A stretch of 64,000 bases of DNA from Marsupella aquatica. Its lineage: Eukaryota; Plantae; Marchantiophyta. Location of the stretch: contig OZ316895.1 of NCBI GenBank assembly GCA_973895155.1, forward strand, positions 13,565,186-13,629,185, written 5' to 3'. Every line of letters starts with the position of its first letter. Positions within the stretch are counted from its first letter, which is position 1. The notes under the pieces were generated by a model. The model was not told where the DNA came from, searched no databases, and saw nothing but the letters and a program-made list of their open reading frames with translations. The position numbers were made by a program, and so were the translations under genes. Shown here one piece after another: positions 1 through 64,000 of the stretch.

Positions 1-1684
1 GAGCAGCGTCTTCAACAGCTACCACCTCAATCTCCATGGGCATCAATCCACCAGTCGCCTCTTCAACTTGTGTTGGGCCTAAATTGTGGATTACAGTTGC
101 AGGAGCCACTGCTTCAACACCCTGAGGACTGACATCTTCAGCTCCATCAAGTCCTGGTCGAGAGTACATGTTGGTCACAATCGACTCATCTGTTACAAGC
201 ATCAACCGGAAAACATCAGAAATTGTCTCAATTGCAAAGTTGTCAAGCAATAATTGCAGAATGGGACTAAGAACATATTTAACTTCGTCTGCCTTTGGCC
301 TTTTGTTTGGTGATAAATCATCCTCAAGGCCTTGGATGACCTTCTTCTTGAACCGATCCGTTTCTTCCTGACATTTGCCTTGAAAATCTGAGGACCCGTT
401 GGTACAATTTTGGGCAGCCCTTACCTTGGAGTCTGTGCTGCGATCATACCAAGCATAAGCACCCTGGCATTTATGCCCAACTTATTAGCATGCCAATAGG
501 TGCCGGCACTCCTTCAGTAGCCATACGTGTAACACAAGTGGTTCTACCGGACTTATTTGATACGCCTTCCATCAATAGACCACATTCTATGTGAATCTCT
601 TTCACTATGCCACTTAAGTTTTTGACTGACACGCGTTGTGTTGAATACCAAGCATGCGTACGTGGACTGTCGATGCACTGATAGAACAGAAACAAACCAG
701 CAATAGGTAAATGAGATATTAGTCTTTCTCATTGTGGAAACCATGTCAGGATCGTAGCTCGTTATAGCTGGGAAGAAATGCTCATCTTGATAGCGTTCAA
801 GACCAACTTGGTAATTCTTTGAGAGTCTCTCATTGTATCTCACGTAATGCCCATTGTCATCAGTACCCAAAAGAAAGTCGCTCTTAGCAAGCAGATGTAG
901 CTCAACACCTCCTCGAATGGCAAACCAAAATAACAGAAGGTATACTGCCCAACGTTGAAGGCCTTGGGGATGAACAATGGCTATGCATTCATGAATGAGT
1001 CCATATCGTGGCCTCATCAACTAACAAAATTATAGATGCCTTCTTCCGAGGCATATTCGCACCATTCCTCCTCAATTGTTCCATAGCTAAAACACAAGCA
1101 ACCCCTACGTGCTTGAATAGAGGACTCTCGCGCATGTGGAAGACAGGTTTGTCTTGTCCGCTTTCACTTACTCTGACTTCTTGTCTTTGTCTAATGACTC
1201 TATGGAAAGCGCGATATAATCCCATAAGAGTTTGAGTTGGATAGAGAGTCTCGTCTTTCTTACAAACCTGCTCAAAAAAATTTGTCAGCATCTTGTTGCA
1301 TTCGTGTGCAAGGAGATCCTCAAAGCGAACACTACTGTCCCAGCCTTTAAACTCTCAAAAATGATTCACTCTATTGATTGCCCATTGATCGACAGCTGTG
1401 CTTGGATTTGAACCACCCTCGGCAAGGGACTTCTGGAAATTTGGATCCTCCTCCAAAAACTCAATAGGCGCTTGACCAGGCACAATAATAACGAGAGGTA
1501 CCTTCTTTGGACGCTCATCCACATGCAGGGAATCAAGAGTGGCATTAAGCTGCAGCAGCTCTGCCTCACATTCATCTATGTTGACCGCATTGCTCATCGA
1601 CGAGATGCTAGACTTATCATCCTCCTCTGGGTCTGCAATGCCCTTCAACTTGGACATACCAATACTAAATGATGCGTGAACCAT
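1..1684 (-). pseudogene. Degenerate DUF3504/Crypton-like tyrosine recombinase gene
   Basis: Collinear ORF fragments (1355-1684, 989-1291, 553-1020, 471-695) give WAINRVNHF..LTNFFEQVCKKDETLYP..KKASIILLVDEATIW..PQGL..FWFAIRGGVELHLL..YNERLSKNYQ..WYSTQRV..VSNKSGRTTCVTRM..GVP. After a frameshift near 480 comes GHKCQGAYAWYDRS (H and catalytic Y). Several stops and frameshifts; the C-terminal part continues toward the window start. Confidence 0.7.
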
Positions 1685-2100
1685 AATCGATCACGGAAAT
1701 TCAAAGGCGCGCAAAAGGCAAGGCATCAGAATCTCCCCTGACAAATTGATGACAAAAGTGCCAAACGCATGGCGTCGATTGAGTTGACTGAAATCGAGCA
1801 AGTTGAGAGAGAGCAAACCTGCTAACAGAGAGTGCACACAAAGTCACAAACTCAATGCACACACCGACGCCAACAAAAAGTTTGTGAAGTGGATTCAGGT
1901 GGTCCATCTTCCCTGCCTTATAGAAAGCCACGTTGCCTGCAGCCGGGACAGAAATGACCATCACCGTTAGATCAAGACCATGTAGCCGCCTTCCAATCCA
2001 CGCCATTCGTTACTTTTCACGACCAGGTATTGCAGCGTTGCAAACTCAGCCATCAATTTCAGATCGTCCGTTGATGAAAGAATGTGTGTACCTTAACGTC

Positions 2101-2218
2101 GATTAGGGGCTTGACCTTCTCATTATGGGGTACGGGCCTGCGCATATGCGTCGGCCCACAGGGCCTCCACATACACTTGACCCTATACCCCATAATGGGG
2201 CAGGTCAAGCCCTTAATC
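2101..2218. repeat. Imperfect inverted repeat (about 36-38 bp arms) with internal palindrome
   Basis: 2101-2136 gattaggggcttgaccttctcattatggggtacggg matches the reverse complement of 2181-2218, gattaagggcttgacctgccccattatggggtataggg. Palindrome cgcatatgcg at 2141-2150. Confidence 0.85.
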
Positions 2219-2968
2219 CTATACTTTTCAATTCTCACCAGACATAAGATGTAGGGTGGGTGTTACAGCCCATGGCCCTGAATGATTCTTAAACTACCCC
2301 TTCAAAGAAGAGGACAACTTTATCTTGGTAAAAGCTATGCTGCATCAATTCAAACACACCAAGAGCCAATGTAGCTTTAATAAACTCAGCTGGTGCCTTT
2401 GGACATACACTCCGGTAGTTTATCCTTGATCATAAAATCCAAAGATAGATTACCATGCCAAAACGTATTTGATGGATGTCGACAAAAATCTTCCCTGGTC
2501 CACTCACAATAATTATTATTGTAGCTACTAGGTGGTCTGCGTAATTGGTTGTGTTTCAAATTCTCCTTATCCAAGGTATAATTCCTTTGGTCCATCTCAT
2601 GACCTTCCCCAATCAGCGGAGCAAGCCAAACACCATCCCAAACATCTCATCATCAAGAGCACCAAGATAAAGCCCTCCAACCCCCCCAATCACCATAATC
2701 GATCCTCAATCATCCAGACACAAGGAACACCCAATGTGAATCTAAATGGTGACAGGATCCAAAACCACCAAGCACAAAGTCTCCTTAGGAAAACACTTTC
2801 CGAAGAAAGTACGAGACAAAACAAAACTTTGTGCTGCGCTCAAACCGCGTCAAAAACCAAATTTGAATTAACACACATAAAAACCTTCACAGTAGGAGGC
2901 ACACTCCCACAAACCACACAAATAACACTATTCCTGAAAACAAGATAAAATTCCCAATGTCCGAGCTC

Positions 2969-3290
2969 TGTAGGATCAAAATGGACAGCATGACATTTCA
3001 TAATCATCATTCATTCAACACTCAAGTACACTGACACAAAGATACATGGTTCACCCCGTCAGGGCTACATCCATGGCCACACCAAGAGCTTCACTATGAA
3101 CATGAAAAATACATATCACCATAGCTCCATGGTCCAAGCTCTCTCTCTCTCTCACAAAGTTCTCTTCTTAGTGTTCTCTCTCCATGGGATACAAATAGGG
3201 TTATCCCTTCATGAAGAGTCTAGTCAACTAATGTTACTCCGGTTAACTTACTCTAGTTAACGTAGCCAAGATTGAGTCAAAACCCTAACA
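2969..3290 (-). repeat. Copia 3' LTR
   Basis: TG...CA ends; direct repeat of 9312-9638; followed on + by aacttccctt (PPT on minus). Confidence 0.93.
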
Positions 3291-3346
3291 AACTTCCCTT
3301 TTTTACTCTAGCTTTGAGCTAGCTGCTAGCAATTTGAAGCTAAGAT

Positions 3347-5270
3347 CTACAGTGAATTGCAATGTCTTGCAAAATCACCATGAGGGATAACCTTGGTTAA
3401 CATGTCAGTTGGATTGAGTTTACCATCAATCTTGACTAGCTCAACCTTTCCTGCTGACACTGCCTGTCTGATGAAGTGATATCGGATATCAATGGGTTTA
3501 ACTCTGCCATGTGTCATTTGGTTGACAACAATGTGTAAAGCACTATTGCTATCACAATGGAGAAGCACAATGCGTTGTGTAATCCCCAAATCCTTCACAA
3601 GTTGCTTAACCAAATTACCTCCTTAGCTGCTTTAGCTGCTGTCACATATCCAGCTTCAGTAGAAGACTGAGATATGCATTTATGTTTTGTGGACCTCCAA
3701 CTTACACACCCACTTGCAAGAGTGAAAGTGTATCCTGAGGTGGACTTCCTCTAGTCCAAATCTCCTCCATAGTCAGAGTCGACATAGCCAATCAATGATT
3801 CTACATCTTCAGTGTGTGCATCAAACAATAGTCCAACAGTAGACTGAGGTTTCCTATAGATAACGTACGAGTATCCACTTCATTGTTTCCCAATGTATAT
3901 TTCCTGGATTAGCCATGTACATGCTCACCAATCCAACAACATATGCTATATCGGGCCTGGCACATACCATAAGATACATTAAACTGCTCACAACACTATC
4001 ATAGGGAACCTTAGACATATGACCTCTCTCAATTGCATCAGCGGGGCAGGATGCAGCTGAAATCTTGAAATGTGACACCAAAGGAGTACCCACATACTTG
4101 GCACTTGCCATATTGAGCTTGACAAAAACCTTATTAGTGTACTTATTTTGTGTCAACCACAATTTGTCATTTTGCCTATCCCTATGAATCTCCATGCCCA
4201 ATATGCACTTAGCAGCACCCAAATCTTTCATACTAAACTCAGAGCTCAATTGAGCTTTTAGCTTAGTAATGTCAAATTTATTCTTTGCTACTATGAGCAT
4301 ATCATCCACATAAAGAGCTAGCAAAATAAAACCAAAAGTTTCATCATTCACTTTCTTCATATATAGACAACAGTCATGCGCACTTTGAATAAATCCAAGT
4401 GACAACATAAAATCTTTGAACCTCTTGTTCCACTATCTTGGACTCTGTTTCAATCCATACAAGGATTTTAACAGTTTGCACACCAGATGCTCCTTGCCTC
4501 TTTTGACATACCCTTCAGGCTGTCTCATGAAGATCACCTCGTCCAACAAATCATATAGGAAAGTTGTGACAACATCCATTTGTTCCAAGCAGAGATAAAA
4601 AATAACCACAAGTGCCATGAGTAAGCGAAGGGTATGTTAGATATTGCTCTAGTCTTGTGACTCATGAGCTAACTACAGTTAGGCTAACTCGAGTTAGGAC
4701 TTAGCTAATGTTAGCGGTAGTGCTGTTGTGCATATAGCCAGGGCTGGTGCCAGACCCTGGTGGAACTTAGGCTCATTGTTACGGAGCTAGTTGAGAGATA
4801 GGAAGAGCTTGTGCTGTGGATGCTTGGTATGGCCGGTCGGTCTAGAGTGCAGTAAAGCTCTTGTGTGTTCCCGTGGACATAGCCTCATGTGGAGGTTAAC
4901 CATGTATCTCTCTGTGTCGACTATTGTGCGTTGGATGGTTCATGGGCTTGTTGTTACGAATATCGTCTATGCTCAACAGGGTAGCCTGTGTGATCATTGG
5001 AGAAAAGACATCACTATAGTCCATAGCATTGCGTTATGTGAAACCCTTAGCAACCAGCCTTGCCTTGTAAATCTTCTCTTTGTAATATATCAGTACCTCC
5101 TTCTTTCACCTTATACACCCACTTGCAATCAACTGCTTGCTTTTCGTGAGGCAACTCTTCTAGTTGCCAACTCTTGTTGTCATAGAGTGACTTCATTTCC
5201 TTATTCATGGCGGCAATCCATTTTGGCTTCTCAAGGGAAGTCATGACCTTTGAATAAGTAGATGGTTCTT
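3347..5270 (-). pseudogene. Copia reverse transcriptase and RNase H, interrupted by a solo LTR
   Basis: CKWVYKVK, QMDVVTTFL, LLKSLYGLKQSPR, LYVDDMLI, MKDLG, RPDIAY, CDSNSA..IDIRYHFIR. Confidence 0.9.
4635..4978 (+). mobile_element. Solo LTR nested in Copia RT
   Basis: TGTTAG...CAACA ends with a perfect 5-bp TSD GGGTA (4630-4634 and 4979-4983); RT sequence resumes on both sides. Confidence 0.9.
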
Positions 5271-5500
5271 CATCCTCAATAATCAACACATTCCTAGAAT
5301 TGTCAACATCATCATCATCAATATCCATGTGATCAGATGGAAACTAAGTTCCAAACCATGTAGGCTCCTTGTGAGGTCTTGATGAAGATCTCCTTGATGA
5401 TTCTGGCACTTCAGCAGCTGGTTTTGATGCTGTTGGTACTGGTGTTGGCGCTGATACTAGTTCATGAGCATATTCATGCTCAATCTCCCCCTCAATCTTG

Positions 5501-6523
5501 TCAACATCTAGAGTTTCCACCATTTTCTCTCTCTTTCAATGAGAAAACCTCATTGAATGAGACATCGATGCTGACTACTAGCTTTTGTGCCAAAGGGTCC
5601 GATAGGCAATACCCTTTCACTCCTTTCTGATAACAAAAAAATATGCACTGCACAGACTTTGGATCAAGTTTAGTGCATGATATTGGAAGCAAGAGAGCAT
5701 ATACCTCACAATCAAACACACGTAGTTTGGTATAATCAGTAGGTCTTTGGTGCCATATCTCAAAAGGAGTCTTACAACCAATATTGCTAACTGGAGATAC
5801 AGTTAGCAAATAAGCTATCGTATTAATAACTTCAGCCCAAAAGATCTGTGGAAGACCTACTTGACTTAGCATACTCCGTGAACGCTCCAACAAGGTTCTG
5901 TTGAGCCGTTTTGAAACATCATTTTGTTGTGGAGTATACACATTGGTCAAATATTGAGTGATGCCTTCATGCACACAATAGAGGTTGAACCCGTTGGAAA
6001 TATACTCACCGCCGTTGTCTGAGCAGAGATACTTCACCTTCTTTCCAGTTTGTGTGTCAACTTGTGTTTTCCACTTCTTGAAGATTGGAAACACCTCCAA
6101 CTTCTCACGCATGAAATAAATCCAAATCATGTGTGAATAGTCATCAATAAATGAAACATAGTATTTCATGTCTGAAATGGAAAGAACTAGGGATTCCCAC
6201 ACATCAGAATGAATATAATCCAGTATATCCTTGGAAGTATGATGAGCAATGTTAAAACTGACACAATATTGCTTGCCAAGAATACAATGCTGACAAAATT
6301 CCAGTTTGCAACTGTTTGCATTGGGCAAGAGTTTGTGCTTATACAGCACCGCCAATCCTTGTTCACTCATGTGACCTAGTCGTGCATGCCACAAGCATGT
6401 TTGATCCTCCTTTGATGAAACCACATAATTAATATTGCCAAGGATGGTGGCCCCATCCAAGATATACAAATTTCCCTTCTTTTGGGCTTTCATGACATTG
6501 AGAGATCCCTTCTTGACTTGCAA
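5501..6523 (-). pseudogene. Copia GAG-pre-integrase plus integrase (rve)
   Basis: LWHARLGH..CQHCILGKQ, IHSDVW, SDNGGEY, TPQQN..KRLNRTL, KLDPKS. Confidence 0.9.
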
Positions 6524-6943
6524 AATGCCATCAACTGTACTCTACTGACATCTAGCAGTGTCCAAAGCTCCAAGAGAAATCAAATTCCTTTTGAGATGAG
6601 GAATATGTTTGACATTTGTTAACGTTTGAAGAATGCCATCAGATATATGAACTTTTACTGTACTGATGCCAATTATCTAGCAGGGTTGATCATTCCCTAT
6701 CAAGACACTTCCGGTAGTGGATTCATAGGAATGAAAGAAAGCTCTTGTCAGAATCATGTGATAAGAACAAGAAAAATCCAAAATCCAATCAAGTTCATGC
6801 ATGATAGAAGAATCGGTGCACAAAGCAAATCCTTCATCATCACACACAACCAAACTAGCCTGATGAAAAACAAGCTTTGGTTTGTTTTTGCAATTCCTTT
6901 TGATGTGGCCTGTCTTGCCACAATTTCAACACTCCACATTTTT

Positions 6944-7711
6944 TTAATCCAAAGTCTTGGATTGAGAGTGTTGAGGAATTGATATTTTTGGTTTAAACCG
7001 ACTCTTGGTTACTGACAAAGCAGAAGTGGAAGTATGAGAGGTTACATGCATTTTCTTCCTACTGTCATCCGCAAGAAGAGTGCTCAATGTCTCATCATAG
7101 GAAATCTGATCCTTACCATAGAGTATGGTCTGAGTCAAATGCTCGTACGATATGGGCAAGGAGATAAGAAGAAACAAAGCTTTCTTCTTGTCTTCAACTT
7201 TTTCATCGAGGGTGGCCAACCCGGACACTATCAACTTAAAGGCATCAATATGATCAACAAGTTTTGTACCTTCCATCATGTGCAGTGTCATCAACTTCAA
7301 GGTTGTGTATAAGCCAGTTGCCAAGAATTTCTTTTGGTACATGTGTTTGAGTCGTTCCCATAACTTTGTAGGTGAATCCTTAGTCAACACTTGGAGTAGA
7401 ACATCAGATGCCAAGTGTAATCGGATTAAGCTGAGAGCTTGTGCACAAATGTCCTCCCAATCCTCCTCAGACATCGTCGATGACTGACTTTTCAATGCTG
7501 CGCCCAAACCTTGCGAAACTAACACGTCTTGCATTTGAACTTGCCATAACGTAAAATTATTGTGGTTGGTAAACTTCTCCACCTCATATTTTGCACTAGT
7601 AACTTTTGATGGAGCCATTATATATCCTTGGGACCTTAAAGTGTCAAAAATCACTTTGCAGCTTCTCAATTTCATGCAAATTTGCACAGCAGCACATGAC
7701 ACATCAGCCAC
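6944..7711 (-). pseudogene. Copia gag (UBN2-type), likely starting at MAPSK
   Basis: KYEVEKFTNHNNFTLWQVQM..ALSLIRLHLASDVL..KLWERLKHMY..LLISLPISYEHL; the zinc-knuckle/protease region follows with frameshifts. Confidence 0.85.
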
Positions 7712-9311
7712 AAAATGACCAAAAATGAAATTTTCTTAAATTGAAATCCAAGAGCACTCCTGGGTACGCTAGAAGGTATCGGATTTTGTCTTAAAATCTG
7801 TTTGCCAAAAACATATCTCAGTTGAGATATTTTTACCGCCGAGTAAGGGGGGTCAAAACGTAAAAATTGGACCCTCAAGGAGAATCAATTCACTTAAATT
7901 TGCAAGCAAAGTTGGTTTGACAAATTGTTTGCACAAGCCTCTACTCAACTCCCTCAAGTATGCCCTTGCAAAATATTGTGTCGATTTAACATCGGATAAT
8001 TTGCCAAAAATCCAATTCCGTCGCAAAAACAAGCTTGCTGGAAAAATATTTTTTCCTTAGATTCCTGCAACCCTTGTACAGGCCTAGTAGGAAATTTTTT
8101 CAGAGTTGCCCAGAGGCTGCCACGTGCCCCCTCAAACCCCCTATCACCCCCCTCGACCATTTTTTCACGTCCGCGCATCATCCCGCAAGAGTAAATACTG
8201 GTGGCAAACTTACCCCCTCGGGGGGGTCACTATATGGAGGGCCATACATCGCGTGCAATATTTTAGGGTTTGACCCCCCTAACTTATAAGTGAAAAATAT
8301 TTTTTTATAAAACCCTTTCTTTCTTTAAATTTTGTCATTTTTTACTAAAAAACCCCTAAAAACTTTAAAGAAAATATTTTTTACAATTAAATAAGCCTAG
8401 GTGTTCTTTAAAGTCAACCAGTCAATAAAACATGCCCTATGTGTCCTTCCACCAAACTTTAGAAGTCTTCCGCCACACCCATTTAAATGGGCCTATACTT
8501 CATCGCACGTGATGTGTCACTTCCGTGGAAGTGACCCCCCTGAGCTTACCCCTCGGTGGGATATCTAAGATATCTCTTTGGGGTTTTAAACCACAACTTC
8601 CCCTATATAAGGGGAAGTGACCAAGACCTCCCCCTTTTTCCACATTTCAATCACTGTTCTCCTCTAGCATGCCAGTTTGCTCCACAATTTCAGGAAAAAT
8701 CTCCTTTTAATGGTAACTACGGGTAACTCATAGCTTTTGAAGAGTAGTTGTGCTTTAATGAAAAGCAAAACCAATTTCAGATTCTGAAACTAGACTTCAA
8801 GGCGCTTCAAATCGATATAAGGAACTCTAAAAATGGTGAAGAATTGAGAGAGATAAAATTTGGATAAGATTGTTGATTTTGACCTAGCCACTATAGCCAG
8901 GACTTTCAAGCTCAACTCAATCCAATATTTCTTCGCGATAACTCATTGAAACACATTGATTTCTTCACCACCGTATTCCATCGCAACACCACTCACATCA
9001 ACTTTCCTTAAATGATCACTAATGTCTTACAAGAAACCAAAATCACATCTCGGAAGCCACTTTTCCCTCGGTAATCAAGTCGGGACCTCAAAAATTGTCG
9101 AAAAACCGTCTAATATGAAAATTGAAATTGCTCAGCCATATGTGAACAATCTCTCAACTAAACGTGCAAGTTTCCATTCCATAGACCTCCTTATCCAATC
9201 ACCACTTAGTATGTCAACGTTCACACTTCCACCATGCCCCCAAAACTATCAATCGATCACGATAAGCTGTTGAGACATCAACTGATCCCAAACCAAAACT
9301 CTTATACCAAT

Positions 9312-9638
9312 TGTATGATCAAAATGGACAACATGACGTCTCATAATCATCATTCATTTAGCACTCAAGTACACTGACACAAAGATACCTGGTTCACCCC
9401 GTCAGGGCTACGTCCACGACCGCACTAAGAGCTTCACTATGAACATGAAAAGTATATATCACCATAGCTCCATGGTCCAAGCTCTCTCTCTCTCTCTCAC
9501 ACAAAGTTCTATTCTTAGTGTTCTCTCTCCATGGGATACAAAGAAGGTTATCCCTTCATGAAGAGTCTAGTCAACTAATGTTAACTCCGGTTAACTTACT
9601 CCAGTTAACCTAGCCAAGATTGAGTCAAAACGCTAATA
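9312..9638 (-). repeat. Copia 5' LTR
   Basis: Matches 2969-3290 with scattered substitutions and a (CT)n length difference; terminal CA mutated to TA; PBS adjacent. Confidence 0.92.
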
Positions 9639-9894
9639 AGCTCCGCCAAAACTAGCCGTGCCCAACATCCCTCTTTTGATTGCGATCCCCTCTCTCATCA
9701 TAACCTTTTTATCAGGATAAACAGGAGAATGCACTAGGCAGAGAGCAGAATGCATTCCCCTGATGAACTCAAATATAAAATAATGCCCTCCGCAACTTGG
9801 ATGATGTAATTTCTGTGGACTTGACATAAAGCTGGAAACTTTGGTCATTAAATCTGTTGCAACTCTGCAATGGCAAAGTATTCAAAGTGCTCCT

Positions 9895-10220
9895 TGTAAC
9901 AAGAGCAATGCCGTATGAAAAACATGATTTTTGGTAGCGTCACATCCAAAAAATTACTCGAAGCGCTTGTTGTAACAAGAGTAGCGTTCTCTGAAAAATA
10001 TGATTCATCAACAACACTCTCCCAAAAACTTTCAAGTGGCTCTATAACAATAAATTAGTCAAAAAACTATATATAACAAGAACAATGGTCTCTGAAAACA
10101 GTATTTTGCAATAATTCTTATGCAAATTAAAAATTTCCTTGAGCTCTGCAATGAAACAATTGCTATAATCTAGGTAACAAGAGCAATGCTCTATGAAAAC
10201 CAAGATTTTGTAACAACACT
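9895..10220. repeat. Degenerate repeats of a taacaagagcaatg..ctctgaaaa..gattt motif (4 copies)
   Basis: Motif recurs near 9895, 9971, 10073 and 10173 with irregular spacing. Confidence 0.6.
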
Positions 10221-11179
10221 TCCGGAAGTCGTATAGTCATTCTGCAAAGTATCAATGCCCTAGAATCTCAAGAAAGTGTGTAGAAAACTTATAATATTTT
10301 TGTAAAAATTGATCTTATTTGGGCTTTAGATTTTCACCCTAGCCTCGGTGCAAATTGTTTCTTTGGTTCATGAGTCATTGTGCTGCTTGCTTCCACCCTT
10401 TCGCAGGGCTTATAAACAGTAACAAAATATTTTTGAGGAAATTAAGTTCATTTGATGTTTTAGCATTGAGAAAATTACTTGAGGCGGTATGAGTAAAATG
10501 TGAAGCAGTCAATCTACTCAAAGTTTCATAAGCCATGAAGGCCAAATAAGGTATTTATATAAGGACCTAGATGTACTTTATATTTAATCTTTTTATTAAA
10601 CTCTAAAAAATGGTTGGAGTACCTATATGGAGGGGAAAGAGTATTGGAGAATGAAGCGAAGCTTTCAATGAAAGTGCTCTGCCCAGTGACAAAGTATCTT
10701 CATGACAGAATTCGTGACACATTTAGTGAGAGGGAAAATCTTTGGACAGGAGTGATGATTTGGTCATTGACAATGTACTTTATGGACAGAAAAGTAACAA
10801 TAGTATCCATGCATATTTGTATGTTTTAACCCAGTCCATCCAAGTCTCATTTATCCATGGGGGCTTTATGGACAACCTATTGGTCCATCCGGGCTTTAAG
10901 TTCAAGTTGTTGGGACTTTATGGACGAATAAAGAATGCACTTCAATTGGGCAAGAAAAACTTGTAAGGGAAAGTCACTTTTGGTGGTAACCTTCTGTGGC
11001 TGGCCCTGATCTTGAAAATAATCCCATATATACAAAACAACTCACTTTGATGATTATCTTGGGGAGGCTTCGGTTGGCATAACACAAGCCAACTAAAACC
11101 ATGCCAAAGGCAAAGGTTATGCAATAAAGTGTGCATTTCAAGAATAGAGAAATTCACAAATGCAAAAGAGCTCAGTTTG

Positions 11180-11475
11180 GTGAAAAGTTGATATCTATTG
11201 CAGAAATGGAAGGGAACTTATGGCAGAAAAGCTGAGATCTATTGCAGAAATGGAAGGAAGTAATGGCTGAAAAGTTGAGATCTACTGTAGAAAGGAAAGG
11301 AATTCCTGACACAAAAGTTGAGATCTATTCTAGAAAGGAAAAGGAAGTCCTGACAGAAACGTCAAGATCAGTTGTTGGAAGAAAAGGAAGTCCTAACAGA
11401 AAGTTGAGATTTATTGAAGAAATGAAAGGAAGAGTAGCATAATACTCTAGATCTATTATAGAAATGAAAGGAAAG
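11180..11475. repeat. Minisatellite, about 43-bp unit, about 7 copies
   Basis: gaaaagttgagatctattgcagaaatggaaggaag... repeated in tandem. Confidence 0.8.
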
Positions 11476-11667
11476 ATGTAACATTCAAAGGTATATAGTC
11501 CTGGTAAAAAGGCATTATGGGCCGTAATGCATCCCCAAAGCTAGAGTTTTGAGGTGTCATTTTGTCCATAATGCCCTCCTAAGTGAGAGTGAGTACACTC
11601 CAAGGCCTACTAGATTTTATATGTTTACTTTTTTTTTTAAACAAATGAAGGAGAAATTTCATAAGTT

Positions 11668-11830
11668 GGACCAAACCTTTCTCCATGAAGCACCAAAATC
11701 CAAAAGAGAAAAGCCACAAAGGGCATTATATCATAAAGCAAGTATTTGAAGGACCAAAACTTTCTCCATGAAGCACCAAAATCCAAAAGAGAAAAGCCAC
11801 AAAGGGCATTTTATAATAAAGCGAGCATTT
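11668..11830. repeat. About 83-bp tandem duplication
   Basis: ggaccaaa..tttctccatgaagcaccaaaatccaaaagagaaaagccacaaagggcatt occurs twice. Confidence 0.85.
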
Positions 11831-12109
11831 CAAGGCACGCAAACTAGCAACGGAGCCAAGAATTCCAAAGCCTCATTGGGTCCTGAAATCACCCACATGC
11901 ATGCCCACAAGCTCTGAAGGTGGCTTGGTCCAATGATATGAGGATGTTTTTTAGTGGCAAAATTAGCTGGATTCCACCTTCCTAAAACATCTTCACCACT
12001 TCTGGCAAAATTTCTCTAGCCTTTCTGTCTACCATTAGCCAGTTTCTCACCTAGCCATAGACCTCATTAGCCAGAACAAACAGGTCATGCTTAGATCTAG
12101 GGACGGTCA

Positions 12110-12450
12110 GGAGTGAATCTAGAAAGATGAGGTGGAGAATATTCCAAGCATCTGGAGTGAATCTAGAAAAATGAGATGGAGAATGTTCCTAGCATCTTCT
12201 CCTTCTCAGAAGATGACAATAGCCACACTGGCGAAAGTAAAACTACATTATACCTGTACACCTTAAAAGTTAAACTTGTTCATACCCATGCAACTGTAGA
12301 GAAGGAGTGAAGTACTTTCAGCTATGGCGGAGTGAAGTACTAAAAAACTCCACTGGTTGATACCCTTTGAGCTATGGCGAAGAAGTCAGGTGCTTCAGCT
12401 ATGGAGAAGGAGTGAAGCACTTTCAGCTATGGCGAAGTAGTGAAGTACTT
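12110..12450. repeat. Cluster of short tandem repeats
   Basis: ggagtgaatctagaaa..gtggagaat..agcatct occurs twice (12110-12200); ggagtgaagtac../ttcagctatggcg occurs several times (12300-12450). Confidence 0.7.
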
Positions 12451-13529
12451 GTACAGTTCTGGAATCAAGTCAGCCATGGTCAGATCCTACGGCATTCTTT
12501 TGTCCTGTCGAGCAGTAGGATAATCATGGTGATGAAGTGCAAGGATAGGTTGAGCGTTAGGAGCTATGCGGAAGCCTTTTCTCTCTCCTCTGGAAAAGTC
12601 AGAAGCAGCTGTCATTCCTCTTCATTTCGGCGTGTGGAGAGTTGATTCACGGAGTGCTAGAAAAGCCCCGATTGATGGGCGGAGGGCAGCTGCAGAGCAG
12701 CCATTGGTGAATCCCGTGAATGCCGTCCGTAAGGGGGAAAGGTAGAGGTAGTTTGGCTCTGGTGCAGGTTCTCAGGCGGAATATCAGTACGGTCACAGCA
12801 ATGTACGAGCGATCACGGGAAACAAAAGATCTTCGAAGAGATTGCTGATGAGACGTGAAAGATTCTCCTGAAGCTAGCACCATCATCATTCTTCTGACTA
12901 GCCTCCTCTCCTGAAGCTAGGACCATCATCACTCTTCTGACTAGCCCTCCCAGCGTCGTCGATGGTTGGCTGTGTGAGAATCACGCTAGAAATAAACGGG
13001 GCGTGCTCCGGATTGGAGCCCAACGAGAGTCCGATCAGGAATGAACTTTTCCTGTATTTTTTAGTAAAAGCAAAACTGCTTTAAAGTACTGTTATGAGCG
13101 CAATATGGACAACAATGGGCCACAAAATATGAGCGAAAGCCCTCGTTAGGCGATACCCTCTGATTACAAATATTGCACAGGGGCATTGTGAAAATTCTCG
13201 TCTACATTTACTAAAGAACTTAAAAAAGATAATCTGTAAAAGTGCCCAGAAATCTAGATGATCCCATTAAGAAGGAGAAGGAGCCTGATTAACCAAAACC
13301 ACATTTGGAGGCACAATCGGTTGTCTACTTACCAGGATGGCTGAGGAATGGATAATCTTCACTATTCCAGATCAATCTCAAACGAGGTAGCCCCCCGATC
13401 TATATGCGCAGACTGGCATTCCCCGGCTGAATTGCTCCTGCAACATTTTAACCTGCCTTTTAATCATTTTAACCATTTCCCAGATGGCGAACGTACGTTT
13501 GGAGGAACGCGTATGAACTTGAGAAACAC

Positions 13530-13675
13530 TACGGCGACCAAACCAGGAAACCCACCACCTGGTCGCTGGAATTCAAACACTTCATCATGCTGTTCAGGAA
13601 CGTACGGCGACCAAACCAGGAAACCCACCACCTGGTCGCTGGACTTCAAACACTTCATCATGCTGTTCAGGAACG
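13530..13675. repeat. 73-bp tandem duplication, 1 mismatch
   Basis: 13530-13602 and 13603-13675 are identical except gaattc/gacttc. Confidence 0.9.
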
Positions 13676-15204
13676 TGAGTATGAAGAACAATGCAGTGTG
13701 CACATACGACAGAAACCTACAGATCCCCTGCTACCCAACTTCCCATGGGCGTTAGAGATTACAGCTTTACATTTTGTACTCTTCCCCGACGTTTGAAGAG
13801 GGCTACACGAATCTGCTCCAAATGTAGTAAGTTAGGTCTAGCAATACCAGAGTCATTTGCGGTAAACACACACATCAGGAATATGGTCATCTCGCATTTG
13901 CTGCTGAAGACATCAAGATGACACGAACAAGGGAAACCAGTGGGCAGTCTGAACTTAAAAATTACCCACTAGGTGAAACTCGCCAAGTCAGAAAGCGTCA
14001 AAGTAAACGTATGCTATACGAGAAGAGGCTACAAAACCATAAGAGAACTTGAATAAGCGTGGAACATCTTATTGCAGTGGGGACGTTATACTGAGTAAGG
14101 AGAGCACTTCCAATTCATACGAAGTCCTCACAATGGGGTCGAACAAGAAACATTTCACGGCCTGACTATGCATTAGTGCTCTCTGATTCACATTGTTCGT
14201 CTACGGTGATTTTGATTTGGGATCGATCGTTTCAAAGGGAGTCCACAAACACGCAGATAGGAAAGTCCAAAAAGATAAGCAGCAAATACAGAGCGAACGG
14301 ATACTGCTCCAATCATCCTGAAACATAAGCGACCCTCAAGTCTCGTCATGACGCACGATGGAAAAGACTGCTCTTTTGCAGTTTGCATTATTTCAACAAA
14401 AATCTGGAAGTTTTCATTAGTAAGGTTGCTTCACTGCTTCACCTCACATGAAATTTAACATTTAAGGTTACAGTTGCAAGTAATGGCATCAGATTTTACA
14501 AATAGTCAAGACTGCAGAAGACGAGACCAGGTTGGACGAAGGAGCTAGGCTACACAAAACAAGGAACTTCCTCGGGCAAACCCTAGCCTGCAAGTGGAAT
14601 TAAAAAACATACAACTTGAGAGCAGTGGGAGTGCCCACATACGCGACAAAGAAACAAATTTGGACCTCTAATTTAAATTAAGATTTGTAGTAGGTTGCAT
14701 CCAACAGTACACTACCATTGAGAAAACCGACGCACCTGCAGCCTTACCCTCATGCCCGGTTACACCGTAGGCAAGAAAATTATGAATATGGCTGGCCAAG
14801 AGGACAAACCCTTTCCAGGACCCACATGCTAACTGGAAGACTTTCCAGAAGCGTACCAATTTGTTATGTAGCAGCCGTAAAAGCATATACAGCCCCCTCT
14901 CCAGCAGTCAAGAAGCAACCTTCTGTGCAACCGGTGTCAAGATTGGGAGCATTTGTGCGTAAGTGCGAATGCTTGCACTTGAAGAATCCTAGGACCCAAT
15001 AATTGGCACCCAATTCCCAAGCTTTCATAAGATGCTGAATACATAAGCTCAGGGAACACTCGATTGGAGGTATACATTGACTAAATACCCCCCTGAAACC
15101 ATCCCAACTTGCCGTAGTAGCTGAGTTATCTTCCCACAATTCCAGTGGGAGGAATTGAAGGACACCTTTAGCAACAGTTCTCGGAGATTTAGTGTTCCAA
15201 CTTT

Positions 15205-18650
<3,446 letters not shown>

Positions 18651-21128
18651 AAGCTGCTCTGACGTCCGGAATGTTCCTTCACGTGAGGAGACTCCGATAA
18701 TGTCCACCAATCCTTCTCGTTCTAACTTAACTCTTTTCGTGCCGGTGTCCCCCGTCTGCGATACCAGCCATTACTTAGAAATGCCAGAGAAACCGTCCCG
18801 TCATAGACTATCCAACTACAGTGCTTGAAAGCGTACCAACACAACTTCCAGTTTAAAGAGTAAACAACAGCTCAGAAACAAGCATTCTTCGAAGCTCCAC
18901 GAAAGAGCTACAAAAAGATTGGTGAGGGAAAAGATGACAAACATATTGTTTTCCTGGATTAAGTACAACCGAAGGTCAGTGTACTAGTCAGCGATGCTAA
19001 CCTACATTTAAGCTTCAATTACGAGGCGGGAGATACAGAGACCTCCGCAAAGTACACACTGAACGTTATATCTCCGGCGCCAAACTCTAGACTACAGAAG
19101 GGAGGACAATTTTTTTGTGAAAAGGAGATGACGACAAAAAACCATAGCAATGAGGTCATTCACAATCCCAAATACACTGAAAGGTCACGGTCCAAACTCA
19201 TGACAAAACAGACTCACAAGAAGTTCTGCGATCAGGTAATAGGCCGTATCAGCATCACTGTCCACAATCCCAGAACGGGTTATGTAAACATATCAAACAG
19301 TCGACCAACGTACGCAAGGACTTCGGCATTGGGGCAGAGAAGTTTCCTATTTATGTCTCCCTTCAGCAAATTCGCAGACGTCGATTAACTACTTAGCTCG
19401 AGAACGGAAACCGCCAGAAAGACAGGCGTGAGGAAAGGAACACAGGCTTCGAGCAATTGTACGAGGATTAGCGCTTAAGACAGCCACATTTACCGACTCC
19501 AAAGCGACCACATTGACGTTCCGAGGAACGCGCTTCAGACGGTTTCATGAGTGCTGCAAAATGCTAATGCCGTGTGATGCATAATTTCACAGACGATCCG
19601 CGCATCCTAACCCGCCCACCCCTTGCAGAATAGACGCCCCTAGAGAAACCAAAGAGCCCTCGGCGACAGCATACCACCCACTTGCAGATACTTTACCATC
19701 AATAAGCTCAGGACGGGGATGACCTAACTGACGAGGAAGCAAATTTGCCTGATGATTAGGCCCTTACCAGGGGCCTGCCTCAAGAACGCAATCAAAATCA
19801 GACGACAATATGACAGCATATGGACGCGGACGGCTCAGCTGGCTCCCGGAAACAAAGGATGGACAGAGAGCACAACTCGCACCTCACCAGAGCCAAGCCA
19901 AGGGTTACTACTTAAGTAAAGTAACGTCTAAACAAGAGAGCTAACGCCGTCAATTCCACCACTTTCCCTGCAGAGCTGACCAGACTAAAACGTGATTATG
20001 TGACTAGACTAAGGGCTCCTCCTACTGAAGCACTCAAAATAGATAATCTGCACCAGCCATCCTTCACTCGTGATTGTCCTACGAGTGAAGGACAATCACG
20101 CGACGGGGAGAAAAGTTACTGCATGCTCCGCGAACTCGAGGTGCAGCTTTGTCACTGCTTAATCGCTGTGATCAATCGCGGAGGGTTCAATAAATTCGAT
20201 CACGAAGACCGCCCCGTTAACTTCGCAATGATCAGCCCCGATCACGGAAATGTAACAAAGCGAAGCACCGCTACCAAGAAACAGACAGCTGTTCTCGCTC
20301 AAGGAATAGTCTCCCTGAACAAGTTCCACGAGTTCCACTTCCAAGGCAGCGGTTTCCATCGCCTGGTATCATACGACGTTGAACGAGCAGAAGTAGATCG
20401 AACAACAAACTCGTGAGCTAACCAGTAATACTCATCACCCGAGCCGGCCTCTACCCACGCCCGGGAAATGCGTGATTTTAATGCCTCTAAAGGAAGACGA
20501 CCAACACATCTCACGAGTAGGTCTAAACGACAGGACAAGATGAACAGACTATGGGGATATAACTTTAGGAGAGGAATCGAGATCTCTGACAAAACACCAG
20601 TCTCATCTGAGCATGCGTCACAGTCTTGTTGCATTGTTAAATACACTAGGCCTTTGAAGTCACCTAACGCATCTACGAGGACTCGAGCATGTATGTCTCA
20701 CGAACTCAGAGCACAAATCTAAAGTACTAGGAAGACAGCCTACTAACAGAACATGAACCATCTACAAATCTCAGCGAACGTAATACCATGCTCTTATGTA
20801 AACGAGCACCAGACCGATGAAGAACAATAAACTCAGGCGAATAGCAAAAAGGAGACGATGGAACTACGTCAGAAGCTCAACTCTCTCAAAGAGTTTGAAT
20901 CTCGACATAGGGATGTACGAGAAATACTGTTTAAAAGCAAATAGGAGAGGAAGCAAGTACCCATCCAGGAACATGACACTTTGAGAAGAGCGAGTGGGAG
21001 ATCGTACACCATGGAAAGATACCAATGCTGTCTGGCTTTACCAACGCTTCTACATATAACGTGCATTGCAGGCGAACATGAGGACGCCAGAAAGAAAGAG
21101 AGAAAGGCAGAAGTGCGAGCGAGCATAC

Positions 21129-21188
21129 ATTTTCAGAGACAGACGTGCGGCCCGACGCAAAGCTCTTCAAGCGGCGCATGACATGCAT
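21129..21188 (-). CDS. GSK3: Upstream first coding exon of a long GSK3 form (MHVMRRLKSFASGRTSVSEN)
   Basis: 60 nt followed by a GTATGC donor. Phase 0 joins the acceptor tatcgcag| at 18755, giving TGDTGTKRVKLERE...EQL in frame with MAS at 18650. Resembles the plant clade III GSK3 N-terminus (recalled as MNVMRRLKSIASGRTS...KRAKLD). Confidence 0.8.
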
Positions 21189-24100
21189 GGCATCCAATCC
21201 CGGCTCCCCTCCTTCCCATCCGCAGCGTTTCTCCCTTCTTGTTTGTTTGTCAACAACCAATAACGTCCCATGCTCTAGTCTCTCATTCACTGTCACCGCC
21301 CCGCAACCCCCATTCGCCCGCCTCTGCACATGCCAGCTTCGAACATAACCCTTGGTGCCATCCTGAATACCCAAGGCACCACGTGCATAGGAATACCTAT
21401 CGTAGCAGACACGACGACGCAACCTCCCAGATTTGAAGTGATTTCCAAAGGTGGCTCATACAAATGTACCCTCTTTGGGACAACTTCAGATCCCTAACTG
21501 ACCTATCTACTTTGTGTCTATCCCACCAGAGTCCACAAAGTTTTCCCGTACAGGAGCAAACACGACGACGAAATCCGACGATGAAGAAATCCGCGAACCC
21601 GAATGTCTTCAGCTTGGTGTTGACCAGGCCTTGTTGCTCTTGCTCTTCTTCTTTGCCGGTGTTGCTCCGGGTCTCATGTGACTCCTACCACGACCCCTCA
21701 ACAGTGTAATGGAAACCAGGTTCTCTTCTCTCCTCTCCGACTCTGTTGATTCTGAAGGAACGAAAACTTCCCCGATCAACTTCGATCAGTTCTCACTTTC
21801 TCTTCCAGGCTCATCGACCTGCTTCGTCCCTTCAGCAGCACCTACCACCACGTAATATTATATTCCGATGCTGTTTCTTCGAGACTCCCAGCGCAAGCCG
21901 AGCCGAGTTCCAACAACGCCACGGGGATGATATGAAATGAATAGATCTCCCTTCTTCCGAGAGAACGAGCGCGGAACAGCCACAAACCCTACGGTAGTAC
22001 GGTGTCGCCAACGAGAGTGTCGCTCGTTTTTCTCAATCAACTCAAAGCGAAGAAGTAAGTCCCGTCGCACAAGCCCTCGCGCACGGCACCGTCGTCTCAC
22101 TCGGCCACCCTTTCCTTTTCCCGCACCTTCCTTTGGCTTCTCGCAACCAGCCACGCAGGGCCAGACTCCGCACTTTCTCTCTCTCGTCCGCTTTCCCTCC
22201 GGGCCCTCCTTTCTCGTCTCGTGCCCGTCTCGTCCCCCTATTAGGCGCGCGAGAGCACGATCCTACGACAATTTCCTCGTTCCCCAGATTGTTCGTCTCG
22301 ACTCTCCCCACAACAACAAAACCAGCCAGCGCTTACAACGACACCCAGCCAGCCACCCAGCCAGCCACCCAGCCACCCCTCCCTCCCCTCCGCGTCTCCT
22401 CGCCCGAGGGGCACAAGACTCTCGAGCCCGCAGATCAATCCTCTCCCTCCCTTGGCTGTGGGTTGGGTGTCTGCTCTCGACTGCACACTACTCCACCCGC
22501 TGGCTCCTCTGTCCCCACACAAAACGCAACGTCCCTCGGACAGGAACGAGCGAAGTCCAGCCCGGTCCACGGTCGTCGACTCCAGTCGCTGGGGGCCCAG
22601 CCGAAAGGCCGGGGAGCAGGGAACCCAAAGGAGAGGAGCAGGGACGCAGGGTCGCAGGCTACCTCTTGGCCACTGCAGGCGGGTCAGGTCGTGGCAGACA
22701 GGGCTGCAGGATGGTTGCTGTCTCGCTGACAAGCACCTCTGTCTACCTCACTCCCATCCCGATCCTACATCGAGCCGACGTGGCCAGATCGCCGAACCGG
22801 CCCAGCCTCGCCGGCTCACTCCCTTCCTTGCATCTTGTCATCTTGTGAGACAGTGAGAGGGTGCACCGCTTCCGATGATGACCACTGTAGTACGAACTGA
22901 GGTTCCCCTCCACGGCTCCACCACTTCCACACGTAGCGGCCCCCCCAATGTTCTGGTGCCCACCCACGACATTATCGCGCTACACCGAACAGTGTAATAA
23001 GCCACGGGCTTCATCTGAGCCGCCGATCTAAACTCTGAACCGTTCCGATGCATTCCCAGAAATAGTGGGAGCTAATTATGTCGGAGAAAGGCGTTGATTG
23101 TATAGCAAGTGCCTCGATTTTAGCGGGCGCCGCCATCCTCCTTCCCCGCTAAGTCCATGGGGCTGGGAGCCTTTACCGCATATGGGCTCCTCTGAAGTCT
23201 GAACTCTTTTACCGAAGGAGCCCCCGACCGTACCGTTTCGTGCAGGACTTTTGGCTCTTGTAGTAAAAGAACCTTTTCCCAAGGTAGATTTTACTCAAGG
23301 AAGGCGTTTAATATAAAAACGCAAAGAAATGAGAGAACCGGCGCACCCAGGGGGTGTTCCACGTGTCGGGATTCGTCTGGCAGAGAAACAGTGCACGGCA
23401 CGAAAGTTTCCTGGCAGGAAAGTAGAAACCAGGCAGCAGCGAGTTACCAGGATTGAAATCGAACGGTTCGATTGCTGTCATCCCAAACGGCGCGTTCGCG
23501 ACAGCGACCTTCGCGCGTGCCTCCCTGCCTTGTAGCCTTTGCTTTCCTACCAGCCTGCCAAGGGCGAGCGGGGAACGCACGGTTTTCGGGACCCCGCGCG
23601 GTTTCATCGTGGTTCTTGCTTTCCCTCGCTCCATTCACACCCGTCCCGTTCCTGTCCCTTTCCAGTCTCATCGGTCGGGAGGGGCAGGCAGCCAGGCAGA
23701 CAGACAGAAGACAGTCAGAGGTCGGGACGGGAAACGAGTCATGGGTGATCATGGCGGCGGGCATCCCGCCGCAGCTAAACCCTCATTTGACTCGATAATC
23801 ATCGCATTTGACTTCGGCCTGCGACCGTCTCATGTAAAAATTAAGCATCCACGCGCTTTATCATGTAATCTACTTGACTTACATTACTTACATGCTTAGT
23901 TGCTTACCAAGGTCGACTGTCAGAAGTACGGAAGAAGGTAAGGTAAGACAACGATCGCAGTACTGTAGAACTGTCACCTCACATGTCTTACGATTAGACC
24001 AATCCTGTTTATGTCGGGTCGAAACCTTTTGGAGCCGCTTTGCGATGTTTCCCCTGTCATCTAGCATCAACAACGCCACTGTCTAAGGAAATTTCCCATG

Positions 24101-25655
24101 ACGAGCTTTGTGGTCCGCAAAAGACGTTTTGATCAAATAAGTGAATCCAGGCCGTCAATCTTTGAAACGGACGGCTTTACGCATAGATCTGCAGTTAATT
24201 CCATTTCCACGATTGATGAATGGCTTGAGACAAGAGCAAGATGGGTTCTATCATTTTCGCACGATGCAGCCGGAAAGCTTAAAATTCTGACGAAATCTCT
24301 GTCCCGTCGCCAGATCAATCGACGACCTGGATCCGAAGAGGGCTGATAATGTAAACTAAAATCTATCCGAATTGTTATTTTCTTAGGACCACATGTGGGA
24401 TACGCTCAGACGGCTAGCTTAACCTGGGCTCTAATTTACTGCAGTGGACCGTACTGCATTCTCCATTTCAATCTTCTTCTCTCTTAAACTTGTCGTCCGA
24501 AGTTGTAGTTTCACTGTTTAGGATTGAGTCTTTTTTATTCAGCCCTGGCAAGTGGGTGACAAAAAAATTATACCGCTCAACGAATTGTAAACTTCCATTG
24601 AAACCCCCCTTTTGCAAGGACCGGGTGTAAGGGGGAGAGCAATCTATAGAAAGCTTCTTTTAGCGTTCTACCTTCTGTAATTTATTGTCGGTAAACTGGC
24701 GCTGGCCTTGTGCCTTTGGCATTCTAAAGGGATCCTAGGGCTGTTTGGACAACTTTCTTTGATTGATTTATAGGTAATCTTGGCCGTTGTCTCTTCTCCA
24801 CAGCACTAGTATTCTCAACAAAACATGGTGATACAGATGAGGGTGGGGCCCACTGTCAGATCCCTAGGTGGTGATACTTTTGCTTGATTGTGCCCCCAAG
24901 TTCATGTAAAGTGAAGTGTGACCAGTTTCCATGTTGGAATGCCCAAGATTGCATCTCACATACTAAAAAAGAAAATTGTTGCCCCCAAGTTCTTGGAATT
25001 GTGGATCCCTTTCTTTGCTGATGTGTTCTAGCTTGTAATAGCTTGAGGGACAGCTTGTGAGTGATCATTATAAACACTCAATACAATAGGCATTTAATTT
25101 GGGTAAGCCATTCATAAGTATCACTCAGTCTTTGTTTGGGAGGGAAGGGAGCGAAGGGAAGGGACCCACAATTCTCTACCCAACACAACTATCCACACAG
25201 TCTCAAAGTGGGTGGAAACACTCCATTTATTCCTCATGGCTTTGAACAGCAACAATAGATGACATAGATTTTGGGTCTAATCCTCATGCCATTTTGCACA
25301 AAATACCGCTTTTAGCAAGATTGGCTTACCATGACTGAGATTTAACAATACATTGAACAAGAGCATGAATGCAGGGCATCAACACAGCAGTGGGGAGTTT
25401 CTTGATTGAAGATGACAAATGAAGGCAAGCAAAGCAGCAGCCAGGAGGGTGAAGCAGGTCAAAACATCACAGCTGGGCTAGCCAAACCCCCACCACAAGA
25501 GAAAGAGCATGCTTCACTGCCTCAACGTGAGCCTCAACGTCTCAGCCTCACAGACACAAGTAGTCAACATGGATTGATCTCTATACTCAATGCAATAAAA
25601 GTTGGCAATGGGCAATAAGCAAGTACTTACAACAGGTCACCAAGCGACATCCTAG

Positions 25656-26022
25656 TGTTAGGTGTTTACTCTTAGGTCTAGGGATACGACATGTAACCAT
25701 AGTTAGGCTAACCGTAGTCGGAGACATGACTAGGTTAACTAAGTTGCACACAATATCCTAAGCGGTCCTTGCTTGGATAAGTGGAACTAAGGCTCATTGT
25801 TACGAAGCCATTTGAGAGATAAGAATAAATTACACTATGGAGACTTGGTATGACTGACGTGCTTAGAGTTCATGAAAACTCTCTTGTGTGTTCCCATGGA
25901 CGTAACCTTGAGGAGGTGAACCACATATCTCTTGTGTCGATCACTTGTGCGTTGGATGTGTCATGGGCTTACCATTGGATGTTTCTTGGGCTTACTGTTG
26001 TGAATGTAGTCTATGCTCAACA
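25656..26022 (+). mobile_element. Solo LTR related to the 4635-4978 LTR
   Basis: TGTTAG...CTATGCTCAACA ends; shares ggaact.aggctcattgttacg and ctcttgtgtgttccc.tggac blocks with 4635-4978; TSD CCTAG/CCTAA (1 mismatch). Confidence 0.85.
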
Positions 26023-27304
26023 CCTAAGCTATTCAACCTACAAGCACTATTGAACCTAGCATGCAAGAAGACCATTGTCCACTTATCCAACTAGTAAAAG
26101 ATGTACCCAATTATAATTACAGTAACTTTCCCCTCTTGCCTATCATCAGTCAAAATCCTAGGCACAGCAAACCGTTATCTAGCAGAGACTTTAAAGTAAA
26201 CAGGAACCAGGTTGCATCAAACTCTCTCTTTCAGCAGCAATCACTTCTCTGGCCATAAGTAGTATTGTGTGCCTATTCCCGAGAGGTGTGGCAGCACCGC
26301 CAGTGGTCAGATGATCCAGGGTTTTAGCCAGCATGGAGTGTATGTTAAGGGCACCATCTTTGATCTGGGTCCAAGTTCTTCTCATTCCTGGCCAACCATA
26401 AATTCCTAATGAAATTGATGTCTAAAACTGACCTGGTCTCCCCTGAGAATGAAGTATAACAGTCAACTTGAAACTGGGGTCAATACTTCTCCCATCCAGC
26501 CAACTCAACCAAGATTTACAAGAGGGCTATGAAATATGTTTCATGGGCACCACTTGCTTTCTTTAGCACTTCATAAACTTCATCGAGTAGAAAGATAAAC
26601 CAAACTAAGGACTTCAATGATGGAGGGGAGGGCTGTCATATTGCAACTGACCTGCAACTGATACAGGACATACAAGAACGGTTGATAGACTAACACTTAA
26701 GACTAATCCAAACAGATGTACAAAGTACAAGCAGATTGCTCGATTCAGATTCAAGACATAGAAGGACCAAAAACTAGCAAATCTTGAAGTAGTAGCGTAG
26801 AAAGTCTACACACACACATAAGAAAAGTCTTGGAGATAGGTTGAGAGGTAGAAACATCACATACTACAGATGATTGGTATACTCCTATCTATAGAGACAG
26901 GTTTGGGACTATGACTTCGTACGCCAGCCTCCACTTAGACCTATCCTCTTCTCCCCCGCTTCTTCTCCTTGAGTGGGGTTGAGTCTTGTCTTTTACTTTG
27001 TTTTGACTGGTTCCTTCAATAGCAGGTGAATTTTTTTTTACATCTTTGGTGCAATAGGTGTTATCAGAGTGAACTGTTATGTTTTAATGCTTTGCATGTT
27101 AACCAAAAACTTGATTAATGGCGTAATTCTTGTGGTGAAAAAGATTATGGTCAAATGCGATGACCAAAAACTATTGACCGTCCATATGGAGATTTGAGAC
27201 GTCCTTATGCCTTTATGGAACTACTTTATTCTTACTTTTTGTAATATTCCCTTTCGGGTGCCCAAGGGTTATTCCCTTCCATAAAAGATATTGTAGGGGA
27301 ATAG

Positions 27305-27620
27305 ACTGTAGCCAAAGTTCATAACAATCTGCACAAGCGAAACATGGCAGAACAGCTGGAGCCTGAAAGGCCCCTCAACACACACTTGTAGCAATGTAAA
27401 TGGAAAAGGATCTGTAGCAAAGTTCAAAATAACCTGCACAAGCGAAACATGGCAGAACAACTGGAGCCTGAAAGGCCCTTAACACACACTTGTAGCAGTG
27501 TAAATAGAAAAAGCGCCTGAAGCAAAGTTACCAAAAAAACAAGCTGCACAAGGGAGACATGGCAGAACAGCTGGAGCCCGAAACACCCCTAAACACACAC
27601 TTTTAGCAGTGTAACTAGAG
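27305..27620. repeat. Tandem repeat, about 103-111 bp, 3 copies
   Basis: ctgcacaagcgaaacatggcagaacagctggagcctgaaaggccc..aacacacacttgtagca recurs at about 27330, 27433 and 27544. Confidence 0.85.
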
Positions 27621-27697
27621 AAGGGCCAGGCTGCTTTTGGAGAAACGTATCCGGCTACGGTACCGGTACAGAACAAGGCGGCTGGCCGGCTAAACAT

Positions 27698-28012
27698 TAG
27701 GGCGTCTCAAACTTAAGCATTTGGAATTCCGAATGGCACCCGGGATTTCACAGTCGCGGGCCGCCCGGATCAGGTGGTCGGCCCACCGATTTGGTGACCG
27801 TAAAGTTTTTCCCGGGTTTTTTTGATTACAATTTTTCTTTGGAAAAACCCAGGTCTAACCCGTGCCGGGACTCCTTTGAGGTGCGAGGTAAAGTTCAGAC
27901 CCCCAGTTTTTTGGGACCCGATTTTGGGTACCGGTGTTCAATATCGGGCGGCGATTAGAGACATCCGGGTGACCGGAAGGAGTCCTAGAACGCGTAGGGT
28001 TGAGACACCCTA
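27698..28012. mobile_element. MITE-like segment with 13-bp TIRs
   Basis: TAGGGCGTCTCAA ... TTGAGACACCCTA (1 mismatch), with a GC/CCGG-rich interior. No TSD found. Confidence 0.5.
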
Positions 28013-31000
28013 TTGAGGCCGTTTCTCCGCGAACTTTGGGGGGGGGGGGGCGACGAGAAGTGGACTGCAGGCAGTTTTAGTGGAGCTCCGCTGCTTACTT
28101 TAGCTGAGCTATACTATACTCATCGTAGCCCAGCGTAGGTTCGTTGCAGAGAGGAGAATGGGAGACAGGATGGCACCCATAAAATAGGCCTTGCAGTATG
28201 GAGCAATAAGGAACCAATCAATGAAATGAATCTTATCGACTTGAAAAGTTTTGTTCTACACGCCAATTGAGAGGGGCGCTCTGATCTAGCACAATGTATA
28301 GTGTTACTGGATTTTGTTTTGGACGGTTTCCGATAATTATAGAGTATCGTTAATAGTTACCAGAGATCATTAGATCAGGCAGGATTTTGTCTTCGTATGG
28401 AGATTGTATTGAATGCCTCGATTTGGGGTGTCTCCAAATCTGGATGCAATGGAGAATGTATTGTACTTGGCGTCTTGGCTGATGAGGTTTTGAGTGGGCT
28501 ATGGTGACGACTGGCCATTTATTGGTGATACCTACTTTGACTTTTCTCTCAAGACCATTCTATACATGAAATAAATAAAAGCCACTTTTTGTTATCTTTG
28601 AAATTTAGTGGAGCTGGTGGGGACCTCCTCAATGAAAAGTTGGATGGACTACCCAATGTTGATAACAAAGAGCAGGTTTCCACGAACTGCAGCGCAGGAA
28701 TTATCTAGAATTTACCCCTGCGCTTGAGTTGTGGCTACCGTGACGTCAAGGAAACTCGACGTGAAATTGTGGTTTAAATCATCTCTTGTCATGACAAAAA
28801 TTTGGTTATAGCAAGTTTCACTGTAAATAATATCATTTCCTTATTTTCCCCTCTCTTGTTTCTTTGCTTCTTGGCCTTTCTCGGCCCTCTGGCTCTTTCC
28901 CCTTGATTGGGTCTTTTGCCAGAGGGATCATGTCTTCCGATTGGGCACCCCTTGTCCTTTTGTAGTTTAAAATAAATTATTTATGAAATAATATGGAATC
29001 GGAGAGGAGAAGAATGAGAAAAAAAGGAAAAAGGAAAAAATCTTGGACACTTGCCTGTTTTATATGACTAGTTGGAGATTTAAGGAGTGCACTCCACTGC
29101 TGTAGCTCACTTGTAGAGCAAATAAAGTAATCCATTGACAAACTCCTTGGCTAGAACTTTAATTCACTCCTAAGCTAATATAATACAACAAATTTGCTAC
29201 CTCAATTTAGGCCATTTGAAACATGGACATCACAAAAACTTTACTCCTCATAAATAAAACTGAGCAAAGCTACTCTAGGTGCTCAAGAAATGAAGGAGCT
29301 TTTAAAGAGTATTTGGACACATACCCACCAAGTACAGCTGTTGGATCTGATTTCATACCTTGCTTTACTTTTTTAGGGATATGTTTGATGGACCCCCTTC
29401 ATCAAACTTTGCTTTACCAGTCACCGCAAAAGTTTTTTAACAAACCCGGCCCCTCTGATGATCCAAAGAAATCGCGTAGTTTTGCGTCCCCAACTGCATT
29501 GCTGCATATTTCTGTGCTATGGTTTTCCATGCCGCGTGATATTTAACAAGGAGTGCAATAAGCAGGCAGTTGTTTTTTTTTATTGGAAGCAAATATGGAG
29601 GCTGTCTAAATATTAATTGAAGTTTACAAAACAGAAAGCATTCACCTGAATTCTTCATTTTGCAATTACCCTAATCTCGTAGGCTCAATAATGAGTGGCC
29701 CATTCCAACAATAATGACAGCTGCCGGGACAGCAGCCAACACCATTCCATGCCTCCAGTTTGATGAAAAATGTAGTTTGTGTTAGAAAACCTTGTGGTCA
29801 TAGTTCAATTGAGCAGAGTTCATGGTTCACACGCCTATAGTCACGGTCCTCAGTTTGCTCCTAGTAACCAAAATCACACTTTAGAAGAACCTCTACAGCT
29901 CATTTTAGAGGAGGTTGAGTTTGTAAAAAATAGTTTCAGAGGCACAAAGGTTGGTTCTGGAGACTTGGATGGAAACCCTAAACCCAGAGTGGAACACGAT
30001 AGGCCAAAATACTCTGAAAAAGTTTAAATAGTGTTGTTGGGACATACTCTCAATTTTTGGTTTGTGTCCATCAAGTTTCTGTAAGTCCATTCAAGCACTT
30101 TGTCAAACCTTTGCGTCTAATTGTTCTTTTCTTGTAGCTCGTAAGTAAATTTGAACATATACAGTTCTATTGCATTTTCCATTTTCCATCGTGAAATGTG
30201 AAAATTTAGAGACATCCTGTAGTTAAGTGGTTTCATAACACGCTGGGCCAAAAGCCCTTTTTCTCTTTTTTTTTTTTTTTTTGGAAAAGGGGGACTCAAG
30301 AGATCCAATGAATAAAGGGAGGCCAATCAAATTTTGATTACTATGCGTCCAGTAAAAGTGAGAAGTAGCAGGGAAGACGAGGCCCTTTTGAAACACAAGT
30401 AAAAACAGTTCCAATTGCACTCACATTTTTGGATGTTTAGGAGTTGTTGGGTCTTGTATATCAACATATGCATATGGGGTCATCTTCTACCTTGCCTTGT
30501 CAAGAGTAACATTAAGTTGTGTATCTAAACATCTTGTGATATATGATCAGATCAAATTGTTTCAGTGTTCATTTGAAGCTTCATTAGTTTGATCCCACCA
30601 CAGTTGACAAAATGAACAAGTCAGGCCTCAGTGTCTAATTTTAAAAGGTAAAGTATCATGTTATCGAAGAATACTAATTCTTCTTAGTCTAATATACCCT
30701 AAGTATATTGACTACCTACCTATCCTTAGTTCGTGAGTTCTGTGATACACACCTGCTCAAGGCATGATAATATTGGATCGAATCCTTGCTATGATTGGAA
30801 GAGAAGGAAGGGAGTCAAAATTTTGCATGGACCCAAAGTTTTGACGAGGTGCCCAAGGAACTTAGTTAACCCAGATAGACACAATCCAAACATCAAACTA
30901 TACTTGCATGACATTTTTATTTGTGTTTTGAGAATACTTTGCTCGTGATTTGTTACTCATAGTTTGATTGTGTCCATCCCAGTCTTCTGAATCAACCTGT

Positions 31001-31602
31001 GTGTCTACAGGGCTCTGGGTATGGCTCTCTTTGGGAAGACTCCGGGCAAAGGGTCTTCTCCTGGGTTAGGATTAATGGTGTGCATTGAGATCTGCGCAAT
31101 TGGAGGGGATCCTTTCACTGTCTGTCTCTACCCCATTAGAGCATCTCAAAACTGACAATTTGATGGACCTTAATTGTCTAGTAATGGGGTATGGACACAA
31201 AAAGTTACTACAAAATTCATAGTAGTTAAGTGCCATAAGGATTGGTTTTATGTCATTACCATTAGTAACCCTATACGCTAGTGAAAGGAATAAAAACTTT
31301 GACATGACCTTGTGAAAGAATTATGACCATTTCTTTTTGGCCCAAATGCAATCATCCTTAATTTCCAACTTTTGAGAAGCCCTATCAACCGCAGTTGCAT
31401 TTAAAGAAACGGGCCAAAAAAATGCCGAGGAGCTACTGCAGTCCAGGGATGACCCTAGTCTCTTCCCCGGGGATTACGAGCGACGGTGAGCGTTGTCTGT
31501 GCAGTCGGACAGGGAGCCCTTGACCGTCGATCTCGCCCACACTAACTGCAGTTACCTTCGAAGAGAGCGAGGGAGAAATTGCCGACGAGCGAAATAAGAG
31601 CT

Positions 31603-31641
31603 GAGAGGAGAGGAGAGGAGAGGAGAGGAGAGGAGAGGAGA
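31603..31641. repeat. (GAGGA)n microsatellite
   Basis: About 8 pentamer units. Confidence 0.9.
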
Positions 31642-31919
31642 GCTCCGCCGACGTAGATGCAAAGGCCGAATTGCTTTCTCCGATCGTCCGGGAGCAATTT
31701 GGCAGCAGCATTCTGATGAGAATGCCGAGGTGTGGTTTCTCTCCCGCTTTCACGATGCACGAGCCTACTGGCCGTCCTTTGGACCACAATAATTGGTGAA
31801 GAAAAAAAGAAGGGTCATTTCATTTCCCAGCCATCGATGGTACGTTTCTGCCGGGTCTAGAGGCTCCACTGTAGAGCATAGCCCTTCTAAGAGCTAGTTT
31901 TCATGATTATATACTTAAA

Positions 31920-32630
31920 TTGAGGAATTTCTCGTCTATTTAGCATTGTGATAAGAATGTGTCGATGTGTGCTTCCTCTGCCCCTTGTTTCTTGCGATTT
32001 TTCTGGACTTTGAGGACTTCTTCATCCACTTTGTCGTCTGTCTAGTGTTTGGCTTTCCTATGAGAATTTCCGTGTGGTTTCTCTCCCGCTTATTATTTTC
32101 TCGCCGATTTTCCTGGATATTGAAGACTTCCTCATCCGCTTTCTCGTCTTTCTAAAGCGCACCTCGACATTCTCATCTGTCCTTTGTGTCTATGCAAACT
32201 TTTGTCTCCCTTCCTTGTCTTCCAAAGTTTGGCTGATGAGAATGTCGAGGTGCGCTTTCTCTCCCGTTTACTTTCTCCCAATTTATCTGAGCATTGAGGA
32301 CTTCCTCATCTCTTTTCTAGTCTATTTACTGTAGCACTCTTATGAGAATGTCGATGTGTGCTTTCTCTCCCCCTTACGTTCTCGCGATTTTTCTGGACAC
32401 CGGATACCTCCTCATCCGCTTTCTCGTCTATTTACCATTCTGATGTGAACGTGTTTTCTCTCCCGCTTTACTTTCTCGCGACTTTTAGGACATTGAGGAA
32501 TCTCGCATCTGCTTTCTCGTCTAATTAATATTCTGATGAGAACTGGGAGGTATTATTTCTTTCCCGCTCACTACTTTCTCAATAATTACTAGACATTGAG
32601 GATTTTCTCATCCCCGTTCTCGTCCACTTT
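31920..32630. repeat. Degenerate tandem repeat, about 95-105 bp unit
   Basis: tgatgagaatgtcga.gtg.gctttctctcccg...ttctggacattgaggacttcctcatccgctttctcgtcta recurs about 6 times, with a partial copy at about 31714-31750. Confidence 0.75.
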
Positions 32631-34005
32631 CTGGACCACTATCTGGACATCATCGTAGTAATAGTCTCCATGCCGGCAGACCTTCCTGCCTGCCTGCCTG
32701 TTGACGCTTGCGATGTCCCACGTCCCGCTCGCCCTCATGCCCACCTCTACTCTCCGAGGGCAATTCGGGAGCACTTCCAAGAGCCTGATGAAGTTTGCTC
32801 TCTCATCATTCACATAGGTTCCTCATCTGTATTCTCCTTTGCCTCTACACGCTCTGATGTAATCAATCATACTATACAGTCCCACCGTATGTCTCAGATA
32901 ATCTCATCGCCAATCTTCTTCTTTCGATGATGGATTGGGATGGAAATATTATACGAACAATTCTTTGAAAATCTCCACGCTATTTTGTCGGACCATTGCT
33001 TCCTCGGGGAGACTATCTCTCTTTGTCAGTGGTCCCCATTCCTTCTTGTCTAACTGAATCACTCGGACTCTATTGTCTGAAGGCCTCCCCAAAAATGATG
33101 CATAGTTGAGTAGTCTCTACATCGCGTGCTAGGTTATTGCCTCATTTCACCGCATTCTGAAATTTTGAAATTTAGTTACAGTCATTGAATTCCTCACCCA
33201 GTGTTCAGATGGCAGTCCCGATCATCGTTGCATGGGAATAGATTACAGTATAGAGTTTCGTGGTCTAAAGTAGCCATTCGATCATTCTCAATGAGGTTTT
33301 AACGAACCTTCTCTTTCTCCCTCGTTTATTTTCATTTTCCGTATTGATGCTCGGTGAGGGACCTTAAGGCCATCTTTGCTGTTGTTTGTTGTGAGGCCTG
33401 TCTCTTGTTAGACACTCAAATGAAGTTGAACTGTTAACTCTGGCATTTAACATTACTTTATCCTTGTTGGTCTGGAGGAACCTGCTATTGATACCTGTCA
33501 ATCACTCTAACGAGTGGAGTATTTCCAAAACAGCCGGCTTAACAATCAGTCAAAGAATCCTTTTAATGACCGTCAACTCATGAACTGCCCACTTGGGTTT
33601 ACCTCTGATTCACCGGTCGACAGAGCAGTGGATGATATACCACACGCTGATGCAGCAAGTCGTCCAGTCTAGTCTACACTTGTGAGTTTTCGCAGAAACT
33701 GAAGACGCATCATGCATTGATGGCCTCCTTGAAATAGACGTAGTGCCATAATGAACATAACATAAGCTCCTCAAATCTGCTAAAACTGCATTGACTGTTT
33801 CTATTTCTATTTCTTGCTGATATATTCCATTTGAGAAACTTCAATCCTTTGCGTGCTGTGTTACGCATTAACAGGGGATTTTTGGTCTGCAGAAGAATTG
33901 GAGATATTTTGGTGAGACCAGGGACACGAATTGAGACTGTAGGGAGAATAGATCACTGCTAGCACCTAAATTCAAGAGCCATCAGAGGAAAGATTTGACA
34001 ACGCA

Positions 34006-34188
34006 ATGCCTTACAAACCAACTGTTGTCCTACGGGCCGCAGCGGCAGCTGGTTTTGCTGTCATGGCCAAAGCTGCAGCCATGGTTAAGGCTGCTGGAGG
34101 TGTGAAGATGGGTGCAGCAGCAGCTGCTATGGCGGCTGCAGCAACAGCGGCAGTTGGAAACAAAAAGGAACAGCCCCAACAGAGATGA
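34006..34188 (+). CDS. Putative 60-aa Ala-rich small protein
   Basis: ATG in gcaATGc context. Ala codons are mixed (GCC/GCA/GCG/GCT), so it is not a simple trinucleotide run. Plausible upstream acceptor ttggtctgcag at 33892 and donor G|GTACG near 31840. Confidence 0.5.
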   Translation: MPYKPTVVLRAAAAAGFAVMAKAAAMVKAAGGVKMGAAAAAMAAAATAAVGNKKEQPQQR

Positions 34189-37100
34189 AGGAATTGGTGC
34201 TATCTACTGGTTCTCGATCTTTAAGAAGTCCGACGTTGACCGGGTGATTCTGCAGCATCAAAATCAAGAGAAAGCTCAATGGAATCGTCATATCCCCACC
34301 CGTAGCACTATTTCTTCCACATCCGTCTGGTTTTAGAGTCTGACAAACATACGAAGCATTCCCGTTTTGGCATTTCTGTGGTGACAGGAAACTGTCTTCC
34401 TGCCTTTTGCACAACTTTGTCATTGGATTGGCTTCGGAAATCTTTGGCCAGGCGAGAAAAGACTCGTGTAGAAGTGAGGGTCATTGAAGTGAAATTGGTC
34501 ATCATGGTTTTTTTGGCTGTGTGTCAACATTTGGATTTCCAAATGTCACGGTTACCACCATTTCCTCGACCGAGCTTGTGCAAACATGCTTCGGCAAATG
34601 GGAAGTGCGATTTTTTGCTTAAAAGGGAGTGTAAGCCACAGAAGGCGAAGCGACTGCCTGTCAATGATGCGATCTTCACAAATCAAGTTCACTTTTCTCT
34701 TGAAACGCTCCTCGGACAATTTCTTTAGGAACTAACCAGTCTTCATAGATGAAGTCGAAGCTCTGCTTTAAGGGAGCGACATCTCCCTTCAGAAGCTCTT
34801 AAAAGGCAATTGCTTGGCCCGAATTGTTTTTAACCCTACAAACTGTGGGTTCTAATATTTCTTTGCATTTGGGGTCAAGGAAGTATACTTAACAGGCCTA
34901 TCATATCATTTAAAAACTATGAGGCAGTCACCAAGAGAATCTGATAAAAGGTAATTGCTTGGCTCTCTGGGGGTCACATGTGGCATGGAATTTCACGATT
35001 TTCAATCCTCGAACCTGTAAGTTCTAAGATTTCTTTGTATTTCAGTCTATCAAGGTTGAAGGTGTTCTTTCAAGGTTTATCAAACGAATTCGAAACTGAG
35101 GTACCTGAGAGGATGCGTGAGAGTTGTGTCGAGATTCTAAAAGCTTCTGGATTCACAGACAATTAGGTATTTTTGCTTGAAAGAATAAGACTTTTCTAAA
35201 CACGGGGACCATATTTCCCAATTCTGTGAAGAACTAAAGAACATGCATGGTAGTCCGTGCTGGAGTTTTCTTTCCAAGAGCACCTACTCCAGGGAAAGTT
35301 ATACAGTCGGCATGGAATCGGAAAGCTAGTAAAACAATTTGGGTACACCTTGAGACACTCCAGTGAAGTCAACCTAGGAAAGAACCTGTGTGATGATACA
35401 GTCGTGAGGCCTGTCTTTCAGTCCTAAATTTGGATCAGGCACAAAGGATCTCACTGTGAAACGTTGTGTAGAGTGTGTTGAATGTTGTTTACACAATGCA
35501 TAGTAGTGAGGAGGTTCTCATCATCAACAATGGGCATCACATGACGTTATCATATGTGCCATCGTGAATTTAGAGCAGGACAGCCACAAGACAGAGGATC
35601 CTTTCTCAAACACTTTTGGCAATGCGAATAGCGTATTAGGGCTACATGTTCCGTCGTTATCATATGTGCCAATGTGATGTTAGGGCTGTAGACAATCGAC
35701 ACCCGCATAATTCCACTGACCTGCGTGTCTAAAAGCGTAACAGAGTATAATAAATATTGACAGATTGAGGTTCCCAGTCGTAAAGAACGATGATGGTCGG
35801 TTAAACAAACTTCTACTGCATAAAGTCGATCAGAATTTCAGAAACGTATGTATAGTAAATCAGCGCAGATCCTTGGTCAGGGCCGTCCCGGTGACGTGTA
35901 ATATGAAAATCTGTAAGAACAACTCATTTCTTGCCACTGCAGTATGTCACATACAAGACATAGAAGTTGAATTTATCACCCCAAAGTACTTCGCCTGGTG
36001 TGGTCGAGTTCACGTCATTCGCAGCCGAGAGGCAGCACCATAATTTATCCTTTGTGGCTCGCTACCGTTTATATGCATGCACCTTCAAAAGAAGAACAAG
36101 GTGAGAAACGATGTAGATCTTCACTGGGTGCTCTTCCTTCAAGCACAGTAGATGGCGTCTGATAACCCATAGTTTAGAGCCCTAGCTCACTCGAATTGGA
36201 CGGATTGACATCCTCGAGCTAGTTTAGCTCTACTGTTGTGTTAGGAAGGTCAGTGACGTAGATCTAACCGCATGTCTAAGGGTGTCTTGACCTTGCGTTA
36301 TACGATGCTCTTGAAGAAGAGCTAGCTGTTGGATTACTGACATAGTACCTTCTCCAATAAACTTCAACTAGGCATGTTTTGAACTCCCTGGAAAGAAACC
36401 TGCATTGACCTACTTTATTCACGTTCATTGCCTGTCATTATCTGTGTCATTAATTGAGTAACACTCGGAAATTCAAACGACGATGAGAGAGAAATGACAT
36501 CAATCCGCTTCGTTCCTGCATTCGCAAATTGGGTATCTCGTGATAAAGGAACAGATATTTTGATCTTCATCGGGAACCCCCACCCTGCTCATACCGTAGC
36601 ATTCTCCTCTCAGCAGAATCAATGCAAGCACTGTCGAAGCCCATCAATTCGAGGGTCTGAGTAAAGAACAAGACCGCCACTTCATAACACGTGCATCTTG
36701 TTTGTGGTTCGATGGTAGACTCCACATCAATTGACGTTGACCGCGATTTGTAGACATCTACAAACTAGTCAGGCCCTTCCGTATCTTCGTGCTAGTGCTG
36801 GTCAACCGTTATCTCAGAAATTTGGAAATGGCTCCCCTAACCATGAATTATTCTGCGACTCCTGCCCTTCCAAACATCATCAGAATGCACACAGTCAAGA
36901 ACACTTGCAAAAGTGTCCAGGAGGTACAAACTCAGCATACGATGGGAAACACAAGCTCTTATGTATCCACGTGCTGAAATGGACGCGCCAGACCAAAAAA
37001 TTGGCTTTTTTCGTGGAGTTCCAGTGGTGTGGGGTCGAGATCATCACAACTCTTTGACATGCGAGCATTGTGTTTCCCAGCTGTCAATGTGAGTTTACGA

Positions 37101-37526
37101 TGTACCATACAGTGATAGATGCATACTCTGAGGGAGGCTGCTGCGTATTTCACGTTACGAAGTCTTCCTAAAAGCAGTTTCTCAATCCTCGAAGGTTTGA
37201 GCACGTGACGAATGTTCGCACAAATTTATCTACGGCCCATGACTTTTGACGAATTGCAATCTGTCAATGACAACGCCAACGAATTCAGCACGGCCCAGAA
37301 CATGTCTCTACCACAGATGTACAACACCTAAAAAGAAAACAAAAACCTAGGCTTCAGAAAATACCCTGTGAACGATATAACCAGCAAAATGAGCACAACA
37401 AAGACATATGTCCCAAAGCGGACGTATAAAGAATACCAAAAAAAATAAAACCTTGACTTCAGTAAGTGGAGTGGTACCAAGAATGTGGAGCTGAACAGCC
37501 AGCGTAGTAGAGAGGATGTCATACTT

Positions 37527-39856
37527 TCAAGGCTGTGGACTTGGAGGACTTTCATTCACAAGGCGAGGCCGTCGCGTGTTTGGATCAATCTGGACACTAA
37601 GGCCCATTTTTTTAAGTTCTGGGAGATTGACAGACTCTGTCACCTCCAACTGTGAAATTTCCTGTTGATTGCGTTCGTTTCCCTCCAGCAAGTTCCTCAT
37701 AGCCCAGAGACCCCACTCTCTCAAAAAGGGATTGTCGTTATCGACCACGCACTGTTGAAGGACCAAAAGAAGGCTGCCCTTCTCTCGGATTTGATCTTGA
37801 ACAGGAGAATTCTGGTAAGAGATGTTGGCAATCACAGCCACAATGTCCCGTCGATAACCAAGGTAAGGATTCTTGCGAGGGAATTTCCCCAAGTGATGAG
37901 GAAATCTATCTTCCACCGGCATCCCACCTGTATCACCTTTGCCAGGAACTCCTGGTGGGCCAAGAGCCTCGAGCAAGTTTAGGAGAAGGTCAACAAAGCC
38001 GTGTGAGAGAAGACGTGTTGCTATCTGCATACGATCTCCATGGGTACTATCCCAGGCAAGTAACATCCTCCATATTGATAGGACAAAGCCCAATATCTGA
38101 GCAGTGCAAGATGCGGAGGTTATAACAGGCACAGGACTAAGCTCGGCAGCTTTAAGTTCGCCCTGGGCTGCCATTCGTAGTATATCGATCATAAAGCACA
38201 TGGAGTTCCAAGGCATTGGCAGTCCTCCGGCATTTTTCTCGCTTTCGTCAGCAGAGGCAGTAGACAAGGGGTAGGTTGACACTCGACTATTCAGACAATC
38301 ACATAGAGTGTATAGGAGGCTGGCCTGCAGTGAGGTTAGCGTTGAGCTCTCGAGGCACAGTCGACATAGACCCAGAAGATCATCTGTATTCACTTTGTCA
38401 TAAGCTAACTCTCGCTTTAATGGTGGAACTCCTAGGTTTACCAACAAGAGAGGGAACAACGGCTCCTGCAGACATAGGTGCTGCACCAGGAGTTCAGACC
38501 AGTCGATCTGCCCAGAGCTTGAAGAAGCATTGCCAGGTGCATCGTCTGAAACCCAAAACATCCAAACCCTGCCAGAATAAGGTCACAATTATTTAATGAC
38601 ACTGACAGCCAAAGATAGGAGCTGGTTACATCCCGTAGACCATGGATCTTTTAAGAAATACACAAGAACGCACGTGGCAATCCCCATTTCGTGCCTCCTG
38701 ATTTCCTTACATTGTTATATTGCAGCGTAGGTTCTTTACAATTCAGGCCCTTGAGTCTTCTTTTCGAGCCATTGTGGCACATTCTCTTCATCTGTCTAAC
38801 CAATGCTATAGACATATTCATCCTCGATATAGTGAGTGACGTGCTTTCTGTCTGGGTGAGCAGTTTTCCCTGAATTGAACTTCAAGATTTGTGCTAAAGC
38901 TAGCAAGAATCATCCGCAAAACCCCGTTGTTTTGCAACCCCTAATTGAACAGTGTCATTTAAGAGAAGTTAAAGGCTTATACATGAATTGGTCCAGACAA
39001 ATGCAAATTTTGAGTTAGAAATAGTACCTAGATTACTGTCCATCGATGCCACAATCAGCAGGGCCACGAGAGCAGCACCATTGCCCTGACACAACTCCCA
39101 GCAACGCCTGGAATTGCTGTGGCAGCATGTGTAAAGTACCATACAAAGGGGCCCGTAGATCTCCTCCACACGCAGGGCCGCCAGTTCCAAAAGCACTGAG
39201 GGGAAGAAATTCTCCCACACAGCAGCCTGACAGGCCTCTCCACGGCCTGAAAAATTCCCTAGAAGCTGTACCATCATCTTTAGACATCCTACTGCAGACC
39301 CAGAAGCACGCCCTTGTTCTGTGCGAGAAATTAAAGCACTAGACCCAAATCGTGCAATAATCCGTTCAAGCGTTGAATCCTTCTCCGATACGACATTAGA
39401 CTGACCACCAAAATCTCGCGATGTATCAAGAGCCTGAGCTTGTCTTAGTAGTGTAGTTGCTACGGTGGCCAGAATTTCAGCTCCGCCACTGTCCAACAAA
39501 GCATCCTGGTTGGTGGAATCTCCAGCACTCAGGTTCCTGATGAGCTTTAGGAGAAGGAGAAGTTGATCGAGGAGCTCATCGTCGGACGAGGGAGAGGACA
39601 AATCGGAAGCTTCGGGGGTCGAGATGGAGGAGTCATTCACTCCATGAGAGACTTTGAGAAATCGCTGCAGCAAAACCACAAGCGAGACCACGATTCTCAG
39701 CTCCGCAAGCTTCGCTCGCCCTTCCGTGGACCGCGAAACATTGATCAGCTCCACGAGGGCCTTTTTCTCCAGAAACCCAAAACCCTCAGACTCTACCGGT
39801 ACCTTGAGACGCTCCACCAACTCGTGTAAACTTGAATCGTAGCCCGCCACTTCCAT
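37527..39856 (-). CDS. ATXN10: Ataxin-10 / MEE50-like ARM-repeat protein, 2 exons, about 615 aa
   Basis: Exon 39028-39856 (or from the ATG at 39892) joins 37527-38545 through a phase-1 GT..tttcAG intron (1848 nt from 39856). LKLIRNLSAGDSTNQD at the N-terminus; C-terminal ataxin-10 motif PYLGYRRDIVAVIAN..QDQIRE..LQQCVVDNDNPFLREWGLWAMRNLLEGNERNQ. Confidence 0.9.
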
Positions 39857-39882
39857 ATTTCCAGCAACACGAGCAATACCTC

Positions 39883-40266
39883 CTGCCAACATCCTGCTAT
39901 GCTCGACAATTCACACACAGCACTCATTAGCATCGGCCACCCTGCTATAAACTAGTAGCAGCTACACTCTACTCACCAATCCAAAGCTTCCTAGTTGCTG
40001 ATGATGGCTGCCAACATCCTGCTACGCTCGACAATTCACACACAGCACTCATTAGCATCGGCCACCCTGCTATAAACTACTGTAGTAGCAGCTACACTCT
40101 ACTCACCAATCCAAAGCTTCCTAGTTGCTGATGATGGCTGCCCACATCCTGCTGCGCTCGATAATTCGCACACAACACTCATTATTAGCATCGGCCACCC
40201 TGGTGTAAACTAGTAGCAGCTGCACTCTACCCACCAATCCAAAGCTTCATAGTTGTGGATGATGGC
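39883..40266. repeat. About 125-130 bp tandem repeat, 3 copies, abutting the ataxin-10 start
   Basis: ctgccaacatcctgcta.gctcgacaattcacacacagcactcattagcatcggccaccctg...gatgatggct at 39883, 40008 and 40138. Confidence 0.92.
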
Positions 40267-40862
40267 TTTTAGCGTTTCCACACTGTCATGTAAAAGTTTT
40301 TTTGTTTTTGTTTTTTTCACTGGTAGACCCCCTTATGGAAAAGTTTGTTTAATCAACCCCCTCAATACTTTTCCCCAATCTGGACCATTGATGGACCTTT
40401 GGGTCTCAGATCTGGACCATTGATAGACCTCAGGGGGTCGATCAAATAACAAGTTTCATTTTGGGGGTCGATCAAGCAAATACCTCCTCTCGAGTGGCTT
40501 CTGATCATAGGGTTTTTCACAGTGTTATGTAAAAGCAGTTTTGTTTTTATATCACTGGCCTCCTCTCCAGTGGCTTATGGTCATAGTGTTTTTCACAGTG
40601 TAAGTACAAGCTTTTTTGTTTTTTATCACTAGCCTCTACAGTTGCTTATGGTCAGTGTTATGTAAAATCTTTTTTGTGTTTAATCACTAGCCTCTACAGT
40701 TGCTTATGGTAACCTCTCTCTGTGTATTGTTTACTGAAACGAGCACATACATTGAGTGCCCCTCTCTATACTGAGTTGAGTACATACTTTGAGTGCCATC
40801 TCTCTCAGGGATTTGTTTCCTGAATTGATCACATAAAGAACCTGGCCTGTCACATCACAGAG

Positions 40863-40914
40863 GGGGTTGGTCACCAAGGGGGGTTGGTCACCAAGGGGGG
40901 TTGGTCACCAAGGG
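40863..40914. repeat. 16-bp tandem repeat, 3 copies
   Basis: (gggggttggtcaccaa)3. Confidence 0.85.
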
Positions 40915-42552
40915 TCAACGAAGTTACATGCCTATTAGATGTATAACGAAGGTCACAATGGCTTGACAAAGTTATTGGACTACTACATGTGTCAAGAAGA
41001 TGGTTGCACTACTCAGTCTGCAGATCAAGACCATGTTTCAGACATACCTAGTCGCATGTCATTTTCCAAATATTCTTGAAAAACCTAGAGTTAGCTGGCA
41101 TTGAGTTGAAGAGAGTGGTGCAGCATGGAAGAAGAATCTTTCTCGAGGATTGACTTGTTCCTCACATCATTACATGTGTCAACGAATGCTTCTACAATGT
41201 GTTAATTGCAGCTCACCCCCCTTTGGAGCCAAATTGGCTAATTAGAGAGTGACACGGGGTGGATTCACACCTGGAAAAAGAGGAAGTTTTCACCACACAT
41301 TAGTGTCTTCTCTATCTTTTAATTGTATAATGAATCCAAGACCACTCAAGAAGCACCATAAAAATATTTATACAACCATGTAAACACTTAGCAGGTAAGG
41401 ATGCCAAAGCGGATACCCTCATGCATTACCAATTTGAATGTACTAAACCCAAGCAGCCCATGACTATCCAGAAACTAAACTTGGTCGCAGGATTTTCGGC
41501 ATTTTGGAACAATATATACAGTGAAGTTGAACAAATTAATACTAGAACCGCCTCTTCATTTGAAATCCTTTAGGGGGATCATCGCTCAAGGTTCCTAAAT
41601 TTTGATTGGACAAGATCTGGAAGTTAGAAGTCACAATTTGAACCCCGGACCTCTCTGTTCCCAGCTAGTAGTTTTGACAAGCAGGGTTAATGGTAACTCA
41701 AGGCACAACTAAAAGGATGTGGACACAGACCTTTTTTGTCCTCCCTTGTGAACCTTCATACGGGGCTTATTTGGGTCCCAGCTAATGAGTTCATTTGTGC
41801 AAAGGCAAATAAAGGACAATGTAATTGTTGTGACGAACTGGGCACCATCATATAGAGACACCAGATCCTTATGTACTCCCGTATGTAATGGGCAAAGAAA
41901 TGGAATTTGGTGTGGATAAGGCCTTGTCACATCATTCTAGGTAGTGTTAGAGTGTATTGTACTATCTAGATCCGTATGTTTAGTATGTGTGCTATATGAG
42001 CCGATAAGGTTCCATCAGGTTTGTGTGAGAGGGTGCTTCTCACTTGTGAGGCATTGAAAGGTCATCTTTCAATGTTGAGCCTTGGAGAGAGAGGAGCTTG
42101 AGTGGCTATGGTGGTTGTGAGTTCTGCTTGTGTAACGTGGATTCCTTGAGTAGTGCAAGGTGCGTTGGCTTGACATACGTGTGTGATCGGATCGGTGCGG
42201 GATCGATGGGGTATTGTTGACCGGGATCGTTGTGCCGATTGTATGGAGATTACATTGAAAGATCAGGCATCGGACTCTGCTGTTGTTGGACAGAGTTTTG
42301 ATTTTCAGTTTGATTGTGTTTGACAACGGTTCGTGGTATCTCGGATCGTGCATCGTATTGCTTGATTGGATCGCCGATCGAGTGCGGTGCAGGAGTGGGA
42401 GAGGCAACTCGTGGTTACTCGGGACGAGGGGCGTGAGGGCGGAGCAGGAGCGGGCGGGCCAGCAAGCAAGCAAGCCAGCTTGCTGGGACGTGAGGAGTAG
42501 TTTGCAAGCTGCTGATTTTGGAGCGGCCAATTTGGTGCATAACTACAAGTGA

Positions 42553-42853
42553 GAGGACTCAATGACCAGTTCTCCTCGTCATCAGGTGGTTGCACCTTTG
42601 TTGTGGGATATGGACGAGATGTATGGGGCTACAAAGGGCCCACGACGATACTCTGGTGTAATTGGCACAATTGATCTGGATGACTTCATCCAGAAGTTTG
42701 ATACATGGTGCGATATGCAGACATTGCGTAACGCCACGTTGTTTACCCCTTTCATGGCATGGAAGGGATTATTTCAGCATTTGGAGGGGCCACCCATGGA
42801 TGACTACCATGAGTTTCGGAAGGCTCATTTGGTTGAGATTGAGGCATGGAGGC
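42553..42853 (+). pseudogene. 5' gag fragment of the DNMT-Gypsy family
   Basis: Near-identical to about 50037-50338 (MDEMYGATKGPRRYSG..DDFIQ.FDTWC..AWKGLFQHLEG). Confidence 0.9.
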
Positions 42854-43167
42854 TGTCGTGCGCATACACATCGCTACACAACATACATCGCTTGTCACAT
42901 ACATCCAAACATAGTCACACTGCCACATCACAAACACAAGAGAATGGAATACAAGTGGAACTCATGTCCACACATGTCCAAAACCCACAATCGCCCCCAT
43001 AGTTGGGAGTAAGGTCCCCTAACTCTAGCTAGCCATGAGTTCTACAAGGTTGATATACACCTTTTTAGGTGTGAAGATTAGGAGGCCGGGTGCAAGTGAG
43101 CCCCATCGATCACCTACCTGCAATCCATATCTGCCAAGAGAACACAAATGATAACTAGTCGGCTTCA

Positions 43168-43320
43168 CCGACACTAAGGACACAACCATGATCTACTAGG
43201 AATCACCTGCAATGGTGGTGTCAAACATGACATGTGCCATTCTCTAGAACACTTATCACAAATCAACATAGTAGCTGCTCCCTGAGTAGATCCACACAAC
43301 ATACATTTCAAGCCAGCACA
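43168..43320 (-). pseudogene. PHD finger at the integrase C-terminus
   Basis: C4HC3 pattern CMLC..LICDKCSREWHMSCLTPPL..IP...WLCP*C; a TAG at 43174-43176 precedes the last Cys, then R-stop. Confidence 0.88.
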
Positions 43321-43644
43321 AACATGTGCCAAGCTTGGATCTACTGTACCATCAATGTTGGGAATGTGACACGGTGCACAATTGCGCACATGATCCTCCC
43401 AAACCATACCATCGCGTCCCTCCAACATCAGGACACCAGAAGGCAACACTTCACGCACACGTAAGATTGTCCGGCCTGCGGTCACATCAAGTGTTGTGGG
43501 TGCTGTCTGCTGCAAATAAACATAATCACCAGGATGAAATCGTCGAATGCTTGCACGGTAACCTCCTCCACAAATAGTGGCATACCTCAAAGTATCACGA
43601 TGTTGGGCAATGGCAAGGTTATCAAAAGCCATGGGCATCACTCT

Positions 43645-44706
43645 CTAAAATACCCATGCTCTCTCTGAACACACCTTGACCCAAACATCAGGATCATCCA
43701 AGTTCACAACTGGTGCAACATCACGACGAATAGCTGCTGGCAAATCTGGCTCTCTACCATAGAGCAAACAGTAAGGTGAGAAGGATGCAAGTGATGCTTG
43801 CCGACTGAAACGGTAGCCCATAGCTAACCAAGGTAGCTGGAGATCCCAATCTCCCAGATGATCAACCTGCAAGCCATACTTACGCAATCCTCTCTTCACA
43901 GTTTGCACAACTCTCTCAGCTAATCTATCTGCCTCAAGATGATCACGAGAGGTAGTACGATGATCAATCAAAGCTTGTTCACACAAACTCTCAAACTCTC
44001 CACGGAACTCAATTCCCTTATCAGTCAACACCTCAACTGGTGCTCCAAAATGACTGAGTACGCGATCCAAAAATGTAGCAGCAACTCCTCCACTAGCTTT
44101 ATCTGGCAACACCACTAGCTCAATCCACTTGGAGAAGCGCTCCACCATGACCAAAACATACCAATTATGGCGTTGGATAAGAGGTAATGGACCAGCAAAA
44201 TCCAAACTCCAACGATATCCCAAACCCATGATCGGTAACGGGTGCAACTGGGGAGTGGGAGCATTAAATGATGCTCTCACTCTATCGCATACCACACACT
44301 TAGCTATCAACTGCTGGACATGAGTGTGCATACCACGCCACCAATATTGTGTCTGCAGCAAGCTATAAGTGCGCTTCACACCAAAGTGACCCAACTCCTC
44401 ATGTGCATGTCGCACCAAATATACTCGTTGTGATGGTTTTGGTACCACCAACACCCTACCATCATGCAGTACTCTCAAAAGATGGTTTCCCTCCCATCGA
44501 AACCTCTTGGCTCTTTGTAGAACCCTGTCACGTTCTTTGGCATCAACACTGCCAACAATAGAACCACTGTGCAGATATTCCAACACTCTCACATCATTGT
44601 GAATATCTTGTTGTCCAAAAGTTACCTCACCAACATCCACATCTGAAGACTCATCATCCACTCCATCCAATGAGGTAGAGTCCACAGATCCACTGTATGC
44701 TGGCAC
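43645..44706 (-). pseudogene. Gypsy integrase (copy A)
   Basis: HAHEELGHFG..YWWRGM..CVVC, WSLDFAGP, LTDKG.EF, AERVVQTVK, SPYCLLYGREP. Confidence 0.92.
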
Positions 44707-45659
44707 CCAACAAAGAAAGGCAGATGCATGTCATCCTAGCACCATCTCCTTATCTGACTCATCATGCCATCTGGCTCCAGTCTCATCCTGCTGACTGGTA
44801 CATGGATTGCGGCTTAATCCATCTGCATCTAAGTTCACTTTTCCAGGCCTATGCACCACCTGGAAATTATACTCCTGTAACAACAATGCCCATCGTGCAA
44901 GCTTCCCTGTAAGCTTGTCAGACTCCATTAACCACTTAAGAGGCTGATGATTAGTGATCAAGGTGAAGGGGTTACCAAACAAGTAGCAACGAAAGTGTGC
45001 AACAGCCCACACTGCTGCCAAACACTCTCCCTCATAAGAGCTATACTTAGCCTCTACTGAATTGTTTGATCTACTGGCATAAGCCACAACAAACTCATTC
45101 CCCTCATCATCCTTCTGAGTCAGCACTGCTCCAAGTCCTACTCCACTCCAATCAGTGTGTAGCTGAAATGGTTTGCCTGAACGGTATCTCCATGAGCTCT
45201 CTCCATGTCACTGTAACGGTATATATGGCCTACGAAAGATTGGCGCATAACTAGCCAATTCAATCTGAATACCAGGACCCTTTAATGTCCCCAAATCTTT
45301 CATGCTAAATGCAAAACAATTTCAGTAACTCTTCAGGAATCGATGCATGCGACGTTTCTCCTTCCCTGTCAACTTAGGGCCAAGCTGTGGTTCCCAACTC
45401 TCCACCAAATCCCTAATATCTCTTTGTAGGGTAGAAGAGATAGCCAATGATTGCTATTTAGCAGTAGATTGAGCAGTCCCTTCCTGCTCAACAATCTATC
45501 CAGCCTTGGCCAATCCTGCCATAGGTCCATGGACTGTCTGCTCGCCCCCAGCTGTGGTCAATACTGTCTTAGTGGACCGCAAGCTCACCAAGGGACAATC
45601 AGTAATTCCAGTAGAGCGCATCCGCAACTGTTCAGCTACTCCCAAGCTGATAATCCAAG

Positions 45660-46591
45660 TCAAACAATTCAGGTCCATTGCTTGACCAAGAACCTGGCGC
45701 CGCAAACCCTCTGACAGAGAGGCAACTGCAGTGGTGCCAGTCAAAAATCCCATAGCACGCTCTCTCTCATCAGCAGTAGGTTCCACTAACTGCTGGAGAG
45801 CTGTGTCCCACACAAGTCCAGGGCCACCTACTCTGAATGCATATGAAGTAGAGTGGCTTACAAGAGTGGGTAATGCACAACGTGGGCACCCAACTACATT
45901 GACCATTGCCAATGGAGGTCTATCAGGTTGGGTCACATCCTGTGCACGACGTCCTGAATCCAAAATATCATCCACCACTAAGGCTGGTGAGCGTGGAATG
46001 TTGTCAAATGCGCACTTCAGCACCTCACATGGGATCAAATTAGTCCACCACAAGTGTGGAAGATGTGCACGAGAACCCGCACGTGCAACATCCAATAACA
46101 TAGCAGGTCCAATCCAAGACCTTACCTGGTGAACACTGGCAACAATCCGACTACGATCATCATCTAACAATAGCACATTCTCCAAAATGTATGTTGGAGA
46201 CTGTGTCTGATGTAGCTGGAGATGACGCAGCACCCGTAACATCTCCCAAAACAATGCAGAGCGTGGATCATGAAGTCCATGCCCAACGCCAGCTCTAGAT
46301 TGGCCCTAACATGGCCAACCAGCAATCACCAAATCAATGGGGCCAACACGATGCAGATGATCTGCCCCCAGCAATGAAATATCAGCAGATAGTGCATGCT
46401 GATAACCATGAACAGCATCCACTGGCAGCAACTATGGATATCTATCCACCAACATAGCCACATGTCGCAAATGAGACCCTTTGTGCTGTCTCATCTGACT
46501 CCACATACAAATAACGACGCACAATAATTCCTGCCTGAAGAATAGCAGCCAATCCAGTGCTAATCCCACCAAAAAGATCCAACAAACAAAT
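45660..46591 (-). pseudogene. DNMT3-like C5 cytosine methyltransferase domain (copy A)
   Basis: LLDLFGGISTG (I), YVESD (II), DLVIAGWPC*G (IV; CAG>TAG at 46306-46308), YILENV (VI), SRAHLPHLWWTN (VIII), ERERAMGF (IX), RRQVLGQAMD (X). Confidence 0.9.
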
Positions 46592-48799
46592 ACCCTCTGG
46601 TGGATACTGCCAAGCAATAGGAGTGGTATCCAATGGTGAAAGAGTCACAGGTCCATCTGCAAGAGGCTGTTCTGCTCCTGACTGTGGTGTAAAAGCATGA
46701 CGCCATGCATCATGTACCAATCGTGCTGCTGTCTATGGCAAGGCCTATGTAGTGCCCCACACTGGTGGCACAACACTGCCAACAGGTAATCCTCGCATGA
46801 TGTGCTCCTTATGAGACTCCTCCAATGGTGGAACATATGCTGCATGCGCATTACCCTCAATCAAATCATCAGGTCCAACAATTAGACCATTGAATGCTGC
46901 CAAAGACAATGGTGTGGATTTAGGGCCTCCCATAGGTCCACTAAATCTCACTGGCAATTTTCTCAATCAAGCATCTCCTGACTGCCAATCAGGTCTATAT
47001 GACACTGATTCCTCCCAAAAATCAAGAATAAATCCCATGGGTAGAGCACTGTACATCCCACCAACACATCATATGACTCTGCCTTAGTCAGAATAGCTCG
47101 CGCCTATATCTGTGAGCTATCTATGATATGACCTTCCTGAATCCTCAAATCAAGAGGTCTCCTGGTAATGTGTTGTGTAGGTGTAGGTCCCCCCAATGAA
47201 GTCTGAATGGGAAAGGGACAATCCTCCAAATCCTCTGGACGCAATCCCAATCCACGTATGGCAGACTTTCCCAACATCAAGGGCTGAGCACCAGTATCCA
47301 GTAACACCCTCTCTGGCTGGTATACTGCTCCAGAAGGCCCAACTAATCGGAAGATACCACTCCGATTATCCAATGACAACACTAGGTTTAAACCTAGTCC
47401 TCTCAAATGCAGGGCATGCTGGTAAATCCACCAACCTCGCTGCTGCTGCATGCCATGTCTCACTAGTAGTAGTAGGTGGCATGGTCTTCACTACATCAAC
47501 ACTACAAGTTGCTTCTGCATGGGAAGCAACCACTGGAGTGTCCTCACATAGTGTAGCTGCCAATCTGAACACTTCTGCAGGACCAACTTCCAAGTTCAGC
47601 ATGTCTGTTGCTGAAAATAATGGGGCGCGTACCATGGCAATAGCCGCCCCCAGCAAGGTACTTGTCATCCCTGCTGCATCACTACCTGATTCTGCCAACT
47701 TACCCACGTTAGGGTTTGTCCGAACCGGGTTCATAGAGGCAGTCTGAACTGTCTCTGACAATGTAAAAGACTGAGGAAGCTTTGTCTGCCGACGTGCATT
47801 CCCCCTCTATGGATCTAACTCCACTACTGCTCCTCGGGGCTCAAGAGCTTTGGCTGCCCCACGTGTCAAAGCTGCTGATGCATCAATATGTGCAGTGCCA
47901 CACATGAATCCCATGGTGGCAAGGTCTCCATCAGCTCCATAAGATGTGGAAGGACCATGGGATGTGGAAGGTCCATAGGATGTTGATGCCCCATCACCAG
48001 AAGTAGGTCTCACCTGGGAACTAGCCATGGCAGCTAGCTATTGCTCCAATTGAGCAATCTTAGCATCCTTTGGATCTATGGTTACAGCAGGGACAGCATC
48101 ACCTCCATGTCTCCCTGCATGTGGCATGCCATGACCACGTCCACCACCTCTACCTCCTCCTCCTCTTCCCTGATCATGTGTACGGGATCCTCCCCTTCAT
48201 AACTCAGGGTGGAATGAGAAACACCTATCCTTGGTGTGTCCAGGAGCTCCATAGTGATCACACTATCGCTGATCAGGCAATGATGCTCCCCCTGATCCTC
48301 TATGATCTGGGCAATATCTCTGTGCATGATCCCCACCACAGGTCCAACATCCTGACCGCTGTCTAGCATAAGAGGGCACAGGTCTCTGACTGGTAGACTC
48401 TCGTGCAGTAGGCTTCTCCCTCTGGCTCTTTCATGCAATAGGTTGTGGTGTGGATGTAGATGCAGCCTTTGGTGCTTCCTTGGCAAATCCGAAAGTCACC
48501 ACCTTCTCATTCACCATATTGAGCTCAATGCGCTCAGAAAGGGTAAAAACAACTGCTAATGTGGGATCTGCATCCCTAAGCAGAGTGACATCTCTCACTC
48601 TACGTCACAATTCTCTGTCCAAAATTGCATACCAAAACTGGACTGCCTGAGCCTCTGTCACTCCCTTAGTGACAGTGATCAATTTGCGCATACGAGTGTA
48701 TGCCTCACGTAGACTTTCTCTAGTCTTGCGCTGGAACTCCTGGTGACCCTTCAACTTATTAGTTCTCACACCCTGATAGTCACAATCACACCGGTAGGA

Positions 48800-51700
48800 T
48801 CGTTGGTTCTATTTAAGTACTTTGTTGCTATTTGATCTGGTTCTGGCCAAGCTTGAACGTTGTTGGATTTGGATCTGGTCTAGATCTGGATCTGGATCTG
48901 GAAAGAGATGGCCGAAGGTTGCTGCTTGTATCGCACTGCTATTCTGTGGACAGATCTGTTAGAATTTTGAGTGCTTGCAGCATTTTATTGTCAAGGGACG
49001 CTCGCGAAATGTCCCAAAACCATGCACGATAGGTTTGCAGAGGTCGAGAGCCATCGACGTTGCCGTTGTTGTGAAGGAAATTGCTGCTTTCGAGTGGCAA
49101 ATATTGCCATTTCTGAGCCCGACGATTTCTGTTTTGTATACACACACAACTGTGCGCGCATAAGGCGACATGTGAGGTCACCCATCCCGAAAGTGCTCCC
49201 AACCGAGAGCGCAAAGTCACCCATTGCGAGCGCAAGCAGGCGCGAGGTCGAGGTTACCCATCCCAGGGCTATTCCGGGTCGTGAGCGCGAGGGGAGGCAC
49301 AAGGTCGAGCGCGAGGAGGTCACCCATCCCGGGGTTATTCCCAGCCGCAAGCGCTTAAACTGGCAAGTTCTCATCCCACCTTGTGTACACACAATTTTTC
49401 ACAATTTGTTGTTTAGATTCAAGCGCCAAGGGGCTTTATACACTTTCCGATTTGCTTAGAGCCTTGTTTCAGGCCAAATCAGAGGCTCTTTAGAAGTTTT
49501 TGATAGTTCTGAGTTCATCTAAATACACAGATTGAACCAATTGTGCATGGTTTCTCATCTATAACATTGGGACATCATGAAGCCTATTATGAAGGCCTTT
49601 CATTGAACATTATGAATATTTGTTTGATCAATGTGTGATCACTCTTGGTGTGAAGAGTTAGTGTTTGATTATTCTTGTTGATTGGATCCTCTCCACACTT
49701 ATTTCCTGTTTATGCACCATGTTGGTTCGGTGTGGGCGCTTGATTCCATAGGAGTGATCCGGGTTTGCAACTGGATATTCTAGTGTGCTATGTATTTCTT
49801 TCCTGGTGATGTTGGAGTGATGCCCAACACACCAAGGTGAGTGCTTGTGGTGCTGACAGGGATAGATTGTCCTTAGGGTTAGCACATAGATTAGGTTAGG
49901 GTTGGTCACCACGGATTCTTCTGGTGCTACTGGATTACCCGATGGACGACGGACTGGTTTCACTCGGAGTGGGGCACAGTTTCGGCCAGCGGCATTGGTA
50001 GCAGTCAGTAGTGCAGCTTCAAATAGTGATTCTGATGAGGACTCAGTGACCAGTTCTCCTCATCATCAGGTGGTTGCACCTTTGTTGTGGGATATGGACG
50101 AGATGTACGGGGCTACAAAGGGCCCACGACGATACTCTGGTGCAATTGGCACAATTGATCTGGATGACTTCATCCAGGAGTTTGATACGTGGTGCGATAT
50201 GCAGACATTGCGTAACGCCACATTGTTTACCCCTTTCATGGCATGGAAGGGATTATTTCAGCATTTGGAGGGGCCACCCATGGATGACTACCATGAGTTT
50301 TGGAAGGCTCATTTGGTTAAGATTGAGGCATGGAGGCAGCATTGGTCGCCTAATTACGTGTCCATCACCTATGGCACTAGTGCGGTTGCCCAACCCATTG
50401 CCACATCTGCTGCTTCTTCTAGCAGCACTAGCCAGAGTGGCACACCATCCACCAGCAGCATCCACCGCTACTCCTACCGGTGTGATTGTGACAGGAACTG
50501 GAGTTGCGCCAACATTTAACCCTGTGGTGGAATTCTTTGAGGTACTGAAGCAGAACTATCAGGGTGTAAGAACTGATAAGTTGAAGGGTCTTCAGGAGTT
50601 CCAGCACAAGACTGGAGAGAGTCTACGTGAGGCATACACTCGTATGTGCAGATTGATCATTGTCACCAAGGGAGTGACAGAGGCTCAGGCAGTCCAGTTT
50701 TGGTATGCAATTTTGGACAGAGAATTGCGACGTAGAGTGAGAGATGTCACTCTGCTTAGGGATGCAGATCCCACATTAGCAGTTGTTTTTACCCTTTCTG
50801 AGCGCATTGAGCTCAATATGGTGAATGAGAAGGTGGTGACTTTCGGATTTGCCAAGGAAGCACCAAAGGCTGCATCCACATCCACACCACAACCTTTTGC
50901 ACGGAAGAGCCAGAGGGAGAAGCCTACTGCACGAGATTCTATCAGCTAGAGACCTGTGCCCTCTTATGCTGGACAGCAGTCAGGATGTTGGACCTGTGGT
51001 GGGGATCATGCACAGAGATATTGCCTAGATCATAGAGGATCAGGGGGAGCATCATTGCCTGATCAGCGACAGTGTGATCACTGTGGAGCTCTTGGACACA
51101 CCAAGGATAGGTGTTTCTCATTCCATCCTGAGTTACGGAGAGGAGGATCCCGTACACATGATCAAGGAAGAGGAGGAGGAGGTAGAGGCGGTGGACGTGG
51201 TCGTGGCATGCCACATGCAGGGAGACATGGAGGTGACATTGCCCCTGCTGTAACCATAGATCCAAAGGATGCTAAGATTGCTCAATTGGAGCAACAGCTA
51301 GCTGCCATGGCTAGTTCCCAGATGAGACCTACTTCTGGTGATGGGGCATCAACATCCTATGGACCTTCCACATCCCATGATCCTTCCACATCTTATGGAG
51401 CTGATGGAGACCTTGCCACCATGGGATTCATGTGTGGCACTGCACATATTGATGCATCAGCAGCTTTGACACTTGGGGCAGCCAAAGCTCTTGAGCCCCG
51501 AGGAGCAGTAGTGGAGTTAGATCCATAGAGGGGGGATGCACGTCGGCAGACAAAGCTTCCTCAGTCTTTTACATTGTCAGAGACAGTTCAGACTGCCTCT
51601 ATGAACCCGGTTCGAACAAACCCTAACATGGGTAAGTTGGCAGAATCAGGTAGTGATGCAGCAGGGATGACAAGTACCTTGCTGGGGGCGGCTATTGCCA

Positions 51701-53641
51701 TGGTACGCGCCCCATTATTTTCAGCGACAGACATGCTGAACTTGGGAGTTGGTCCTGCATAAGTGTTCAGATTGGCAGCTACACTATGTGAGGACACTCC
51801 AGTGGTTGCTTCCCATGCAGAAGCAACTTGTAGTGTTGATGTAGTGAAGACCATGCCACCTACTACTACTAGTGAGACATGGCATGCAGCAGCAGCGAGG
51901 TTGGTGGATTTACCAGCACGCCCTGCATTTAAGAGAACTAGGTTTAAACCTAGTGTTGTGTCATTGGATAATCGGAGTGGTATCTTCCGATTAGTTGGGC
52001 CTTCTGGAGTAGTATACCAGCCAGAGAGGGTGTTACTGGATACTGGTGCTCAGCCCTTGATGTTGGGAAAGTCTGCCATACGTGGATTGGGATTGCGTCC
52101 AGAGGATTTGGAGGATTGTCCCTTTCCCATTCAGACTTCATTGGGGGGACCTACACCTACACAACACATTACCAGGAGACCTCTTGATTTGAGGATTCAG
52201 GAAGGTCATACCATAGATAGCTCACAGATACAGGCGCAAGCTATTCTGACTAAGGCAGAGTCATATGATGTGTTGGTGGGATGTACAGTGCTCTACCCCA
52301 TGGGATTTATTCTTGATTTTTGGGAGGAATCAGTGTCATATAGACCTGATTGGCAGTCAGGAGATGCTTGATTGAGAAAATTAATTGCCAGTGAGATTTA
52401 GTGGACCTATGGGAGGCCTAAATCTACACCATTGTCTTTGGCAGCATTCAGTGGTCTAATTGCTGGACCTGATGATTTGATTGAGGGTAATGCGCATGCA
52501 ACAGATGTTCCACCATTGGAGGAGTCTCATAAGGAGCACATCATGCGAGGATTACCTGTTGGTAGTGTTGTGCCACTAGTGTGGGGCACTGCACAGGCCT
52601 TGCCACAGACAACAGCATGATTGGTACATGATGCATGGCGTCATGCTTTTACACCACAGTCAGGAGCAGAACAGCCTCTTGCAGATGGACCTGTGACTCT
52701 TTCACCATTGGATACCACTCCTATTGCTTGGCAGTATCCACTAGAGGGTATTTGTTTGTTGGATCTTTTTGGTGGGATTAGCACTGGATTGGCTACTGTT
52801 CTTCAGGCAGGAATTATTGTGCGTCGTTATTTGTATGTGGAGTCAGATGAGACAGCACGGAGGGTCTCATTGTGACATGTGGCTATGTTGGTGGATAGAT
52901 ATCCATAGTTGCTGCCAGTGGATGTTGTTTGTGGTTATCAGCATGCACTACCTACTGATATTTCATTGCTGGGGGCAGATCATCTACATTGTGTTGGCCC
53001 CATTAATTTGGTGATTACTGGTTGGCCATGTCAGGGCCAATCTAGAGCTGGCGTTGGGCATGGACTTCATGATCCACGCTCTGCATTGTTTTGGGAGATG
53101 TTACGGGTGCTGCGTCATCTCCAGCTACATCAGACACAATCTCCAGCATACATTTTGGAGAATGTGCCATTGTTAGGTGATGATCATAGTCAGCTTGTTG
53201 CCAGTGTTCACCAGATGAGGTCTTGGATTGGACCTGCTGTGTTATTGGATGCTGCACGTGTGGGTTCTCGTGCACATCGTCCACGCTTGTGGTGGACCAA
53301 TTTGATCCCATGTGAGGTGTTGAAGTGCGCATTTAACAACATTCCACGCTCACCAGCCTTAGTGGTGGATGATATTTTGGATCCAGGGCGTCGTGCACAG
53401 GGTATGACCCAACCTGATAGACCTCCATTGGCAATGGTCAATGCAATTGGGCGCCCACGTTGTGCATTACCCACTCTTGTAAGCCACTCTACTTCATATG
53501 CATTCAGAGTAGGTGGCCCTGGACTTGTGTGGGACACAGCTCTCCAGCAGTTAGTGGAACCTACTGCTGATGAGAGAGAGCGTGCTATGGGATTTTTGAC
53601 TGGCACCACTGCAGTTGCCTCTCTGTCAGAGGGTTTGCGGC
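48800..53641 (+). mobile_element. Ty3/Gypsy copy B: LTR/leader-gag-PR-DNMT, cut by another Gypsy insertion
   Basis: Non-coding leader with a candidate LTR end tgctgaca at 49858; gag from about 49.9 kb with knuckles CWTCGGDHAQRYC and CDHCGALGHTKDRC; protease LLDTGAQ (about 52035); MTase 52750-53641. Similarity to copy A ends abruptly at 53641. Confidence 0.9.
52750..53641 (+). pseudogene. DNMT3-like C5 cytosine methyltransferase domain (copy B)
   Basis: LLDLFGGISTG, YVESD, ITGWPCQGQS (catalytic PCQ at 53026-53034), GLHDPRSALFWEM, YILENV, AHRPRLWWTN, ERERAMGF. In-frame stops near 52873 and 52906. Confidence 0.92.
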
Positions 53642-54562
53642 TGTGGTGCGTCCCATGGCTCCCTAAACCCAAGAAACCCCCCAGCTCAAGCCGATTCCCG
53701 CAGGTTTCGTGCTTGGCGAGGCCGTTTCCGCGGCTTAGCGGCATGGGACGCTGCTAACCTTCTACTACTACTATTAACATTTTACACACATATACTGGAC
53801 AGATCCTTCATCGGGTCATGAGATACGTAGCCGGCCTAATATAGGCCTTCCCCTGTCTTCCCCTGTCTTCCCCTCCGTCTTGTTAGGTATGTTTGGATTC
53901 CGCCGCCGGAATGATCCCCAATAGGCTTGGTTAAGCCGCTAAGACCTCTCTTAGCTCGACACATCCAACTCTCACTCCCCTGCTTACTTTCCTTCCTTCT
54001 GTTGATGTGGGCACTCTTCACACAAGTTAATGCGACACACAAATAGCAAAATGACTCATTCTGACTGAGTCATACCATGCACTTGCCATACAAACAGTAC
54101 ATCTCATACACAAGTTCTGCGAACTAAGCCGTGAGGCCAACTCTATTCAGCTCTTAGGCATGAGGAAACATGAATATACACAAGGGTCACTGTATGACTA
54201 ACCGAGAGCTTCTCGTACTACTTGATCCCAGCCCGGCTGGTGCAAACTAAAAACTTGCTAAAGAAGAGGCCCTGAGCTCCCCGCTGCCCAGGTACTTATC
54301 CTGGTAGTGGATCCGCCATTCTTTGCATCGTAAGCCTAATCTACTTAACAGTAATCTACTTGCCCGAATCTACCTACGTACAGCAAGGCAGGAGCACAAG
54401 TGTTGCTCCTACCAGTGGGACCGCAATCCCACTAAGCTAAGTGTCAGGGCCGCTCCTGGTTCTGATCCTAATCCTAAACGTGGAGATCCGCGCCCGCCCT
54501 GCCCACTCACGCCTCCTCCCTCCACGTCCGCCCTCCCTAAAAGGAACGGCGCCCTTGCACCG

Positions 54563-57500
54563 TCACGACACCGGTGGTGGATCCTTAATGGACGCCCCCA
54601 ACGCTTCCTCCTCAGCCACTACCGTAGGCTCATTCCCTGACAGATTACCTGCCCTTGACTGAGTCAACTCTCCATCGGCCTGACTGGGTCCACCATCGGC
54701 GTCAGCATCGGCTCGAGAATCGGTTACGGCCTCAGCCTCGGCTACGGTCTCCCCGGCCTGCTCAAGAGGCGGATCTGGAATACTGGCCTCCTTACTGAGT
54801 AGTTCGGCTTGGGCCGCACCATCCCTACCTGTGATCATAGCGGGATCTATTGCCGTATTCATGTCGGAGGATGGTGCTGGTTCTACCTCTTTGGTCACCA
54901 CGGCTTGTGGAGTCGGATTACTCCTTGACCCTGAAGGTTTCCGCTTTTTCTTCTTTTCTGGTTCGGCAGCTGGTCCCTTCCCCTTCCCACTTACCTCCGG
55001 CACTGGTGCAGTTGGCGCGGCTTTTTCTTCGGCCAGTACCACTCCTGGTAACTTGGTTGCCCCAATTGGAGTTGGGCCTGATGAAGACAAGCACCTAAAT
55101 ATTGCGGCTTGTTTCTTCAGCCGCTCCGTTTGGTTGTCGGCCCGCCGCTGGAGGTTCTCCATCTTCCTCGTGATTTCCTCCAACTCCTCTTGGGTCTCAT
55201 CCAGGTCCTTGCGTGCCTCCTCTAGTTCCTTCTGGGCTTCCTCCCGTTCTTGTTTCAAGGTAGTCCTCTCCTCCTGGGTTGCTTTTAGCTCCTTGTCGAG
55301 CTCTGCAATGATGACAGACTCCATCTGGTTCATCTTGGCGTAAGTCTGTTCGAGCATCTCGTCCTTCTCCCTTAGGTCGGCCTTGAAGCTGGCCGTCAGG
55401 GACGCAAGCTCCTGCTGCAGCGCCATAATCCCTTGATAGGATTTCCCTAACTCGGCCTCCTTCTGCTCAAGGGCTCCGCGGATTTTCTCGAGCTCCCCTT
55501 TCAACGCCCATTCCTTTCTTTGGGTCTCCGCCATGGCCCGGCTGTTGGCTGTTATGTGGGCCTCCTCTGTATTCTTCAGCTCTTGCTTCCACTTCTCCCT
55601 CTCTTTGATCGTGTCGGCCAACTCTTCCTGCGTCTGAGTCAGTTTATCCTTGATATTCTGATTATCAGCCTGCGCGGTGTCCAACTGCCCCTGCATGATG
55701 TTCAGCTCATGTCGTTTAATCCGCAGTTCATCTTGGGCTTTCTTGGCCGCCCTTAGATCTTCAATCTCGGCTTCCATCCTCCTAAGCCGCCGAATGACCT
55801 CGTCCTTCTTGCTTCTCTCTAAAGCCACCGCTTCTTCTAATTGGTGCTTCTCCAACTGCTCCCTATGGAAAAAGGGTCCTACTTCCAACTCCTCTCCAAA
55901 GATGCCGAGCGCAAGTTCCCCACACATCTCACCATACTCCATGGCTCTATTCTTAGCGTAGGTGGAGTAAGTAGAAGTGATCGGCATCGCCCATCGCGGC
56001 CTCTGCTCCCAAGCCGTCCTGCGGATCTCTTCAATCGTGGCTAGAGGTTTGCTTCCTTTTTTGGCTAGCCGCCTGATGTCCTCCGGCCAATCTCCTCCTG
56101 GTAAATCCTTTTCCTTAGCCAGGGCGGCCTCCTCCTCCTGCTTGATTCGCTCCTGAAATTCCTGCACCATCTGTTTTATGCCGTCGAAGCTCGGGGGAGC
56201 AACATCTGGTGGGGGAGACTCAGGGCTACTCTGCTGGTTGGGGTCCCCTCGCACTACCCTTGGAAGTGTGGGGACAAACCGGCCACAGGTCCTTACTCCT
56301 GGAACGTGATGGTCCGACCCATAGCCGGAATTATCATGGCTGCAGTCCTCCACTGCCTCCTCTACCTCTTGGACGTCCGGCTTCTCCCTCTCCTCTTCGT
56401 CGGTAGGAGCTTCAGGCAATTCTGCCTCAGATTCGGAGCTTGAGGTTCCCACGTACATTCGAACACCTGGCTTGGATTCCGGCCTGATTCTCTCCTTGTC
56501 TCCAGCAAAGGGGTTTTCTCTTGTGAGTCGGTATAGGCCTACCTCTGTAGTAGTGTCCTGCATTGTTGCCGTTGCCGTTGTTGTTGCCGATGCCGATTTC
56601 TTTTCTTTCTCCAGTAGTTTCAGCAGACTCTGCATGCCTGGTTGCTGCATCGGCAAGTCTTCCTTCCTGGGCCTAAACACCTGCTCGATCGTAGGACTAA
56701 CAGGTGGTTGAGGCTTCTCAGCCAATGGCCTCGGCGTTGGAGCTTCCTCGGGTGCCCTTACCTGCAGGGGAAGTACCGGGGCAAAAGTCTGACCTCTGGC
56801 ATACCGGCACAACAGCGGCATGTGATAGCCCAGCCACGACACGCTCCCCATGCCGATTACCTGCTGCTCCTCCTTTAAGATCTTCTTCAATTGGTTGAGG
56901 AGGTACCCGTTGTAGTCCCAGCTTGGGTCTGGCCTTTCTGCCAGATAGACCTGTGCCTTGCCGATCTCTGCCCTCGGCAAGTTACAATGCATGGTCACCC
57001 GCAAGAAGTCGATCATCTCTCCTATGTGCGGGTTGGTGCAGGTGTTCCGGAAGAAGCCATTCTTCGTTGATGGCCCGGGGAACGACCGGAACTCCTTGTC
57101 AGGCAAGGTCTTCCTGGTATCAACTTTGGTCTTATTGCCTATCGGCAGGCCAAACACTTCGGCAATTACCTTGGGAGTAAGATAGAAATCCTTCCCATAT
57201 ATCCTCGTGCAATTGGTCTCGGGTTCCCATGACCCCACGAATTCTAATAGGTCTGACTCCGGTACCTCCGGCTTCAGCCATGGTAATCTTACAAAGGCCT
57301 CCAAGCCGGATCCGACCATGAAGCCTTGGTATCTCTTGGTCTGCATGGCCGTAAAGCATGCATCCTCCTCCCGTGCAAAATGTAGTTGCACCTCCACCGG
57401 TAGGGTTGCCGCCCAGCCTTTCCAGGTGTCATCCCTGGTTGGAATGGCCTTGATGGGATCGACCTCCTCCTCTTTGGCTTCTCCCTGCCTCCTGCTCTGC

Positions 57501-58195
57501 TGCTCGGCTGGCTTCTTTGGTGCCGCCGACCTCGTTCTTTTTGCCGGGGTGGCTTCATCGTTGACGGCTCCCTTCCTCTTCATCTCTGCTGCCGTGGAGG
57601 TTTCTCCTAGCACCGTTGCCTGGGTCCACCTTTCCGTGCTACCCTTTAATTCCCAGTGTATGTCGTTGTAGTTCTTGATGGCCTCTCGGATGCCGACGAC
57701 ACTGTCTTTGCAAAACAGAAGATCGTCGAGTTGATTGGAAGTAGGCGTCCACAGGAACTCGTCCTTGATGAGTTCGCCTCCTAAGAAAGCCGTCTTCTGC
57801 AGCTCCCACAATCGAGCGAGCTCCTGCCGTTCTCGAGCTGCCCTTTCTGATTCCTCGTCCTCGTAAGTCTTGATGTACTCAGTTGCCCGTTCGAACAGGC
57901 ATCCCCAGAAATGTGCCGCTTGATTGACGTTGCTCATACCCTCCTTAGGTCGATCGTCGGTATCTACTCTCTTCCCGAGTGCTTGCCTAAGCAGCTGACA
58001 GTAGTTGGCCTCCCGTAGTCGTCTGCCTAGTTCGTGCTCGCAAATGAGCCACCATCTCCTGCAAGCGCTCCTTACCCCTCCCCTCTGCCGGTCCTTCTTC
58101 CCGTTGATCCTTCCTAGCCGCCGACACTTAACGCGCCCTAACCCTAATCGGGTTTTCACCCTCAGCCTTACCTCCGGCCTCTGCCCGGGTTCCAT
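54563..58195 (-). CDS. Extra retroelement ORF3 (1210 aa): basic N-terminus, transposon-protein-like domain, long coiled coil
   Basis: Uninterrupted 3.6-kb ORF starting about 100 nt after the integrase stop. LLEFVGSW..RIYGKDFYLTPKVIAEVFGLP resembles Athila/Tat extra-ORF domains; E/K/Q/L heptads over about 55130-55860; KKKKRK near the C-terminus. Confidence 0.8.
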   Translation of the reverse strand: MEPGQRPEVRLRVKTRLGLGRVKCRRLGRINGKKDRQRGGVRSACRRWWLICEHELGRRLREANYCQLLRQALGKRVDTDDRPKEGMSNVNQAAHFWGCLFERATEYIKTYEDEESERAARERQELARLWELQKTAFLGGELIKDEFLWTPTSNQLDDLLFCKDSVVGIREAIKNYNDIHWELKGSTERWTQATVLGETSTAAEMKRKGAVNDEATPAKRTRSAAPKKPAEQQSRRQGEAKEEEVDPIKAIPTRDDTWKGWAATLPVEVQLHFAREEDACFTAMQTKRYQGFMVGSGLEAFVRLPWLKPEVPESDLLEFVGSWEPETNCTRIYGKDFYLTPKVIAEVFGLPIGNKTKVDTRKTLPDKEFRSFPGPSTKNGFFRNTCTNPHIGEMIDFLRVTMHCNLPRAEIGKAQVYLAERPDPSWDYNGYLLNQLKKILKEEQQVIGMGSVSWLGYHMPLLCRYARGQTFAPVLPLQVRAPEEAPTPRPLAEKPQPPVSPTIEQVFRPRKEDLPMQQPGMQSLLKLLEKEKKSASATTTATATMQDTTTEVGLYRLTRENPFAGDKERIRPESKPGVRMYVGTSSSESEAELPEAPTDEEEREKPDVQEVEEAVEDCSHDNSGYGSDHHVPGVRTCGRFVPTLPRVVRGDPNQQSSPESPPPDVAPPSFDGIKQMVQEFQERIKQEEEAALAKEKDLPGGDWPEDIRRLAKKGSKPLATIEEIRRTAWEQRPRWAMPITSTYSTYAKNRAMEYGEMCGELALGIFGEELEVGPFFHREQLEKHQLEEAVALERSKKDEVIRRLRRMEAEIEDLRAAKKAQDELRIKRHELNIMQGQLDTAQADNQNIKDKLTQTQEELADTIKEREKWKQELKNTEEAHITANSRAMAETQRKEWALKGELEKIRGALEQKEAELGKSYQGIMALQQELASLTASFKADLREKDEMLEQTYAKMNQMESVIIAELDKELKATQEERTTLKQEREEAQKELEEARKDLDETQEELEEITRKMENLQRRADNQTERLKKQAAIFRCLSSSGPTPIGATKLPGVVLAEEKAAPTAPVPEVSGKGKGPAAEPEKKKKRKPSGSRSNPTPQAVVTKEVEPAPSSDMNTAIDPAMITGRDGAAQAELLSKEASIPDPPLEQAGETVAEAEAVTDSRADADADGGPSQADGELTQSRAGNLSGNEPTVVAEEEALGASIKDPPPVS

Positions 58196-58298
58196 GGTTG
58201 CCCCTAATTGTTTATATTTTCCTTGTTTTGTCCCTATACTAAGGTGTTCCTAGGGTGCCTTCCTGCTTTACCCACTTAACCAGCCGAGTGATTCCTGT

Positions 58299-59748
58299 CT
58301 AGGCATCACATAGCTCCCCACTTAATTGTGAAGCGTCCTCGCGAACAACTTCATCTTCGTCCATATAGTATTTCTTGAGGCGGTCATAATGGATGCGAAC
58401 TGGATATACCTCTCCCGTAATGTTGGCCAATTGTACGGAGCCATTGGGGAACATCATGGTTACTCTAAAGGGTCCTAACCAGCGAGTGTAAAGCTTTCCT
58501 GGAAACCTACTATACCTACTGTCATAAAGTAGCACAAGATCACCGGTATGAATACTAACTACTTTTAACCTTTTATCATACTGCTGCTTCATGATATTCT
58601 GTCTATATTCTACTCTCTCGGCTGAAATCATTCTCGCTTCCTCTAAAGCTTCTAACCTATATTCTCGCTCCTTTAGGCTCTCCTCCGCTGAGGCTCTTTC
58701 CTCAATTGTAACTTGAAATGTCGGTATCTCAAGTTGCATGGGTACCAGGGCTTCTTGTCCAAAGGTTAAGAAGAAGGGTGTATGACCGGTAGTGGATTTA
58801 TAGGCAAGATTGTAAGCAAAAACAGCAGCAAACAATTTATCATCCCAATCGAGTTTGTTCTGAGCTACTGTCTTGTTCAATATCTTTCCTATAATTCCGT
58901 TTGCTCGTTCTGTCAACCCGTTTGCCTTTGGATGGTAGGGAGTAGTAGGCCTATGTTTAACTAAATACTGCTCATTTAAACGACTAATTATATCATTCAA
59001 AAAATGGGTTCCTCTATCACTAACTAATTCTAGGGGTGCTCCATACCTGGTGAAGATCTGCTCATACATGAATCTAGCCGTAGTAATTGCATCATCCTTC
59101 GTTGTTGGTCTGGCCTCTACCCATTTAGTTGCATAATCCGTAGCCAGGATTATGTACTTGTTCCGTCGAGGGTGGGTCAGTGGTTTCAGAGGTCCAATGT
59201 AATCAATACCCCACTTCTCGAATGGTGCCAGAGGTAGAATAGGGTGCAGTGGATGCCTGGTGGACGCCCTTGGTCCTCCCGCTCATTGACAAGGATCGCA
59301 TTGTTTGATAAACTGATAGACATCTTTGTGCAAGGTGGGCCACTAGTAACCGGCATTTAATATCTTCTTAGACGTGGTTATTGGGGCAAAATGTCCTCCG
59401 GCCTCCTCTCCATGCATGGCCCGTAGGACTCGTTTTACCTCTCTCTTTTCCAAACATCTTTGAATCGTGCCGTTGATTCCATGCTTGTGCAGTATGCCTT
59501 TAATGCACTGATACTGTCTGACCTTCCGCACAAAGACTGCGGCTTGCTCTCGGCTTAATCCTGGTTGTAATCTGGAAGTGCTGAGAAATTGTAAAATCTC
59601 AGGGTACCATGTACCAGCTATTTCCACAACGAATAGCTCCTCGTCGGGGAATCGATCATCGATGCAATCCGTGGCAGGTTTACCTGTGATCCTTGAAAAG
59701 AAGTCGGCATTGGCATGTAACTTTCCCGGCTTGATCCTCAGCTCATAG
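58299..59748 (-). pseudogene. Gypsy integrase with in-frame stops
   Basis: HGEEAGGHF..KILNAGY*WPT, PFEKWGIDYIGP, DYATKWVEA, SDRGTHF, YHPKANGLTER, WLGPF. Confidence 0.92.
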
Positions 59749-61560
59749 TCACTGTAATAGCAAAATCCATCTTGCTACTCTGCCTGTAAGGTCCGGCTTA
59801 TTGACTAGGTACTTCAAACTTTCGTGATCAGTATGAAAGATTACCTTGTACCCTAGTAAATAATGCCTAAACTTTTTACAAGAATAAATGACTCCTAATG
59901 CTTCTCTTTCCGTGGTAGAGTAGTTCCGTTCGGCATCGGCAAGCTGACGGCTTGCGAAGTATATGGGATGGTCCCTTCCTTTCTCATCCAACTGACTTAG
60001 TACTGAGCCAATACAGAAGCCCGAGACATCTACAAAAACATGAAAATCTTTGTTCCAGTCCGGTGCTATCATGACTGGGGCCTCTACTAACATCTGCTTT
60101 AATTCTACCACCGCTGTGACTCGTTCGGGTGTGGGTTCGAAGTCTGCTCCTGCCTTGAGCATATTGGTTAATGGTAAAGCTAGCTTGGCAAAATCCTTGA
60201 TGAACCGGCGATAGTAACCAATGCATCCCAAGAAGGATCTTACATCCTTTATGTTCTTAGGTTGCATGATATCTAGCCATACTGCTAGCTTACCTTTGTC
60301 AATCTCAATGCCCTTCCTTGATACCTTGTGACCTAGTAGCACCCCCTCGGTTACTGAAAAAAAACATTTATCTGGGTGTAACTTGAGACCCACCTCTCTA
60401 CATCTCATGAAGGTTTTCCTGAGGTATTTAGCATGTTTCGATGCCTTCCCGAATACTGCAAAGTCATCAATGAAGATTTCCATGAACTTTCTCAAGTAAT
60501 CATGAAAAATGTTCACCATTAATCGTTGGAACATAGCTGGTGCATTGCAGAGTCCAAACGGCATACGATTGAAGACATAGATCCCCCATTCCGTGATGAA
60601 GGCCGTCTTGATTTGGTCTTCCTGCCGAATCCTGATTTGGTTATAACCAGAGTATCCATCCATGAATGAATATAGTTCATGACTGACTACCATGTCTAGT
60701 ACCATATCAGTAAATGGTAAAGGAAAATGGTCTTTTAATGTTGCTTCATTCAGCTTCCTGTAATCCTGACAAACCCGGATCTTGGGTTTACCATCGGGTC
60801 CAGCTTTCTTGGGAACTATCACAATTGGAGACACCCAGTCTGAATGCAGGACTGGAGTGATGAATCCAGCTTCCACTAGTTTGTCGATTTCTGTTTTGAC
60901 CAGCAGGGAATACTTCGGGTTCATCCTTCGAATTGGTTGTCGAAATGATTTGGCTCCTAACATGAGATCAATTCGATGTTCCCCTAGTGTTGGATCTACT
61001 CCCTTTAGATCTTGGTGACTCCATGCAAACACATCCTGAAATTCAATCAATAAGTCACTGATCTCTTTCTCGAGCTCAGGTGCTAGGTTTCTCCCTAAGT
61101 TCAGTTCTCTTCCCTCTCCTAAGTCGAGCTTCCGATATTGCCGTGCTTGGATCATATTAATCTGCTTCTTCAAATTTGGGTCCAGTTCGGCTTCCAGTCT
61201 CTCTAATCTCATACCTCCATAAACTGGGATCTCGGCTGGACTAGCCGAGTCGGTCCCTTCCTTGGTGTCCATAGATTGTCCCCTTACCGGTCTATTCGGT
61301 TTTGAATTAGTGGTCGGCTCCCCTTCCTGCCTTGGCTCTGGATCGTGTCTGTCCATCTCATCCACCTCTTGCTCCTGAGAGTTAGGCCGCTGTGCTCTCT
61401 CGGCTTCTAATAGGGCCTCGATTTGTTCTGCCCTCATAATCGGCTTGTATGCCGATCCCTTGGTATTTAATTCCTTGCCGATGATCGATGGCGTTGTGGA
61501 CCCCGTCGGCTCTGCCACAACGCCTGCAGAAAATCCACTGTCCCTGCTACTGCTCCCCAC
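59749..61560 (-). CDS. Reverse transcriptase-RNase H, in -1 frame to gag-PR
   Basis: WVSPIVIVPKK, CQDYRKLN, MDGYSGYNQI, MPFGLCNAPA, FIDDF, FLGCIGYYRRFI, DVSG, EREALG, TDHESL. A premature TGA ends the ORF. Confidence 0.93.
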   Translation of the reverse strand: MGSSSRDSGFSAGVVAEPTGSTTPSIIGKELNTKGSAYKPIMRAEQIEALLEAERAQRPNSQEQEVDEMDRHDPEPRQEGEPTTNSKPNRPVRGQSMDTKEGTDSASPAEIPVYGGMRLERLEAELDPNLKKQINMIQARQYRKLDLGEGRELNLGRNLAPELEKEISDLLIEFQDVFAWSHQDLKGVDPTLGEHRIDLMLGAKSFRQPIRRMNPKYSLLVKTEIDKLVEAGFITPVLHSDWVSPIVIVPKKAGPDGKPKIRVCQDYRKLNEATLKDHFPLPFTDMVLDMVVSHELYSFMDGYSGYNQIRIRQEDQIKTAFITEWGIYVFNRMPFGLCNAPAMFQRLMVNIFHDYLRKFMEIFIDDFAVFGKASKHAKYLRKTFMRCREVGLKLHPDKCFFSVTEGVLLGHKVSRKGIEIDKGKLAVWLDIMQPKNIKDVRSFLGCIGYYRRFIKDFAKLALPLTNMLKAGADFEPTPERVTAVVELKQMLVEAPVMIAPDWNKDFHVFVDVSGFCIGSVLSQLDEKGRDHPIYFASRQLADAERNYSTTEREALGVIYSCKKFRHYLLGYKVIFHTDHESLKYLVNKPDLTGRVARWILLLQ

Positions 61561-63815
61561 TTAGCCGTTTCATCCAATTGGTCTACATCCTTTACTTCCT
61601 CCGGAATTGCAGCTAAAAAGGTGGATTCTATTGTAAAGCAGTCCTCGACCTCTTCGTCTTCTTCTTCCAAGTCACCTTCCATTGGTTCTTGCCATAATCC
61701 GCTGGGGGCTACCTCTGGTCCAAAGACACCTTCTTCGGTTAGGTTAGTGAGGCATTCTAACCAACGTACTTCATCGGCTGACTCCAGTCCACTGTCGTAC
61801 CCATCTACTTCCCTTATGCTTTTCCTACGGTCATCCTTAGTGTCCCAGGATACCGTGATAGAGGGGGTCCCGAAAGTGAACTGCTTTTTACCCCAATCTT
61901 CTATTACCTCGGCTAGGTACAGCCATGGCCTACCAATCAATAGCCGGAATGACGTAGGATTTACCGGCTTCATTACTACATAGTTAATGCTAAAGAAGAT
62001 ACCTCCTATCTCTGTCTTGATGCCGGTTAACACTCCCGTCGGAATGACCTGATATCCATTGGCCATGTTCAACACTCTTCCAGTCATCTCCGGTGTTAGA
62101 CCCCACCCTTTTACTGTTGAATCAATCATAATACATACCCCTGATCCTCCATCGATGGGTATCCGTAGTAATAATTCTCCTTGAATCATTAATGGTAATG
62201 CTGGGGCTCCTTGATCTTCTTCTATCATTAGTACGTCGGATCTGGTTGCTACCTTGGGTAATCTCGGCTTGCCGAGAATAGCCTTCCTTAATTGCTTCCG
62301 GAAATACGGGCTATTTTTCAATAGTTGACCTACTGTTGCCGAGACTCTAGATTCTAGTACATCTTTAGCCAGGTCATAGGGAACAATCGGCTTCTCTTCT
62401 GGTGGTGTTTCCGTCTTGGATTCGGCCAGTTTTGCCACGCTAGTCTCCACAGCTGTTGGGTCTTCCGAAGCAAACAATGCTTTTGCTCGTTTTACATCCT
62501 TGGCAATGGCTTCGGTATTCTCCAGGGTTTCTAATTCTCTTAGTTGTTCCTTAACACTAGCCGTAACAGAGGGGTAGAACAACTTAGGATGATCTCGATT
62601 GAAGTCGCTATCTTGTGAAGGATTGGTTTCACGGGTGGGCTCATGGCTTACCTGTATTGCCGGAGCCCTCCCTTCTCCTTCTGTTGATGTTGACGAAGAG
62701 TCGATCCTTTCCTCCGTAACCTTCCCTTTATTTTTGGCCAGCCCATCCCACCTTTCCTTCCTTCTGGTAGATCGAGTAGAGACCCGGTAGCAATCATGAT
62801 CTAAATCCTCCTCTGAGAAGGTTGATAGGGCTTCGGCCTCATCAGCAGATGGTACGAACTCTGCCTCGGCATCCTCTTGCCATCCTAGTTCGATGTGGTT
62901 GATTTGAACTCCTCCGGGGGTAGTACCTGGCGGTAAGATCTTGATCGGCAAAAGCTTATGATTTGCGGCCAGGCCTGCCAACCAAGTAGGACATTGCCCT
63001 AGCATATGACCTTCCTGTCGGCATCCCATACATAGCTGAGCTGGTTGTCCATCACCCTGTTTGCGTGCATTCGGGCATTCTCTAGCAAAATGGCCAGGTT
63101 GACCACAATTATAGCACGCCGCAAATCTTTGCACATTCGGCCTAGGAGGTACTGACGGGTTCTGAATAATCCGAGGATACATCTCTCCTGGATTGTTCCT
63201 TAACCCTGACCACAGAGATGTAGGTCTGTTGGATAGGTCTCGTGCTCCAGTCTCACTGATGCCGAAAACACTATCAGCGGCATCTCCTAAAAAGTACTCT
63301 ACTTCTCCCTGACATGGTCTGATCTCGGCCACATGCCGAACATGATTAGTATTAAGCTTAGGACACGCATCTTTATGGTGTCCGGTTTTATAACATAAGG
63401 CACACCATACAGAGCTATCCTCCTGTACTACCTTCTTCTTTGGTTTTACCTCTGCAATGATAGCCTTAAGTTGCTCGGTAAGGGCTACGATGTTATCTGG
63501 TGGCTTAGCCTCCATCTTGACTTTCGTCTTCCCTCTCCTTCTGCCCTTCCTTTTCCTAGTTTTTTCTTCTTCAGAACTAGAAGATGACTCACTCTTGCTA
63601 CTCCCACTATCCGAGCTTGACTTATCACTTCTAGACTTCTTGGGATGTTTCTTCTTCTTATCTTTTTTCTTATGGGGTGATCCCTCCTCTGATGAGGAAC
63701 TCTCAGACTTAAGCTGTTTCTTTCGGCTTGTGATATCTGCATTAATGTATAATTGAATATCCTTAATTGCTTCGGCTAAAGTCTCCGGGTTCTCCTTCCT
63801 AATTGCAAAACTCAT
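61467..63815 (-). CDS. Gag-protease (partial; an in-frame TAG at about 63820 separates it from upstream gag)
   Basis: Three CCHC knuckles (CALCYKTGHHKDAC, CYNCGQPGHFAREC, CMGCRQEGHMLGQC), protease IDGGSG and LLIGRPWL. Confidence 0.88.
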   Translation of the reverse strand: MSFAIRKENPETLAEAIKDIQLYINADITSRKKQLKSESSSSEEGSPHKKKDKKKKHPKKSRSDKSSSDSGSSKSESSSSSEEEKTRKRKGRRRGKTKVKMEAKPPDNIVALTEQLKAIIAEVKPKKKVVQEDSSVWCALCYKTGHHKDACPKLNTNHVRHVAEIRPCQGEVEYFLGDAADSVFGISETGARDLSNRPTSLWSGLRNNPGEMYPRIIQNPSVPPRPNVQRFAACYNCGQPGHFARECPNARKQGDGQPAQLCMGCRQEGHMLGQCPTWLAGLAANHKLLPIKILPPGTTPGGVQINHIELGWQEDAEAEFVPSADEAEALSTFSEEDLDHDCYRVSTRSTRRKERWDGLAKNKGKVTEERIDSSSTSTEGEGRAPAIQVSHEPTRETNPSQDSDFNRDHPKLFYPSVTASVKEQLRELETLENTEAIAKDVKRAKALFASEDPTAVETSVAKLAESKTETPPEEKPIVPYDLAKDVLESRVSATVGQLLKNSPYFRKQLRKAILGKPRLPKVATRSDVLMIEEDQGAPALPLMIQGELLLRIPIDGGSGVCIMIDSTVKGWGLTPEMTGRVLNMANGYQVIPTGVLTGIKTEIGGIFFSINYVVMKPVNPTSFRLLIGRPWLYLAEVIEDWGKKQFTFGTPSITVSWDTKDDRRKSIREVDGYDSGLESADEVRWLECLTNLTEEGVFGPEVAPSGLWQEPMEGDLEEEDEEVEDCFTIESTFLAAIPEEVKDVDQLDETAKWGAVAGTVDFLQALWQSRRGPQRHRSSARN
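61477..61536 (-). promoter_or_regulatory. Programmed -1 ribosomal frameshift signal
   Basis: In-phase G GAU UUU (61536-61530), 5-nt spacer, perfect 10-bp stem GGCGUUGUGG/CCACAACGCC; loop GCCGA is complementary to downstream UCGGC. Confidence 0.8.
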
Positions 63816-64000
63816 CTTCTATGGCAAAGCATTCACCAACCATTGAAGTTGCATACCTTCAGATGCATTGGTCTTTGTACGTCTTACCAGTTTCTGAAAG
63901 CGTTGCAAGAACTTCCTGAAGGATTTGTTCTCCTTGAACCAAAGTTGTCCCAACTTCAGCACTGCTAGTTCTGAAGTTCCAATGGGTCGAAACTCCTTAA

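Follow-up and report, generated by a model that had tools for sequence, protein, structure and literature searches.

The window analysed here is a stretch of 64,000 nucleotides from the liverwort Marsupella aquatica (contig OZ316895.1). A retroelement lies on its minus strand, with the 5′ to 3′ order gag, aspartic protease (PR), C5 DNA methyltransferase (DNMT), start of the reverse transcriptase (RT), RNase H (RH), integrase (IN), SH3-like β-barrel and PHD finger (Table 1). Judged by its sequence, it is a Ty3/gypsy element of the known streptophyte Gypsy-DNMT3 kind (KnitGypsy-Dnmt3). The 5′ end of the gag of this copy, copy 1, was not found in the window. A second copy is located head to head with it. 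This copy ends abruptly after the DNMT and is 96% identical, in inverted orientation, to 45699-48780. In addition, a short gag fragment of inverse orientation adjoins copy 1 at its 3′ end. A search of the window gave no LTR pair around the element, and two related metagenome loci, L001 and L002, are also without terminal repeats. An ataxin-10-like exon is found nearby (37530-38582), with at most 41% identity to a named protein (Riccia sorocarpa) and about 40% to Sphagnum.

Table 1. Features of the retroelement copies in the window, listed along the minus strand of copy 1 and followed by the plus-strand features.
Feature	Position	Strand	Evidence and remarks
gag part, copy 1	47400..48781	-	tblastn of P0350 residues 243 onward; self-BLAST
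Aspartic protease	47038..47382	-	PF13650, E 9e-4; tblastn
C5 DNA methyltransferase (DNMT3-like)	45628..46650	-	tblastn of P0350 and P0013; frameshift near 46470-46494
Private in-frame TAG	45496..45498	-	14 codons upstream of the conserved TAG
Conserved in-frame TAG (TAG CAA TCA)	45454..45456	-	between gag-PR-DNMT and RT-RH-IN-PHD; predicted leaky stop
RT start and deletion joint	45223..45402	-	tblastn of P0006 and P0013; translation
RNase H	44869..45177	-	PF17917, E 4.3e-37
Integrase	43948..44436	-	H2C2 domain 44272-44436 (PF17921, E 1.1e-16); core 43948-44217 (PF00665, E 2.2e-12)
Private in-frame TAG	43645..43647	-	between the integrase core and the C-terminal domain with PHD
SH3-like β-barrel, integrase C-terminal domain	43372..43524 (about)	-	alignment A1 and AlphaFold model of P0122; directly before the PHD
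PHD finger (C4HC3)	43171..43305	-	PF00628 match and translations; private TAG 43174-43176 before the last Cys
Copy 2, gag-PR-DNMT only	50033..53641	+	self-BLAST, ORFs, tblastn; head to head with copy 1
gag N-terminal fragment	42550..42853	+	97% identical to 50033-50337 of copy 2

The window copy is dead, its RT core being deleted and its frame interrupted by several private in-frame stops. The missing core corresponds to residues 79-363 of the relative P0006, and the loose ends of other copies are located at 45172-45297. The integrase frame (43648-44730) and the frame of the finger are in register, with a single TAG between them.

A C4HC3 PHD finger had been proposed after the integrase core in a first-pass annotation of this DNA, and our analysis confirms it. 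The frame at 43177-43644 of the minus strand encodes 156 amino acids, and PF00628 matches its residues 114-156 with an E value of 7.6e-10 and 39.1 bits, against a curated gathering cut-off of 24. The frame ends with ...CMLCGSTQGAATMLICDKCSREWHMSCLTPPLQVIPSRSWLCP, directly before the TAG at 43174-43176. Past this TAG are Cys and Arg, and then a natural TGA (43165-43167). The ligand-bearing motifs are CMLC...CDKC...WHMSC...WLCP. Seven of the eight zinc ligands precede the private TAG and the eighth is located directly past it, with canonical C4HC3 spacing. The annotation had given the span 43168-43641. Only the part listed in Table 1 belongs to the finger; the remainder, 43306-43641, is the C-terminal region of the integrase, including the SH3-like barrel. 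The window finger departs from its relatives at two positions, which are Gly in 191 and 194 of 213 fingers, respectively. With these two substitutions and the stop, the window copy itself provides no evidence of function.

Other copies of the family were found in public sequencing runs. Contigs from four runs that contain the window sequence were aligned to 43100-45300, and each run gave 772 to 5951 contigs with an identity of at least 85%. The family is thus present at very high copy number in these four runs. At three of the stops, nearly all of the contig depth in all four runs carries a sense codon. In run X1 the values are 167948 of 169338 for 43174-43176, 152249 of 157161 for 43645-43647 and 193125 of 202833 for the stop at 44731-44733. 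These three stops are therefore private to the window copy. The TAG at 45496-45498 is likewise replaced by another letter in nearly all of the depth of the four runs (293141 of 293880 in X1). At the conserved TAG, 45454-45456, the site is covered and no variants were found in the four runs. Among the differences classed by kind in X1, 106 of 127 are transitions, an excess that would fit decay of methylated DNA by deamination.

The fusion of the finger to the integrase is common among relatives. The window IN-PHD read-through, with X at the stops, was used as a query (P0001), and 120 long relatives were listed. PF00628 is found beside integrase domains in 113 of them, as read off the table, and the strict ligand pattern in 107. 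The full C4HC3 pattern is present in 232 of 262 relatives. An exhaustive HMMER search with the 156-residue frame matched 3196 cluster representatives at E≤1e-3; 749 of these reach E≤1e-10, and 180 reach E≤1e-30. Of the 150 representatives listed, nearly all span this query from end to end, which indicates that the barrel and the finger form one conserved module. In nine intact relatives the E values for PF00628 range from 2e-7 to 4e-13. The first-pass annotation made the finger part of the integrase frame, and this arrangement is found in intact copies. The segment RT-RNase H-IN-PHD is a single open frame of 1047 amino acids in each of L001 and L002, and in the relative P0013 one frame of 2358 amino acids covers gag-PR-DNMT-RT-RH-IN-PHD.

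The PHD finger is under purifying selection. For its 45 codons, dN/dS is 0.04, 0.05 and 0.12 in three pairs of intact or nearly intact loci, with dS saturated in two of the three, and it is 0.06-0.08 for the remainder of ORF2 in the same pairs. Residues that are neither zinc ligands nor part of the search pattern are also conserved, being kept in 176 to 212 of the 213 distinct fingers that have the length of the window finger.

Both searches described above were seeded with the PHD itself and are biased towards it. A search seeded with the DNMT is free of this bias. We used the DNMT alone, as 244 amino acids of copy 2, and listed 120 relatives. Fifty of these reach a complete integrase core, and 47 extend at least 190 amino acids beyond it. 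The complete PHD pattern is present in 46 of the 47, the exception being P0404. The co-occurrence of PHD and DNMT across related elements, suggested at the outset, is thus borne out. Among proteins with RT and IN that lack a DNMT match, the N-terminus is informative in only two, P0114 (Klebsormidium nitens) and P0068; the remaining ones start just before the RT. In the lineage sampled, PHD and DNMT are almost co-extensive.

The DNMT is found at two different places in these elements. Domains were placed with HMMER probes cut from P0013 and with the PHD pattern. In type A, which includes the window element, K. nitens P0082, P0012 and P0013, the DNMT is located upstream of the RT. In type B it is located between RNase H and integrase, and matches the DNMT probe from P0013 with E values of 1e-28 to 1e-73. 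Type B members come from Pleodorina, Chlamydomonas eustigma, Cymbomonas and Haematococcus, and include many metagenome proteins. An unrooted FastTree of the integrase-to-PHD region (197 rows) separates two groups with an SH-like support of 92. The first group contains 40 rows and holds all the type A proteins and those with ORF2 only. The second group contains 157 rows, 127 of them type B. Within this first group, the window element is closest to P0002 and to P0003 (72% identity), which is a transcript from Coleochaete scutata. In each of the two groups the PHD is located behind the integrase barrel, and this speaks for a functional link with the integrase rather than with the DNMT.

The two types also differ in their hosts and in the region behind the finger. 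Named hosts of type A and of its DNMT relatives are streptophytes (Klebsormidium, Coleochaete, Closterium, Marchantia, Calypogeia and Sphagnum), and those of type B are chlorophytes. In the clade of the window element, the protein ends a median of 7 amino acids past the PHD. Of 128 proteins in the sister clade, 100 have a Tudor-like module behind the PHD. The DNMT of the window contains the FGG, PCQ and ENV motifs and matches PF00145 weakly (E 0.009); the matches are E 8e-8 for P0013 and E 1.5e-11 for P0350. Its best matches among solved structures are DNMT3A chains, with an E value of only 1.1e-5. The nearest named relatives of the DNMT are from liverworts (Marchantia, 61-67%; Calypogeia, 65%), not Klebsormidium, and moss proteins are also near.

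In the clade of the window element, a conserved stop lies between the DNMT and the PHD. Loci were scanned with a single protein, P0005. In L001 and L002, ORF1 (gag-PR-DNMT) and ORF2 (RT-RH-IN-PHD) share one frame, interrupted by a single TAG, and ORF1 of L001 encodes 1369 amino acids. The stop reads TAG CAG TTA in L001 and TAG CAA TCA in both L002 and the window. A start of the RT could be placed in 38 loci. In 18 of them, a stop followed by Gln is located 42-50 codons before the RT, five with the context TAG CAR YYA and 13 with CAA CCC behind a TAG or TAA; the remaining 20 loci have a nearer stop in between. UAG-CAR-YYA is the leaky-stop context of tobacco mosaic virus. We predict from this context that the conserved TAG is read through in the clade of the window element. 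The DNMT would then be made together with Gag and protease, and the reader-integrase would be made at a lower level, after readthrough. These observations modify the original suggestion that reader and writer are supplied by one polyprotein. In P0013 both are in a single frame. In the window's clade, DNMT and PHD are on opposite sides of the conserved TAG, and they could therefore be joined in one polyprotein only through the predicted readthrough.

To characterize the finger as a reader, we compared all solved chains with a profile (A1) built from 20 sequences that cover barrel and PHD. The best 60 of the 118 matches include CHD4 (7e-25), KMT2C/D, PHF12, the first PHD finger of KDM5 proteins (Lid, 5A, 5B and 5D), DPF2/3 and ATXR5. 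WSTF, BAZ2A/B, KAT6A/B, UHRF1/2, PHF21A (BHC80), ORC1b and AIRE are also among them. None of these 60 matches is an ING, BPTF or TAF3 finger.

Structure prediction gave a similar picture. The AlphaFold model of the intact relative P0122, which is 62% identical to the window frame, has a mean pLDDT of 77 and values of about 90 in both domains. It contains a five-stranded barrel (strands within 48-98) followed by the finger, which is predicted to adopt the PHD fold. With barrel and finger together, Foldseek matched the Tudor-PHD cassettes of PHF1, MTF2 and UHRF1 at high rmsd. The finger alone matched the ATXR5 PHD solved with H3 (0.7 Å over 47 columns, 40% identity), DPF3 (0.7 Å), the UHRF1 PHD (0.8 Å), BHC80 (1.3 Å) and BAZ2A, solved ‘with unmodified H3K4’ (1.4 Å). 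ORC1b, solved ‘with unmodified H3 peptide’, matched at 5.3 Å. Solved relatives of this group, such as ATXR5, the first PHD finger of KDM5, BHC80 and AIRE, prefer H3K4me0, and some of the entry titles in the group name unmodified H3. Across the unmodified-H3 readers (ATXR5, KDM5A/B PHD1, BHC80/PHF21A, BAZ2A/B, AIRE, UHRF1 and CHD4), identity to the element finger is 33-41% and rmsd is 0.7-1.4 Å over 45-55 columns. These readers are domains of host chromatin proteins, whereas the finger of the element is joined to the integrase of a retroelement, with a ligand that is only presumed. The closest similarity is to fingers solved with unmodified H3, bearing in mind that the specificity of a PHD finger cannot be reliably read from similarity.

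These comparisons lead us to favor, with modest confidence, a role of the finger in integration. The integrase PHD may tether the integrase to nucleosomes unmethylated at H3K4 and thereby steer insertions away from active promoters. After processing, the finger would stay on the integrase. It would bind H3 tails that lack methylation on K4, and would tether the intasome to such nucleosomes. The expected outcome would be an insertion bias away from active promoters, resembling that conferred by the chromodomains of chromoviruses with another mark.

An arrangement of this kind is familiar from chromoviruses, which likewise have a histone-reader module behind the SH3-like barrel of the integrase and presumably use it to guide integration. 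Chromoviruses carry a chromodomain. The element in the window carries a PHD finger in its place, as first proposed, and PF00385 is not found in the frames of the window. The likely mark would also differ, being the unmodified H3 tail for the element and H3K9 methylation for chromoviruses.

It is unlikely that the finger instead serves the DNMT, in the way that the ADD domain serves DNMT3, by placing the DNMT on chromatin without H3K4 methylation, or activating it there, and so causing new copies to be methylated. The ADD domain reads unmodified H3, and the finger resembles readers of unmodified H3. The co-inheritance of PHD and DNMT in the DNMT-seeded search and the proximity of the DNMT to DNMT3A among solved structures are also consistent with such a service. 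However, the PHD is never found beside the DNMT. Its place is always behind the integrase barrel, and the DNMT is located either upstream of the RT, across a conserved stop, or between RNase H and integrase. Processing by the protease would likely also part the two.

A role outside histone binding, in which the finger is a structural zinc module or binds a host tether, nucleic acid or an import factor, has a similarly low probability. The integrases of Ty1, Ty3 and Ty5 bind host proteins through C-terminal peptides, and several of the UHRF1 PHD entries matched contain Stella or PAF15 peptides, so contacts of this type have precedents. The strong similarity of the element finger to fingers solved with H3 tails argues against it, and the Tudor-like module behind the PHD in most sister-clade proteins points to chromatin reading.

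Reading of H3K4me2/me3, which would draw insertions to promoters or to gene 5′ ends, is less probable still. Many PHD fingers read H3K4me3, and the element fingers have a conserved aromatic residue just before the His ligand (Trp in 134 and Tyr in 59 of 213). However, no classical H3K4me3 reader is found among the best 60 of the 118 solved matches, and the fingers that match best in structure were solved with unmodified H3. Finally, chance similarity and a captured host exon outside the element can both be dismissed as origins of the motif: stops do part the finger from the integrase and interrupt it in the window copy, but these stops are private, the PF00628 match is highly significant, and the module is conserved from end to end in the 180 representatives at E≤1e-30.

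Targeting by an integrase-borne reader may be one part of an older system. We raise, tentatively, the possibility that this Ty3/gypsy lineage of chlorophytes, streptophyte algae and bryophytes has carried a reader and writer pair since before these groups diverged, as a counterpart of ADD-DNMT3 that places copies and then methylates them. The reader would be the PHD of the unmodified-H3K4 type on the integrase, and the writer the DNMT3-like methyltransferase. The PHD would place new copies in H3K4-unmethylated chromatin, and the DNMT, made at the level of Gag ahead of the leaky stop, would methylate them. The chlorophyte branch would have added the Tudor-like module and a second, amino-methyltransferase-like domain behind the PHD. 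Animal DNMT3 likewise combines a reader of the H3K4me0 type and a DNMT3-like writer in one genetic unit. However, it has an ADD domain (GATA-like plus PHD) where the element has a plain PHD, and in the element reader and writer are non-adjacent and likely end up in separate mature proteins.

The closest published element is KnitGypsy-Dnmt3 of K. nitens (de Mendoza 2018, PMC5890265), which is likewise described as a Ty3/gypsy element whose coding region includes a DNMT3-like C5 methyltransferase. P0082, a protein of K. nitens, shares the order DNMT-RT-RH-IN with the window element and is 54% identical to the IN-PHD read-through over 71% of its length (E 4.6e-116). P0082 is a partial model that ends inside the integrase barrel, and its PHD is only presumed. 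We compared P0107, a K. nitens protein that does contain a PHD, with the DNMT-bearing P0082 as a possible member of the same family. The two are only 35% identical, and P0107 therefore does not demonstrate a PHD in the published KnitGypsy-Dnmt3. The text and three text supplements of PMC5890265, its figure apart, contain no mention of a PHD. The legend of Fig. 4 in that paper describes a DIRS-like arrangement of terminal repeats for Gypsy-DNMT3. In the window there is no LTR pair, and the inverted gag fragment is located at the 3′ end of the element.

Published work already covers both PHD-bearing and DNMT-bearing retrotransposons. PMC6673714, with reference to Kapitonov and Jurka 2003 and Perez-Alegre 2005, discusses PHD fingers in retrotransposons, and PMC8557442 names the PHD as a common accessory domain of Chlamydomonas reinhardtii transposons. 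REM1 (Gypsy-7a_cRei) of C. reinhardtii is likewise a Gypsy LTR element with a PHD in its polyprotein (PMC9940879, Fig. 6 legend). Unlike the window element, its domain list in that source contains no DNMT; the likeness is one of description.

The first-pass annotation described the element as a self-contained epigenetic toolkit. The pairing of PHD and DNMT holds almost throughout the lineage sampled, but the idea is not new in kind. A recent preprint (10.64898/2026.05.21.726589), which also names streptophyte Gypsy-DNMT3, describes EpiLTRs as ‘epigenetic toolkits’. These are likewise LTR elements that stack a chromatin reader with DNA methyltransferases, namely a chromodomain with a Dam-like adenine methyltransferase and a DNMT4-related DNMT. 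The window element has neither chromodomain nor adenine methyltransferase; its reader is a PHD and its DNMT is of the streptophyte Gypsy-DNMT3 kind. The preprint makes no mention of a PHD finger. This preprint and PMC5890265 were the only sources on KnitGypsy or Gypsy-DNMT3 in our literature search, which returned no paper on liverwort elements of this kind. Features that we did not find in print are the near-constant PHD partner, the type of reader, the split by a leaky stop, the second placement of the DNMT and the reach into bryophytes.

Very few lineages are known to have retrotransposons with a DNMT, and how these elements read chromatin is not spelled out in the literature searched. Our analysis indicates that the DNMT-bearing Gypsy lineage almost always has a PHD fused to its integrase and that it extends to land plants. 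If the finger reads unmodified H3K4, the lineage would show how, in nature, integration guided by a reader is coupled to DNA methylation that the element itself encodes. Such a coupling would bear on how transposons settle in host epigenomes and on the design of targeted integrases.

Parts of the element are also present in metagenome runs from air and biocrust, and none of the 23 runs listed is an RNA run. Expression in the wider family is indicated only by P0003, the transcript from Coleochaete scutata.

The part of copy 1 (the dead DNMT-carrying Ty3/gypsy element) that encodes gag, protease and DNMT is separated from the RT-RNase H-integrase-PHD part by an in-frame TAG. The two halves lie in one frame. 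The stop is conserved, and across the relatives it is followed by CAR YYA or CAA CCC. The same stop is present in the metagenome loci L001 and L002, which carry relatives of the element, and is common to the family copies in the four public sequencing runs. A stop of this kind is found in 18 of 38 loci. It resembles a programmed leaky stop, and we predict it to be one. Such a stop would place the DNMT on the Gag side.

Table. Positions of the features discussed.
Feature	Sequence	Position	Strand
Junction TAG, gag-PR-DNMT / RT-RH-IN-PHD	window	45454-45456	minus
Same in-frame TAG	L001	5083-5085	
Same in-frame TAG	L002	4661-4663	
Inverted duplication, first arm	window	45699-48780	minus
Inverted duplication, second arm	window	50555-53641	plus
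gag N-terminal piece	window	42550-42853	plus
Glu/Lys/Ala-rich open frame	window	54563-58249	minus
Further Ty3/gypsy element	window	58299-63818	minus
Ataxin-10-domain host gene	window	37527-39910	minus
Tandem array	window	39883-40312	
Direct repeat pair	window	2969-3288 and 9312-9636	
Sister-clade proteins P0024, P0027, P0047, P0064, P0168 and others	outside window		

Proteins of the chlorophyte sister clade carry the DNMT between RNase H and integrase. They extend a median of about 255 residues beyond the PHD finger, and two further modules occur among them. One is Tudor-like and occurs in 100 of 128 proteins; in P0168 it matches PF21743 (E 0.0011). The other, found in 61 of the 128, carries FxGxG and SPPF motifs and is predicted to adopt a SAM-methyltransferase fold. 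Foldseek pairs this domain with METTL5, KsgA, M.EcoKI and PacII, among others; in Pfam it yields no more than a weak hint of Dam (E 0.07-0.11).

Copy 1 differs from the other copies in the four runs mostly by transitions (window 43100-45300). Counted by kind of change, transitions account for 106 of 127 places in one of the runs, X1. The private stops examined in copy 1, which are read as sense codons in other family copies, are also transition-type changes. We infer that the transition excess and the private stops are what deamination of methylated cytosines is expected to produce.

Copies 1 and 2, the latter a second family copy with gag, protease and DNMT only, face each other head to head and form an inverted duplication of 3.1 kb with 96% identity. 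The N-terminal piece of gag is absent from the 5' end of copy 1; it lies at the 3' end instead, in inverted orientation. Both the layout and the displaced piece would be explained if the copies had undergone an inversion or had recombined with each other.

The retrotransposon family is eukaryotic. Some of its copies, in the protein clusters of P0005 and P0335, are filed under bacterial bins in public databases. One entry, CAA9586175.1, is labeled 'uncultured Synechococcales cyanobacterium', and a DNMT piece is filed under 'Candidatus Obscuribacterales'. These copies are likely mis-binned plant or algal DNA.

Several other features are found in the window. A 1228-residue open frame, flanked by copy 2 on one side and a further gypsy element on the other, has no match in Pfam at E<=0.001. 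The further element has long open frames encoding a CCHC gag, RT, RNase H and integrase, and carries neither PHD finger nor DNMT. The host gene has at least two exons, and relatives of its product contain the ataxin-10 domain PF09759; the best named relative, from Riccia sorocarpa, is only 41% identical. The gene is adjoined by a tandem array, which repeats about every 128 bp. Two direct repeats, 92% identical and 6.3 kb apart, are likely the LTR pair of another element.

What the first reader, a model, noticed from the sequence alone, without database searches (positions are those of the whole stretch)
45660..53641. Gypsy retrotransposon family encoding its own DNMT3-like cytosine methyltransferase inside the polyprotein
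Seen: in both copies a C5-MTase catalytic domain follows the protease, in linear motif order I-II-IV-VI-VIII-IX (FGGI, ESD, PCQ, ENV, AHRPR, ERERAMGF). Copy A also keeps motif X (RRQVLGQA) and then the start of RT. Known: these signatures resemble DNMT3 (AHRARYFW, EMERVFGF, RQRLLG), and the order is not permuted as in plant DRM. From memory, DNMT-carrying retrotransposons were reported in dinoflagellates and the charophyte Klebsormidium (de Mendoza et al. 2018); I know of no characterised land-plant family. Inference: the element could methylate its own cDNA or insertion site, for self-silencing or camouflage. Both copies here are pseudogenised.
Basis: partly seen in the sequence, partly recalled or inferred. 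Interest (0 to 1): 0.92.

Follow-up and report, generated by a model that had tools for sequence, protein, structure and literature searches.

The report
Liverwort retrotransposon packing its own methyltransferase
This likely liverwort genome holds two broken copies of a jumping gene that carries its own DNMT3-type DNA methyltransferase joined to its capsid and protease protein, ahead of a likely leaky stop codon, so it would pack the enzyme in bulk and likely methylate its own new DNA copies.

Summary
Real. Both copies carry a non-permuted C5 methyltransferase after the protease (PF00145; DNMT3A/B best by sequence and fold). The host is likely a liverwort. The element is no captured fragment. 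Relatives occur in Marchantia, Calypogeia, Sphagnum, Closterium and a chlorophyte, and the domain is under purifying selection between families (dN/dS 0.10-0.17).

A conserved stop with the plant readthrough context UAG-CAR-YYA separates it from RT-RNaseH-integrase-PHD. Copy A has lost nearly all of RT and its catalytic motifs. Copy B is cut by a nested Gypsy.

Relatives have split repeats A-coding-B-A-B (as stated for Klebsormidium KnitGypsy-Dnmt3), 4-bp target duplications and a likely self-priming site.

Best reading: a land-plant branch of the Gypsy-DNMT3 kind that likely loads methyltransferase into its particle at Gag level and methylates its cDNA. Activity is untested, and CpG depletion gives no specific support. 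No land-plant report turned up in my searches. This scan noted the same kind in two moss-like genomes; those notes, as shown, did not mention the stop or the repeat anatomy.

The parts
41921..41924 (+). 4-bp flank GCCT before the 5' repeat; the same 4 bases follow the B repeat end on the minus strand (42850-42853): likely target-site duplication of upstream element E
   Evidence: chance match about 1 in 256; the inversion model is inferred
41925..42254 (+). likely 5' repeat A (TGTCA...CA) of element E
   Evidence: starts and ends like A of relatives; only patchy alignment to them and no blastn hit; high contig depth
42253..42264 (+). likely self-priming primer-binding site, complementary to a stretch inside repeat A (about 42064-42073); no tRNA-type TGG start
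   Evidence: 10-nt complement, 0 of 200 shuffles reach it; flanks printed
42553..42853 (+). end of leader and first ~80 codons of gag (from 42610), 97% identical to 50037-50337
42854..42990 (-). repeat B of copy A, ending in CACGACA (half of the internal palindromic attachment site)
   Evidence: blastn to B repeats of relatives, E down to 3.5e-11
42991..42998 (-). polypurine tract directly before repeat B
   Evidence: same position in L034 and L055
43168..43311 (-). PHD finger at the C-terminus of integrase (one stop near its end)
   Evidence: PF00628 E 7.6e-10; best PDB matches CHD4, DPF3, KDM5B, PHF21A, UHRF1
43747..44448 (-). integrase (H2C2 finger and core with D, D, E motifs)
44842..45174 (-). 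RNase H
   Evidence: PF17917 E 4.3e-37
45223..45402 (-). remnant of ORF2 start; about 295 codons including the RT core are missing just downstream
45448..45456 (-). conserved ORF1 stop with type I readthrough context, TAG CAA TCA (UAG-CAR-YYA)
   Evidence: motif definition in PMC3542737
45628..46597 (-). copy A DNMT3-like methyltransferase, motifs I-X; broken by a frameshift near 46470, stops at 46434 and 46308, and loss of both motif VIII arginines
47038..47316 (-). copy A aspartic protease (frameshifted)
48188..48800 (-). copy A gag remainder (5' part absent here)
48801..50093 (+). leader of copy B (its 5' repeat is not present)
   Evidence: position upstream of gag; repeated in host runs; inferred
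50094..51147 (+). copy B gag with CCHC-type knuckles (one frameshift near 50455)
   Evidence: tblastn with Marchantia Mp4g09160
52021..52353 (+). copy B aspartic protease
   Evidence: (below Pfam cut-off)
52744..53641 (+). copy B DNMT3-like methyltransferase, motifs I-IX with catalytic residues intact, two stops (52873, 52906), cut before motif X
53642..54570 (-). likely 3' LTR (TG...CA) of an unrelated Gypsy that interrupts copy B; the rest of copy B would lie beyond the window

Best explanation
These are two decayed copies of a bryophyte Ty3/Gypsy retrotransposon whose first reading frame encodes Gag, protease and a DNMT3-type cytosine methyltransferase, while RT, RNase H, integrase and a PHD finger are likely made only by readthrough of the UAG-CAR-YYA stop, so the methyltransferase would enter the particle at Gag level and likely methylate the element's own cDNA before insertion. 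Shown: the domain order, the stop and its context, DNMT3 affinity, purifying selection between families, and split repeats A-coding-B-A-B with 4-bp target duplications in relatives. Inferred steps: (1) a few percent readthrough gives Gag-PR-DNMT far in excess of RT-IN; (2) the protease frees the methyltransferase in the particle, where the cDNA is the double-stranded DNA at hand; (3) reverse transcription self-primes as in Tf1/Tcn1; (4) the true LTR is B+A, and the inserted form is a two-LTR circle opened by integrase at the palindrome CAYGACA-NN-TGTCAY inside the 5' LTR, with loss of NN; (5) the PHD finger likely reads unmethylated H3K4 and steers insertion away from promoters; (6) new copies arrive already methylated, looking like old host repeats and doing less harm.
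For: DNMT3 affinity: a profile of 70 family members scores DNMT3A 100 bits, DRM 62, HhaI 44, DNMT2 27. An AlphaFold model of a naturally intact relative (L025, pLDDT 94.5) matches only DNMT3A/B/C in the 30 rows shown. Family: 89 long homologues, including many Marchantia gene models, Calypogeia, Sphagnum and Closterium. All 80 kept metagenome loci show the order Gag-PR-MT-RT-RH-INT-PHD for the domains they hold (the query was built from this clade). Stop: 31 of 32 anchored junctions have it, 30 followed by CAR, 4 by full CAR-YYA. Background after a stop triplet is 2.9% for CAR and 0.21% for CARYYA. The 9-nt core matches at 7-9 of 9 between the window and three other lineages, while flanks match at only 11-17 of 45. 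L025 has two clean frames (1369 and 1047 codons) separated only by this stop. 47 of 57 PR-MT proteins with motif X end before RT. Selection: MT dN/dS is 0.13 (L025-L027, dS 0.25), 0.17 (L041-L042), 0.12 (L025-L030) and 0.15-0.17 (window vs L012, L014). The catalytic Cys is kept in 72 of 77 loci that cover it and the motif VI Glu in 75 of 79. Ends: B-A-B in 9 loci; none of 28 5' A repeats has B before it; TSD match in 5 of 6 complete elements; priming complement significant in 7 of 8 cases. MT, RT and integrase trees place the window with the Marchantia/Sphagnum-like group. Retrotransposon DNMT3 domains of Symbiodinium methylate CG de novo in yeast (PMC5890265).
Against: No activity, expression or methylation data. 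The Klebsormidium domain showed no activity in yeast (inconclusive by the authors' account). CpG depletion is not specific: window copies 0.31-0.33, a Copia in the window 0.35, the least decayed relatives 0.55-0.70. A third lineage (30 junctions examined, 7 fully open) has no stop, and several other homologues are single frames, so Gag-level dosage is not required for the kind. The largest stop-bearing group reads CAA CCC, not YYA, has UAA in 8 cases and nearly always an ATG two codons on, which allows reinitiation. The 32 junctions come from only 3-4 lineages and from partly redundant contigs. 36 of 80 loci have E in place of P in motif IV. The two B-only relatives with both ends in view lack an exact TSD (L017 none, L026 3 of 4).
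Confidence: 0.6

Rival explanations
1. The methyltransferase is active but works after insertion, on the target site, flanks or older copies in the nucleus, riding with the integration complex and the PHD finger.
For: Writer (DNMT) and reader (PHD) sit in one element. In a chlorophyte-type clade the domain lies between RNase H and integrase. Host DNMT3b of moss methylates heterochromatin de novo (PMC6453930).
Against: In this lineage the stop puts the DNMT with Gag and the PHD with integrase, so they are not a fixed fusion. A large excess fits work inside the particle better (inference).
Confidence: 0.17
2. ORF2 is expressed by reinitiation, an internal promoter or splicing, not by readthrough; the methyltransferase is still a Gag-level product.
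For: ATG at +7 in nearly all of the Sphagnum-like group. Marchantia and Sphagnum gene models join MT to RT by skipping the junction. In Candida Tca2 a gag-pol stop did not follow the TMV readthrough model (PMC2194720).
Against: No ATG at that place in the window, L025 or L030. CAR is kept in 30 of 31 stops while flanks are randomised. ORF2 is always in frame. The gene-model joins differ from each other and look like predictor artefacts.
Confidence: 0.2
3. The domain is kept as a DNA- or RNA-binding or structural part (for example holding the LTR circle) with little catalytic role.
For: No activity for the Klebsormidium domain in yeast; motif IV variant EC in one lineage; MT dN/dS is higher than RT's (0.12-0.17 against 0.04-0.14).
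Against: SAM-binding FxG, catalytic Cys, ENV and motif IX are kept across lineages with saturated synonymous sites.
Confidence: 0.1
4. A host DNMT3 fragment captured once at this locus, or a domesticated host gene.
For: dN/dS between the two window copies is 1.6, and they share three stops.
Against: Same place in the same architecture across liverworts, mosses and Closterium. Congruent trees. Contig depth across the MTase is hundreds- to over a thousand-fold that of the flank in three runs (not a copy number). Target duplications in relatives.
Confidence: 0.01

Closest known systems
KnitGypsy-Dnmt3 of Klebsormidium nitens (de Mendoza et al. 2018, PMC5890265; main text parts 1-5 of 7 read, supplements keyword-searched, figures not seen)
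   Same: Gypsy domain set; intronless, non-permuted Dnmt3-like domain; purifying selection; DIRS-like split repeats (legends of Figs 1 and 4: A-coding-B-A-B).
   Different: Land-plant host. The DNMT ends a Gag-PR frame before a readthrough-type stop, whereas the paper and the authors' review reply place it in the same ORF as RT. PHD is not mentioned in the main text (0 hits). The domain order of Fig. 4c was not visible, and no Klebsormidium sequence was retrieved for a tree.
SymbioDIRS-Dnmt3 of Symbiodinium (same paper)
   Same: Retrotransposon-borne Dnmt3 domain; split repeats; shown to methylate CG de novo in yeast.
   Different: Tyrosine recombinase instead of DDE integrase; unrelated RT; DNMT in Pol.
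EpiLTRs of Cymbomonas and Euglena (bioRxiv 10.64898/2026.05.21.726589; passages and section 8 read)
   Same: LTR elements combining a methyltransferase with a chromatin reader.
   Different: DNMT4-related plus DAM and a chromodomain; the preprint treats streptophyte Gypsy-DNMT3 as a separate acquisition.
PHD-bearing Gypsy-7a_cRei of Chlamydomonas (PMC9940879, section 13 read) and REM1 (recalled; paper not held)
   Same: Gypsy with a PHD finger, proposed to bias insertion.
   Different: No methyltransferase in the listed domains; conventional LTR pair.
Tcn1 / Tf1-Sushi self-priming chromoviruses (PMC6317226, passages read)
   Same: No tRNA PBS; predicted self-priming; found in mosses.
   Different: Chromodomain, ordinary LTRs, no DNMT; RT placement against REXdb lineages not tested here.
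Type I readthrough of tobamoviruses (PMC3542737, passages read)
   Same: UAG-CAR-YYA context between two in-frame ORFs.
   Different: Here it lies in a retrotransposon, after protease and DNMT rather than after gag.

Membership tests
Ty3/Gypsy LTR retrotransposon | Order gag-PR-RT-RH-INT | tested here: met
   RT core deleted in copy A but present in relatives
Ty3/Gypsy LTR retrotransposon | RT and integrase closest to Ty3 | tested here: met
   L025 ORF2 best PDB match Ty3-G Gag-Pol, E 4.4e-98
Ty3/Gypsy LTR retrotransposon | Two identical flanking LTRs | tested here: not met
   split form A-coding-B-A-B instead
Ty3/Gypsy LTR retrotransposon | TG...CA ends, polypurine tract, 4-5 bp TSD | tested here: met
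   5 of 6 complete relatives have a 4-bp TSD; PPT
DNMT3-clade C5 methyltransferase | Motifs I-X in linear order with catalytic Cys, Glu and Arg-x-Arg | tested here: met
   intact in copy B up to motif IX, broken in copy A
DNMT3-clade C5 methyltransferase | Closer to DNMT3 than to DRM, DNMT2 or bacterial and phage enzymes | tested here: met
   best viral fold match weaker
DNMT3-clade C5 methyltransferase | Phylogenetic nesting among host DNMT3 sequences | not tested
   no host DNMT3 protein was retrieved as a usable sequence; tree rooted on phage enzymes only
DNMT3-clade C5 methyltransferase | De novo methylation activity | not testable with these tools
   needs an assay
DRM (plant) | Circularly permuted motifs | tested here: not met
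   linear order
KnitGypsy-Dnmt3 | Gypsy with intronless non-permuted Dnmt3 under purifying selection | tested here: met
KnitGypsy-Dnmt3 | DIRS-like split repeats | tested here: met
   9 relatives with B-A-B; the window copy keeps A and one B only
KnitGypsy-Dnmt3 | DNMT in the same ORF as RT | tested here: not met
   stop between them in the window's lineage; met in a sister lineage
KnitGypsy-Dnmt3 | Monophyly with Klebsormidium elements | tested here: inconclusive
   no Klebsormidium-named hit; Closterium elements fall in the same MT clade (SH 0.83)
DIRS/PAT tyrosine-recombinase elements | Tyrosine recombinase, no TSD | tested here: not met
   DDE integrase and 4-bp TSD
Chromovirus (Tcn1, Chlamyvir) | Chromodomain after integrase | tested here: not met
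   PHD instead; no chromo hit in Pfam scans
Type I stop-codon readthrough | UAG-CAR-YYA between in-frame ORFs | tested here: met
   window, L025, L027, L030; only CAR in the Sphagnum-like group
Type I stop-codon readthrough | Measured readthrough product | not testable with these tools
   needs a reporter or ribosome profiling

The most novel reading that the evidence does not exclude
An ancient green-plant retrotransposon lineage, still present as full-length Gag-PR-DNMT frames in the model Marchantia, packages a DNMT3 enzyme at capsid stoichiometry through a virus-type leaky stop, methylates its cDNA inside the particle, and inserts a two-LTR circle cut at an internal palindrome. This would be the first land-plant transposon that writes its own 5mC, and a DDE integrase working on a circularly permuted LTR. 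Methylation of the CG in the palindrome might even decide which of its two copies is cut.
Probability: 0.35. Interest if true: 0.9.

Novelty: new variant of a known kind. Interest (0 to 1): 0.72.

Why it matters
Why some retrotransposons carry the enzyme that silences them is open: the 2018 paper could not show a role, and its Gypsy domain was inactive in yeast. This family puts the question into Marchantia polymorpha, a genetic model with several 1278-1281 aa Gag-PR-DNMT gene models and existing methylation mutants. The conserved stop gives a sharp prediction about dosage and place of action. The split repeats with true target duplications point to an integration route that I did not find described for Gypsy elements. 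For annotation, these frames inflate DNMT counts in bryophyte genomes, and the split ends would likely be missed by LTR finders that require paired LTRs.

Tried and rejected
No whole genome is held, so copy number and dN/dS within the host were not measured. Run search: no RNA holder listed; this says nothing on expression. Small-share runs, including air metagenomes, were not used. IMG/VR scan: 30 loci, all short weak matches (best E 1e-13), so no close viral donor; the BFVD fold search gave phage and giant-virus enzymes with lower TM-scores than DNMT3. CpG o/e as a sign of self-methylation: rejected as unspecific. No Klebsormidium-named protein. The protein atlas and VIA-align did not answer. 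Papers not held: Yamato 2007 (Marchantia Y chromosome) and REM1. Repbase, Craig's 2021 Chlamydomonas TE work and most subscription papers were not searchable, so an unnoticed database entry or remark is possible. The supplementary figures of PMC5890265 and the supplements of bioRxiv preprints were not seen and may bear on domain order and host range. Literature searches. Passages read without finding a land-plant TE-DNMT: PMC12344493, PMC6453930, PMC10952607, PMC6317226, 10.1101/2021.02.12.428880, 10.1101/2021.11.30.470311. Trees are FastTree with SH supports and weak deep nodes. MT rows were thinned from 241 to 166, RT+RH from 83 to 72, RH+INT from 76 to 65 by identity. Whether a B-only end comes from direct insertion or from B-B recombination could not be settled. 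No complex prediction was run.
Full report
Observation. Translation of 41500-53800 and a self-comparison show an inverted pair, 45699-48780 against 50555-53641, 96.3% identical. Each copy has a protease followed by C5 methyltransferase motifs in linear order. Copy B hits PF00145 above cut-off (E 1.4e-9); copy A's open segment stays below it. Copy B keeps PCQ, ENV and RxR but has two stops and ends before motif X. Copy A has motif X, but also a frameshift, a stop inside motif IV and no motif VIII arginines. Copy A continues into RNase H, integrase and a PHD finger; about 295 codons with the RT core are missing. The copies share three premature stops and differ almost only by transitions (98 of 106), so they derive from one already damaged sequence.

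Host. The neighbouring ataxin-10-like gene has Riccia sorocarpa as best named match (257 bits against 209 for Sphagnum) and groups with it at bootstrap 100. The host is likely a liverwort. In three public runs, contig depth over the methyltransferase is hundreds- to over a thousand-fold that of a flank contig. The tool warns that this is no copy number, but it fits a repeat and not a single captured fragment.

What the enzyme is. The window domain's best solved relatives are DNMT3A, then DNMT3C and B, then HaeIII. A profile of 70 relatives gives DNMT3A 100 bits, DRM 62, HhaI 44 and DNMT2 27. The naturally intact domain of L025 folds with pLDDT 94.5. The 30 Foldseek rows shown are all DNMT3 (TM 0.83 to the target at best); viral matches are weaker. 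I could not place it in a tree with host DNMT3.

The family. A search for long homologues gave 89 proteins, among them many Marchantia polymorpha gene models, Calypogeia fissa, Sphagnum and Closterium. The cluster of Mp4g09160 has 18 members, several of 1278-1281 aa. An HMMER search found 1823 clusters at E 0.001, 119 of them at 1e-30. In all 80 the domains present follow Gag-PR-MT-RT-RH-INT-PHD, apart from hits belonging to neighbouring elements. The methyltransferase tree splits by position: clade I, PR-MT-RT (Closterium, bryophytes, the window; SH 0.83), and clade II, RH-MT-INT (including Hariotina; SH 0.82), sister at 0.96. RT and integrase trees agree on the window's neighbours, with weak deep nodes. 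Nei-Gojobori dN/dS for the domain is 0.10-0.17 between families, including two unsaturated pairs (dS 0.25 and 0.17). It is 0.37-0.93 among dead sibling copies and 1.6 between the two window copies. The domain was therefore maintained in active lineages and decays after insertion.

The stop. Homologous proteins mostly end shortly after motif X: 47 of 57 PR-MT proteins stop before RT, and 4 of the 10 that continue are Marchantia or Sphagnum gene models. On DNA, 31 of 32 anchored junctions have an in-frame stop 14-17 codons before a conserved ORF2 motif. Thirty are followed by CAR. The window, L025, L027 and L030 show full UAG-CAR-YYA, the type I readthrough signal of plant viruses (PMC3542737, passages). 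Background after stop triplets is 2.9% for CAR and 0.21% for CARYYA, and the core is conserved while flanks are at chance identity. L025 has ORF1 (1369 codons), the stop, and ORF2 (1047 codons) with no other break. Against: the junctions represent 3-4 lineages; the largest reads CAA CCC ATG, with UAA in 8; a third lineage has no stop (7 of 30 junctions fully open, the others with scattered breaks). In Candida Tca2 a similar stop did not behave as a TMV-type signal (PMC2194720, passages). Readthrough is likely, not shown.

The ends. Relatives do not have paired LTRs. They have A-coding-PPT-B-NN-A-B: 9 loci show B-A-B, 8 end after one B, and none of 28 5' A repeats has B in front. B ends CAYGACA and A begins TGTCAY, so the inner B-A junction is a palindrome with two central bases, and the outer ends are its two halves without them. 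Five of 6 complete elements have a 4-bp target duplication, each different (L074 read from both outputs; L048 fails). The two B-only elements with both ends in view lack an exact one. Directly after A lies a stretch complementary to a site about 26-33 nt downstream of a TATA-like box in A, significant in 7 of 8 cases. This resembles the self-priming predicted for Tcn1 elements (PMC6317226, passages). My reading (inference): the true LTR is B+A, and the inserted form is a two-LTR circle opened by integrase at the palindrome of the 5' LTR. Why the 5' copy is always the one cut is unexplained.

The locus. A likely A repeat starts at 41925 after GCCT and has its own priming complement; a loose end shows other host copies running from B into a similar sequence. 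Copy A's B repeat ends at 42854 and is followed by GCCT on the minus strand, and a gag start lies at 42553-42853 on the plus strand. The simplest model is one element (41925-48800) whose inside was inverted and partly deleted, followed by copy B, which a second Gypsy interrupts at 53641/53642. This model is inferred.

Mechanism. Shown: anatomy, conservation, DNMT3 affinity. Inferred: Gag-PR-DNMT is the major product and builds the particle, the protease frees the enzyme, and the cDNA is its substrate, so new copies arrive methylated. The PHD finger most resembles those of CHD4, DPF3, KDM5B, PHF21A and UHRF1. That many of these read unmethylated H3K4 is recalled knowledge; it suggests insertion away from promoters, as proposed for the PHD of Chlamydomonas Gypsy-7a (PMC9940879, section 13). 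CpG depletion does not discriminate, since a Copia in the window is as depleted. I put this mechanism at 0.6; the identity of the element is near certain.

Comparison and novelty. De Mendoza et al. 2018 (PMC5890265; parts 1-5 of 7 read; supplement keyword searches) describe KnitGypsy-Dnmt3 with DIRS-like repeats and the DNMT in the RT frame. A 2026 preprint (passages and section 8) refers to it as streptophyte Gypsy-DNMT3 without naming land plants in what I read. The window element works like KnitGypsy-Dnmt3 and probably shares its origin, but differs in ORF layout, and monophyly was not testable. Nine literature searches found no land-plant family, no readthrough report for it and no account of the split-repeat integration; Repbase and many journals were out of reach. 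Two earlier notes of this scan report the same kind in moss-like genomes. A word search for readthrough and split repeats found none. Verdict: new variant of a known kind, interest 0.72.

Noticed in passing
window 53642-64000 (- strand): A second, unrelated Gypsy nested in copy B (gag 61467-63818, RT/RH 59749-61560, integrase 58299-59282). It carries an extra stop-free frame of 1228 codons (54563-58249) between integrase and the 3' LTR, with no Pfam family above cut-off.
   Followed up: partly
window 2969-9642: Copia element with ~330-nt LTRs, 92% alike; used as the CpG control.
   Followed up: partly
window 37527-39910 (- strand): Ataxin-10-like host gene in two long frames; groups with Riccia sorocarpa at bootstrap 100.
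   Followed up: yes
proteins P0046, P0050, P0053, P0058 and others: A large second clade with the same methyltransferase placed between RNase H and integrase (RT-RH-MT-INT-PHD); the one named member is the chlorophyte Hariotina reticulata. The domain has changed place within the lineage.
   Followed up: partly
proteins P0436, P0090: Proteins with Copia-type Pfam domains that also match this methyltransferase family (P0090 from Closterium): a possible capture by Copia elements, or fused gene models.
   Followed up: no
proteins P0072, P0078, P0079, P0080: Frames, three with zinc knuckles, that end 26 residues after motif X; those placed in the tree form a separate basal methyltransferase clade. 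Element type unknown.
   Followed up: no
L041-L080: A lineage without the stop, with motif IV reading EC instead of PC (36 of 80 loci) but the same split repeats.
   Followed up: partly
window 11169-11469, 31989-32630, 39883-40312: Short tandem repeat arrays of 43 to 130 nt.
   Followed up: no
Marchantia gene models: Four of the 15 listed members of the Mp4g09160 cluster lie on the V (male) sex chromosome, two of them full length (1281 aa).
   Followed up: no
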